From a virus (Duplodnaviria; Caudoviricetes), in IMG/VR virus record IMGVR_UViG_3300037462_000290, positions 1-43,878 of that record: a DNA stretch of 43,878 nt. One strand, 5' to 3'. This document shows positions 1-43,878 of the stretch, piece after piece. The position numbers and the translations under genes are program-made. The notes below the pieces were generated by a model that worked only from the letters and a program-made list of their open reading frames with translations, was not told the DNA's origin and ran no database searches. Numbering within the stretch: position 1 is the first letter of the stretch; every line of letters starts with the position of its first letter.

Positions 1-52
1 CTGTGGGGTGACGCCGTAGCGCTCGGCCAGCAGGCGGGCGAGCTCGGGCGTG
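1..52. repeat. Left copy of 52-bp imperfect terminal direct repeat (partner 43827-43878)
   Basis: 1-52 matches 43827-43878 at 49/52 positions (differences at 4, 43, 45). Confidence 0.9.
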
Positions 53-384
53 CGGGTGCGGCCCTTGGCGCGGATCTCGGTGACGTCGGCCGGCGTCAGC
101 ACGGTGTTGTTGCCGCCGCGGTTGGCGTGGGCCTGAAAGGTCACGTACAGGTGCATCGGGTTGACGCACATGCGGTTGCCGCAGCGCGAAGCCACGACCA
201 GGCCGTCGGGGATGGGCCCCAGCAGCTGGGTGTAGATCCAGCGCCGGGCCGGTACCGGCTGGCCGCCGAACTGCTTGACGGGGTAGCCGTCGGCGGTGGC
301 GCGGCCGATCCACTCCCAGCAGGCGTCGCCGGACTTGGGCAGCTTGACCAGGGGTTTGAGGGTGATGCCGGGTTGGTGGCTCAT
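1..384 (-). CDS. HNH-family protein with C-terminal HTH, N-terminal part (continues at 43826-43713 across the end junction)
   Basis: Manual translation from ATG 384: MSHQPGITLKPLVKLPKSGDACWEWIG...RRWIYTQLLGPIPDGLVVASRCGNRMCVNPMHL...LARLLAERYGVTPQ; CWEW and CxNxxCVNPxHL are typical of phage HNH_3 proteins. Absent from the ORF track because it runs off the edge. Confidence 0.8.
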   Translation of the reverse strand, partial: MSHQPGITLKPLVKLPKSGDACWEWIGRATADGYPVKQFGGQPVPARRWIYTQLLGPIPDGLVVASRCGNRMCVNPMHLYVTFQAHANRGGNNTVLTPADVTEIRAKGRTRTPELARLLAERYGVTPQ

Positions 385-572
385 GCGGCTTGGCCTTGTT
401 CGAGCTCGAGGGCTTTGGCGAGGTAGTAGTCGTGCCGCTGGCGCTGCTCGGTCGGGGTGTAGTGCGAGTCGACCAGGGCGCGCGCGGCGGCGTCGCGGTA
501 GTGCTTCGCGGTGGCGCGGGTGTCGGGCAGCGGCAGGGGCTGCTGCTTCATGCGGCGGGCGGCGGTGGTCAT
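381..572 (-). CDS. Hypothetical phage protein (63 aa)
   Basis: MTTAARRMKQQPL...QGQAA; ATGA-coupled to both neighbours. Confidence 0.65.
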   Translation of the reverse strand: MTTAARRMKQQPLPLPDTRATAKHYRDAAARALVDSHYTPTEQRQRHDYYLAKALELEQGQAA

Positions 573-1423
573 GCGATCAACCTGCCTTGCTGCTGGGCCT
601 CGGCGGCTTGGGGGTTGAGCCAGATCGATTCGATGCGCAAGGCGCTGCCGTTCTGGCCAGAGGCGGCGCGGCTGGTTTTGTCGAGGCGCAGCCAGCCGCG
701 CAGGGTGTCGTGGTAGAGCTCGCTGGCGTAGCCGCAGAGCATCACCAGGCCGCGCAGGCCCTGGGCGGCGGCCAGCAGTTCGGCGTGGTCGGCGTCGGTC
801 ATTTCGTGGCGGTAGGCGGTGGTGCGCGTGGCGCCGCGCGGCTTGCTGCGCGTCGCGTGCATGTAGGGCGGATCCACGAAGTGCAGGGTGTCGTCGGCGT
901 CGTGGTCTGCCATCACCTGCAGGGCTGGGCGCTGCTCGATCAGCACGCCCTGCATGCGCTGGGCGACGGCGGCGAGGTGAGCGGGGTACTTGACCCAATC
1001 GACCTGCACGGACTGGCCGTAGCGCTCGCGGGTGTAGGTGCGGAAGCCGGTGGTCTGCTTGGTGGCGCCGGCGCTGCCGAAACCCATCTGCGCGCGGATG
1101 CATGTGCGGCGGGCGCGCTCTATCGGAGATTCCGCCGGCTGCCATGCCAGCTCGAACTCGGCGCGGGCGTAGGGGGTGAGCTCGATCTGGCGAATCAGTT
1201 CGGCGCAGGCCTGAGCGTCGCGCACCACGCGGAAGAAGTTGACCATGTCGCCGTCGAGGTTGTTGTAGACCTCGACTTCCGCGCGCGGCTTGCGCAGCAG
1301 CACGCCGGCCGCGCCGCCGTAGGGCTCGACGTAGCAGCGGTGCGCCGGCAGCAGCGGCAGGATCCAGTCGGCCAGGCGGAACTTGCTGCCGTGGTAGCGC
1401 ATGGCGGGGCGGGTGATGGTCAT
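569..1423 (-). CDS. DNA adenine methyltransferase, Dam/D12 class
   Basis: MTITRPAMRYHGSK start; motifs YHGSK, VEPYGGAAGV, catalytic VDPPY, IESIWLN. Confidence 0.9.
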   Translation of the reverse strand: MTITRPAMRYHGSKFRLADWILPLLPAHRCYVEPYGGAAGVLLRKPRAEVEVYNNLDGDMVNFFRVVRDAQACAELIRQIELTPYARAEFELAWQPAESPIERARRTCIRAQMGFGSAGATKQTTGFRTYTRERYGQSVQVDWVKYPAHLAAVAQRMQGVLIEQRPALQVMADHDADDTLHFVDPPYMHATRSKPRGATRTTAYRHEMTDADHAELLAAAQGLRGLVMLCGYASELYHDTLRGWLRLDKTSRAASGQNGSALRIESIWLNPQAAEAQQQGRLIA

Positions 1424-1710
1424 GCGGCGGCGCTTCCGGGCTTGCGCGGCGGGGCGTCGGGGCGGGGTAGGGCGGGTTGCCAGTCGAGGGTGCACAGCAT
1501 CGCGATCGCGCGGTTTTGCATGCGGCGCGCCTCCTGCTCGAAGAGCCATGCCTTCACCGCGCGGCCGCGGATCTCGCGCAGGCGGAAGTCGGGATGCAGG
1601 TGCAGGCCCGCGTTGCGCACCTTCGCCTGGTACTGCGCGCGGCGGTCGACGGTGCGGACTTCGAACGGCACGGCGATCTGGTCGGTGATGACTCGACGGG
1701 TGAGGCTCAC
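1420..1710 (-). CDS. Hypothetical protein
   Basis: Fills the operon with 4-nt overlaps; probable GTG start at 1710. Confidence 0.6.
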   Translation of the reverse strand: MSLTRRVITDQIAVPFEVRTVDRRAQYQAKVRNAGLHLHPDFRLREIRGRAVKAWLFEQEARRMQNRAIAMLCTLDWQPALPRPDAPPRKPGSAAA

Positions 1711-2246
1711 GGCTCGCACCCTCGCCCGGTGAGGCCCGGGTCTGCGGGGTCAGTGAAGTCCTGCCATGGCACCCAGCCGCGCTGCGGGCAGTGGAAGCCC
1801 CAGGCGCGGACGGTGGGGCCGGTGGCGAAGAGGGTGAAGCAGGTGACGGTCTGATGCTGAGGGATCTGCGACACGTCGGCGCCATCGCGCACGGTGCCGG
1901 GTCGCGTCACCCAGTGCTTGTGCAGCTCGATCCGGTGCGCGCGGCGCGGGCCGCTGATGGCGAGGCTGCCGGCGGGGCGCCAGCGGCGGTGGTGGATGCC
2001 GCCGGCGGCGATGGTGTGTTCGTAGTAGCCGCCGGCCAGCACCAGGCTGCACCACGCCCACGGGTGATCGTGCAAGGCGCGGTCGTCGTCGTCGCGCAGG
2101 AAGTGGTGCAGGTACAGGTTGAAGATGCGGTTGCGCGGCAGCACGTGCCAGCGGCGCAGGTAGGGCGCATTGGCGCCGCCGATGATGACGTCGGGCGGGC
2201 GGCGGGTGATGCGGCGGATGAGGGCTTCGGCGAGGCGGCGCATCAC
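1707..2246 (-). CDS. Conserved phage protein, cupin-like (LHDHPW motif)
   Basis: YLRRW...NLYLHHFLRDDDDRALHDHPW..S.VL.GGYYE..AHRIEL..TLFATGP..AWGF pattern of a His-rich phage cupin-like family. Confidence 0.7.
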   Translation of the reverse strand: MMRRLAEALIRRITRRPPDVIIGGANAPYLRRWHVLPRNRIFNLYLHHFLRDDDDRALHDHPWAWCSLVLAGGYYEHTIAAGGIHHRRWRPAGSLAISGPRRAHRIELHKHWVTRPGTVRDGADVSQIPQHQTVTCFTLFATGPTVRAWGFHCPQRGWVPWQDFTDPADPGLTGRGCEP

Positions 2247-3106
2247 GGTTGCACCTCCGGGCGCGGCTCGCACCTCCACCCACGCCTGATGTCGCTTGGC
2301 TCGTAATCCAGCCAGAAAACTGAGCCGTCCTGCCACTCTGCCCGCCACTTTGCAGACTCTGGCGCCCCCTCCCAGCGCTTCAGGTAAGCCGCCCGCTCAG
2401 GGTCAACCGCTGGCGTCGGGCGCGGCTCGCAGCGGACGGAGCCGAGGATTCCTTTCGGCGCAGGCTCTGCCCTGCCTTCGTCGATAATCCAACCGACTAC
2501 TATGTGGTTGTAGGGCTTGCGGTCGAACCATGTCGCCTGACCGTCGTCGTCTTCTGCGACGAAATCCGCCCACTCCGGCGCCCCCTCCCAGCGCTTCAGG
2601 TACGCGGCGCGGTCGAGGTCAACCGCTGCCTGCGGTCTTGGCTCGCAGGCGACGCGGCCGAGGATTGACGTAGGCGCAGGCCTCAAATATGGGTCACCGA
2701 TCCACGTCTTGTGCCCGTCGCCCTCTGTGCATAGCCTCGGCTCTGCTGTCCACCAGTCGGCAAGGCCATTGCTGTCCTCGCTCAAATGCGTCGCCTCAGC
2801 CGGCGCGTTCGCCCAGCGGGCGAGGTAGGCGGCGTCAGGCTGCTGGGGGCCGGTGTAGAGATTGAAGGCGGTGACGGGCATGGGCGGCTGTTGCATGTTC
2901 GCCAACGCGCGCAGAAGCTGATCGGCCATCCACGCCGCTTCCTCACGCGTGTCGAAGTCGACATGCCCGTTGATGCGGAAGCTCTGTGCGCCGATCTTGA
3001 GCGTCAGCGTGTGCGCGTCTGGCGTGCCAGGGCAAACGATGGGGCTGATCAACAGTTCGGGCGTGGGGCGCTGCGCGGTCTGGTCGGTCTTTCCGGGGGT
3101 GCTCAT
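2243..3106 (-). CDS. Hypothetical protein with three internal AAYLxRWxxAP repeats
   Basis: 287-aa ORF with three related units of about 75 aa, ATGA-coupled. Confidence 0.75.
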   Translation of the reverse strand: MSTPGKTDQTAQRPTPELLISPIVCPGTPDAHTLTLKIGAQSFRINGHVDFDTREEAAWMADQLLRALANMQQPPMPVTAFNLYTGPQQPDAAYLARWANAPAEATHLSEDSNGLADWWTAEPRLCTEGDGHKTWIGDPYLRPAPTSILGRVACEPRPQAAVDLDRAAYLKRWEGAPEWADFVAEDDDGQATWFDRKPYNHIVVGWIIDEGRAEPAPKGILGSVRCEPRPTPAVDPERAAYLKRWEGAPESAKWRAEWQDGSVFWLDYEPSDIRRGWRCEPRPEVQP

Positions 3107-3774
3107 GCGGCGGCCTGCTCGGGCTTCTCGGCGGCCTTGGCTGCGTCGTACTGCTGGATGCCCCAGGCGATGGCGTAGCAGGCCCAGACAAAGCTATGGG
3201 CGTAGCTCCTGAAGTCGTGATCCCACAGGTCGGAGAACCTGTAGCGCGTCTGGCCTATGCGGAAACTCCACTCGTTGGCGCACCGGTAGGCGTGGTGTTC
3301 GTCATCCGTGTCGATGTCAGACAGCAGCTCGCGCAGGTCTTCGAGCATTGCCGCGCGGTGCTCTTTGTCGTGGCCGTCGGCTTTGGCTTCGCGCAGCAGA
3401 TCCTTTCCTTGCCGGCGCACGATGGCAGCGAACTTCTCTCGGTCGAACTCCGTTGCGCCGTCGCTCGGGTGGCGGCCGCTGCAGTCGCACGCCGTCAGCT
3501 TTTCGGACCAGTAGCTCAGGTTGATGTGCAGGCCCGGGCCGTATCTCTCAGGCGTGCGGAAGAACTCGAACATGTCGCGCAGGCGGGTGAAGGTCCAGGC
3601 GCCCATGTCGCCGGTGATCATCAGGTAGCCGGGCACGGTGGTGAGGTTGAAGCTCAAGTGGTTGGTGCCTGGCCGTGCGAAGCGGATGTGCCGCACTTCG
3701 CCAGCTTCGTGGACGATGGTCATCTGGTGCTGTGCGACGTCGCGCAGGAATGTCGCTTCGGTGAGTTGGTTCAT
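3103..3774 (-). CDS. Conserved hypothetical phage protein
   Basis: 223-aa ORF with natural composition (FLRDVAQHQM...ITGDMGAWTF.RL.DMFEFFR...INLSYWSEKL). Confidence 0.75.
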   Translation of the reverse strand: MNQLTEATFLRDVAQHQMTIVHEAGEVRHIRFARPGTNHLSFNLTTVPGYLMITGDMGAWTFTRLRDMFEFFRTPERYGPGLHINLSYWSEKLTACDCSGRHPSDGATEFDREKFAAIVRRQGKDLLREAKADGHDKEHRAAMLEDLRELLSDIDTDDEHHAYRCANEWSFRIGQTRYRFSDLWDHDFRSYAHSFVWACYAIAWGIQQYDAAKAAEKPEQAAA

Positions 3775-3971
3775 CGTGCAGCCCTCGCAATGCCCACGGC
3801 GCGCGCTGCCGTGGTGACGCCGACGCGGTGGGTGGTGGTGATGTCCTGCACCAGCAGGCCGGTGCTCAGCCGCAGCACGTCGCGGTGCTGCAGCAGGCGG
3901 TCGGCGATGGCGCGGGCGGTGGGGTGGTGGCGCTTCCAGTCGCCCTTGGGCGGGATCGTGCGCACCTTCAT
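3771..3971 (-). CDS. Hypothetical protein (66 aa)
   Basis: MKVRTIPPKG...; ATGA-coupled. Confidence 0.55.
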   Translation of the reverse strand: MKVRTIPPKGDWKRHHPTARAIADRLLQHRDVLRLSTGLLVQDITTTHRVGVTTAARAVGIARAAR

Positions 3972-4222
3972 GCCTGCGGCCTCACGTAGGCCCAGGCGGG
4001 CTGGCCGACGGTGCCGCTGTAGTGGCGCACGCGCTGGACAAGGCCGCGGCGCCACAAGCGCTGCAGCAGTTCGGCGGCGTAGGCCTCGCTGTGGCCGGTG
4101 AGGTCGGCGACGGTGCTGGCCAGCGTGGGCACGCCGCGCTGCAGCAGGCGCAGCACGCGGTCGGCGGCGGTGTCGGGCCGGGCGGGGGTGCGCAGCGCGG
4201 TGGTGAGGGCGGCGGCGGTCAT
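3968..4222 (-). CDS. Small winged-helix-like DNA-binding protein
   Basis: RVLRLLQ...TVADLTGHSEAYAAELLQRLWRRGLVQR fits a wHTH pattern. Confidence 0.6.
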   Translation of the reverse strand: MTAAALTTALRTPARPDTAADRVLRLLQRGVPTLASTVADLTGHSEAYAAELLQRLWRRGLVQRVRHYSGTVGQPAWAYVRPQA

Positions 4223-4569
4223 GCCGCCACCTGCTGCGCCCGCGGCGCGGTGAGGTTGAGGTCGCCGTCGCGCAGCCAGGCGGCGTAGCGGTCGCACCAT
4301 TCGCGGGCGGGGCTGATGTGGAGCGGGTCGAGGGTGATGGCGCAGTGGCCCAGCCACAGCTGGGGGCGGTCCGGCATGACAAAGGTGACGGTGGTAGAGC
4401 GGCCGAGGGTGCGCTGGGTGGTGCGCATCAGGGTCTGGTCGATGTTGGCCTTCGGCTTGATGTCGATGGTCAGCTCGAAGGGGTCGTTGGGCTGGACCGC
4501 GATCTGCACGTACACGTCGCCATAGGTGTACGACAGGGTCAGGCGGCCGGGGTGGTCGGGGCGGCTCAT
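4219..4569 (-). CDS. Hypothetical protein
   Basis: MSRPDHPGRLTLSYTYG...QQVAA; ATGA-coupled. Confidence 0.6.
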   Translation of the reverse strand: MSRPDHPGRLTLSYTYGDVYVQIAVQPNDPFELTIDIKPKANIDQTLMRTTQRTLGRSTTVTFVMPDRPQLWLGHCAITLDPLHISPAREWCDRYAAWLRDGDLNLTAPRAQQVAA

Positions 4570-4715
4570 GCGCGCGGGCCCTGGCGGTGCAGCCTGCGGC
4601 TCACGCGGTCGAAGTCGGCCAAGCCCAGCGCGTAGCCGATGAGGCACCCCAGCAGCAGGGTGATGCCGGCGCCGATCGCAATCTCGGCGGTGGTGATCTG
4701 CAGGACGGTGCTCAT
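4566..4715 (-). CDS. Small single-TM membrane protein
   Basis: IAIGAGITLLLGCLIGYALGL hydrophobic helix followed by a basic tail. Confidence 0.55.
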   Translation of the reverse strand: MSTVLQITTAEIAIGAGITLLLGCLIGYALGLADFDRVSRRLHRQGPRA

Positions 4716-5059
4716 GCCGCGCCACCCCCGTGCCAGCGGTCGTTGTCGCGGGCGTGCAGCTTGGCGAGCGCGATGCCGGCCTGAACCGCGACGGCGGTGC
4801 TGCGGCCCTTGCGGATCTCGCTGGCCACGCGGCCGAGGCATTCCTCGGTCTGCCACTTGCTGAGGTGCAGGTGCTCGCAGCGGGCGGCCACGGCGCGCTT
4901 GGCGGCCGGGTAGCTGCCGCCACGGGTGCGCGGCAGGTCGATCACGTCGGCGGCGCCCAGCTCGGCGCGGGCGTACTTGCGCTTGCGATGGTGCTGGGGC
5001 ATGGCGATCACCTGGGCGATGGGCGCGAGCTCGGGGATGAAAAAGACGGGGGTGTGCAT
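4712..5059 (-). CDS. Hypothetical protein
   Basis: 115-aa ORF in operon with upstream GAGGA RBS. Confidence 0.6.
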   Translation of the reverse strand: MHTPVFFIPELAPIAQVIAMPQHHRKRKYARAELGAADVIDLPRTRGGSYPAAKRAVAARCEHLHLSKWQTEECLGRVASEIRKGRSTAVAVQAGIALAKLHARDNDRWHGGGAA

Positions 5060-5060
5060 G

Positions 5061-5267
5061 TCAGTCCTCGATGTGGGCGTCGTTGGCCCAGCGGTTGCGC
5101 ACGGTGATCAGCGCGATGAGGCCGCCGAAGCCGAGGAAGGCGCCGAGGCACAAGCCGGCGATGCCGCGTGCGCTGGTGAGGGTGTCGTAGCCGTGCAGCA
5201 GCAGGCTGGCGAGCGCGGCGCCGGTGATGAGGCCCAGCCAGAGATTCAGGCTGAAGAGGCGGGTCAT
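5061..5267 (-). CDS. Small two-TM membrane protein
   Basis: MTRLFSLNLWLGLITGAALASLLL...GIAGLCLGAFLGFGGLIALITV. Confidence 0.6.
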   Translation of the reverse strand: MTRLFSLNLWLGLITGAALASLLLHGYDTLTSARGIAGLCLGAFLGFGGLIALITVRNRWANDAHIED

Positions 5268-5851
5268 GCGGCGTGCTCCTGTAGTTGTTGCCGAATCTCG
5301 GCGGCTGTCTTGCCGGCAGTTGCGATGCCCGGTGCCGGCATGCTGTAGATCGCGACTACCTCTTCGGCCGTAAGGCCAAGCGACAGCAGTTGCGATACCC
5401 ATTGCTTCGTGCGTTCGGTGCGGGTGACCTCGCTTTGGCGGCGGTTCCCGGTGCTGCGTCCTGTGGCGACGCGGTCGTCTTTGCAGCGCTCGCAGCAATC
5501 GCTGTCGCGCCACCGGGAGTGCATTTCGTTGCCTTTCGAGGCGCTCTCGTTGCGCAGTTCGTAGCGGCCGCAGTCGCAGCGGGTCACCCAAACCTGCTTG
5601 GCTCCAGGTGCCTGGCAGTACCAGTAGAGGAAGGTGAGAGAGCCAAACCGTTCACCGGTCAGGTTCTCGCAGTGGTCTGGTCGGGCGCCGTAGGGCGCAG
5701 GCGGAGCAAGCATCGTTGCGCGCCTGTGCTTCGGAGATCCTGTTCTCGGCAGGGGCAAGAAGCTGTCGCCTCTGAAGAACGCGACACGTGCCGAAACCTT
5801 GTTGATCGGGACCGGGTGTGTCTTCAGCTCATCCACCGGCATACGGTTCAT
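5264..5851 (-). CDS. Hypothetical protein with a homing-endonuclease-associated Cys-rich module
   Basis: NLTGERFGSLT...WVTRCDCG...CCERC resembles the DLTGxRFGxLT/CxCG module of phage HNH/AP2 proteins. Confidence 0.65.
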   Translation of the reverse strand: MNRMPVDELKTHPVPINKVSARVAFFRGDSFLPLPRTGSPKHRRATMLAPPAPYGARPDHCENLTGERFGSLTFLYWYCQAPGAKQVWVTRCDCGRYELRNESASKGNEMHSRWRDSDCCERCKDDRVATGRSTGNRRQSEVTRTERTKQWVSQLLSLGLTAEEVVAIYSMPAPGIATAGKTAAEIRQQLQEHAA

Positions 5852-6624
5852 GCGGCGTGCTCCAAGGCAGCGGCCGGCTCGCGTGCGCCCGGCATCTGCT
5901 GGGCGATGGCGGTGAGGCCTTTGGGGGTGATGCGCACCTGGCTGCGGATGCGTTCGATCGGTTCGCCGTTGATGCCGGTGGCGCGCACGGTGGTGGCCTT
6001 GTGTTCAAGCTGGCCGGCCTGCACGCGGTGCTGGTAGCCCAGCCAGTCGCGGGCGCCGTGGCGGCGGTAGATCCAGGTGTTGAGGTGCAGCCAGTCGAAC
6101 AGGGCCGTCGGGCGCACGCCAAGATGCTTGGCGGCGTCGGTGATGCACAGGCTGCCGCTGGCGGTGGCGATGCGGTCGAGGGCGGCGGCCTTGGGTTCGA
6201 GCACGGCGACAGTGGCGCGGGCTTCCGCAAGCTCCGTCTCGGCGTCCAGGATCATCTGTGCCAGCTGGGCGCGCGGGATGCGGGCGAGGTCCAGCTTCGG
6301 CGCCTTCGCCCGGCGCTCGCATTCGAGGAAGTACTCGCGCGCTTCGAAACCGCGCTCGGTGCCGGACATCATGGCGATGTGCTTGGCAGCGTCGACGGTG
6401 AGCGCGAAGTCAGTGCGAGGCCGGCCGCCGCGGGGGTTTTCCCCCTGCTGGGGGGAAACCTCGATGAAGTCGCGGCCGCGGCGCAGGCGGGCGCGCTCGA
6501 CTTGGGCGCGGAACCAGTCGCTGAAGTCCTTGGCAACTTCGAGGAAGCCGTGCAGCTGGCGAGCGTCCACGGTGTCAACGGTGGTGTCGCCGATGGCAGC
6601 AGCGGTAATGGCAAGCGCGGTCAT
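5848..6624 (-). CDS. ant: Phage antirepressor (AntA/AntB N-terminal domain plus KilAC/ANT C-terminal domain)
   Basis: TVDARQLHGFLEVAKDFSDW...AKHIAMM...AREYFLECE, then PKAAALDRIA...CITDAAKHL...LFDWL...QVRITPKGL. Confidence 0.9.
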   Translation of the reverse strand: MTALAITAAAIGDTTVDTVDARQLHGFLEVAKDFSDWFRAQVERARLRRGRDFIEVSPQQGENPRGGRPRTDFALTVDAAKHIAMMSGTERGFEAREYFLECERRAKAPKLDLARIPRAQLAQMILDAETELAEARATVAVLEPKAAALDRIATASGSLCITDAAKHLGVRPTALFDWLHLNTWIYRRHGARDWLGYQHRVQAGQLEHKATTVRATGINGEPIERIRSQVRITPKGLTAIAQQMPGAREPAAALEHAA

Positions 6625-6628
6625 GCGG

Positions 6629-7051
6629 TCACCTCGGTGGGGCGAAGGGGCGGGTGTGGCGCGGGGCCTGAATGCGCAGCCAGCACATGGCCTGCAACGT
6701 GAAGTTGCGCGGCAGCTCGAAGTACGTGTCGCCGATGTGCAGCTCATCGGTCAGCGCGTTGGGGCGGCGCACGGCGGCGAGGTCGCCCATGTGCTGCAGC
6801 AGCAGGCGGGTGCCGGCAATGACGCGGTCAAGGTTCACGGTGTGCTGCTCGGCAGTGATCTCAATGCCGGCGCTGTCGCGGTGCACGCGGAGGCTGAGGC
6901 GGCCGGCGCGGTTGCCGATGTGCAGGCCCACCTGGCCGGCGTAGCGGTCGCGCAGCACCGCCTGGTGCAAGGGGTCGATGCCGTAGAAGGTGTGGCCGTC
7001 CTGCGTCCAGCCCGGTTCGTAGGCGGGCGTGCTCGGAGTGGGGGTGCTCAT
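6629..7051 (-). CDS. Hypothetical protein
   Basis: 140-aa ORF in the left operon. Confidence 0.6.
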   Translation of the reverse strand: MSTPTPSTPAYEPGWTQDGHTFYGIDPLHQAVLRDRYAGQVGLHIGNRAGRLSLRVHRDSAGIEITAEQHTVNLDRVIAGTRLLLQHMGDLAAVRRPNALTDELHIGDTYFELPRNFTLQAMCWLRIQAPRHTRPFAPPR

Positions 7052-7269
7052 GCCGCCACCTGCACGCCGCGCAGGCGGATCCAGTCGAGCGCGATGCGCT
7101 GCAGGTCTTCGGGGCCTTTGTTGCCCAAGATCGCCAGCGCCATCGTGTCGCCTTTGCCTTCAAGCCGGCCGATGAGGTGGCCGCTTTCGGCGCCGCCGAT
7201 GGGGGTACCGGCGGGGCTGTTGGTTTCCAGCAGGCGCTGGGCCAGTGTGTCGAGGTCGGCCGGGCTCAT
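7048..7269 (-). CDS. Hypothetical protein
   Basis: 73-aa ORF, ATGA-coupled. Confidence 0.6.
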   Translation of the reverse strand: MSPADLDTLAQRLLETNSPAGTPIGGAESGHLIGRLEGKGDTMALAILGNKGPEDLQRIALDWIRLRGVQVAA

Positions 7270-7634
7270 GCCGCGGTCCTCGGGCTGTAGCCGGCGGCCA
7301 TGCGGGTCAGGGCGCCGGTGACCTTGGTGCGGATCTCGCCGACCGGCATGGCGTTGCTGCTGCAGCTGACGTGCGCGAGCGGTGCTTGTTCGCCGGCCAG
7401 CAGGGCGTCGAGCTGGGGGTTGGCGTGGGCGTAGACGGGGACCAGCTGCGCGATGTGGCGCGGCGCGGTCAGCGGCTCAAGGCCGGTGCGGGTGCGCTCG
7501 ACGTTGGCGAGGTTGATCTGGGTGCGCAGGTCGGCCAGGGCATCGGCCGGGCGACGCTCGGTGCTGCGGAAGGCGATGGTGCCCACGACGGCGGCAAAGC
7601 CGGTCTGCGGGCCGTTGCTGATGGCTGCGTGCAT
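7266..7634 (-). CDS. Hypothetical protein, first gene of the left early operon
   Basis: GGGAGAG RBS upstream of ATG 7634, just downstream of the PL-like promoter. Confidence 0.65.
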   Translation of the reverse strand: MHAAISNGPQTGFAAVVGTIAFRSTERRPADALADLRTQINLANVERTRTGLEPLTAPRHIAQLVPVYAHANPQLDALLAGEQAPLAHVSCSSNAMPVGEIRTKVTGALTRMAAGYSPRTAA

Positions 7635-7670
7635 GGTGCTCTCCCTGGCCGCGGGGTGCGGCGTGGGGAG

Positions 7671-7734
7671 AGTCTAGCGCGCTTTACTCGGCGCCTGTCA
7701 AGCACTCTTGACGAAAAAGTTCAGCGGGCTTGCC
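7671..7734 (-). promoter_or_regulatory. OL operators and PL-like promoter
   Basis: Three 16-bp GTCAAG-N4-CTTGAC-like sites at 7672-7687, 7697-7712, 7719-7734; minus-strand TTGACA (7701-7696) and TAGACT (7676-7671), 19-bp spacer. Confidence 0.75.
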
Positions 7735-7793
7735 TGCGGCCTGCCGGCGGTGGGCTGTGGCATGCTCGCGCGTAAGCGGGCGAGGGGTGGGCG

Positions 7794-8423
7794 ATGCGCT
7801 GGTCAACGTGCGTGTGGGTGGTGGTGTTGGGTGTTGCCGCGGGTGGGCTGGTGGGCTGTGGCCGCGAGAGTGCGGGGCTTGCTGCGGGTACGCCCGGCGA
7901 GTCTGCGGGGGCCGACGCGGCGCGCTGGGCGCGGGAGGGCGAGCGCTTGACCGCTGAGTTCGAGGCGGCGCTGAAGGCTGAGGACTATCAGCGGGCCTAT
8001 GAGGTGCTGGCGCCTGTGCGCTCGGCGATGCCAGCGGAGCTACGCGGGCGCCATCGGTTTGCCGAGCGGCAGCTGATGCGTGCAGGGGAAGAGCGCGCGG
8101 CGCAAGCGGCTGCCGAGCGGGCTGCAGAGGCGCAGCGTGTGGCAGCTGCGCGGGCGGTAGAGCAGGCCCGAGTGCAGCGCATCGGCCCAGCGCCTGTGAT
8201 GTCTGCGTGGGACGGCGGCTACTACGAGGTGCAGCGGTACCTGAAGCGGCTGCTGCACGATCCGGACAGCCTGACGTTCGAGGGCTGCACGCGGCCGGTG
8301 CCGCGCGAGGACGGCTGGGGCGTGATCTGCGAGTACCGGGCCCGCAATGGGTTCGGGGCGCTGCGCAAGGAGGTCGGAACCTTCGTGATCCGCGAAGGTG
8401 AGGTGGTGGCCAAGCTGGACTGA
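7794..8423 (+). CDS. Predicted lipoprotein in the immunity region (superinfection-exclusion candidate)
   Basis: Hydrophobic signal ending LVG-C, helical middle, C-terminal domain with YRARNGFGA; converges on cI. Confidence 0.65.
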   Translation: MRWSTCVWVVVLGVAAGGLVGCGRESAGLAAGTPGESAGADAARWAREGERLTAEFEAALKAEDYQRAYEVLAPVRSAMPAELRGRHRFAERQLMRAGEERAAQAAAERAAEAQRVAAARAVEQARVQRIGPAPVMSAWDGGYYEVQRYLKRLLHDPDSLTFEGCTRPVPREDGWGVICEYRARNGFGALRKEVGTFVIREGEVVAKLD

Positions 8424-9119
8424 TCAGTCGTCCCAGTTGGCGTACCAGCGCATGCGGCCGAGCACGCGGAAGTCCGGGTCGGCTTCGGGCACGATGCGGT
8501 CCTGGTATTCGGGGTTGGTCTTGTTGTCGCTGGTGACGCGCACGGTGCCGGGCGCTTCGCGGAACAGGCGCTTCAGCAGGGTGTCTTCGCCCCACTGAAT
8601 CACGTAGACCTTGCCGCTGCGGATGTGGGTGTCGGTGGTGTCGAACAGCACCACGGCGCCGTCGGTGACGCGCGGGGCCATGCTGTCGCCGGTGACGTAG
8701 AAGCAGTGCGCGGCCTCGGGTGTGATGCCCTGCTTGCGCAGCGATCGCTCGCGGAACAGCAGGCTGCCGCGCTGGCCGTTGCCATGTTCGTTGATGGCGG
8801 TGATGCCGGCTGCGGCACGTGCGTCCCATAGCGGGATCTCGACATTGACGCTGTAGTCGGTGCGGTCTTCCTTGACGACGTAGCCAGGCGCTGGTGCCTT
8901 GGCTGGCGCCTCTCCGCCGTGCATCAGGTAGGCGGGCGCGACGCCCAACAGTTCGGACAGGCCCAGCAGCGTCGAGGCGCGCAGGGTGTCGGCGCCCGTG
9001 GTGCCGCTGGTGATGTTGTACAGGGTCTGCTTCGTGACCCCGACTCGGCGGGCGATCTCGGGTACCGAGAGCTCGCTCGCGGCCATAAGTCTTTGAAGGC
9101 GTTCGGCTAGCGTTTCCAT
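8424..9119 (-). CDS. cI: CI-like repressor (XRE HTH plus S24 peptidase)
   Basis: METLAERLQRLM...IARRVGVTKQTLYNI HTH; VTGDSMAP (catalytic Ser) and LLKRL (Lys); divergent from cro. Confidence 0.92.
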   Translation of the reverse strand: METLAERLQRLMAASELSVPEIARRVGVTKQTLYNITSGTTGADTLRASTLLGLSELLGVAPAYLMHGGEAPAKAPAPGYVVKEDRTDYSVNVEIPLWDARAAAGITAINEHGNGQRGSLLFRERSLRKQGITPEAAHCFYVTGDSMAPRVTDGAVVLFDTTDTHIRSGKVYVIQWGEDTLLKRLFREAPGTVRVTSDNKTNPEYQDRIVPEADPDFRVLGRMRWYANWDD

Positions 9120-9184
9120 GTCAAGCATTCTTGACGCTTTGCCGCAAAGCGTGCTTGACCGGCGATAGTCAAGCGCTCTAGACT
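9120..9184. promoter_or_regulatory. OR operators (three, 24-bp period) with PR
   Basis: GTCAAGCATTCTTGAC 9120-9135, GCAAAGCGTGCTTGAC 9144-9159, GTCAAGCGCTCTAGAC 9168-9183; TTGACC 9155-9160 and TAGACT 9179-9184, 18-bp spacer. Confidence 0.85.
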
Positions 9185-9192
9185 CCGCGAGC

Positions 9193-9420
9193 ATGACTAC
9201 CTCCAAAGCGGAAGCAAAGCGGCTGCTGGGCATCGAAACCGACGCGGATCTGGCGCGGTTCTTCGGCGTGACGCGAAACGCGGCGAACCTGTGGGGCGAG
9301 GACGATCCGCTGCCCGATGCCCGCCAGTGGCAGCTGCGCGCGCTGCGCCCCGACCTGTTCCCCACGCCCGCCCAACCCACCACCCCCGCGCCCAGCGCGG
9401 CCGAACAGAGGGCGGCGTGA
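9193..9420 (+). CDS. cro: Cro-like repressor
   Basis: 75 aa, DLARFFGVTRNAANLWG HTH and RQWQL..LRPDLF tail; divergent from cI. Confidence 0.85.
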   Translation: MTTSKAEAKRLLGIETDADLARFFGVTRNAANLWGEDDPLPDARQWQLRALRPDLFPTPAQPTTPAPSAAEQRAA

Positions 9421-9421
9421 G

Positions 9422-9619
9422 ATGAAGCCGAAGCCTTCGTACAGCCGATTTGTGCTGAGCCAGCTGCGCGCGATGGCCGGAGCGTACGGGCTCAGCTTCC
9501 GGGCAGTGCGTCGAGCAGCGAAAGCCGAACTTCGGCGTACGCCTCGCGCAGACCGTCGTCCGCCTGCAGGGCCTGCTGGGTCAGCAGGATCTGATCCGGA
9601 ACCGAGAGGAAGTGCATGA
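9422..9619 (+). CDS. Possible short basic ORF after cro
   Basis: ATG directly after the cro stop; overlaps an antisense ORF, so uncertain. Confidence 0.3.
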   Translation: MKPKPSYSRFVLSQLRAMAGAYGLSFRAVRRAAKAELRRTPRADRRPPAGPAGSAGSDPEPRGSA

Positions 9620-9752
9620 ACATCGCGCGGATCTCGGCAGGCCTGGGGTGTGTGGCCATCAATGCGTGCACGGCTGCACTCAGCGCCATGTATTGGCCGG
9701 TAGCGATCTGGCGGGCCTGCGCTTCGGTCGCTGGTTCGTCGTCGTTGATCAC
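9492..9752 (-). CDS. Hypothetical helical protein, antisense to the right operon
   Basis: 86 aa with protein-like composition; GGAGG RBS before GTG 9752. Confidence 0.55.
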   Translation of the reverse strand: MINDDEPATEAQARQIATGQYMALSAAVHALMATHPRPAEIRAMFMHFLSVPDQILLTQQALQADDGLREAYAEVRLSLLDALPGS

Positions 9753-9831
9753 GGCGCCCTCCGCTGGGCTGGTCGGTCTGGAAACCCCAGCGTATCAGCG
9801 GCAGGGCGCCGCTTACTTCGGAGGTTGACAG

Positions 9832-10506
9832 ATGCCCATGGTGACCGTGGTGGCAAGCAATGGTGCGGGCGCGACCTGCGAGTTGCGCGTGGCGCTGTAC
9901 CGCAGCGGCTGCATCCAGCAGCGGTGGACGATAGAGCAGGCGGACGATGTGCTGCGTATCCGTGGCGAGTCTGTCGGCATCGTGCTGGTGATCAGCCGCA
10001 CCAGGAAAGAATTTGCACCGCTGAATCCGGCGACGGATACGGAGTACTTCCGAATCCTCTCTGCCGACCTTGAGTTCGCGCTGGAGCGGCTGGGCGGGGT
10101 GGTGTGCTTTGAGACGGCGCCGGAGTTGGCCCCGCTGAATCCGCATGAGTCCGCCGAGCTTGAGGTGCGCATCGATGCCGCGCGTTCGCGGCTTGCGCAG
10201 GCCAAGTACGAGCTTCGCCAGCTGGAGATCGAAAAGGTTGCGGGGTTTGCCGCGGGCGAGTGGCGCGTCAGCGCGCCTAAGGCGGCTGACGCTGAGGCTG
10301 ATCAGGTGCACACGCGCATCAACGAGTCTCTCGCCGCTGTTCAGGCGCCGGCTTCTGTCGAGCTCGCCGCCGATCGCACGCTCGAATTGCGCGTCGAGAT
10401 CGGCGGCTTTGAGGGCGTGACGGTGTGCGTCGACCACATCGCGCCCGCGGACTTCGGCGCGGTGTGCCGTTCGGTGCGCGCTGCGTTCCTGGCCGACAAG
10501 GCCTGA
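9832..10506 (+). CDS. Hypothetical protein
   Basis: 224-aa ORF with GGAGG RBS. Confidence 0.55.
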   Translation: MPMVTVVASNGAGATCELRVALYRSGCIQQRWTIEQADDVLRIRGESVGIVLVISRTRKEFAPLNPATDTEYFRILSADLEFALERLGGVVCFETAPELAPLNPHESAELEVRIDAARSRLAQAKYELRQLEIEKVAGFAAGEWRVSAPKAADAEADQVHTRINESLAAVQAPASVELAADRTLELRVEIGGFEGVTVCVDHIAPADFGAVCRSVRAAFLADKA

Positions 10507-10511
10507 CCCAT

Positions 10512-10611
10512 GTCCCGCCCCTCCCTGCAACGCAGTTCCGCCCCCGCCCTGCGCGGGTGCACTGCGACCCCCTGCGCGGTGCGCCTGGGGGAGGGGTGGG
10601 GCTTCTTCGTT
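10512..10611 (+). terminator. Large branched hairpin with U-rich tail (tR-like terminator/attenuator candidate)
   Basis: 14-bp stem 10512-10525/10589-10602 enclosing an inner stem 10531-10536/10561-10566, followed by TTCTTCGTT. Confidence 0.45.
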
Positions 10612-10675
10612 TCGGGTGGCGGTGTGCATGCCCCCTTTTTGCCCGCTGGGCGTTGATCAACGCGAGTCAATCCGC

Positions 10676-11089
10676 ATGACCCCCATTGCGCTACCCCTGA
10701 AGGCCCACCCTGTCCACATTGATCTGGATGAGATCGCACGCCAGCCGTCGGGTGCGGCGTGCTTGTCGCTGGCGGCTAGCAAGGCCGGCAAGCAGGACAA
10801 GGCGATCGCGGCGGACCTGGGCATGCAGGATTCGGTGTGGAGCCGCTGCAAGTCGGGCCAGAACAGCCTGAGCCCTGAGCAGTTGGTGGCGCTGTGCGAG
10901 GTCACCGGCACGCTGGCGCCGATCGCGTGGATGCTGATTCGCCTGGGCTTCGATCCGCGCAGCCTGCGCCGGATGGAGAGCGAGCTCGAAACCCAGAACC
11001 GCGAGCTGCGGGAGCGGGTAGAGGCAATGGAGCGCGAGCGCGAGATCGAGCGGCGGCTGGTGCGGGATCTGATGGGGCGGGCTGCCTGA
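10676..11089 (+). CDS. CII-like HTH regulator
   Basis: KAIAADLGMQDSVWSRCKSG HTH plus C-terminal coiled coil; lies between cro and replication genes. Confidence 0.7.
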   Translation: MTPIALPLKAHPVHIDLDEIARQPSGAACLSLAASKAGKQDKAIAADLGMQDSVWSRCKSGQNSLSPEQLVALCEVTGTLAPIAWMLIRLGFDPRSLRRMESELETQNRELRERVEAMEREREIERRLVRDLMGRAA

Positions 11090-11724
11090 TGGCCGCGCCG
11101 AAGCGCCAGTGGCTGAGTGCGGGCCGCTGCATGGCGTTCGCGCTGTGGGCGGTGGAGCACCGCGAGCTGGCTGACGATGTGCACGCGGTGCGGGCGGCGA
11201 TGCGCTGCACGGAGCCGCAGGCGCATGCGCTGATGCGGGGGCTGCGCGAGGCGCGTAAGCGTCCGGCGCGGCCGCCGAAGGCGAGGGCTGTGCGAAGGCG
11301 GGCGGAGCGTGCCGCTGCTTTCGACGGCGGTGGAATGCTGCAGCGGCTGAATGATCTAGATGCGCTGTCGGCTGCGTTGCAGCCGAGCGCTGGCGTGCGC
11401 CGCAACGTGATGTTCCCGTTTCCCGTCCAGCCGGTTGGTGCATCGCTCTCGCGTGCTTGCCCGGCGATGGCGCCGCAATGGTATCGAGGGCCTGTGTGCG
11501 CGGATCTTGGCGGTGAGCCCGACGTCGCCGACTACGTGGCGGCGTCTGTGCGCGCCGCTGAGCTACGTGCGCGCGAGTCCAAGCCGGCGCGCTGCTTCGA
11601 TGGGCACCGCACCTGCCAGCACGCGCACCTGGGCATCGGTGGGCAGTGCGAGCCGGGCCGGTGTCGAGTCGAAGAGCACGACCGGCAGGTGGCCGCGGGT
11701 GTGGAGTTCCCGGCTTATGGGTAA
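11089..11724 (+). CDS. Hypothetical protein with C-terminal Cys/His cluster
   Basis: TGATG-coupled start; CFDGHRTCQHAH...CEPGRC. Confidence 0.5.
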   Translation: MAAPKRQWLSAGRCMAFALWAVEHRELADDVHAVRAAMRCTEPQAHALMRGLREARKRPARPPKARAVRRRAERAAAFDGGGMLQRLNDLDALSAALQPSAGVRRNVMFPFPVQPVGASLSRACPAMAPQWYRGPVCADLGGEPDVADYVAASVRAAELRARESKPARCFDGHRTCQHAHLGIGGQCEPGRCRVEEHDRQVAAGVEFPAYG

Positions 11725-11905
11725 GCGCACGCTGCCGCCGCTGGCGGACCCGAAGCGCCGCAAGTACGCGTTGCGCCACGTCAAGCGCAACCAGCTTGAC
11801 GAAGAGCGCCGGGCGCTGCGGGCGTTGACGCCTGAGCAGGTCAAGCACCAGCTGGAGCGGCTGGCTGAGGCGCGGCGTGCGGCTGGGCTGGAGGGCGAGG
11901 CTTGA
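11717..11905 (+). CDS. Hypothetical basic protein (62 aa)
   Basis: MGKRTLPPLADPKRRK...; overlaps both neighbours. Confidence 0.55.
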   Translation: MGKRTLPPLADPKRRKYALRHVKRNQLDEERRALRALTPEQVKHQLERLAEARRAAGLEGEA

Positions 11906-12807
11906 GCGGTCCCGACGGTCACTGGTACGCGGAAGAGGATGCGGCGCTGCACGAGCTGCCGCTGATCGCGAGGCTGATCTACCTGCAGGGTCTGCGCCGC
12001 TTCATGTGCGGGCGGACGTTCCGCGTGGGTGAGCCTGGGCGACGCACGGTGACCTACCGCAGCCTGGCCGAGACGGTGACGGTGCCTGCCGTGCGTGGCC
12101 GCCATAGCGGGGATGAGACGACGCCCAGCGAGAAGACGATCCGGCATGCGCTCGATGTGCTGGTGGAGTCGGGGCTGCTGCAGCGTGTGCCTGGCTTTCA
12201 GGGCCGCCTCGTTTTTCGATGTGCGATCGCGGCTCAGTGTCATCAGGTCCGCAGGATGAGGGGCGGATCAGGGGCGGGATCAGGGGACCCCATGAGGGGC
12301 GGCGAAGAATCCAGCAGTGATGCGGGTTCCGAGGCGATGAGGGGCGGGATGAGGGGCACCCCTGATGCGCCGATGACGGGCGCACAACAGAGAACAGATA
12401 ACAGCTACTCCGTAGTAGAGCCCGAGGGAGAGGGTGAGTACTCGCGCGTGACGCCGACTGTGGCCGGTGCGCTGTGCCGCCGCCTGCGGGCTGCCGGGGT
12501 GCAGGGTGCACAGCCCAACCACCCGCGGCTGCTGGAGGCGCTGGGGGAGGGCATCAGCCCCGAGGCGATCGAGGCCGTGGCCACAGAGCTGGTCAGCAAG
12601 GGGCAGGGGCCGCCCAAGCTGGCCTACGTGGTGGCGACGGCGAGGGGCAGGGCAAAGGACAGCAAGGGACACGGCAATGGGTCTGGAGCGGGTAAGCGAG
12701 GCGGGTCTGCAGCAGAGCGTGTCGACCGCGCTTTCGAGCGCGGCGAGCAGCTCGCACGCGAGCGGGTCACCGGGCTGCGCGTCATCCATGGAGGCCGAGA
12801 GGCGTAG
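11902..12807 (+). CDS. Replication initiator (lambda O-like organisation)
   Basis: N-terminal wHTH (EKTIRHALDVLVESGLL), central iteron-encoded linker, C-terminal helical domain. Confidence 0.75.
   Translation: MSGPDGHWYAEEDAALHELPLIARLIYLQGLRRFMCGRTFRVGEPGRRTVTYRSLAETVTVPAVRGRHSGDETTPSEKTIRHALDVLVESGLLQRVPGFQGRLVFRCAIAAQCHQVRRMRGGSGAGSGDPMRGGEESSSDAGSEAMRGGMRGTPDAPMTGAQQRTDNSYSVVEPEGEGEYSRVTPTVAGALCRRLRAAGVQGAQPNHPRLLEALGEGISPEAIEAVATELVSKGQGPPKLAYVVATARGRAKDSKGHGNGSGAGKRGGSAAERVDRAFERGEQLARERVTGLRVIHGGREA
12255..12405 (+). repeat. Iterons and adjacent A-rich segment (replication origin)
   Basis: GAT(G/C)AGGGGC-like copies at 12255, 12266, 12278, 12291, 12336, 12348, 12372, then CAACAGAGAACAGATAACAG. 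Confidence 0.75.
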
Positions 12808-13402
12808 GGCGGTTCTGCGACGCATGTGGGTGCGCATGGCTGCGATCTACCCGCACCGGTGGGTAACGGGCGTGGGTGAGTCGCCCGAGCGCGAGGACGG
12901 CCGGCTGAAGCCGCAGGGCGATGAGTGGATGCGTGCCATCGCAGGCCTCAGCGATGACCAGATCGCGGCCGGGCTTGAGGCCTGCCGCCTGCACGGCACG
13001 CCCTACGTGCCGACGCCTGCCGAGTTCCGGGGCCGGTGCCTGGGCATCCCCGAGCTGGCGGTGGTGCGCGATGAGATCGACACGCGCACGTACTCGCGCT
13101 TCACGCTGCTGGTCCTGCGTGGTGGTGTCGACATCAACGGCGTGCGTTGGCCTGGCCTGGACTGGTCGCGCTACCGCAGCGAGCCCGCAGCCTCGGCCAT
13201 GCGCCTGCTCGATCAGACCTATCGCCGAGCGCACGACCATGTGATGCGAGGTGGCGAGCTGCCCGAGCTGCCGGTCGCTGCGATCGAGGAAGAGCCGCGG
13301 CAGTTCAAGCCGGCCGATCCGGCAAAGGTCGCCGACCACTTCGCCCAGCTCGAACGCCTGCTCGGCGTCGGCCGGCCCGAGTCGCCGGGGTCGCCCGCGT
13401 GA
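12788..13402 (+). CDS. Replication protein P-like (helicase loader candidate)
   Basis: MWVRMAAIYPHRW...W...IAGLSDDQIAAGLEAC...PTPAEFRGRC, directly after the initiator. Confidence 0.7.
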   Translation: MEAERRRAVLRRMWVRMAAIYPHRWVTGVGESPEREDGRLKPQGDEWMRAIAGLSDDQIAAGLEACRLHGTPYVPTPAEFRGRCLGIPELAVVRDEIDTRTYSRFTLLVLRGGVDINGVRWPGLDWSRYRSEPAASAMRLLDQTYRRAHDHVMRGGELPELPVAAIEEEPRQFKPADPAKVADHFAQLERLLGVGRPESPGSPA

Positions 13403-13441
13403 AGACGAACCTGAACGAATATGTGAAGTCGAACCTGAACG
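13399..13441 (+). repeat. 19-bp direct repeat pair, 24-bp period
   Basis: GTGAAGACGAACCTGAACG 13399-13417 and GTGAAGTCGAACCTGAACG 13423-13441. Confidence 0.75.
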
Positions 13442-13444
13442 GAC

Positions 13445-13487
13445 GGGTCCTCCCCCGGTTTTGGCGATGCGGGTTGCATGGCCGCAA
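13445..13487 (+). other. Candidate cos site (cosQ plus cosN-like dyad)
   Basis: GGGTCCT at 13445-13451 equals lambda cosQ; TGCG-N11-CGCA dyad at 13468-13486; directly upstream of terS. Confidence 0.55.
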
Positions 13488-13540
13488 AAGCCGGCTAGGT
13501 GCAGGGTTCTGCGACCGGTTATGCCGGGGCGGGTGAGGTT

Positions 13541-14113
13541 ATGACCACGGCCATCGACAACGCCAAGACCATGACGGTCACCGAGTACGCGGGCCACCGC
13601 GGTGTCAGCCAGCCGCTGATCAGCCGGTGGAAGTCGCAGGGCCGGCTGGTGTTGGACTCGAGCGGCCGCATCCTGGTGCGCGCCTCTGATCTGGTGCTCG
13701 ACCAGGACATGCACCCGACGAAAGGCGGCCGCGCTGGATCTCGGGCTGCGAGCGAGCCGGCCGCGCCATCGCCTTCGGCTGCCGGCAGTGATGACCGCCC
13801 AGGGCAAGGCGAAGGCGATGAGCTGTCGCTGGCGAACGCGGCACGGCTGGAGAAGGTGCAGAAGGTCCGCCTGCTGCACATGGAAATCGAAGAGAAGGCC
13901 GGCAACCTGGTCAGCCGCTCCGACGTCGAGCGCACCGCCTTCGACCTGGCGCGGCGCGGGCAGGAAGCGCTGATGGGCATCGCCGATCGCCTGTCTCCGC
14001 AGCTGGCCGCCGAGTCGGATCCGCACCGCGTGCACGTGCTGCTGAGCGATGAGCTGCGCCGCGTGTGCGAGTTGATCGCCTCGCTCGAACCCCAGCAGGC
14101 CGTCGCCGCATGA
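13541..14113 (+). CDS. terS: Terminase small subunit (Nu1-like)
   Basis: N-terminal HTH TVTEYAGHRGVSQPLISRWK, coiled coil with GNLV, IADRL; upstream of terL. Confidence 0.85.
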   Translation: MTTAIDNAKTMTVTEYAGHRGVSQPLISRWKSQGRLVLDSSGRILVRASDLVLDQDMHPTKGGRAGSRAASEPAAPSPSAAGSDDRPGQGEGDELSLANAARLEKVQKVRLLHMEIEEKAGNLVSRSDVERTAFDLARRGQEALMGIADRLSPQLAAESDPHRVHVLLSDELRRVCELIASLEPQQAVAA

Positions 14114-16083
14114 CCCTCGACGTCATGCTCGCCATGGGCGCCGATCCGCTGCCGATCGCCGACGGCGTCGAGGCGTTCCGCGCCGGTTGGTCGAAGGGCT
14201 GGAGCATCCCGGCTCCGATGACAGTTGCCGAGTGGGCCGACGAATACCGCGTGCTGCCGCGCGCCGGTGGCAACGAGTCCGGCCCCTGGCGGACCAGCCG
14301 CACGCCCTACATGCGCGAGCTGATGGAGTGCCTGAGCGCACGGTCACCGGTGCGAGAAGTCGTGTTCATGAAGTCCTCGCAGGTCGGCGGTACCGAGGCC
14401 CTGCTCAACTGGTGCGGCTACGTCATCCACCACGCGCCGGCGCCGATGATGGTGGTGCAGCCCACGGTGCAGATGGGCGAAGAGTGGAGCAAGCAGCGGC
14501 TGGCGAACATGATCGCCGAGAGCCCCGCGCTGGCCGAGATCCTGCCGCCGTCGAAGGCGCGCGACAGCGGCAACACCACGCTGAGCAAGTCCTTTCCGGC
14601 AGGCCACCTGTTCATCGCAGGCGCCAACAGCTCGAGCACGCTGCGCTCCAAGCCGGTCAAGTTCCTGGCCATGGATGAGATCGACGAATACCCCGACGAC
14701 CTCAACGACCAGGGCGGCGCGATCGAGCTCGCGGAGCGCCGCACCACCACCTTCCCCGGTCGCAAGATCCTCAAAGTCAGCACGCCCACGGTGAAGGGCG
14801 CCAGCAACATCGAGCGCGCGTTCATGGCCGGCGACCAGCGCCGCTACCACGTGCCGTGCCCGCACTGTGGCGTGCACCAGCGCCTGGTGATCGAACAGCT
14901 CACCGAGGACGGCCAGTACCTGTGCGAGCACTGCGGCACGCTGATCGCCGAGCACCACAAGCCCGCCATGCTCGCGGCCGGCGAGTGGATTCCGGACAAC
15001 CCGGGCGCCGCCATCCGCAGCTACCACATCAACGCGCTCTACTCGCCGATCGGCCTCGGCGACACCTGGGCGGAGATTGCTCAGCAGCGCACGCGCGCCC
15101 GCACCGATGCCGACTTCGCCATCACCTTCACCAACACCATCCTCGGCGAGACCTACGAAAGCGAAAGCCAGAAGGTCGACAGCAGCGAGCTGCTGGAACG
15201 CCGCGAAGCCTGGAAGCGCCGCACACTGCCAGCCGGCTGCCTGGTGCTGACCGTCGGCATCGACGTCCAGCACAACCGCTGGTCGGTGCTGGTCTGCGGC
15301 TGGGGCCGCGGCGAGGTGTGCTGGTTTGTCGACTGGGTCGAAGTGCCGGGCGACCCCACTCGCGAGGAAGACTGGGACGCGCTCGAGGATGTCGTTTTCG
15401 CGCCCATCGCCAACCGCTGCGGCGTGCCGCTGCGGCCCGAGGTGGTCGCCATCGACTCCGGCAACTGGACGCACGAGGTCTACAACTGGGCGCGCAAGAA
15501 CGCCGCGCGTGGCGTCATCGCCATCAAGGGCAGCAAAGACCCGACCAAACCGATCATCGGCCGCCCAACCCTGCAGGACGTCAACTGGCGCGGCCGCATT
15601 CAGCGCCACGGCGTGCAGCTGTGGACGCTGGGCGTCAACACCACGAAGACCACGCTCTTCGCCCGACTGATGGGCGACGCTGGCGCCGATGCCGACAAGC
15701 GCCGCTGCCACATCCCGGACGACATGCCCGAAGAGTTCTTCCGCCAGATCACAAGCGAGCGCTACGACCTCACGCTCAAGCGCTGGGTGGTCCGCGACAA
15801 GTCCGTGCGCAACGAGGCCTTCGACTGCTGGGTCTACGCCTACGCCGCCGCCGTGCACCCGCGTGTGCGCCTGCATGTCCGGCGCGATGCCGACTGGGCC
15901 GCGCTGGAGTCGAAGGTCGAGCCCGCGGTGATGGATCTGTTCACGGCGTCAGGTGACGGCCCGCCGCGCCCGGCCTCCCAGTCCGCGCCGCCACCTGCCG
16001 CCGTGTTCAAGCCGGCGGATGCGCCGAGGTCTCTCGCGCCCGCCACCCCCGTCGCATCCGATGCCTGGAGCCGCCGCCTATGA
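14110..16083 (+). CDS. terL: Terminase large subunit, lambda gpA family
   Basis: VAEWAD, GPWRTSRTPY, KSSQVGGTE, MDEIDEY, VSTPT, CPHC..CEHC, GIDVQ, IDSG, RNEAFDCWVYA. Confidence 0.95.
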   Translation: MTLDVMLAMGADPLPIADGVEAFRAGWSKGWSIPAPMTVAEWADEYRVLPRAGGNESGPWRTSRTPYMRELMECLSARSPVREVVFMKSSQVGGTEALLNWCGYVIHHAPAPMMVVQPTVQMGEEWSKQRLANMIAESPALAEILPPSKARDSGNTTLSKSFPAGHLFIAGANSSSTLRSKPVKFLAMDEIDEYPDDLNDQGGAIELAERRTTTFPGRKILKVSTPTVKGASNIERAFMAGDQRRYHVPCPHCGVHQRLVIEQLTEDGQYLCEHCGTLIAEHHKPAMLAAGEWIPDNPGAAIRSYHINALYSPIGLGDTWAEIAQQRTRARTDADFAITFTNTILGETYESESQKVDSSELLERREAWKRRTLPAGCLVLTVGIDVQHNRWSVLVCGWGRGEVCWFVDWVEVPGDPTREEDWDALEDVVFAPIANRCGVPLRPEVVAIDSGNWTHEVYNWARKNAARGVIAIKGSKDPTKPIIGRPTLQDVNWRGRIQRHGVQLWTLGVNTTKTTLFARLMGDAGADADKRRCHIPDDMPEEFFRQITSERYDLTLKRWVVRDKSVRNEAFDCWVYAYAAAVHPRVRLHVRRDADWAALESKVEPAVMDLFTASGDGPPRPASQSAPPPAAVFKPADAPRSLAPATPVASDAWSRRL

Positions 16084-16421
16084 GCCGCAAAGTCGCCCGC
16101 TGTCGTGCCCGTGTCAGCGAGCTGGTGGATGAGCTTGCCATCGGTGCGGCGCTGCGTCTGCGTACCGACAGCGACGACATCCGGCCGGTGGTCGAAGCCG
16201 TGGTGGCGTACCTGGTCGAGGAATACCCGAGCCAGGACCTGTACATCCCGGCCAGCGCCAGCGAGCCGCAGTACCCGGTGGCCGAGATCCGCGCGGCCCT
16301 GCAGGGCGGAAAGTCGATTCGCGCCATCTGTCGCGAGTTCCGCATGTCGCGCCGCACGCTGTATGCCGTGATCGACGCTGAAGACGGCCGCGCGACGCCG
16401 ACGGAGCAGCGCGCCGCGTAG
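16080..16421 (+). CDS. Mor/C-family transcription activator
   Basis: LVEEYPSQDLYIP (cf. the GG-x-x-YIP motif of Mor) and C-terminal HTH SIRAICREFRMSRRTLYAVI. Confidence 0.75.
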   Translation: MSRKVARCRARVSELVDELAIGAALRLRTDSDDIRPVVEAVVAYLVEEYPSQDLYIPASASEPQYPVAEIRAALQGGKSIRAICREFRMSRRTLYAVIDAEDGRATPTEQRAA

Positions 16422-16431
16422 CTCGCTCGGG

Positions 16432-16462
16432 GTGCGTCCCGTTCCCCCGAGACGGGACGCAC
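16432..16462. promoter_or_regulatory. Perfect 11-bp inverted repeat upstream of head genes
   Basis: GTGCGTCCCGT-N9-ACGGGACGCAC; no U-tract. Confidence 0.55.
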
Positions 16463-16523
16463 TTGGGTACGGAGCATGCGCATCACTCCCCGCCGGTCGC
16501 GGGGTGCGAGAGCCGCAGCCCGC

Positions 16524-16775
16524 ATGTCGAGCACCGCGCAAATCATGCTGCAGACCTACCTGGACGCCGAGGCCAAGATCCTCAAGGGCCAGTCGGTGCG
16601 CATGGGTGAGCGCATGCTGACGCTGGCTGACCTGAGCATGGTTCAGGACGGCCGCCGCGAGTGGGAAGCGAAGGTCAAGGCCGAAGCTGCCGGCGCGCAG
16701 GGCCAATCCTCGCTTTACGCGCTGGCCGACTTCAGCGGCAACGGCCACTCGCACTGCGAGGGCTTCCGCCGATGA
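16524..16775 (+). CDS. Head completion protein, gpW-like
   Basis: YLDAEAKILKGQSVRMGERMLTLADL; between terL and portal. Confidence 0.75.
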   Translation: MSSTAQIMLQTYLDAEAKILKGQSVRMGERMLTLADLSMVQDGRREWEAKVKAEAAGAQGQSSLYALADFSGNGHSHCEGFRR

Positions 16776-19700
16776 GCTGGCTGGCCCGCGCCATCGATCG
16801 CACCATCGAAACCGTGGCTCCGCTGCACGGCTTCAAGCGCGCGCAGGCGCGGCAGGCCATCGCGCTGTCGCACAAGGCTTACGACGCCGCCGACCGCAAC
16901 CGCTTCCGCGACGCCGTGCGCGACTTCGGCAGCGGCAACAACGCAGTGGTCGGCAGCGGCCTGTACGTGCGCAACATGGCGCGCCACCTCGACCGCAATC
17001 TCGACATCGTCAGCGGCGCGCTGAACACCCTGGCGCAGAACATCATCGGCGCGACCGGTGTGGGCGTGGAGCCGCAGCCGCGTAACCGCAATGGCGACGT
17101 GCTGGAAGACCTCGCCTTTCAGCTCAGCATGCTGCACACGGACTTCGCCAAGCGGCCGGAAGTCACCTGGCAGCACGATATCGGCAGCATGGATCGCCTG
17201 CTGTGCCGCACCTGGCTCCGCGACGGAGAGGTGCTGGCGCAAGAGCTGATCGGCCCGGTGCCGCTTCTCGACCACGGCACCCGCGTGCCGTACAGCCTCG
17301 AGATGATCGAGCCGGACCTGCTGCCGTGGGATCTCACCGACCCGGGCCGAGGGATCACGCAAGGGGTCCAGCGCAACGCCTGGGGGCGACCTGTCGCCTA
17401 CCACCTGTACAAGCAACACCCCGGCGACACCCTGGCCCTGGTCGGTGAGACCAAGTCGGTGCCGGCTGAGCGCGTGATGCACCTGCGCCTGGTCGACCGC
17501 ATCGGGCAGGTGCGCGGCATCAGCCTGTTGGCGTCCGTGCTCACGCGGCTCGACGACCTCAAGGACTACGAAGAGAGCGAGCGCATCGCGGCCAAGATTG
17601 CCGCGTGCTTCGCGGCCTTCATCATCAAGGGCGATCCGACGATGCTGCCGGAGGGTGCGCCTGATCGCGACCGCACCGCACGCCTCGCGCCCGGCATGGT
17701 GTTCGACAGCCTGCGCCCCGGCGAGTCCGTCGGCACGGTCGACACCAACCGCCCGAACCCGAACCTCGAAGGCTGGCGCAACGGCCAGCTGCGCGCCGCG
17801 GCCTCGGGCATGCGCATCAGCTTCAGCGCGCTGGCCAAGAACTACAACGGCACCTACAGCGCCCAGCGGCAAGAGCTGGTGGAGCAGTACGGCGCCTACG
17901 GCGTGCTCGGCTACGAGTTCATCAGCGCGATCGCGCGCCGCCGCTATGAGCGCTTCGCCGCCGTCGCCCTGGCCACGCCTGGCCTGCTGCGCGTGCCCGC
18001 CGACTTCGACCCCGCCAGCATCGGCGACGCCATGTACGCGCTGCCGCAGATGCCGTGGATCAACCCGCTGCACGAGGCCGAGGCCATGGCCGTGCTGGAA
18101 GAGCACACCTACATGTCCGGGCCCGAAATCATCCGCCGCCGTGGCGCCAACCCGCGCGACGTGCTCGATCAGCAATCCGCGTGGATCGCCCGCAAGCGCC
18201 AGTGGGGAATCCCCGACGCGAACGCCGGCGGCTCCGCGCCGCCCCCGGAGACCAACATGACCCCGCCCAACGCCTCCGCGCGCCACCGCACCAGCCATCT
18301 CGCGGCCGAAGCATCGGCCAGTACCGCCGAAGCCAAGCGCGGCGTGCTGCGAGCCACCGCGCTCGCCGCCGGCGCCGAAGTGCTGATCTACGGCCCCATC
18401 GGCGCCAGCTTCTGGGATGAAGGCGTCACCGTCCAGGCGGTCGCCGCGCAGCTCAAAAGCGCTCCGGCAGGCGATGTGCGCGTGCGCATCAACAGCGACG
18501 GCGGCTTCGTCAGCGAAGGCGTTGCCATCCACAACATCCTGCGTGAGTCCGGCCGCCGCATCGTGGTCGAGATCGAAGGCGTCGCTGCCAGCATCGCCAG
18601 CCTGATCGCCATGGCTGGTGATGAAGTCCGGATCTATCCGAACGCCTCGATGATGATCCACACGCCCAAGGCCGGGCAGTTCGGCTCGCCCGAGGAAATG
18701 GACGATGCCGCTGCTTACTTGCGCGTGCAGCGCGAGGCCATGGCGCAGAGCTACGCGCGCAAGACCGGCCGGCCTGCCGCCGAGTTCATCGACCTGATGG
18801 CCGACGGCCGCGACCACTGGTACACGGCCGCCCAGGCGATCGAGGCCAAGCTCGCCGACACGCTCATCGATGGCAGCCCCGAAGCGCTCGACGCCAGCGT
18901 CGCCGCGGCTGCGCTCATCGGCTACGTCAACGCGATCAGCAAGGCGCCGGAAGCACCGCGTGCCCAGCTGCACGCGCACATCAATTCGGCCTGCTCCCTG
19001 GCCGCTTTCGCCTCGCTCAGCGAGGACTACCAGCGCTCCGTTCTGGAGCACATCGAGGACCCGACCATGCGTACGCAGTTGGTGAATGCAATGGCGGCTG
19101 CCGCAGGCGGCCAGCCCACTCCCGCCCCGACCCCTGCGCCGACTCCGGCGCCTGCAGCTGCTGCACCGGCCCCTGCCGCCGTGGCGGCCGCCCCGCAGCC
19201 TCCCGTCGCTGCCGATGCCACCGCCGCGGCCAATGCCGCCATCGCGGCCATCCAGCAGCGCAACAACAACATCCGCGGCGTGTTCGCCGGCTTCCGCGAG
19301 ATGCAGGGCGTCGCCCAGCTCGAAGCCGAAGTGCTCGCAGATCCGACCGTGAGCCTGGAACAGGCGCAGGCCCGTCTGCTGGCGCGCGTCGGTCAGGGCT
19401 CGCCCGTTCAGGGCACTGCCGGCGGCCGCGTCGAAATGGGCGCGGATGAGCGCGACAAGCTGCGCGCCTCGGCGTCGAATCTGCTGCTGGCGCGCACCAA
19501 CATCATCACCGGCGCCGAAGCCGATGCCGCCCGCCAGGGCAACCCGTTCGGCAGCATGTCGCTGACCGCCATCGCCGAGAGCCTGCTGCAGCGCTCGGGC
19601 GTGAACACCCGCGACCTGACGCGCGAGCAGATCGCCAAGCAGGCGCTGGCGAGCCAGACCACCAGCGACTTCGTCATCGTGCTTGAGAACGCGATGCACA

Positions 19701-20551
19701 AGATGGTGGTGGCGGGCTATCGCGCCTCGCAGTTCACCTGGTCGCGTTTCTGCCGTGTCGGCACGCTGAGCGACTACCGCCCGCACAACCGCTACTACCT
19801 GTCGAGCTTCAGCGACATCAAGGAAGTCAACGAGAAGGGCGAGTACGAAGACGGCGTGCTGGGCGATGCCGTCAAGGAAGTCATCACCGCCAAGCGCAAG
19901 GGCCGCATCCTGCAGGTCACCCCGGAAGTCATCGTCAATGACGACCTCGGCTTCATCCAGCAGGCCGCGAGCGCGCTGGGCCTGGCCGCTGGCCGCACCA
20001 TCGAGAAGGACGTGTACGCCCTGTTCGCGCTGAACAGCGGCAACGGCCCGACCATGTCGGACGGCAAGGCCCTGTTCCACGTCGACCACGGCAACATCGC
20101 CGCTACTGCCGCTGTTCCGACCGTCGCCAGCTTGGATGCGGCGCGTGTGCAACTGGCCCTGCAGAAGGACCCGGCCGGCAACGACTTCCTCGACATCACG
20201 CCAGCGCTGTGGCTGGGCCCGCTGGGCCTCGGCGGAACGGCGCGCACGGTGATCGGCGCCGAGTACGACCCCGACACCAACAACAAGCTGCAGCGCCCGA
20301 ACATCGTGCGGAACATGGTGCGCGACATCATCGACACACCGCGCCTGTCCGGCACTGCTTGGTATCTGCTGGCCGATGCCAACCTCGAGCCGACGTTCGA
20401 AGTCGGCTTCCTCGACGGCGTGCAGACGCCGACCCTCGAGCCGGAAACCAACTTCCGCACCGATGGCGTCGCCTGGAAGGTCTCGCACCGCTACGGCGTG
20501 GCCGCCATCGGCTACCGCGGCATCGTCAAGAACGCCGGCACCGGCGGCTGA
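16772..20551 (+). CDS. Single frame encoding lambda-family portal + ClpP-type head protease + scaffold + major capsid protein (1,259 aa)
   Basis: Portal motifs (AYDAA, ARHLDRN, RDGE, GRPVAYH, GQVRGIS, NYNGTYSAQRQ, PWINP); ClpP motifs (IYGPIG, INSDGG, GVAASIAS, MMIH); AP-rich linker; capsid (TTSDF, IVNDDLG, GFLDG, YGVAAIGYRG). No in-frame stop. Internal RBS+ATG at 18257 and 19067. Confidence 0.9.
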   Translation: MSWLARAIDRTIETVAPLHGFKRAQARQAIALSHKAYDAADRNRFRDAVRDFGSGNNAVVGSGLYVRNMARHLDRNLDIVSGALNTLAQNIIGATGVGVEPQPRNRNGDVLEDLAFQLSMLHTDFAKRPEVTWQHDIGSMDRLLCRTWLRDGEVLAQELIGPVPLLDHGTRVPYSLEMIEPDLLPWDLTDPGRGITQGVQRNAWGRPVAYHLYKQHPGDTLALVGETKSVPAERVMHLRLVDRIGQVRGISLLASVLTRLDDLKDYEESERIAAKIAACFAAFIIKGDPTMLPEGAPDRDRTARLAPGMVFDSLRPGESVGTVDTNRPNPNLEGWRNGQLRAAASGMRISFSALAKNYNGTYSAQRQELVEQYGAYGVLGYEFISAIARRRYERFAAVALATPGLLRVPADFDPASIGDAMYALPQMPWINPLHEAEAMAVLEEHTYMSGPEIIRRRGANPRDVLDQQSAWIARKRQWGIPDANAGGSAPPPETNMTPPNASARHRTSHLAAEASASTAEAKRGVLRATALAAGAEVLIYGPIGASFWDEGVTVQAVAAQLKSAPAGDVRVRINSDGGFVSEGVAIHNILRESGRRIVVEIEGVAASIASLIAMAGDEVRIYPNASMMIHTPKAGQFGSPEEMDDAAAYLRVQREAMAQSYARKTGRPAAEFIDLMADGRDHWYTAAQAIEAKLADTLIDGSPEALDASVAAAALIGYVNAISKAPEAPRAQLHAHINSACSLAAFASLSEDYQRSVLEHIEDPTMRTQLVNAMAAAAGGQPTPAPTPAPTPAPAAAAPAPAAVAAAPQPPVAADATAAANAAIAAIQQRNNNIRGVFAGFREMQGVAQLEAEVLADPTVSLEQAQARLLARVGQGSPVQGTAGGRVEMGADERDKLRASASNLLLARTNIITGAEADAARQGNPFGSMSLTAIAESLLQRSGVNTRDLTREQIAKQALASQTTSDFVIVLENAMHKMVVAGYRASQFTWSRFCRVGTLSDYRPHNRYYLSSFSDIKEVNEKGEYEDGVLGDAVKEVITAKRKGRILQVTPEVIVNDDLGFIQQAASALGLAAGRTIEKDVYALFALNSGNGPTMSDGKALFHVDHGNIAATAAVPTVASLDAARVQLALQKDPAGNDFLDITPALWLGPLGLGGTARTVIGAEYDPDTNNKLQRPNIVRNMVRDIIDTPRLSGTAWYLLADANLEPTFEVGFLDGVQTPTLEPETNFRTDGVAWKVSHRYGVAAIGYRGIVKNAGTGG

Positions 20552-20583
20552 TCCCGGCCTGACCTGACCACCCCATAGCCAAC

Positions 20584-20606
20584 GCCCGGCCGAAACCCGG
20601 CCGGGC
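20584..20606 (+). other. GC hairpin after the capsid gene
   Basis: GCCCGGCCG-AAACC-CGGCCGGGC. Confidence 0.5.
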
Positions 20607-20627
20607 ACCCCCAAGAGGACAAGTGTC

Positions 20628-21008
20628 ATGGCAAAGAACTATGTGGCGCCCGGGGACACCATGCCCTGGACCAACACCACCGGCGCGACGGTGACGTCTG
20701 GCCAGCTGCTCGCCATCGGCCACATCGCGGCCGTTGCGCTGACCACCATCACCAACGGCGCGACCGGAACGGTCGGCATCGAAGGCATCTACGACGTGCC
20801 CAAGGTTGCAGCGGCAACTTTCACTGCCGGCGAAAAGCTGATCCTGGACGTGTCCGCCAACGGCGGCCTCGGCGCCTTCGACGACAGCGCGGCCCCGCCG
20901 GCCAGCGGTGACCTGACGGGTGCAGCCATCGCGGTCAACCCGGGTCTCAACACTGAGACCACCTGCCGCGTGAAGCTCACTCCCGGCAACGCGACGAAGA
21001 CCGCGTAA
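20628..21008 (+). CDS. DUF2190-like capsid cement/decoration protein
   Basis: MAKNYVAPG...VTSG...GIYDVPK...CRVKL directly after a protease-capsid fusion. Confidence 0.8.
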   Translation: MAKNYVAPGDTMPWTNTTGATVTSGQLLAIGHIAAVALTTITNGATGTVGIEGIYDVPKVAAATFTAGEKLILDVSANGGLGAFDDSAAPPASGDLTGAAIAVNPGLNTETTCRVKLTPGNATKTA

Positions 21009-21019
21009 ACCCCCGAACC

Positions 21020-21045
21020 GCATCGCCCGGTTCGCCGGGCGGTGC
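21020..21045 (+). terminator. UUCG-tetraloop hairpin after head genes
   Basis: GCATCGCCCGG-TTCG-CCGGGCGGTGC; lacks a U-tract, so may be an mRNA stabiliser. Confidence 0.45.
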
Positions 21046-21074
21046 GTCCGCCCTTGCCCTGAGTCTGCCCGCCC

Positions 21075-21461
21075 ATGACTGCACTGCAGTGGATCTCCGC
21101 CATCGGTTCCGTCGCCACGTTGCTGGTCATCGTGTTCGGTGCCTGCTGGTGGGTGGTGCGGCATTCGATGAGCGTGCAGCGGTTTGCGCTGGAGAGCATC
21201 AGCGCGCTGCAGGCCCGCATCGCCGCGCTCGAGCTGCAGGCCATCAACCGCGATGGGCTGGACAGCGCGCTCGAAAAGGCGCTGTCGAAGGTGATGCAGC
21301 AGATCGAGCGGCGGCTGGACGGCATGGAAGACGGCCTCAAGGCTGCGACCCGCGACCTGCACCAGGTGCGTCTTGATGTCGCGATCTTGAAGGACCGCGA
21401 AGGCGGCACCGATTACAGCGAGCGCAACCGCGCGCTGATGGAGGCCTTGCGCAATGGCTGA
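21075..21461 (+). CDS. Membrane-anchored coiled-coil protein (holin/antiholin-like position)
   Basis: N-terminal TM then coiled coil. Confidence 0.65.
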   Translation: MTALQWISAIGSVATLLVIVFGACWWVVRHSMSVQRFALESISALQARIAALELQAINRDGLDSALEKALSKVMQQIERRLDGMEDGLKAATRDLHQVRLDVAILKDREGGTDYSERNRALMEALRNG

Positions 21462-21780
21462 CTTGGGCGCGCCACCCCCGAGCGACACGCTGGAGCGCAT
21501 CAGCGCCATCACCCGTGCCCTGGGCGTGGGCGGCAGCAATGCCAGCGTGCAGGTGCACCTCAACGCCGGGGGCCTGGGCGTGATCGTGGCGGCTGGCTGC
21601 TGCGCGCTGATGTTCGTGCTGTCGCTGTTCCTGCTGCTGCTGGTTTTCGAGTCGCGCATGCACCTGCGCGAGCACGGCCATCAGCTCAACGCGATCTACC
21701 GCGTCGCCCCCAGTGTCGAGCGCGAGGTGCGCGCCCGGCTTGAAGAAGACGCCCGCCTGCGCGCGCAGGCATCGGAGTAA
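21454..21780 (+). CDS. Single-TM membrane protein
   Basis: VIVAAGCCALMFVLSLFLLLLVF helix. Confidence 0.6.
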   Translation: MADLGAPPPSDTLERISAITRALGVGGSNASVQVHLNAGGLGVIVAAGCCALMFVLSLFLLLLVFESRMHLREHGHQLNAIYRVAPSVEREVRARLEEDARLRAQASE

Positions 21781-21786
21781 GCGGCT

Positions 21787-22224
21787 ATGTCCACCCCGAT
21801 CATCCTCGACCCGGATCCCGAAGAGACCGAACTGGTCAGCCGCAGCGGCTGGTCGGCCTACCCGAACTTCACGCGCGCCGAGTTCGCCTGCAAGCACACC
21901 GGCGCCTGCCACATGCGCCGCGACTTCATGGCCACGCTGCAGCGCATCCGCGCCGACTTCGGGCCGATGCGCATCACCAGCGGCTACCGCCACCCCACGC
22001 ACCCGGTCGAGGCCCGCAAGGGCCACACCACCGGGGAGCACACGCAGGGCGCGGCGTGCGACGTGGCGGTGAGCGGCGCCGACGCGCTGCGCCTGATCCA
22101 GATCGCCACGCGCCACGGCATTACCCGCATCGGCGTGGCGCAGAAAGGACCGCAGAACACGCGCTTCATCCACCTCGGCCTGGGCGGGCGCGGCCTCGCC
22201 TCGCCGGCGATCTGGAGCTACTGA
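21787..22224 (+). CDS. Endolysin, peptidase M15 family
   Basis: NFTRAEFACK, ITSGYR, H-x6-D (HTQGAACD), FIHLG zinc-peptidase motifs. Confidence 0.88.
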   Translation: MSTPIILDPDPEETELVSRSGWSAYPNFTRAEFACKHTGACHMRRDFMATLQRIRADFGPMRITSGYRHPTHPVEARKGHTTGEHTQGAACDVAVSGADALRLIQIATRHGITRIGVAQKGPQNTRFIHLGLGGRGLASPAIWSY

Positions 22225-22225
22225 C

Positions 22226-22603
22226 ATGCAGCCCGTGACCGGCTACATCCGCACCGGCGAGCGTATCCCCAACACCGACCGCCGCTTTGGCGCCGCGTTG
22301 GAGTACGTGGTTGCCCACCTGCTGCAGCCTGGGCAGGACCCGCAGGCGCTGCTGTTCACCGTCGAGCAGCTGCGCGACGCGGTCGACCGGGCCAAGACCA
22401 ACCCCGAAGACTGCCCGCCGTTCGAGCCCGAGCAGGTGCGCATCGATCGCGCGGTGGCGATCGCGCGGAAGGATGAGCGGGCGTTGGTCACTGCGGCGCT
22501 CAAGGCAGAGCGTGCGCTTGAGAAGCGCCGCGCGAGCTGGATCGGATGGGCAATCGGGACCATGTCTGCGCTGGTTGGTGTGGGACTCGGGGTGCTGCTG
22601 TGA
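22226..22603 (+). CDS. Hypothetical protein with C-terminal TM anchor
   Basis: 125 aa ending WIGWAIGTMSALVGVGLGVLL. Confidence 0.6.
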   Translation: MQPVTGYIRTGERIPNTDRRFGAALEYVVAHLLQPGQDPQALLFTVEQLRDAVDRAKTNPEDCPPFEPEQVRIDRAVAIARKDERALVTAALKAERALEKRRASWIGWAIGTMSALVGVGLGVLL

Positions 22604-22965
22604 TCCGCGCCGCCTGGGATCTGCTGCTGCACATCGCCGGCACGGCCCCCGTGTGGGTCGGCCCGATGGTGCTGGCGTGGCTGATCTCCGTTGGCGCCAC
22701 GCAGGCCATCAAGCCGTGGCTGCCCGAGAGCCTCAACGACCGCAGCCGCCACCGCGCCACGCAGGGCATCGCCCTGGGCTTCGGGCTCGCCACTTCCTAC
22801 GCCCTGTGGCCGGTCGAGCTGGACTGGCGCACCGGTGCTGCCGTCGGTGGCGCCGTGGGCCTGTGGGGCCCGGTCAGCTACGCCCTGTTCCGTCGCATTG
22901 CCGAACACCGCTGGCCCTGGCTGCGCGAGCGCCTGAGCGGCGACCGCCCCAACCTCGAGGACTGA
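22600..22965 (+). CDS. Holin-like multi-TM protein
   Basis: GTG start overlapping the previous stop; about three hydrophobic segments and a charged C-terminus. Confidence 0.6.
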   Translation: MIRAAWDLLLHIAGTAPVWVGPMVLAWLISVGATQAIKPWLPESLNDRSRHRATQGIALGFGLATSYALWPVELDWRTGAAVGGAVGLWGPVSYALFRRIAEHRWPWLRERLSGDRPNLED

Positions 22966-22969
22966 CCCT

Positions 22970-23716
22970 ATGCGCACCCTGATCACCCTGCTGCTGCTCT
23001 CCGCGCTGCTGCTGCTCAGCGGCTGCGCCACCACCGGCGAGGCTGCGTTCTACGCACGGCAGGAAGCCGCCGAGCAGGCCCGCGCCGTGCGCATGGCCGC
23101 ACTGGCCGACACCAGTGCCTGCAACGGCGACGCGACCTGCGTGGTCGCCGCCAAGGGCTTCGCCGCGATGGCCGAACTCGGCGGTGGCAGCGCCCAGCCG
23201 CAGCAGTACGTGCCGCAGCCCAGCACCGCTGCCCGCGTGGGCCTTGCGCTCATCGGCCAGCTCAGCCCGCTGGCATCTGCCGCCGTCGCCTGGCGCAGCA
23301 GCGACAACAGCGTACGCACGGCCGAAGCGCAGTTCGGGTTTCTCGGCGGCGTGGTCGAAAGCGTGAGCAACGCAAGTGCCCGCAGCAACGAAGCCGCGTT
23401 CGCGGTGCTGCCGCAGCTTGCGCCGCGTATCGACGTCAACGGTCACTACGTCACGGGCACCCAGACGATCGTCGGCGGCAACTACGGTGACACCGCCGGC
23501 AACGACATGTGGGGCGACCAGAACCGCGTCGGCGCCGAGATCACCACGGGTGCGATCAACACCGGCGTGCAGATCCGCAACCGCGGCAACCTCGGCGACG
23601 GCAACCGCCAGAACAGCCCAGACGACAACAGCACCACCTGCGAGGGCCCGGGGTGCCAGGGCGTCAACCGCCCGATCACCAACCCGCTGCCCGATCCGGA
23701 AGAGGACGAAGGCTGA
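22970..23716 (+). CDS. Lipoprotein of unknown function
   Basis: MRTLITLLLLSALLLLSG-C lipobox; Gly/Asn-rich C-terminal half; two Cys pairs. Confidence 0.75.
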   Translation: MRTLITLLLLSALLLLSGCATTGEAAFYARQEAAEQARAVRMAALADTSACNGDATCVVAAKGFAAMAELGGGSAQPQQYVPQPSTAARVGLALIGQLSPLASAAVAWRSSDNSVRTAEAQFGFLGGVVESVSNASARSNEAAFAVLPQLAPRIDVNGHYVTGTQTIVGGNYGDTAGNDMWGDQNRVGAEITTGAINTGVQIRNRGNLGDGNRQNSPDDNSTTCEGPGCQGVNRPITNPLPDPEEDEG

Positions 23717-24120
23717 TGTTCGGGCTCGGCGTCACCGCCAAGGTGCTCGGCATCGCCGTCGCCCTGCAGCTCGCCACCCTCGCCGGCTGGTGGCTGCATG
23801 TCAGCACCGTGCGCGCGGACAACACGCAGACCGCGACCGACCTGGGTGCGTGCCAGTCGGCGCGCGACACGGCGGTCGCCGAGAACGCCGAATGGGAAAC
23901 CGGCGCGCTCGAAGCCCAGCGCGGCCTCGCCCAGTGCCAGGCGCAGTGGGCTGAGGCCAAGGCCGACGCCGAGTTCCACGCCGCTGCCGCCGCCGAGCAC
24001 CGCCGCAATGCCGTCCGCTGGGCCGAGGCCTTTGCCGGCCGCTACGCGGGCAAGACCGCCCAATGCGCCGCCGCGCTGCAGGCGCTGGATCCGGCCTGCC
24101 CTGAGTTGGAGGGGTACTGA
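23716..24120 (+). CDS. Rz-like inner-membrane spanin
   Basis: N-terminal TM, long Ala-rich coiled coil, C-terminal cysteines. Confidence 0.65.
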   Translation: MFGLGVTAKVLGIAVALQLATLAGWWLHVSTVRADNTQTATDLGACQSARDTAVAENAEWETGALEAQRGLAQCQAQWAEAKADAEFHAAAAAEHRRNAVRWAEAFAGRYAGKTAQCAAALQALDPACPELEGY

Positions 24121-24346
24121 CATGGTCCAAGAACGCGACCCGCTGCCAGCCGCCCCGCCTGTAGTTGAGGACTGGGTCCGTAGCTTCGTAGCGCCACCTC
24201 CGCTATCCGACAGGGAGATCGCGGCCGCGCGTGCCCGCGCCGAACTCCTCAAGCGCGAGCCGTGGCGAGATCCCACTTCCGAGCACTACGACCCGCTGAG
24301 GGTGGCCCGTGCCGATCGCCCCGACCATTTTCTCGGCGCCAGCAAA

Positions 24347-24610
24347 ATGGTCGCCGCCGTCGTAGTGCTGGCCCTCACCGCCTGCACGCCCGACCCGGTC
24401 TACATCACCCGCCCGGTCTACATCGACCGCGTGCAGCAGGTGGTGCAGCCGATCCCGGCCGAGCTGCTGCAGCCGCACGCCATCGCCGAGGGCCTGCCCA
24501 GCCAGTGCCCCAGCATCGCCGCGCAGCGCCGCGCTGAGCTCGAAGCCTGCAACGCCGACAAAGCCGCCATCCGCGCCATCGCTGGCGCGAAGGAGCAGGG
24601 CGATGAGTAA
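24347..24610 (+). CDS. Rz1-like outer-membrane spanin lipoprotein (frame open from ATG 24122)
   Basis: VVVLALTA-C lipobox; IPAELLQP and ELEACNADKAAIR are typical of o-spanins. Confidence 0.7.
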   Translation: MVAAVVVLALTACTPDPVYITRPVYIDRVQQVVQPIPAELLQPHAIAEGLPSQCPSIAAQRRAELEACNADKAAIRAIAGAKEQGDE

Positions 24611-24947
24611 TGCCTGGCTGGCCGAGTTCGACGATGTAGCGCACGGCCTGATGGCCGATATCGGCATCGCCGACACCGGTACCTACCGCACCAGCGCCGT
24701 CGCGGTGCCGTTCGCTGCGCCGATCCGCTGCATGGTCGATCGCAGCGCGCAGCAGTTCGGCACCCAGCAGCAGGGCGGCGGCGTCGAGGTGCTGGTCACG
24801 CTGATTCGTGAGCCCGGCCTGCGCTTTGCTGCCGGCGCGCTCATTGACATCGCGGGCGAGCGCTTCCGCCTGTCGCGGCCGACCGATCTGGACGACGAAA
24901 GCGCCCAGCAGTGGGCGGTGGTTTCGCTCGGGGCGGTGCCGGAATGA
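24603..24947 (+). CDS. Head-tail joining protein (gpFII-like)
   Basis: 114 aa, beta-rich, first gene of the tail block. Confidence 0.6.
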   Translation: MSNAWLAEFDDVAHGLMADIGIADTGTYRTSAVAVPFAAPIRCMVDRSAQQFGTQQQGGGVEVLVTLIREPGLRFAAGALIDIAGERFRLSRPTDLDDESAQQWAVVSLGAVPE

Positions 24948-25423
24948 GCGACGCGGTGAGCTTCCGTCTGCTGTCGAGCCTGCAGGCCCGCCTTCAGCAG
25001 GTGCGCACGGGCGTCGGCAGCCCGTGGCTGACGGATATCGGCGCCGACGTGCGCATCGACGGAAGCTTTGCCGGCTTCCAGGGCGTGGCAGATCCGCAGC
25101 CTGTCAGCACGGTGTATGCGCTGGAGTTCGACCGCGCCGAGGCAGGCAACAGCGCGAAGCAGGTGTCGTCCGAGATCGGCATCGTCATCGACGTGTTCAT
25201 CCCCGGCGACTCCGTCGAGCACATGCGCCTGGCGCACAACGCGCGCTGGGACCTGGTGCGCGCGCTGCGCGACTACAGCACCGACTTGCCGCGTGACCTG
25301 AGCGGCAGCGTCAACAGCCTCCGGCTCACCGGCGAGCTGATTCAACCGGCCTTCGGGTCAAACCTCATCGCAGTCCAGATCACCGCGCAGGCTGGGCTGA
25401 CTGAACGCTTGTCTGCGCAGTAA
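24944..25423 (+). CDS. Tail terminator-like protein
   Basis: LQARLQQV...WLTDIG...DLVRAL; precedes the tail tube gene. Confidence 0.6.
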   Translation: MSDAVSFRLLSSLQARLQQVRTGVGSPWLTDIGADVRIDGSFAGFQGVADPQPVSTVYALEFDRAEAGNSAKQVSSEIGIVIDVFIPGDSVEHMRLAHNARWDLVRALRDYSTDLPRDLSGSVNSLRLTGELIQPAFGSNLIAVQITAQAGLTERLSAQ

Positions 25424-25441
25424 CCCGAAGGAGAAACCCTC

Positions 25442-26248
25442 ATGGCCCGTAACAAGGTCCTGCAGTTCGAAGGCGACATCCGGATGTGGGAGCTCGATCC
25501 CGCAACCTCTGCGCGCACCCCGATTGTGGCAGACGCTGCCGACATCTACGGAAACATCCCGATCGAAGCCACGGCAGCAGTTTTCGGGTACGAGGCTGGC
25601 GAGCAGGTCAATGTGCTGAGCAAGCGCCGCGACCGCTTCAACCAGGCGATCTACTCCGACCAGCAGCCCGGTCAGTCGAACCTGTCGATCACGCTTGTGG
25701 CTGTGCCTCCGGCGATCGTCGCATCGGTCTACTACGGCGCAGCGGCAGACATCACCGTCACCGGCGCTGCGCTGACCGGCATCGCCGTGACGTTCTCGGC
25801 GAGTGAGCTGAGCCAGCCGCTGGGCCATACGTACATCGCGGCGTCGCCTGCGCCTGTGGTGACCAATGTAGGCGGCAGCACCACGTACGTGGCTGGCACC
25901 GACTACGTGATCGACCGTCGTCTGGGCCGCATTCGCCGCTTGGCCGGTGGTTCGATCCCTGCCGACGGTGAAGTGCGGGTGGCGTGCACCACGACCACCT
26001 ACACGTTGGTGCGTATCCGCGGTGGCGTGCAGCCGCAGCGCAACTTCTACATCGAGGGCGATTTCAAAAACCGCCCCGACCAGAGCGACAAGCGCCTCAC
26101 GGTCTGGAACGCCGCGCTGTCGACCGACGGCGAGGTTGACCTGTTCAGCGCCGAGCCGATCACCGTGACCCTCACGGGCCCGCTGATCACGCCGGAAGAC
26201 AAGACTGAGCCGTACATCGTCGAGCTGATCAACAACGAAGCAGTCTGA
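25442..26248 (+). CDS. Major tail tube protein
   Basis: Strong AAGGAG RBS; YVAGTDYVID..LGRI insertion; 268 aa. Confidence 0.75.
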   Translation: MARNKVLQFEGDIRMWELDPATSARTPIVADAADIYGNIPIEATAAVFGYEAGEQVNVLSKRRDRFNQAIYSDQQPGQSNLSITLVAVPPAIVASVYYGAAADITVTGAALTGIAVTFSASELSQPLGHTYIAASPAPVVTNVGGSTTYVAGTDYVIDRRLGRIRRLAGGSIPADGEVRVACTTTTYTLVRIRGGVQPQRNFYIEGDFKNRPDQSDKRLTVWNAALSTDGEVDLFSAEPITVTLTGPLITPEDKTEPYIVELINNEAV

Positions 26249-26260
26249 CGTTCCACTCCA

Positions 26261-26329
26261 CCCCGCGCGCCCGAACGCTCACGCCCTGCGTGGGACGGAT
26301 CGGACGGAACCCGACTAGGGCGCGCGGGG
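26261..26329 (+). ncRNA. Candidate structured RNA element (three-way junction)
   Basis: Perfect 12-bp closing stem 26261-26272/26318-26329 with inner hairpins 26278-26294 and 26300-26314; four GGA motifs. Confidence 0.45.
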
Positions 26330-26355
26330 CTCTATTTCCAGCCTGAGCCCTGATC

Positions 26356-26922
26356 ATGCCGACCACGATCGACCTATCGCCGCTGCGCGCCTCTGCCGCC
26401 TTCGTGCGCCAGCGCGCGGCCGATGCCGACAAGGTGGTGCAGCGGGCCCGGGCCACGCTGTCGCGGCGCCTGCTGGTCGAGGCGCGGCGCGACATCCAGA
26501 CCGAATACGCGCTCAACGCTGGCCGCATCCGCTCGGCGCTGAGCATCCGCACCGATGGCGACACCGTCGAGCTGACGGCCTCAGGCCGCGGCGTCGGGCT
26601 GGTCAACTTCCCGAACACCGGTGGCCGGCGGCGCAAGGAGTTCCGCGTCGAGGTCAAGCGCGGCGAGGGCAAGCGGCCGTGGGATGACGGCACCTTCATC
26701 GGCACCGCCCTGGGCGGCAGCCAGCAGGTGTTCGTGCGCGACTTCCGCGCGCCCAAGCGCCGCATGACCCGCGGTGCCAACAAGGGGCAGCTGAAGCAGC
26801 CGCTGCTGAACCAGTACGGGCCCAGCGTGGCGCAGATGCTGCGCCGCCCCGAGCGCCGCGAGCGTCTGGCTGAGTACGCCCGGGAGATTCTTGGCCGTGA
26901 GATCGAGAGGCTGACCCGCTGA
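26356..26922 (+). CDS. Minor tail protein, gpZ-like
   Basis: Basic 188-aa protein, VFVR...YGPSVAQML...REI pattern. Confidence 0.7.
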   Translation: MPTTIDLSPLRASAAFVRQRAADADKVVQRARATLSRRLLVEARRDIQTEYALNAGRIRSALSIRTDGDTVELTASGRGVGLVNFPNTGGRRRKEFRVEVKRGEGKRPWDDGTFIGTALGGSQQVFVRDFRAPKRRMTRGANKGQLKQPLLNQYGPSVAQMLRRPERRERLAEYAREILGREIERLTR

Positions 26923-29900
26923 TGGCTACCCGCGACGAGGTCCTGCGATTCCTCATCGAGGCCAAGGGCGACGACGAGCTGCGCGCTCTGGCGCTCGAGC
27001 TGGACAAGCTCGCCAAGTCTGGTGATGCCGCCGAGGGCGATATCAGCGCCTTCGTCGAGGAGCTAGACAAGCTCGCGCGTGTCGATCGCAGCATCGGCGC
27101 GCTGGTCAAGCTGAAGTCGGCTCTGGCCGAGACTGGCACCAACCTCGACCGCGCTCGCCAGCGCGTCGATGAGCTGGAAAAGGAGTTCGCCCAGGCCGAG
27201 CAGCCGACGGCCAAGCTGCGCCGCGAGCTGGAGGCCGCGCGCAACGCCGTTGACCGGCTGAGCAAAGAGCAAGGCCGCCAGACCGCCGAGCTCAACCGCA
27301 ACGCCAACGCGCTGCGGGCCGCCGGCGTGGACACCGAACGCCTCGGCAGCGCCCAGCGGCAGGTGCGGCAGGACATCACCAGCCTGAGCGATCGCTTCGG
27401 GCGCTACACGACGCAGCTGCGCGAGGCCGGCACAGGCGCGGAACGCGCAGCAAAGGGCACGCGCGACCTTGGCAGCGCGGCGAAGGCCGCAAACACTGAC
27501 CTCGCGGGCGTCGAGCTCGGCCTCGGCAAGATCGCCGCAGCGGCCGGCGCGGCCGTGGCGGCGCTGCAGGGCATCCAGTTCGGTACCGGTCTTCTGGCTG
27601 ACGCCACGGCGCTGCAGGGCCAGCTGGCCGAAGTGCAGGCCATCGCTGGCGCCGGCGCGGAAGAGTTCGCCCTGCTGCGCGAAGCCGCCGAAGGTGCTGC
27701 GGCTGACACCGGCATCGCCATCGAGCAGGTCACCGCTGGCCTCGGCGAGCTGGCGCGCGCCGGCTTCGAGACGAAAGACACCATCGCCGCGCTGCGCCCG
27801 GCGCTGGACCTCGCGCAGGCCGGCAGCCTCAGCCTGTCGGAGTCGGTGGAGATCACCACCACCACGCTTACGCAGTTCGGGGAAGGCGCCGACCAGGCGG
27901 GCCGCGTGGCCGACGTGCTGGCCAGCGCCGCCAACAGCACCCAGAGCAGCGTCGAAGGCCTGGGCCGCGCGCTCACCGACGTCGCGCCGCTGGCGCGCCA
28001 GCTCGATATCAGCTTCGAAGAGACGGTAGCGATCCTCGGCCGACTGGCCGACGAAGGCTTCCGCGGCTCGCGCGCCGGCACCGCGTTGCGCAGCGCCTTC
28101 GCTCAGCTGCTGGACCCGTCCAGCCAGTTCCGCGAAGAGCTGAGCAAGCTCGGCATCACCAGCACCGACTTCACCACCGTGCTGGAGCAGCTGGCCACCA
28201 AGGGCGACGCCGGCCGCACCGCGCTGCTCGCGCTGGGCCAAGAGGCCGCCCCGGCGATCCTCGCGCTGGCCGGCAAGGGCGGCGAGGCCATCCGCGCGCT
28301 CACCGCTGACCTGCAAGGCGCGGAAGGCTCGGCCAACCGTGTGGCGCAGGCGATTCGCGACACGCTGGGCAATGCGTTCAGCCGCCTGCAGGAAACGGCC
28401 GGAAACGCGATCCGCCAGCTGATCGACCCGCTGCTGAAGCCGCTGCAGAGCCTGCTGGAAAGCGTCACCGCCCGCCTTGCCGCCTTCGCCAACAGCGAGG
28501 ACTTTGCCAAGATCCGCGATGGGCTGGCGCTGGCGTTCGAGAACGGCGTGGCGACGGTTCGGGAGTTCTTCGACACCGTCGACTTCACCCAGCTCACGAC
28601 CGATGTGCAGACGTTTGCCGTTGAGGCGGGCAAGAGCTTTGGCGAGATCCGCACAAATGTCGAAGCCCTGGTGAATGGCTTCAACGCGGTTTCGTCGGCT
28701 GTGCGCGTGTTTGGCAACGCCATTCAGATTGGCGTCGCGGCTGCGGAGAGCAACCTGCTGTCCATTGAGCGGCGTCTGCTGAGTGTTCAGAGAGGCGTGC
28801 TCAACCTGAGCAACGCCTTTGGGTTTGTAGATGAAGAGCTCGCCGGAATCGACCGCCGCATCGGCGAGATCGATCGCCGGCAGACGCAGCTGCGCCAAAA
28901 CGGTGAGCGTGACTGGGGGCAGCTGAAGCAGGCGGCGTCAGAGTTCGGCACGGCCGTGTCCGGGGCTGACGAAGACCTGAAAGGCCTCACCAACAACACA
29001 GGGCCCATCAACGCCTTGGTTGGAGGCATCAAGAATCTGGCCGTGCAGTTCGGCCTGATTCCGCCCGAGGTCAAGAAAGCTGCCGAAGAGATCAAGCTGC
29101 TACCAGAGGTGGTCGCGAATGGCGCGGGTGCTATTCAGCAGAGCAATCAACAGTCAGCGGCCAGCTTTCAGTTGCCGGCAAATGCCAGCCGCGCCGCCGT
29201 CGAGGCGATCCTTGAGCAGTGGCGTGGGACGCGCGCGGCGCTTGAGCAACAGATCGGCGCTATTCAGCGCAGCTTGTCCGGTGCGTTTGATGACCCGCAG
29301 CTCACCGAGGAATTGCAGCGCAAGCTGCGCGAAGCGCAGGCAGAGTTGGCTGCGGCAGAGCAGGGTATCTCCTCGGCTGAGCAGGCCCTGCTCAAGCTGG
29401 GTGCAGCCGGTGATGAGGCGGCGCGAGGTCTGGGAAATGTTGGCAGCGCTGCAGGCGGCGCCAACGCTGCCCTTCGAAGCGTAGAACAGCAGTCGGACGA
29501 TAGCTTCAGCAACATCGGCAACAAGGTCAGCCAGGTCACTGGCGGTCCGCTCGCCGCGCTGGGTGCTGAGTTCGAGCGCATCCGCAAGCAGGCGGTGGCC
29601 CTGGGCGATGAGGCCACGCGCGCGTTCGACAGCACGCTGCGCGTCGGTGAGACGGTGCGCGGCACCGGCTTTACCATCGAGCAGTTCTACCAGCGGCAGA
29701 TCGACCGCCTTGCGCTCGCCGAGCGCACCACGCAAGAGCTGGCCACCGCCTACAACAACAGCGCCAGCCAGGCTGAGCGTCTGGCCAGCGCATCGGCAGA
29801 GGTCGCGCAGAACGCCGCGCTCAGCCTTGAGGCGCAGCGGGCGGCCAACCTCGAATACGCCCAACAGCTTCTGCAGATCGAGCAGGAGCGCGCCAAAGCG

Positions 29901-30140
29901 CAGGAACAGGCTGCGCGCTCTCAGCAAGCGGCTGCCGCCAGCCTCGGCGAGCAGGTGCGCCTGACCCAAGAGCTTGCGCGAGTGCGCGAGACGATGCCGC
30001 CGGAGGTGATCGAAGTGCGTGCGCGGAATGAGCAGAAGCCGGGCGAGATCCTGGCTGAGATCGGCGAGCCGCAGCTCGATGCGTTCGCGCAGCGGGTGGT
30101 GTCGCGCATCGCTATCAATGGCCGGGTGGTGCTCGGATGA
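26922..30140 (+). CDS. Tape measure protein (TP901-type core)
   Basis: 1,072 aa, Ala-rich helical; ELARAGF...ALDLAQAG...VADVLASAAN...GFRGSRAGTALR. Confidence 0.92.
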   Translation: MATRDEVLRFLIEAKGDDELRALALELDKLAKSGDAAEGDISAFVEELDKLARVDRSIGALVKLKSALAETGTNLDRARQRVDELEKEFAQAEQPTAKLRRELEAARNAVDRLSKEQGRQTAELNRNANALRAAGVDTERLGSAQRQVRQDITSLSDRFGRYTTQLREAGTGAERAAKGTRDLGSAAKAANTDLAGVELGLGKIAAAAGAAVAALQGIQFGTGLLADATALQGQLAEVQAIAGAGAEEFALLREAAEGAAADTGIAIEQVTAGLGELARAGFETKDTIAALRPALDLAQAGSLSLSESVEITTTTLTQFGEGADQAGRVADVLASAANSTQSSVEGLGRALTDVAPLARQLDISFEETVAILGRLADEGFRGSRAGTALRSAFAQLLDPSSQFREELSKLGITSTDFTTVLEQLATKGDAGRTALLALGQEAAPAILALAGKGGEAIRALTADLQGAEGSANRVAQAIRDTLGNAFSRLQETAGNAIRQLIDPLLKPLQSLLESVTARLAAFANSEDFAKIRDGLALAFENGVATVREFFDTVDFTQLTTDVQTFAVEAGKSFGEIRTNVEALVNGFNAVSSAVRVFGNAIQIGVAAAESNLLSIERRLLSVQRGVLNLSNAFGFVDEELAGIDRRIGEIDRRQTQLRQNGERDWGQLKQAASEFGTAVSGADEDLKGLTNNTGPINALVGGIKNLAVQFGLIPPEVKKAAEEIKLLPEVVANGAGAIQQSNQQSAASFQLPANASRAAVEAILEQWRGTRAALEQQIGAIQRSLSGAFDDPQLTEELQRKLREAQAELAAAEQGISSAEQALLKLGAAGDEAARGLGNVGSAAGGANAALRSVEQQSDDSFSNIGNKVSQVTGGPLAALGAEFERIRKQAVALGDEATRAFDSTLRVGETVRGTGFTIEQFYQRQIDRLALAERTTQELATAYNNSASQAERLASASAEVAQNAALSLEAQRAANLEYAQQLLQIEQERAKAQEQAARSQQAAAASLGEQVRLTQELARVRETMPPEVIEVRARNEQKPGEILAEIGEPQLDAFAQRVVSRIAINGRVVLG

Positions 30141-30565
30141 GCAGCCTCGGCGGCGTGACCCTGCCCGATGACATGGAGTGGGTCGACGAGTTCGACTGGA
30201 GCCCGGTCGCGCAGCAGGCCGAGATCAGCCTCGCCGGCGCGCTGGTCACCGAAGAGACCGCCCAGCTCACCGGCCGGCCCATCACCCTGCGCAGCGGCCA
30301 GAGCGGCAGCAACTACTGGGCGTTGGCTACGCGCGCCGACGTCGAGGCCCTGCAGGCGCTGGTGAACACGCCGCGCCGGCAGAGCACCCCGCTGGCGCTG
30401 GTGCTGCCCGACGGCCGCACCACGACGGTGCTGTTCCGCGGCAGCGGTGCCGAGCGTTTCAGCGCCCGACCGTGGAAACACATCGTGCCCGCCCAGGCCA
30501 CCGACCTCTACCTGATCGAGCTGCGCCTGTTGGCGGTGAGCGCGATCGTCACCCCGGACCCGTGA
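30137..30565 (+). CDS. Distal-tail-like protein
   Basis: LPDDMEWVDEFDWSPVAQ...SLAGAL...GRPITL immediately after the TMP. Confidence 0.7.
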   Translation: MSSLGGVTLPDDMEWVDEFDWSPVAQQAEISLAGALVTEETAQLTGRPITLRSGQSGSNYWALATRADVEALQALVNTPRRQSTPLALVLPDGRTTTVLFRGSGAERFSARPWKHIVPAQATDLYLIELRLLAVSAIVTPDP

Positions 30566-30569
30566 GCCC

Positions 30570-33500
30570 ATGACCGACATCAAGCTGCTGCGCCCCCAGC
30601 GACTCACCGACAACCCGGACGGCGGCGGCCTGGCCACCTCGGTCGAGATCGTCGACGGCCAGATCAACAACCTGTTCGACGACGTCAACCGCATCGACCG
30701 CGTCAACGGCGATGTCAGCCTGCGCAAGCTGTTTGCGGTGGCTGACACCAACGACGCCAGCACCTTCGGCGGCCTGCACCTGACCGTGCAGGCGCCGCCG
30801 CTGGATCCGAACGTCAGCGCCTTCCTGTTCCGGACGCCCGGCTGGGCCGATGAGCGCGCCGTGGCGCAGAACGTGGTGGAGCGCTACCTCGACCCCAGCG
30901 TGGTCACGCGCATGCTGCCCTACGACCGCCAGCTGGCCGGCCAGCGCACGGTGCTGGTGTTCCAGCGGCCTGAGTTGGCCCTGCCGGAGATCGGCGAGGC
31001 CTTCGTGCTGTCGAACGAGTCGGGCTCGCTCACCGAGTTCATCCGCGTGACCGACATCAGCCACCGGGTGGAGACCTTCACCGATGAGCAGGGCGAGTTC
31101 GACGCCCGGATCATCACGCTGACCATCTCGCAGCCGCTGCAGAACGAATGGCCGGGCTCGGAGCCCAACCGCTTCTTCCGCTTTGCGCAGACGACAAGCG
31201 GCGTACGCACGGGGTCCTCGCTGCGCGAAACCATCGTCTCAGATGCCGCGCGCTACTCGGGCACGGTGCCGCTGGCCGTGGACGCCGAGACCGGTGCGCT
31301 CACCCTGCGCGTGGCCAGTGTCTACGGCCAGCTGATCCCGGCTGCTGTCTCCGAAAGCCCGGTGCTGAATGCGCCGGCTGGTGGCACGCGCAGCCTGATC
31401 GCTGCCGCGGAGGAAGAGATCACCTCCGGTCCGAACGGCACCTACAGCACCAGCAGCACGCCGGTGCTGTGGTATCTGTCAGGCCCGGTGGTGCCCGGCA
31501 CGCTGCGCCTGACCAACGCTTCGGGCTTCGAGGTGGTGGACGACGGCGCGGGCCGGATCGGCACGCAGAGCACCGTCGACTACGAGCGCGGAGTCATCAC
31601 CACGCTCAGCCTGCCATCTGCGCTGGGTGCGCTGACGGCTCGCTACATCCCGGCGGCGGCCGTGGCCGAAAGCGCGCAGACGTTGAACCAAGCGATCACG
31701 CTGGGCACGCGCGGCAGCGTCTACGTGGCCAACCTGACGCCGGTGCCCGCGCCTGCCAGCCTGTCGGTGAGCTTTCGCGCCCTGGGGCGCTGGTACACGC
31801 TCAGCGACGACGGCTCGGGCGCGCTGCGGGCAGGCGGTGGGGCGCAGATTGGCGTGGGCACCGTCGACACCCTGACCGGCGACGTGAGCGTCACGCTGGG
31901 CGCCCTGCCGGACGTCGGCAGCAGCCTGATCTACAGCTGGGGGCAGAGCAGCACCTACGAGATCCGCACGCAGTCGGTGGGCACGCAGGTGCCCGAGGTA
32001 CAGATCCAGCTCGAAGCCGGCGTCAAGCCCAGCACGGTGAGCATCGAGTGGGAGGCCGACGGCGAGCCCAAGATGGCGACCGACAACGGGTTGGGCGTGC
32101 TCACCGGCGACGCGACCGGCACGGTGCAATACAGCACCGGCCTGGTGCTGCTGCGGCCGACGCTGCTGCCCGACAGCACGGCGACCTTCGAGGTCGACTA
32201 CGAGGCGTCGAGTGTCGTAACCGAAAACTTCACGCCCAGCAAGTCCGGCGCGACCATCACGATCACTGCCGCGGGGCCGATCCGCGAGCGCAGCGTGCTG
32301 ATCACCTACAGCCAGACCCGCGACCAGGGCCCGCTGCAGGTCAGCACCACGCAGCAGCTCACCGACAATGGCAGCGGCCAGCTGGTGGATGCCGGCGGCA
32401 ACATCAAGGCCGGCAGCAGCGTCAACTACACGACCGGCGAGATCACCTTCAACCCGGACTTCACGGTCAACACGCCCACGCTGAGCTACAGCGACTTCGA
32501 GCAAGGCCTGCCGGCGCGCACGGCGGACCCCAGCACCGGCTACTTCGCGGCGCAGGCGCAGTTCGGCTTGTGGCCCACCGGCTGCAGCAACGCCTCGCAG
32601 AGCATCGGCTTCGCGAGCGGCAGCGCGGTGGTGCTGCAATACAAGCCGGCCGCCGCCAGCGACGGCGCGCGCACGGCCAGCGTGCCGGCACCGCCGGTGC
32701 AGATCCGGCTGAACCGCGGCACCAGCAACACCGTGGTGCCCAGCAGCGTGGTGTTCACGCTCGGCGGCAGCCGTTACGTCGACCGCGGTGGCCGGCTGGT
32801 TCGCGACCCCAGCCTGACCACGGGCGCCGGCCTTGATGCCGGCAGCATCAGCTACAGCACCGGGCAAGTGCAGATCACCAGCTACGCCGGCGGCGTGGCG
32901 CCCGCGCTCGCTGTGCAGGCCCTGCTTACCGAGGTGGCGCCGCTGCCGCTGAGTGTCGCCACGGGCCGCACCCCTGGCAGCCCGATCCGCCCGGGCAGCT
33001 TCATCCTGCAGGCCAACCGCTACCGCGACGGTGTGCAGATCACCGGTGTCGCCGATCAAAACGGCAACATCAGCACCGCCGACATGCACGGCTACATCGA
33101 CGCCACCACCGGCGTGTGGTCGGTGGCGTTTGGGCGCTGGAAGCTGGCCAGCACGCTCACCGCCGACGAGCTCGCCGCGCCCTGGTACAGCGTAGAGGCC
33201 GTCAACGAGGACGGCTACATCTGGCGGCCCGAAGAGGCGCAGCCCGGCAGCGTGCGCTTCAGCTGCGTGGTGCAGACCAGCCTGCCGCTCGACCCCGCGA
33301 TCATCGGCGTCAACCCGGTGCGCCTGCCGCTGGACGGCCGCGTGCAGATCATCCGCGCCGGCGACACTGGTGTGATCCACGACACGCAGGCGTTTGCGTT
33401 GCCTCACCCGGTGACCGCCGGGCAGACCTACGCGCTGCCGCGCACGGGTCTGGCCAGCGCCGTGATCTACGACGCCAACGGCCTGGGCCTGCCGGCCGAC

Positions 33501-34163
33501 CTGTACAGCGTGGACCGCACCGCTGGCGAGGTGACGATGGCCGACCCGCTCGACCTGACCGGCTACACGCAGCCGCTGACCGTGCTGCACACGGTCGAGG
33601 ATATGTTCCTGATCACCGATGCGCAGATCGACGGCACGGTGTCGATCGCCCAGCCGCTCACGCGCGCCTACGACGCCAGCAATGCATTGGTCAGCTCGGC
33701 GCTGGTGATCGGCGACGTCGCCGCGCGGGTGGCCAACGTGTTCAGCCAGAACACCTGGACCAACGTGTGGAGCGACACTCTGATCGGCAACCCGCCGACC
33801 AGCGGTGCGGCCTACAACACCGTGGCCAACCCGATCGAAGTGGTCAACGCCAACGCGATCACCCAGCGCTGGCGCATCCAGTTCACCAGCAGCACCGGGT
33901 TCAACGTGGTGGGCGAGCAGCTGGGTGTGCTGACCAGCGGCACCACGGCATCCGACCTCAGCGTGACCAACCCCGCCACGGGCGAGCCCTATTTCGTGAT
34001 CCGCGCTGCGGGCTGGGGTACGGGCTGGGCCACCGGCAACCTGCTGCGCTTCAACACCATCGCCGCCGGCGGGCCGGTTTGGGTGGGCCGCACGGTACGG
34101 CCGGGTGCGGCCACGGTGCTCGACGACCGCATCCGCATCCAGGCACGGTACGACCGGGACTGA
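30570..34163 (+). CDS. Large tail/baseplate structural protein (1,197 aa)
   Basis: DIKLL..QRLTDNPDGGG...NNLFDD..RIDR..GDVSLRK; repeated DxGxG...G(T/S)VDYxTG beta modules; GWGTGWATGN.LRFNT C-terminus. Confidence 0.85.
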   Translation: MTDIKLLRPQRLTDNPDGGGLATSVEIVDGQINNLFDDVNRIDRVNGDVSLRKLFAVADTNDASTFGGLHLTVQAPPLDPNVSAFLFRTPGWADERAVAQNVVERYLDPSVVTRMLPYDRQLAGQRTVLVFQRPELALPEIGEAFVLSNESGSLTEFIRVTDISHRVETFTDEQGEFDARIITLTISQPLQNEWPGSEPNRFFRFAQTTSGVRTGSSLRETIVSDAARYSGTVPLAVDAETGALTLRVASVYGQLIPAAVSESPVLNAPAGGTRSLIAAAEEEITSGPNGTYSTSSTPVLWYLSGPVVPGTLRLTNASGFEVVDDGAGRIGTQSTVDYERGVITTLSLPSALGALTARYIPAAAVAESAQTLNQAITLGTRGSVYVANLTPVPAPASLSVSFRALGRWYTLSDDGSGALRAGGGAQIGVGTVDTLTGDVSVTLGALPDVGSSLIYSWGQSSTYEIRTQSVGTQVPEVQIQLEAGVKPSTVSIEWEADGEPKMATDNGLGVLTGDATGTVQYSTGLVLLRPTLLPDSTATFEVDYEASSVVTENFTPSKSGATITITAAGPIRERSVLITYSQTRDQGPLQVSTTQQLTDNGSGQLVDAGGNIKAGSSVNYTTGEITFNPDFTVNTPTLSYSDFEQGLPARTADPSTGYFAAQAQFGLWPTGCSNASQSIGFASGSAVVLQYKPAAASDGARTASVPAPPVQIRLNRGTSNTVVPSSVVFTLGGSRYVDRGGRLVRDPSLTTGAGLDAGSISYSTGQVQITSYAGGVAPALAVQALLTEVAPLPLSVATGRTPGSPIRPGSFILQANRYRDGVQITGVADQNGNISTADMHGYIDATTGVWSVAFGRWKLASTLTADELAAPWYSVEAVNEDGYIWRPEEAQPGSVRFSCVVQTSLPLDPAIIGVNPVRLPLDGRVQIIRAGDTGVIHDTQAFALPHPVTAGQTYALPRTGLASAVIYDANGLGLPADLYSVDRTAGEVTMADPLDLTGYTQPLTVLHTVEDMFLITDAQIDGTVSIAQPLTRAYDASNALVSSALVIGDVAARVANVFSQNTWTNVWSDTLIGNPPTSGAAYNTVANPIEVVNANAITQRWRIQFTSSTGFNVVGEQLGVLTSGTTASDLSVTNPATGEPYFVIRAAGWGTGWATGNLLRFNTIAAGGPVWVGRTVRPGAATVLDDRIRIQARYDRD

Positions 34164-34166
34164 TCG

Positions 34167-34769
34167 ATGCCCCTCGACTCCGTCAATCCGGACACCGTCG
34201 CTGCCGTTGCGGCGGTGCCGCCGATCGGGCCCAACACGCGCGAGGATGCCGCAGGCACCTTCCACGATGTGGTGCACCAGATCGAGCTCAACGCGATCGC
34301 TGAGCTGCAGGGCTTTGCCGACGACGCCACCGCGATCATCAACGACCTCGATGAGCGCGTGGCGGCCCTTGAGGCGGACCCGGGCGGCGGTGGCGGTCCG
34401 ATCGGCCGCACGCTCACCGCAGTGTTCGACGGCGGCAGCGTGTCCGGCACTCCGCAGAGCGTGGCGGTGAGCACGGCCGTGCAGCTGCGCGCGCCCTATG
34501 CGCTGACGCTCACGGGCTGGACGCTGATCCAGCAAGGCGCGACCGGCGACGTCGAGATCGATGTGCGCAGTAAGCCCTTCGCCAGCGGCAGCTTCGCCAG
34601 CCTCACCGGCGGCAGCGAGCCCAGCGCCAGCGGCGGCGGAAACGCCGAGGGCGGCGTCACTGGATGGACGACCAGCATTGCTGCCGGCGACTTGGTCGAG
34701 TTCGTCATCTCCGCGCGCACCGGGCTGGTGCCGCGCGTCACCTTTCAGCTGCAGGCCACCCAAGCATGA
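34167..34769 (+). CDS. Fibre/decoration-like virion protein
   Basis: Coiled coil LDERVAALE, Gly5 hinge, beta-sandwich-like C-terminus. Confidence 0.6.
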   Translation: MPLDSVNPDTVAAVAAVPPIGPNTREDAAGTFHDVVHQIELNAIAELQGFADDATAIINDLDERVAALEADPGGGGGPIGRTLTAVFDGGSVSGTPQSVAVSTAVQLRAPYALTLTGWTLIQQGATGDVEIDVRSKPFASGSFASLTGGSEPSASGGGNAEGGVTGWTTSIAAGDLVEFVISARTGLVPRVTFQLQATQA

Positions 34770-35728
34770 GCGTGACCCACTACAGCAGCACCGACTCGGG
34801 CGCGCCGGTGATCAACGGCACCGTCGGCAGTCTCGTCAACTTCTTCGACACCGTGCTGGTGGGCAGCGGCACGGCCTACGGCAGCAAGCCCAAGCAGGGC
34901 TGGACCAAGCTGCACAGCGGCACCAACAAGGCGGTTTACCAAACCGCCGACGGCGTGGCGCACTACCGCGTGATGCACGACGGCAGCCAGGGCGCCGCCG
35001 GCGGCCGCGAGGCCGTGGTGCGCGGTGCCGAGTCGGCGACGAATGTGGATACCCTGGTGGATGCCTTCCCCACCACCACGCAGGTGGCAGATGCGGCCTG
35101 CGTGTGGCGATTGAGCAGCACCGCAGATGCGACGGCGCGTGCCTGGCAGGCGCTGGCGACACCGAACCTGCTGATGCTGACCGTGGACCATGGCGGCAGC
35201 GGCTCAGAGTTTTACATCATGGGGCGCTACTCGCCCGACAGCGCCGACAATGCGTGGCCGTATCTGCTCAACACGCGCGCCAACGCGAACTCGGTCGGCC
35301 TATACGCCGCTACCAACATTGGCTGCACCCTGCTGACCGATGCGTTCACGGGGCGACTCTTCGCGATGCGCTCCCCCGAGGGCTCGATCAAGTCACCGAT
35401 GGCCGCGATCATCGGACCATCCGTCTCGTCCAATCAGTTCGGCCGCATCGGCCCGGCGTGCCCGCTGCCGAGCGGGATCATCAACCTCCAGAAGGCGCGC
35501 GTGCTGGTCAACCGCGGCATCGTCACCACCAATGCCGGTGCATCGATGGCGGGGCTGGTGCCGCAGCTGTGGGAGCTGCTGCATGGCTCGCTCAGCGGTG
35601 TGTCGGCGGGCGACACCTTCAGCGTGCCCACAGATGCGTCGCCAGCGCAGTACCTGATCCGCCGCCTGTCGACCTTCAATGACCCGCTCTTCGTGTGGGA
35701 AACCACGGATACCTGGTCCCATGGCTAA
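34766..35728 (+). CDS. Tail protein, receptor-binding candidate
   Basis: YSSTDSGAPVINGTVGSL...LV.....YGSK...GWTK N-terminus typical of tail proteins at this position. Confidence 0.7.
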   Translation: MSVTHYSSTDSGAPVINGTVGSLVNFFDTVLVGSGTAYGSKPKQGWTKLHSGTNKAVYQTADGVAHYRVMHDGSQGAAGGREAVVRGAESATNVDTLVDAFPTTTQVADAACVWRLSSTADATARAWQALATPNLLMLTVDHGGSGSEFYIMGRYSPDSADNAWPYLLNTRANANSVGLYAATNIGCTLLTDAFTGRLFAMRSPEGSIKSPMAAIIGPSVSSNQFGRIGPACPLPSGIINLQKARVLVNRGIVTTNAGASMAGLVPQLWELLHGSLSGVSAGDTFSVPTDASPAQYLIRRLSTFNDPLFVWETTDTWSHG

Positions 35729-36071
35729 TTTGGGGGCGGTGGGCCGATCGCGCAGTGCGCCGCGTGCTCACAACGTCATCGAGTGCGCGCGTGCGCAGGC
35801 GAAGATTTCGGGCAGCGGTGCCGAGCCGGGTGCCAGCATCCTGATCAGTAGGCGTACCGCGCAGGTTGCCGCAGTGGTGGCCGACAGTGCCGGCGCATGG
35901 GTGCTGGCCAGCGGCCTCAACGACGGCACCTACTGGGCCGCCGAGGTTGGCACCCTGCGCGCCTGGCTGATCGACGTCGCCGGCGCGACCGTGACCGTCA
36001 CCCCGCAGACCGGCGGCGGTGGTGGCGGCGACACCATCGTGGCCGGCTACGCCTGGGCCAGCATCGGGTGA
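35721..36071 (+). CDS. Small tail-associated protein
   Basis: 116 aa, Ig/transthyretin-like pattern VADSAGAW...GLNDGTY. Confidence 0.6.
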   Translation: MANLGAVGRSRSAPRAHNVIECARAQAKISGSGAEPGASILISRRTAQVAAVVADSAGAWVLASGLNDGTYWAAEVGTLRAWLIDVAGATVTVTPQTGGGGGGDTIVAGYAWASIG

Positions 36072-36075
36072 GCCG

Positions 36076-37731
36076 GTGAGCACCTATCGCGCGCCGTGCA
36101 ACTATCGCTTCCCCAAGACCTACCGCGGCGCGGAGCTGGTGCCGGCCGTGCCGCCGCCGGGCTTCGGCACGCCGGTGACTGCGCGCTGGGTGCTGCCTGC
36201 GCCGCGCGGGCGCACGCTCAGGGCGCCGTCGCCCCAGGCTGAAGGCCTGCAGCAGGCGTTAACTGCGCGCTTCGATGCGGCCACTCCGCAGGCCGACAGC
36301 ACTGCGCTGCCGTGGGGTACGCCGGAGGCGCGCGGCGAGGCCGTGGGGCTGCCCTACGGCGCGCAGACGCCGCAGGCCGACACCACCGCGGCGCCGTTCG
36401 CGCAGGCCAGCGCGGTCGATGCCACCACCGCCGCGCCGTGGAGCACAGCCACGCCGCAGGCCGACACCGCCGCCGCGCCTTGGCGACAGGCCGCCGCCAT
36501 CGACCGCGTGCTGGCTTCGCGCTGGGGCACGGCTGAGCGCGTCGACCAGCTGCTCACCGCCTTCTGGCGACAGGCGGCCGCTCGCGGCGCAGTCATCGCG
36601 CTGCCTTGGGGGCCGGCTGGCCAGCGGCAGACCGGCGTGGGCACGCCGTGGCCCACCGACCCCGTCACCGGCACCACGCTGCAGCCCATCCTTCGCGAGG
36701 CCTACATCATGATCCCCACCCTCTCGGCCGTCGTGCTGCCCGGCCGAACCCCGCTCAACGTGCTGAGCCTGCGGCTGGCCACCGACGTCGACAGCTACGG
36801 CTGGCAGGGCAGCGCGCAGATCCCGTTTGCCGAGCTCGGCGCCGTGCGCCCCGGCGACGAGCTGGTCGAAGTCGAAGTGACCGTCAACGGCTACACCTGG
36901 GTGCTGGCGGTGGACGACTACAGCGACAACCGCCGCTTCGGCGCACGCACCGCGACGATCAACCTGCGTTCGCGCTCGGCGCTGCTCGATGCGCCCTACG
37001 CGCCGGCGCGCACCGGCTTGGCCGAGGACGCGCTGACCGCCAACCAGCTCGGCGATGAGCAGCTGTTCGGCACCGGCTGGACCCTGCTGTGGGATGCCGT
37101 CGACTGGCTGGTGCCGGGCGGCCGCTGGAGCTGGCAGGACGCCACCGCCCTGCAGGCGCTGTCCGAGCTGGCCGCGGCCATCGGTGCCGGCATCGAGACC
37201 GACCGCACCACGCTCGACCTGCGCGTGCGGCCGCGCTACCCGGTGAGCCCGTGGGCTTGGGGCGCGGCGACGCCCTACGCGGTGATCCCGGCCCACATCA
37301 TCACCGCGCTGAGCGGCCAAGCGCCGCGCGGGCCCAATGCCAACGGCTGCTACGTGTTCGACGGTGCCGGCGCGGGCGCCCTGGTGCGCATCACCGGCAC
37401 TGGCGGCGAGGTGCAGACGGTGCAGGTGGTCGACCGGCTGCTGAGCGAAGCCGATGCCCAGCGCGAGCGCGGCCGCATCGAGATCGCCCGCGGCGGACGC
37501 ATCAGCACCCACAGCGTGCAGACCCTGTTGCTGCCGTCGCCAGAGGCGCCGGGCCTGATCCCGCTGCGCAGCCTGCTGCAGATCACCGAGCCGCTGGACC
37601 CGAACGACCCCGGCGCGCCGGCCGTGAGCTGGCGCGGCCAGTGCATGGCCGTGAGCATCGATGCCGACCGCGCCGGCGGCCCCGCCAGCGTGCGCCAGAC
37701 CCTGACCGTGGAGCGCCACCACCGTGAGTGA
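36076..37731 (+). CDS. Tail tip/hub-like protein with N-terminal 14-aa Trp/Pro repeats
   Basis: GTG start; TDVDSYGW, VTVNGYTW, RSRSALLDAPYAP, DWLVPGG, PRYPVSPW. Confidence 0.75.
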   Translation: MSTYRAPCNYRFPKTYRGAELVPAVPPPGFGTPVTARWVLPAPRGRTLRAPSPQAEGLQQALTARFDAATPQADSTALPWGTPEARGEAVGLPYGAQTPQADTTAAPFAQASAVDATTAAPWSTATPQADTAAAPWRQAAAIDRVLASRWGTAERVDQLLTAFWRQAAARGAVIALPWGPAGQRQTGVGTPWPTDPVTGTTLQPILREAYIMIPTLSAVVLPGRTPLNVLSLRLATDVDSYGWQGSAQIPFAELGAVRPGDELVEVEVTVNGYTWVLAVDDYSDNRRFGARTATINLRSRSALLDAPYAPARTGLAEDALTANQLGDEQLFGTGWTLLWDAVDWLVPGGRWSWQDATALQALSELAAAIGAGIETDRTTLDLRVRPRYPVSPWAWGAATPYAVIPAHIITALSGQAPRGPNANGCYVFDGAGAGALVRITGTGGEVQTVQVVDRLLSEADAQRERGRIEIARGGRISTHSVQTLLLPSPEAPGLIPLRSLLQITEPLDPNDPGAPAVSWRGQCMAVSIDADRAGGPASVRQTLTVERHHRE

Positions 37732-37963
37732 GATCAGCCTGTGGGCCCAATTCCGCGGCCTGCTGCCGCGCGCACCGCTGCTGCTGGTCGAGGTGATCAG
37801 CCACGACACGGACGGCAGCAGCATCGTGCAGCTGCCTGGCACGACCAGCCAGTTCAAGGCGCGCGGCACACAGGTCGCCGAGGGCGACTTCGCCTTCGTG
37901 CGCGACGGCGTGATCGAGAACGAGGCGCCGGCGGTGACGCTGGGGCTCGACCTCGAGGTGTGA
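37724..37963 (+). CDS. Small tail-tip protein (79 aa)
   Basis: LWAQFRGLLP...ARG.....AFVRDG.I..EAP; last gene of the late operon. Confidence 0.7.
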   Translation: MSEISLWAQFRGLLPRAPLLLVEVISHDTDGSSIVQLPGTTSQFKARGTQVAEGDFAFVRDGVIENEAPAVTLGLDLEV

Positions 37964-37967
37964 GCAG

Positions 37968-37992
37968 GCAGGGTAGGAGAAGTCCTACCTGC
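37968..37992 (+). other. Hairpin/dyad directly after the late operon
   Basis: GCAGG(G)TAGGA-GAAG-TCCTACCTGC. Confidence 0.5.
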
Positions 37993-38041
37993 GATCGCGG
38001 CATCTCGCTGACGCGCACCGGCGGCGGCGGCGGGCACACTG

Positions 38042-38137
38042 GCACCGCCTTGGAAGCCCTCGCGTCCGCTCCACCCCGGAGAGTGAGCGCAACCCCTGCA
38101 GCGGGTCAGACTGCAGCAAGCTGTGCCAAGGTGATGC
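38042..38137 (+). ncRNA. Candidate structured small RNA
   Basis: 12-bp closing stem with one mismatch (38042-38053/38126-38137), inner hairpins 38062-38090 and 38096-38116, complementary loops ACCC/GGGT. Confidence 0.45.
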
Positions 38138-38141
38138 GCCG

Positions 38142-38170
38142 AGGGCCTGCATGGATGCGGGCCCTTCTTC
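38142..38170 (+). terminator. Intrinsic terminator-like hairpin with CATGGATG apex
   Basis: AGGGCCTGCA-TGGA-TGCGGGCCCT then TCTTC. Confidence 0.6.
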
Positions 38171-38267
38171 ATGGGACGATCCCGGCGTTCAGCGCTCAAA
38201 GGTCAGGATGGCCACGTCACAGCAGCGCCCGCCCGCCGTCCTGCCACCCACCGACCGGAGAACCTGC

Positions 38268-38549
38268 ATGCGCACCCTGATCGCTGCCGCCATCCTCGCC
38301 GCCGCCGTCGCGGGCAGCCCCGCCCAGGCCAGTGGCGGATCCCACACCGAGAGCTGCGGACAGTCCGTCATCACCGTCGGCGACCCCATCACCAAGGTCC
38401 GCAACGCCTGCGGCGAGCCCTGGCGCATCGTCCAGTTGGAAAACGTCTTCGGCGCCGGCGTCGGCGAGCGCTGGGAGTACGAGCGCACCACGGGCATGGT
38501 GCAGTTCTGGATTCAGGGTGGGAGGGTGGTGCGGATCGATCGCATCTGA
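38268..38549 (+). CDS. Secreted DUF2845-like protein (moron)
   Basis: GGAG RBS, signal peptide ending AQA, CG..VI.VGD....V...CGEP...WEY...F..GGRV..I. Confidence 0.75.
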   Translation: MRTLIAAAILAAAVAGSPAQASGGSHTESCGQSVITVGDPITKVRNACGEPWRIVQLENVFGAGVGERWEYERTTGMVQFWIQGGRVVRIDRI

Positions 38550-38665
38550 TCTGTTCCGCAATCCTGAGCGGCCCCGCGCCGTTGCTGGCTTTCAGGGCGT
38601 GATTTCACCGCCGATTGCGGAACGGAAATAGCGCGCAAGCTGTTGAAAAGCGGACTTTTCGCTTA

Positions 38666-38727
38666 GGACTCGAAATCCGGTATACGCCTCCGGCGTATCG
38701 AGGGTTCGAATCCCTCCCTCTCCGCCA
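38666..38727 (+). tRNA. 3' part of tRNA-Ser(CGA), the att core; not a complete tRNA
   Basis: GGA-CT-CGA-AA-TCCGG anticodon arm, long variable arm, GAGGG-TTCGAAT-CCCTC T-arm, CCTCTCC-G-CCA end; D-arm and 5' acceptor strand absent. Confidence 0.9.
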
Positions 38728-38741
38728 GATACAAGCGTTTC

Positions 38742-38776
38742 AGGGCCGTCACGGGTAGAGCCGGGCGGCCCTTTCT
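38742..38776 (+). terminator. Terminator-like hairpin after the tRNA core
   Basis: AGGGCCGTC...GGCGGCCCT followed by TTCT. Confidence 0.5.
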
Positions 38777-38804
38777 GTTCCGCAATCCCTGATCTGTTCC
38801 GCAA

Positions 38805-39827
38805 TCACTGCGTCGGCGTGACCTTCGCGCCCTTCCGCTTGCGCACGTAGTGCTCGGTCATCGTGACCGTGGCGTGGCCGAGCTGGGCCTGCGCCTGGCG
38901 GATGTCGCCGGCGCTGTCGGCCTTGTCTGTGCCGGCCTTCGCACGCAGGTCGCGGAACTGGATGTGCGGCAGGTTCGCCGCATCGCGGGCGCGCTGGAAC
39001 CGCACCTGCAGGGCCTTCAGTCCGATCGCTTTGCCCTCTTCGTTGACGATCAGCGCCAGCGTGTGCACCCGGTAGGCGCGCTTGCGTTCGTTGATGCGCT
39101 CCAGCACCTGCGCCAGCTTGCCGGTGACCTCGATGCGGAGCGGAGTCTTCGTCTTGCCCTGGCGCACCTGCAGGTAGCCGTCGCGCACGTCGGTGGCACG
39201 CATGCGCAGCACGTCGGCCGGACGCTGGCCGGTGAGGTAGGCGAGGTCGAGTGCGTCGCGAACCGGCACGCAGGCGTGCTGCCACAGTGCGGTGAGTTCG
39301 TCGTCCTCGATGTAGACGCTGCGGCCGGACTCGCGGAAGCCCTTGATGCCCGCGCAGGGGTTGGCCAGCGCGGTGTATCCGCGTTCGCGGGCGAAGTTCC
39401 AGATGTGCGAGAGCAGCGACTTTTCGCGGTTGGCCCGGGTCTGCGCCTTGGCGCCGCGCCATGTCAGGTACTGGCGCACGTGCTGCGGCTCGATCGCTTC
39501 AAGCGGGCAGGGCGGGTCGTCGAAGAACTCCAGCAGCTTGGCGAGTTCGGCGGCGTTGTCGACCTGCGTGCGCGGCGCCTTCGTCGGGATCACGTTCGCC
39601 CGGTACTGGTCGGCCACGTAGCGAAAGGTGAGCGTGGCCGGAACGCGCGGGCTGCTGGCCTCGCGCTCGATCTCGGCCCAGCGCTGGATGGCCAGCCCGT
39701 AGTCGCAGCCCAGCGGCTCTTCGCGCCGAGGCGTGCCGCCGTGGTCGTAGTAGTACCAGGTCTTGTCGCCGCGCTTCCGCTGGCGCAGGCGCGGCACGGC
39801 GTTGGGTTTGCTGGGGCGTCGGCCCAT
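38805..39827 (-). CDS. int: Tyrosine integrase
   Basis: LTGQR, QGKT, FRDLRAK, LGH, TEHYVR catalytic set; N-terminal arm-binding WYYYD...LG; adjacent to attP. Confidence 0.95.
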   Translation of the reverse strand: MGRRPSKPNAVPRLRQRKRGDKTWYYYDHGGTPRREEPLGCDYGLAIQRWAEIEREASSPRVPATLTFRYVADQYRANVIPTKAPRTQVDNAAELAKLLEFFDDPPCPLEAIEPQHVRQYLTWRGAKAQTRANREKSLLSHIWNFARERGYTALANPCAGIKGFRESGRSVYIEDDELTALWQHACVPVRDALDLAYLTGQRPADVLRMRATDVRDGYLQVRQGKTKTPLRIEVTGKLAQVLERINERKRAYRVHTLALIVNEEGKAIGLKALQVRFQRARDAANLPHIQFRDLRAKAGTDKADSAGDIRQAQAQLGHATVTMTEHYVRKRKGAKVTPTQ

Positions 39828-39828
39828 G

Positions 39829-40035
39829 TCACGCGGCCTTCTTCGGCTTCCATACCGGCTTGCCGCCGGCGGGCTCTGGTGCGGACTCTACCGCCGAGCG
39901 CAGCACCACTGGCCAGCCGCCGGCATCGAGGTAGTGGCGGATTCCGTTGCGGACCAGGAACTCGACCTGCCGCCGGCGGATCGGCGTGCGGGTAAGCTCG
40001 CGGACTTCGGACTTGGAAAGTGTGAGGTCAGCCAT
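39829..40035 (-). CDS. xis: Excisionase-like protein (DUF4224-type)
   Basis: LSKSEVRELT......QVEFL..NGI......G.PVV directly upstream of int. Confidence 0.8.
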   Translation of the reverse strand: MADLTLSKSEVRELTRTPIRRRQVEFLVRNGIRHYLDAGGWPVVLRSAVESAPEPAGGKPVWKPKKAA

Positions 40036-40345
40036 GCCCGTTCCTGACGACATTCATCCGAAAGACCTGAGTGATGCGCAACTCGAAACATTGTTTCGAG
40101 ATCTCACTCGGGAGTCTGGAAACCGCGGAGCTCACCGAAAATGGCGAGAGGCGGCAGCCACGAAGCTTTCGATGCGAGCTGACTGGATGCGAAGTGAGAT
40201 GTTGGCTGCGCAACGTGCGGCAGCTGAATCGCAAAGAGTGGCTGCCGAGGAAGCAGCCAAGGCGACCTACTGGAAAAAGGTTTCGGCAGGCGCTTCTGTG
40301 GCCTCCTTCCTCTTTGGAATCGGCCTGAAAGCTTGGTTGACTTAG
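40034..40345 (+). CDS. Moron: helical protein with C-terminal TM, antisense to the early operon
   Basis: GAGGT RBS, visibly lower GC than flanks, ends VSAGASVASFLFGIGLKAWLT. Confidence 0.6.
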   Translation: MPVPDDIHPKDLSDAQLETLFRDLTRESGNRGAHRKWREAAATKLSMRADWMRSEMLAAQRAAAESQRVAAEEAAKATYWKKVSAGASVASFLFGIGLKAWLT

Positions 40346-40347
40346 GC

Positions 40348-42192
40348 TCACGCCGCCCGCCTTTCCACAACCTGCACGGGATCGAGGTTGGCGCGGGCCA
40401 GCGCGGCGAGCGGGGGCGGGCTGACGCTGTTGCCGACCATGCGGACGGCCTGGCTCGTGGTCAGGGCCCGGCCGTCTGCGGTGTGGCTGATCACGTAGTC
40501 GGGCGGGAAGCCCTGGGCGGCGTACAGCTCGCGAGGGCGGAGCATGCGCAGGCCGATGTCGACGATGACGTAGGGCACGCCGCGCACGTGCACGGTGACC
40601 AAGGCGAGGCGGTCGCGCGTGGTGACGGTGTCCAGCGGGTCGCGCAGGTCGAGGGCGGTGCCGGTGCCGTAGTAGTTGACCAGGAAGGCGGCCACGCGCT
40701 CGGCGCCGGCGGTGTGCTCGGGGCTGAGCTGGCATTCGACCACGGCGTGGTGCTCGCCCTGTGCGGCGATGGTGGCCAGCGGGTCGGTCGCGGCGGTGCC
40801 GGTGCTGTGATGGCGCAGGGTTGCGAGGTGGGCGGTGACCAGTCGCTGCTGGCTGCCTGCCTGAGTGATGGTGCTGACGGGCTCGCTGCAGGCGTGGCCG
40901 GTGCCGTTGGCGTTGCGCGGCCCGCCGTTGGCTTGCTCGAGGTAGGCGGTGATGACTCCCATGGCGTGCGCGGCCCCGGCCGGCCGCTTCGCGCCTGCGC
41001 CGCTGGTGATGGTCGGCAGCGGGTCGCTGACGGGGGCGCCGGCGCTTTCGCCGCGAAACTTCGCAAGCGTGGCGCTGGCCAGCGCATGCCCGCCGCTGCC
41101 GCTGGCGGTGATGGTGCCGAGCAGAGAGTCAGGCGCGGAGCACCCTGCGCCCCATCGCTGCACGCCGCCGGGCCGGCCTTCGCCGTGGCTGGCTTGGACC
41201 AGCGTCGGCGACACCAGCAGGTTGCGGCCGTTGCAGGTGGTGACCGTCGGCAGCGGGTCGCCGGTGCCCTTCGGCGCGTTGTTAGTGTTGTTCGGGACGA
41301 TGAACGGCTCCGCCGCATCGATCACGAACCGCTTCACGCCGCGCGCGATGCGGCGCAACGTGGCGTCAGCCAGTGGGCGCTTGCGCTCGAAGATGCTGGG
41401 GCAGGGCTGGGTGAAGTCGATGCAGTCGGCCGCGGTGACGAAGGGCGCGGTGCGGCCGGGGCCGTGGGTGGGCTCGGGCCAGCGGATGGGCTGGCCGTCG
41501 CGGCGGGCGAGCAGGAACAGGCGGGTGCGGCTGGTGCCGGCGCCGTAGTCGCAGGCGCGCAGCTTGCGCCACTCGACGGCGTAGCCCAGCGCGCGCAGCT
41601 GGTCGACGAAGGCGCGCCAGGTGCGGCCGGCGTGCTTGGGGTTGGGGATGAGGTGCTGCTGCTGCACGGGCACGCGCTCGCCGGGGGCGGCGACGGTGCC
41701 GTCCAGCTTCAGCACGCGGCCGGTGCTGGCGCAGCGCTTGGCCACCAGCGGGCCCCACTTCAGGATCTGCTCGACGTTCTCCAGGCTGATGATGCGCGGC
41801 TGTGCGAGCCCGGCCCACTTGCACACGACCCAGCTCAGGCTGCGCGTGGCGCGCGATCGCGGCTGGCCGCCCTTGGCCTGGCTGAAGTGGGTGCAGTCCG
41901 GCGAGGCGTGCAGCCAGCCGACGGCGCGGCCGGCGATCTCGCGCACCGGGTCGGCGTGCCAGACGTCCTCGCGCAGGTGGCGGGTGAACGGATGGTTGGC
42001 GGCGTGCATGCCGATCGCGTGCTCGTCGTGGTTGATGGCGATGTCGGGGTCGCGGCCCAAGGCCTGCAGCAGCGCCTCGCTGGCCCCGCCGCCGCCGGCG
42101 AACAGGTCGACCACGATTTCGCCGGGGCGCAGCGCGCTGGTGCTGGCGCGCGGCTTGGGGAAGCGGAAGTAGTGTTGGGAGCCGTCAGGCAT
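40348..42192 (-). CDS. DNA cytosine-C5 methyltransferase (614 aa)
   Basis: DLFAGGGG (I), ASPDC (IV), LENV (VI), TSRTRLF (VIII), RML.PREL..AQGFP (IX), VGNSV (X). Confidence 0.93.
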   Translation of the reverse strand: MPDGSQHYFRFPKPRASTSALRPGEIVVDLFAGGGGASEALLQALGRDPDIAINHDEHAIGMHAANHPFTRHLREDVWHADPVREIAGRAVGWLHASPDCTHFSQAKGGQPRSRATRSLSWVVCKWAGLAQPRIISLENVEQILKWGPLVAKRCASTGRVLKLDGTVAAPGERVPVQQQHLIPNPKHAGRTWRAFVDQLRALGYAVEWRKLRACDYGAGTSRTRLFLLARRDGQPIRWPEPTHGPGRTAPFVTAADCIDFTQPCPSIFERKRPLADATLRRIARGVKRFVIDAAEPFIVPNNTNNAPKGTGDPLPTVTTCNGRNLLVSPTLVQASHGEGRPGGVQRWGAGCSAPDSLLGTITASGSGGHALASATLAKFRGESAGAPVSDPLPTITSGAGAKRPAGAAHAMGVITAYLEQANGGPRNANGTGHACSEPVSTITQAGSQQRLVTAHLATLRHHSTGTAATDPLATIAAQGEHHAVVECQLSPEHTAGAERVAAFLVNYYGTGTALDLRDPLDTVTTRDRLALVTVHVRGVPYVIVDIGLRMLRPRELYAAQGFPPDYVISHTADGRALTTSQAVRMVGNSVSPPPLAALARANLDPVQVVERRAA

Positions 42193-42562
42193 GGGTGGGC
42201 TCCGTGGCGGTGTCGGTGCGGGCGTAGTCGAATCGCCAGACCGGATACCCGGTCGCCTGGTTGCAGTGCTCTTCGATCTGCAGCAGTCGCAGCGCCGGGT
42301 AGCCAAGGAAGTCGCGCAGGAACGCCTCGACCTTGGCGGGCTCGCGAGCGCTCCACGACATTTGAGATTCGTTGCCGAAGTGCTGCCGGCTGAGGCGATC
42401 GTGTTTCTCTCGGTCCCATTGCAAGAGCCGGTCGCTGTAGACGGTGCCGCCTGATGTGGCCTGAACATTCATTGCTCGCCAGATCAGGATCGGGTCATAG
42501 CTGTACGGGTGCGTCCACTTCGTGCGCCGCTCTTTGTCGAATCGGATCATGTGGCCTTGCAT
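42185..42562 (-). CDS. Conserved hypothetical protein
   Basis: 125 aa: HPYSYDP...TVYSDRLLQWD...NQATGYPVWRF. Confidence 0.7.
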   Translation of the reverse strand: MQGHMIRFDKERRTKWTHPYSYDPILIWRAMNVQATSGGTVYSDRLLQWDREKHDRLSRQHFGNESQMSWSAREPAKVEAFLRDFLGYPALRLLQIEEHCNQATGYPVWRFDYARTDTATEPTHA

Positions 42563-42771
42563 TACGCCCCCTCCCTCGCCGCGCGGGCGGCCTGCTTGCG
42601 TGCGCGCTTGGCTTCGGCTGCGGCCTTGCGTTCGGCTGCGCGGCGCTCGCTGCGTGTGCGCCGAGAGTCGCCGGCGTCGGTCACGGCGGCCGTGTGGTTA
42701 GGCGTTTGCGCCGCAGCGGCGAGGCCAAGCGCGGCAATCAGCATCATGTTTTTCGACAATGCGGACCTCAT
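42562..42771 (-). CDS. Small basic protein
   Basis: 69 aa, hydrophobic N-terminus and Arg/Lys/Ala-rich tail; coupled to neighbours. Confidence 0.55.
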   Translation of the reverse strand: MRSALSKNMMLIAALGLAAAAQTPNHTAAVTDAGDSRRTRSERRAAERKAAAEAKRARKQAARAAREGA

Positions 42772-43247
42772 GGCTGCACCTCCCTCGCCGCGCGGGCGGC
42801 GTCGATCTTCGGGCCCATCAGTTCGAGCAGCCGCGACGTCTCTGCGTAGCTCTCGGCATAGAGCGGATCGCTGGCCGCGTGCGCGATCGCCAACACCACG
42901 CGGCGCAGGCCTTGGCCCAGCGTGGCTACGTCGGCGGCCAATGCGTCGGCCTCATCCGCCCGCGCCTTCAGCTTCCGGATGTGCTCGACCAGCTCGGCCT
43001 GCATCAGCCGGCCTTCTCGATCGCCGGCGGCGGCGCGGATGTCGGCCAGCAGGCTGAGCAGCAGGAAGCCGTCGGCGAGGTCTTCGCGGACGTAGGTGAC
43101 TTCCTGGCCGCCGATGCTTTCGGAGCACCAGGTGAGGGCGCCCCAGTTCGCCTCGCTCACGGGCTCGCTGCGGTCCTCGGGGTCGCCGTAGGTGTTGACC
43201 TGCAGCCAGATGCGCGCCGGCAGGGATTGGGTGAGGGGGTCAGTCAT
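42768..43247 (-). CDS. Hypothetical phage protein
   Basis: PARIWLQ...TWCSE......YVRED motif, then coiled coil. Confidence 0.65.
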   Translation of the reverse strand: MTDPLTQSLPARIWLQVNTYGDPEDRSEPVSEANWGALTWCSESIGGQEVTYVREDLADGFLLLSLLADIRAAAGDREGRLMQAELVEHIRKLKARADEADALAADVATLGQGLRRVVLAIAHAASDPLYAESYAETSRLLELMGPKIDAARAAREVQP

Positions 43248-43716
43248 GCCGGGCCTCGGTGCGGTTGCGGCGCTGGGCGGGCTTGGGGGCCGTGCGGCGC
43301 TTCGGGGTGGGGTCGGTGGTAGCGGCCTTGGCGGCGCGGCGGATGGCGCGCTTGGCGACGCCGATCTGCTGGCGCAGGGCCTTGCGGTGCTGCACCAGTT
43401 GCCAGGCGCGCAAGCAGTGCGGGCAGCCGGTGTCGGGGTCGCTGAGTCGGGCGGTGATTTCGTCGGTGGTGGGATTGCGCAGCGTCGATTCGGTGGGCCA
43501 GACGCCCTCGGTCATGGCGATGTGCATGTGGTGGCGCACGCGGCCGTTTTCGTCGAAGAAGGCGCGGTCGGTGCGCGGCCGGCGGTAGGACTCGGCCGAG
43601 ATCGGGCAGCGTTCCAGCGCGTCGTTGATGGCGCGCGTGGCGTCGCGCAGTTCGGTGGCGGCGCGGTCGTAGCGCACGCAGGCCTTGAGGGCGGCGGTGT
43701 CGCGCTTTGTGGTCAT
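43240..43716 (-). CDS. Hypothetical protein with CxxC
   Basis: 158 aa containing GCPHC. Confidence 0.6.
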   Translation of the reverse strand: MTTKRDTAALKACVRYDRAATELRDATRAINDALERCPISAESYRRPRTDRAFFDENGRVRHHMHIAMTEGVWPTESTLRNPTTDEITARLSDPDTGCPHCLRAWQLVQHRKALRQQIGVAKRAIRRAAKAATTDPTPKRRTAPKPAQRRNRTEARHD

Positions 43717-43878
43717 GCGGCGTGTTCCTGGGGCTCGGCGAGCGTGGCCGGCACTGCGACGGTGGCGCAGCGGGGGCGCTTGGCGGGTGGGCGGTGGCTG
43801 CGGCGGCGCCAGACGTCGCGGATGGCCTGCGGGGTGACGCCGTAGCGCTCGGCCAGCAGGCGGGCGAGGTTGGGCGTG
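43713..43878 (-). CDS. HNH-family protein, C-terminal part (continuation of 384-1)
   Basis: TPNLARLLAERYGVTPQAIRDVWRRR...QEHAA*, in frame with the left-end ORF through the terminal repeat. Confidence 0.75.
   Translation of the reverse strand, partial: TPNLARLLAERYGVTPQAIRDVWRRRSHRPPAKRPRCATVAVPATLAEPQEHAA
43827..43878. repeat. Right copy of 52-bp imperfect terminal direct repeat
   Basis: 49/52 identity with 1-52. Confidence 0.9.

Follow-up and report, generated by a model that had tools for sequence, protein, structure and literature searches.

The question raised by this locus is whether the portal, prohead protease, scaffold and major capsid protein of a tailed phage are encoded in one reading frame, and how a free portal would then be obtained. 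The window, i.e., the whole analyzed stretch of 43,878 nucleotides, is the excised, attP-joined, circular form of a temperate phage whose host is probably Aquimonas (Lysobacterales). Rfam and ARAGORN searches of the window gave no matches. According to translation, positions 16772-20551 (+ strand) form a frame of 1,259 codons with zero internal stops, as had been proposed in a sequence-only reading, according to which the portal runs into the ClpP-capsid region without a stop. The frame lacks the own stop of a stand-alone portal gene of about 500 codons. The gene, its domains and its neighbours are listed below.

16524..16775, + strand: gpW-like head-tail adaptor (phrog_118, E 5e-21), its TGA overlapping the portal ATG (ATGA) in the sequence
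16772..20551, + strand: whole fused head gene; product 1 is the predicted portal-protease-scaffold-capsid protein of 1,259 aa (translation, Pfam, NCBIfam/TIGR profiles)
16772..18211, + strand: lambda-family portal domain, residues 1-480 (PF05136; TIGR01539; dN/dS)
18374..18886, + strand: ClpP-like prohead protease domain, residues 535-705 (NF045542, 152 bits, cut-off 120)
19067..19561, + strand: putative scaffold-like region, Ala/Pro-rich and helical, limits approximate (inside the NF045540 match)
19562..20551, + strand: major capsid domain (start approximate) and the sole stop (PF25209 at residues 955-1254; phrog_133, phrog_4523)
20628..21008, + strand: head decoration/cement protein (PF09956; phrog_122)

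Pfam analysis of the 1,259-aa protein detected Phage_portal_2 (residues 49-375), CLP_protease (562-700) and Phage_capsid_4 (955-1254). The portal part exceeds the curated TIGR01539 cut-off (296.5 vs 172.7 bits) over model positions 4-453 of 457, and the portal profile aligns with the solved 12-chain portal 8gtd to near the end of the latter. Residues 535-1256 exceed the NF045540 cut-off (551.1 vs 475 bits), a match that takes in protease, scaffold and capsid within a single frame. Protease residues Ser607 (18590), His630 (18659) and Asp681 (18812) are invariant in all 17 aligned fused proteins; we take them to be the catalytic triad, judging from known ClpP motifs. A scaffold role is suggested for the 19067-19561 region by analogy with gp5 of phage MD8 as described in PMC8508860. 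In the profile searches only portal, protease and capsid families were matched, and no MuF or effector domains were found on the portal. The fused frame gives the sole lambda-type portal match (PF05136) of the genome, and this match is likewise single in the records of four of four relatives. In databases, such 1,250-aa proteins are titled only "lambda family phage portal protein", a title that hides the capsid gene.

The earlier reading had allowed for an extra base due to error or recent mutation, and for a defective copy whose close relatives all have separate portals. Both suggestions are contradicted by the comparison with relatives. The junction was verified on contigs. Contigs from two other studies cross it without gaps, namely X4 (17804-18333, 14 changes) and X5 (16600-18402, 132 changes). 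Contig X1 is identical across the junction and may be the source of the window, and X2 spans it in one piece, although its indel rows were listed only in part (12 unlisted). Runs labelled as RNA consisted of contigs, probably of DNA, and are uninformative on expression. BLASTN comparison of the junction with GenBank phages gave short protease matches only.

In the portal tree, all 11 intact members of the clade that contains the window (clade A, portals 79-100% identical, support 1.00) are fused, so that the fusion is kept in independent phages, as the earlier reading had asked. Full-length fused homologues show 76-99% identity over residues 1-520. Among the best 120 of 3,307 matches, no intact stand-alone portal with identity above 67% was found, and a 97% stand-alone match proved to be a copy broken by a deletion; among the best 120 of 600 matches, there was no stand-alone protease-capsid protein with identity above 50%. 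DNA scans blind to the fusion state identified six contigs with a portal at least 88% identical, five of them fused and intact; the sixth, whose portal carries an internal deletion, shares the in-frame junction. According to dN/dS in the clade sequences, all domains of the fused gene are under purifying selection, with portal dN/dS of approximately 0.07-0.17 in 10 pairs (dN 0.016-0.10 vs dS 0.23-0.82). In clade A, the fusion is genuine and fixed, purifying selection acts on it, and the two internal starts described below are conserved.

False fusions do occur in such data. Twelve long E. coli-type "fusions" were examined; their breakpoints shift and most garble the portal end, indicating error or decay, and these matches were left out of the portal tree. 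Locus L017, scored as fused, turned out to be a frameshifted contig and was dropped from the tree. For the window, however, misassembly is scarcely credible, and so is a recent indel in a defective prophage: the junction frame is the same in the 11 clade proteins and in the contigs of other studies, the portal C-terminus is intact, all domains are under the purifying selection noted above, and the window is in the excised circular form.

The candidate translation signals and the junction itself are located as follows.

16758..16762, + strand: SD-like GAGGG, 9 nt 5' of the portal ATG (this upstream GAGGG is shared by six of six clade sequences)
18212..18256, + strand: free Pro/Ala linker of 15 codons that derives from the portal tail (8-15 codons in relatives, always in frame)
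18247..18259, + strand: internal start 1, GGAG (18247-18250), 6 nt and ATG at 18257; predicted product 2, protease-scaffold-capsid of 764 aa (clade conservation)
19055..19069, + strand: internal start 2, GAGGA (19055-19059), 7 nt and ATG at 19067; predicted product 3, scaffold-capsid of 494 aa (seven of seven clade rows)

The spacings of the SD and ATG at 18257 and 19067 and the lengths of the predicted co-terminal products (1,259, 764 and 494 aa) agree with those given in the sequence-only reading. Internal start 1 has an SD and ATG or GTG in six of six clade sequences (with one ATG/GTG swap among them), and Met or Val occupies its position in 11 of 11 clade proteins; it is the ancestral start of the downstream protease-capsid gene. 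As for internal start 2, an SD with ATG located 430-530 codons from the end was found in 82 of the 88 protease-capsid genes, whether or not a portal is fused to them, against a background of 64 SDs on 1,340 other ATGs. In a ranking of the 73 in-frame ATG/GTG codons by simple anti-SD pairing, 18257 was first, 16772 second and 19067 joint fourth; the SD of L083 is weaker (AGGAC) and lies outside the seven best of its gene. An internal sigma-70 promoter was neither conserved nor found. Three nested C-coterminal products are probably made from the fused gene, as judged from these signals.

The suggestion that start-site strength sets the stoichiometry did not hold, the anti-SD pairing of the three starts being alike (-6.4, -6.6 and -5.9 kcal/mol). 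A T=7 head contains 12 portals and about 415 capsid subunits, and this 1:35 ratio is left without explanation because the three scores are alike. The family-wide presence of the second start suggests that "single" capsid genes of the Gifsy-2 type make most of their capsid protein without the protease.

A free portal could in principle be obtained by recoding, i.e., by a programmed +1/-1 frameshift or by ribosome drop-off at the internal start. The +1 frame of the window does end at TGA 18258-18260, as read earlier, and this TGA overlaps internal start 1 in four of the six clade sequences. A programmed +1 slip at CCC-CCG had been proposed on this basis, but among the six sequences the motif is present only in the window and L084, and the +1 stop is lost in two, L083 and L086, where the frame stays open for 64-68 codons. 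The +2 frame is open for 57-89 codons in all six. Neither an X-XXY-YYZ heptamer nor a common +1 motif was found in the six sequences, nor was a programmed frameshift signature (a conserved slippery site together with a conserved shifted-frame stop). In addition, one of 29 predicted RNA structure pairs covaries, with an unfavourable covariation term, and no + strand terminator was found within 13000-22000. With these results, recoding appears very improbable.

The linker itself is barely conserved (dN 0.27-0.99). Every one of its 15 codons ends in G or C in the fused frame; in either of the other frames, 10 of the 15 do. The missing stops are weak evidence of selection because only 0.7-2.8% of single changes there create a stop.

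Most relatives with identity no higher than 67% have split genes, frequently with an ATGA overlap; an (A/G)TGA overlap ends the portal in 54 of 106 distinct split relatives, and 107 of 255 locus rows without a scorable protease adjoining the portal were left unclassed. No cultured phage with the fused layout, nor a portal and protease-capsid annotated as one gene, was found among the best 50 of 1,865 GenBank phage matches (two unannotated), so the viability of the layout rests on metagenomic sequence.

We regard the following explanation as fairly probable: in this lineage the portal lies in frame with protease, scaffold and capsid, three nested products are made, and the portal is freed by the embedded protease, the fusion being probably tolerated. 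In the ancestor, the portal stop would have overlapped the next start (A-TGA), and one base gained (or two lost) in the free tail of the portal would have removed the stop, leaving the downstream ribosome-binding site untouched. Chains of 1,259 aa would be few and would be the only source of portal, with the 764-aa protein made in some amount and the 494-aa protein in bulk. The chain could assemble if the portal C-terminus faces the prohead interior, where protease and scaffold would also sit; GFP fused to the C-terminus of the T4 portal is reported to be located inside the prohead (PMC10893049), and the lambda portal, protease and scaffold are described as an initiator complex, trimming of the lambda portal being reported too (PMC3224144). 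The ClpP-like protease would have to free the capsid domain anyway and may also cut the flexible stretch of about 55 residues (481-534), so that an almost normal portal would be set free ahead of DNA packaging. Such release is the likeliest route to a free portal, the intact triad making it plausible. With 12 chains per head the fusion would be cheap, and probably tolerated rather than required.

Alternatively, the portal may stay unreleased, and in the mature head it would still be attached either to 12 capsid subunits or to the protease domain. The linker carries no cleavage motif conserved among the clade sequences, stand-alone portals of the same family have C-terminal extensions of 130-190 residues, and portals joined to cargo domains are known (PMC5512222). 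This alternative is nevertheless improbable: the capsid domain needs to be freed from protease and scaffold regardless, the protease triad is intact, and T4 rings are reported to have held four to six GFP fusions, which hindered expansion (PMC10893049).

A doubtful though possible alternative is that the tether is adaptive. The ring would then bear 12 protease-scaffold-capsid chains, which would nucleate the shell around it and bring the protease to the portal vertex, with cutting only after assembly; the longest product would be a covalent assembly nucleus ensuring one portal per head, and a rapidly changed protease would free the portal as a maturation checkpoint, with several independent origins. 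The portal tree contains at least five changes between fused and split states, forced by well supported branches, and a single origin of all fusions is rejected (p-AU 1e-6); it is also rejected for clades A, B and C alone (p-AU 0.0017, for a group picked after seeing the tree). The fusion has persisted in clade A across dS values of up to 0.8, even though losing 1 nt from the 24-45-nt linker would give a free portal in four of the six sequences. The stem branch of clade A is longer for the protease than for the portal (0.72 vs 0.31, with similar tree lengths), and ten scaffold towers of HK97 are reported to touch the portal (PMC10275583). However, the long protease branch may reflect a domain swap, internal start 1 is kept everywhere, and three of the fused clades are shallow (depth 0.03-0.06). 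Fusions are also rare: 400 genomes of the Lysobacteraceae family yielded 22 portal matches, and the only fused one was the search centre itself. Clade E is mixed, with fused and split members, and the fusion seems to have reverted once, in the L021/L223 lineage with L017. A fusion that is only tolerated would account for the repeated gains and the probable reversion just as well as a useful one would.

The presence of one portal per head is usually explained by non-covalent contacts between portal and scaffold. A natural portal-protease-scaffold-capsid chain that has close relatives with split genes, and a change of a single base between the two states, make portal incorporation directly testable, with the tether on or off in otherwise similar head modules. 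The preferred explanation, release by the embedded protease, implies that the portal tail may be a new substrate of ClpP-like prohead proteases.

Among known systems, the NF045540 type of ClpP-protease/capsid fusion is similar in that a single frame holds protease, scaffold and capsid, the arrangement reported for gp5 of Pseudomonas phage MD8 (PMC8508860) and for the three-part capsid gene of Salmonella Gifsy-2, as cited in PMC12315714. Proteins of this type begin at the protease (about 650-770 aa), whereas here only the predicted 764-aa product does so, and the ORF has 495 extra residues ahead of it. The lambda B/C/Nu3 region, as described in PMC3224144, likewise has a protease gene after a lambda-family portal, with a scaffold start lying in frame inside it, and a comparable conserved SD and start where the protease gives way to the scaffold is predicted in the 82 genes counted above. 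In lambda, however, B ends at a stop of its own, the nested product is scaffold alone and E is encoded separately; here there are two nested starts, and the frame runs on, so that the predicted nested product includes the capsid domain. The HK97 delta domain-capsid fusion has the same plan as the predicted 494-aa product, and its scaffold contacts the portal (PMC10275583), but HK97 encodes its portal and its protease, which belongs to another family, separately. Natural C-terminal additions to portals are reported for Arthrobacter cluster AK and as polyvalent fusions (PMC5513430, PMC5512222); they add MuF or effector domains and not protease, scaffold and capsid. No portal-protease-capsid single gene was found described in the literature searched, which was thin on subscription papers. 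What is new, as predicted from the sequence, is a complete lambda-type portal placed in frame ahead of the known ClpP-protease/capsid fusion.

Translation of the fused head gene gave 1,259 codons without a stop at window positions 16772-20551, and domain matches bore out the single frame proposed in the sequence-only reading. The front of the ORF is a lambda-family portal (PF05136; TIGR01539 above cut-off), the one PF05136 match in the whole record, and residues 535-1256 score above the cut-off of NF045540, the family of ClpP-like protease/major capsid fusions. Both internal SD+ATG sites with their 764- and 494-aa products, and the +1 frame TGA at 18258-18260, were likewise present as described.

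The record (43.9 kb, 69% GC, rated 100% complete) contains genes for terS, terL, a gpW-like adaptor, the fused protein, a decoration protein, endolysin, tail proteins, integrase and two methylases. The following features were located:
569-1885 (-) and 40348-42468 (-), DNA methyltransferases, one adenine and one cytosine
1707-2348 (-), gene matching phrog_4786 'cysteine dioxygenase'
16772-20551 (+), fused head gene
21075-24610, lysis genes between head and tail genes, with M15 endolysin (21787-22224) and a weak spanin match
30570-34163, tail-region protein of 1,197 aa, sole match phrog_6128 of unknown function
38666-38727, likely attP: 3' 62 nt of tRNA-Ser(CGA), with tail genes on one side and integrase on the other

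The 62 nt of tRNA-Ser(CGA) have exact matches in five genome records, four of Aquimonas and one of Lysobacterales; the host is probably Aquimonas. A 38-nt exact repeat is common to both window ends (1-50; 43830-43878), and its copies diverge just outside it. Since the tail and integrase regions are joined across the tRNA site and the repeat lies inside one reading frame, which we take to be HNH-like from its motif, the record would represent a temperate phage that has been excised and circularised.

An indel error or recent mutation had been suggested as the source of the fusion. At the junction, two contigs from two other studies (X4 and X5) show substitutions and no gaps, a check that rests on contigs, one further contig (X1) being possibly the source of the window record. 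A search of long proteins with residues 1-520 found fused portal-protease-capsid homologues at 99, 95, 95, 85, 86, 85 and 76%. Among the best 120 of 3,307 portal-length matches, only one exceeded 67%, a copy that a deletion of ~140 nt within the portal has broken; no stand-alone protease-region protein above 50% was found among the best 120 of 600 matches. Fusion-blind DNA scans detected six contigs with a portal at >=88%, five intact and fused and the sixth the broken copy, which keeps the in-frame junction. In locus L082 (P0050, P0173), ~140 nt are missing within the portal between two short direct repeats, either a true deletion or an assembly artefact.

On a tree built from 305 portals, clade A, to which the window belongs, has 11 intact members, and these formed one all-fused group (support 1.00). 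Purifying selection acts on all domains (portal dN 0.016-0.10, dS 0.23-0.82). The linker (18212-18256, the former portal tail) varies freely in sequence and measures 45, 45, 45, 45, 42 and 24 nt in clade A, always in frame, and its codons track the fused frame (GC3 55/67 vs 40 and 42 in other frames). Twelve long E. coli-type matches served as a control: they had shifting breakpoints and, in most, a garbled portal end. Errors or decay would give this pattern, which clade A does not show. The fusion of portal with protease-capsid gene is genuine, and an assembly artefact has a negligible chance of accounting for it.

The 148 classed locus rows, which include duplicates, comprised 129 split and 19 fused (L017 among the latter being a false call); 107 further rows were not classable. 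Fused genes are scattered on the portal tree, in clades A, B (P0009/10), C (P0011 group) and D (P0012 group), with clade E mixing fused and split members. In the singleton P0267 (1,168 aa), a lambda portal is joined to a protease/capsid fusion of HK97 type (NF045541); judged from a single sequence at the protein level, this is the same kind of fusion but with a protease of another family. On a 48-row ML tree, unrooted so that gains are not told from losses, six state changes are needed, at least five by well supported branches; a single origin of all fusions was rejected (p-AU 1e-6). Of 106 distinct split portals, 54 terminate in an (A/G)TGA that overlaps the following start codon, and one base added in the free portal tail would convert this overlap to the fused state with the SD untouched. 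In split L021/L223 of clade E, tail codons fit the protease frame (C3 18/27 vs 2/27), probably a reversion from fused to split, seen in L017 too. Overall, the fusion is rare: among 400 genomes of the family of L083, a clade A locus, one of 22 portal matches was fused, the search centre itself (1/21 without the unpublished split genome G390), and no fused gene was found among the best 50 of 1,865 GenBank phage matches (2 unannotated) or the best 30 for P0014. Some stand-alone portals measure 630-672 aa and have a tail of coiled-coil or Pro/Val-rich repeats (P0104, P0105, P0123, P0128, P0146, P0154, P0182, P0200, P0220), several ending in a shared C-terminal motif.

At start 1 (18257), an SD-like motif with ATG or GTG is found in 6/6 clade A DNA sequences, the residue is Met or Val in 11/11 proteins, and relatives exchange ATG and GTG, as is typical of start codons. 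Ancestrally, the downstream protease-capsid gene began here. In the other fused clades represented by DNA, an SD-like motif and start codon are likewise present, weak in L310. For start 2 (19067), the best ATG located 430-530 codons from the end was taken, and an SD had to pair at least as strongly as -5 kcal/mol. Such an SD plus ATG is present in 82 of the 88 protease-capsid genes, a set of fused and split genes that includes near-duplicates, against 64/1,340 other ATGs; encoded residues around it differ although SD and ATG are kept. This predicted start occurs across the protease-capsid family, and both starts would give nested products. The three starts have similar SD pairing scores, so SD strength does not explain stoichiometry, contrary to the earlier proposal.

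A programmed +1 slip at CCC-CCG had been offered as a source of free portal. The motif occurs in 2/6 clade A sequences, and the +1 stop is retained in 4/6; in L083 and L086 the +1 frame stays open for 64-68 codons. No -1 heptamer was found in any of the six, no covarying RNA structure and no + strand terminator; release by recoding is highly improbable. With the portal confined to the long product and recoding unsupported, the 12 portal subunits would have to be made as 135-kDa chains.

Protease and scaffold work inside the prohead. By analogy, tethered-portal assembly is geometrically possible: GFP at the T4 portal C-terminus sits inside the prohead (PMC10893049), the lambda initiator consists of portal, protease and scaffold, with the portal trimmed (PMC3224144), and HK97 scaffold domains dock onto the portal (PMC10275583). 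The embedded protease would free the portal by cutting between the two domains. This is the most likely route, because the triad residues are invariant in aligned fused proteins, the capsid needs cutting free anyway and a low-complexity stretch of ~55 residues separates portal from protease; no cleavage site was identified. A portal that remains uncut is very improbable and, like recoding and artefact, less likely than either a tolerated or a selected fusion.

The window is 100% identical to L001/L084 in the portal and 99% in the protease but just 65% in the capsid (19560-20551), whose type is shared by P0003; the capsid domain is a mosaic, and the fused gene undergoes internal recombination. 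The clade A protease (18374-18886) is 43% identical to near split relatives, themselves 61% alike, with stem changes directly after the catalytic His. Its stem branch (0.72 vs 0.31 for the portal), together with the persistence of the fusion in clade A and its recurrence on the portal tree, would fit a fusion that is itself adaptive; however, the long stem could instead be a domain swap, and we regard adaptive tethering as unlikely. A tolerated fusion whose portal is released by the embedded protease is, on these sequences, the reading we consider reasonably probable.

Protease-scaffold-capsid genes are reported for MD8 (PMC8508860), Gifsy-2 (via PMC12315714), PAJU2 (via PMC8306868) and Arthrobacter phages, the last also with a portal-MuF fusion (PMC5513430); portal-cargo fusions are described as well (PMC5512222). 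In the literature covered, which took in few subscription papers, no description of a single portal-protease-capsid gene was found. The fused gene would work like a Gifsy-2-type head module and has lambda-style nested starts; the whole ORF fits neither the lambda-family portal nor NF045540 as defined. The joining of a portal in one frame with protease, scaffold and capsid is real, and its new part is the added portal.
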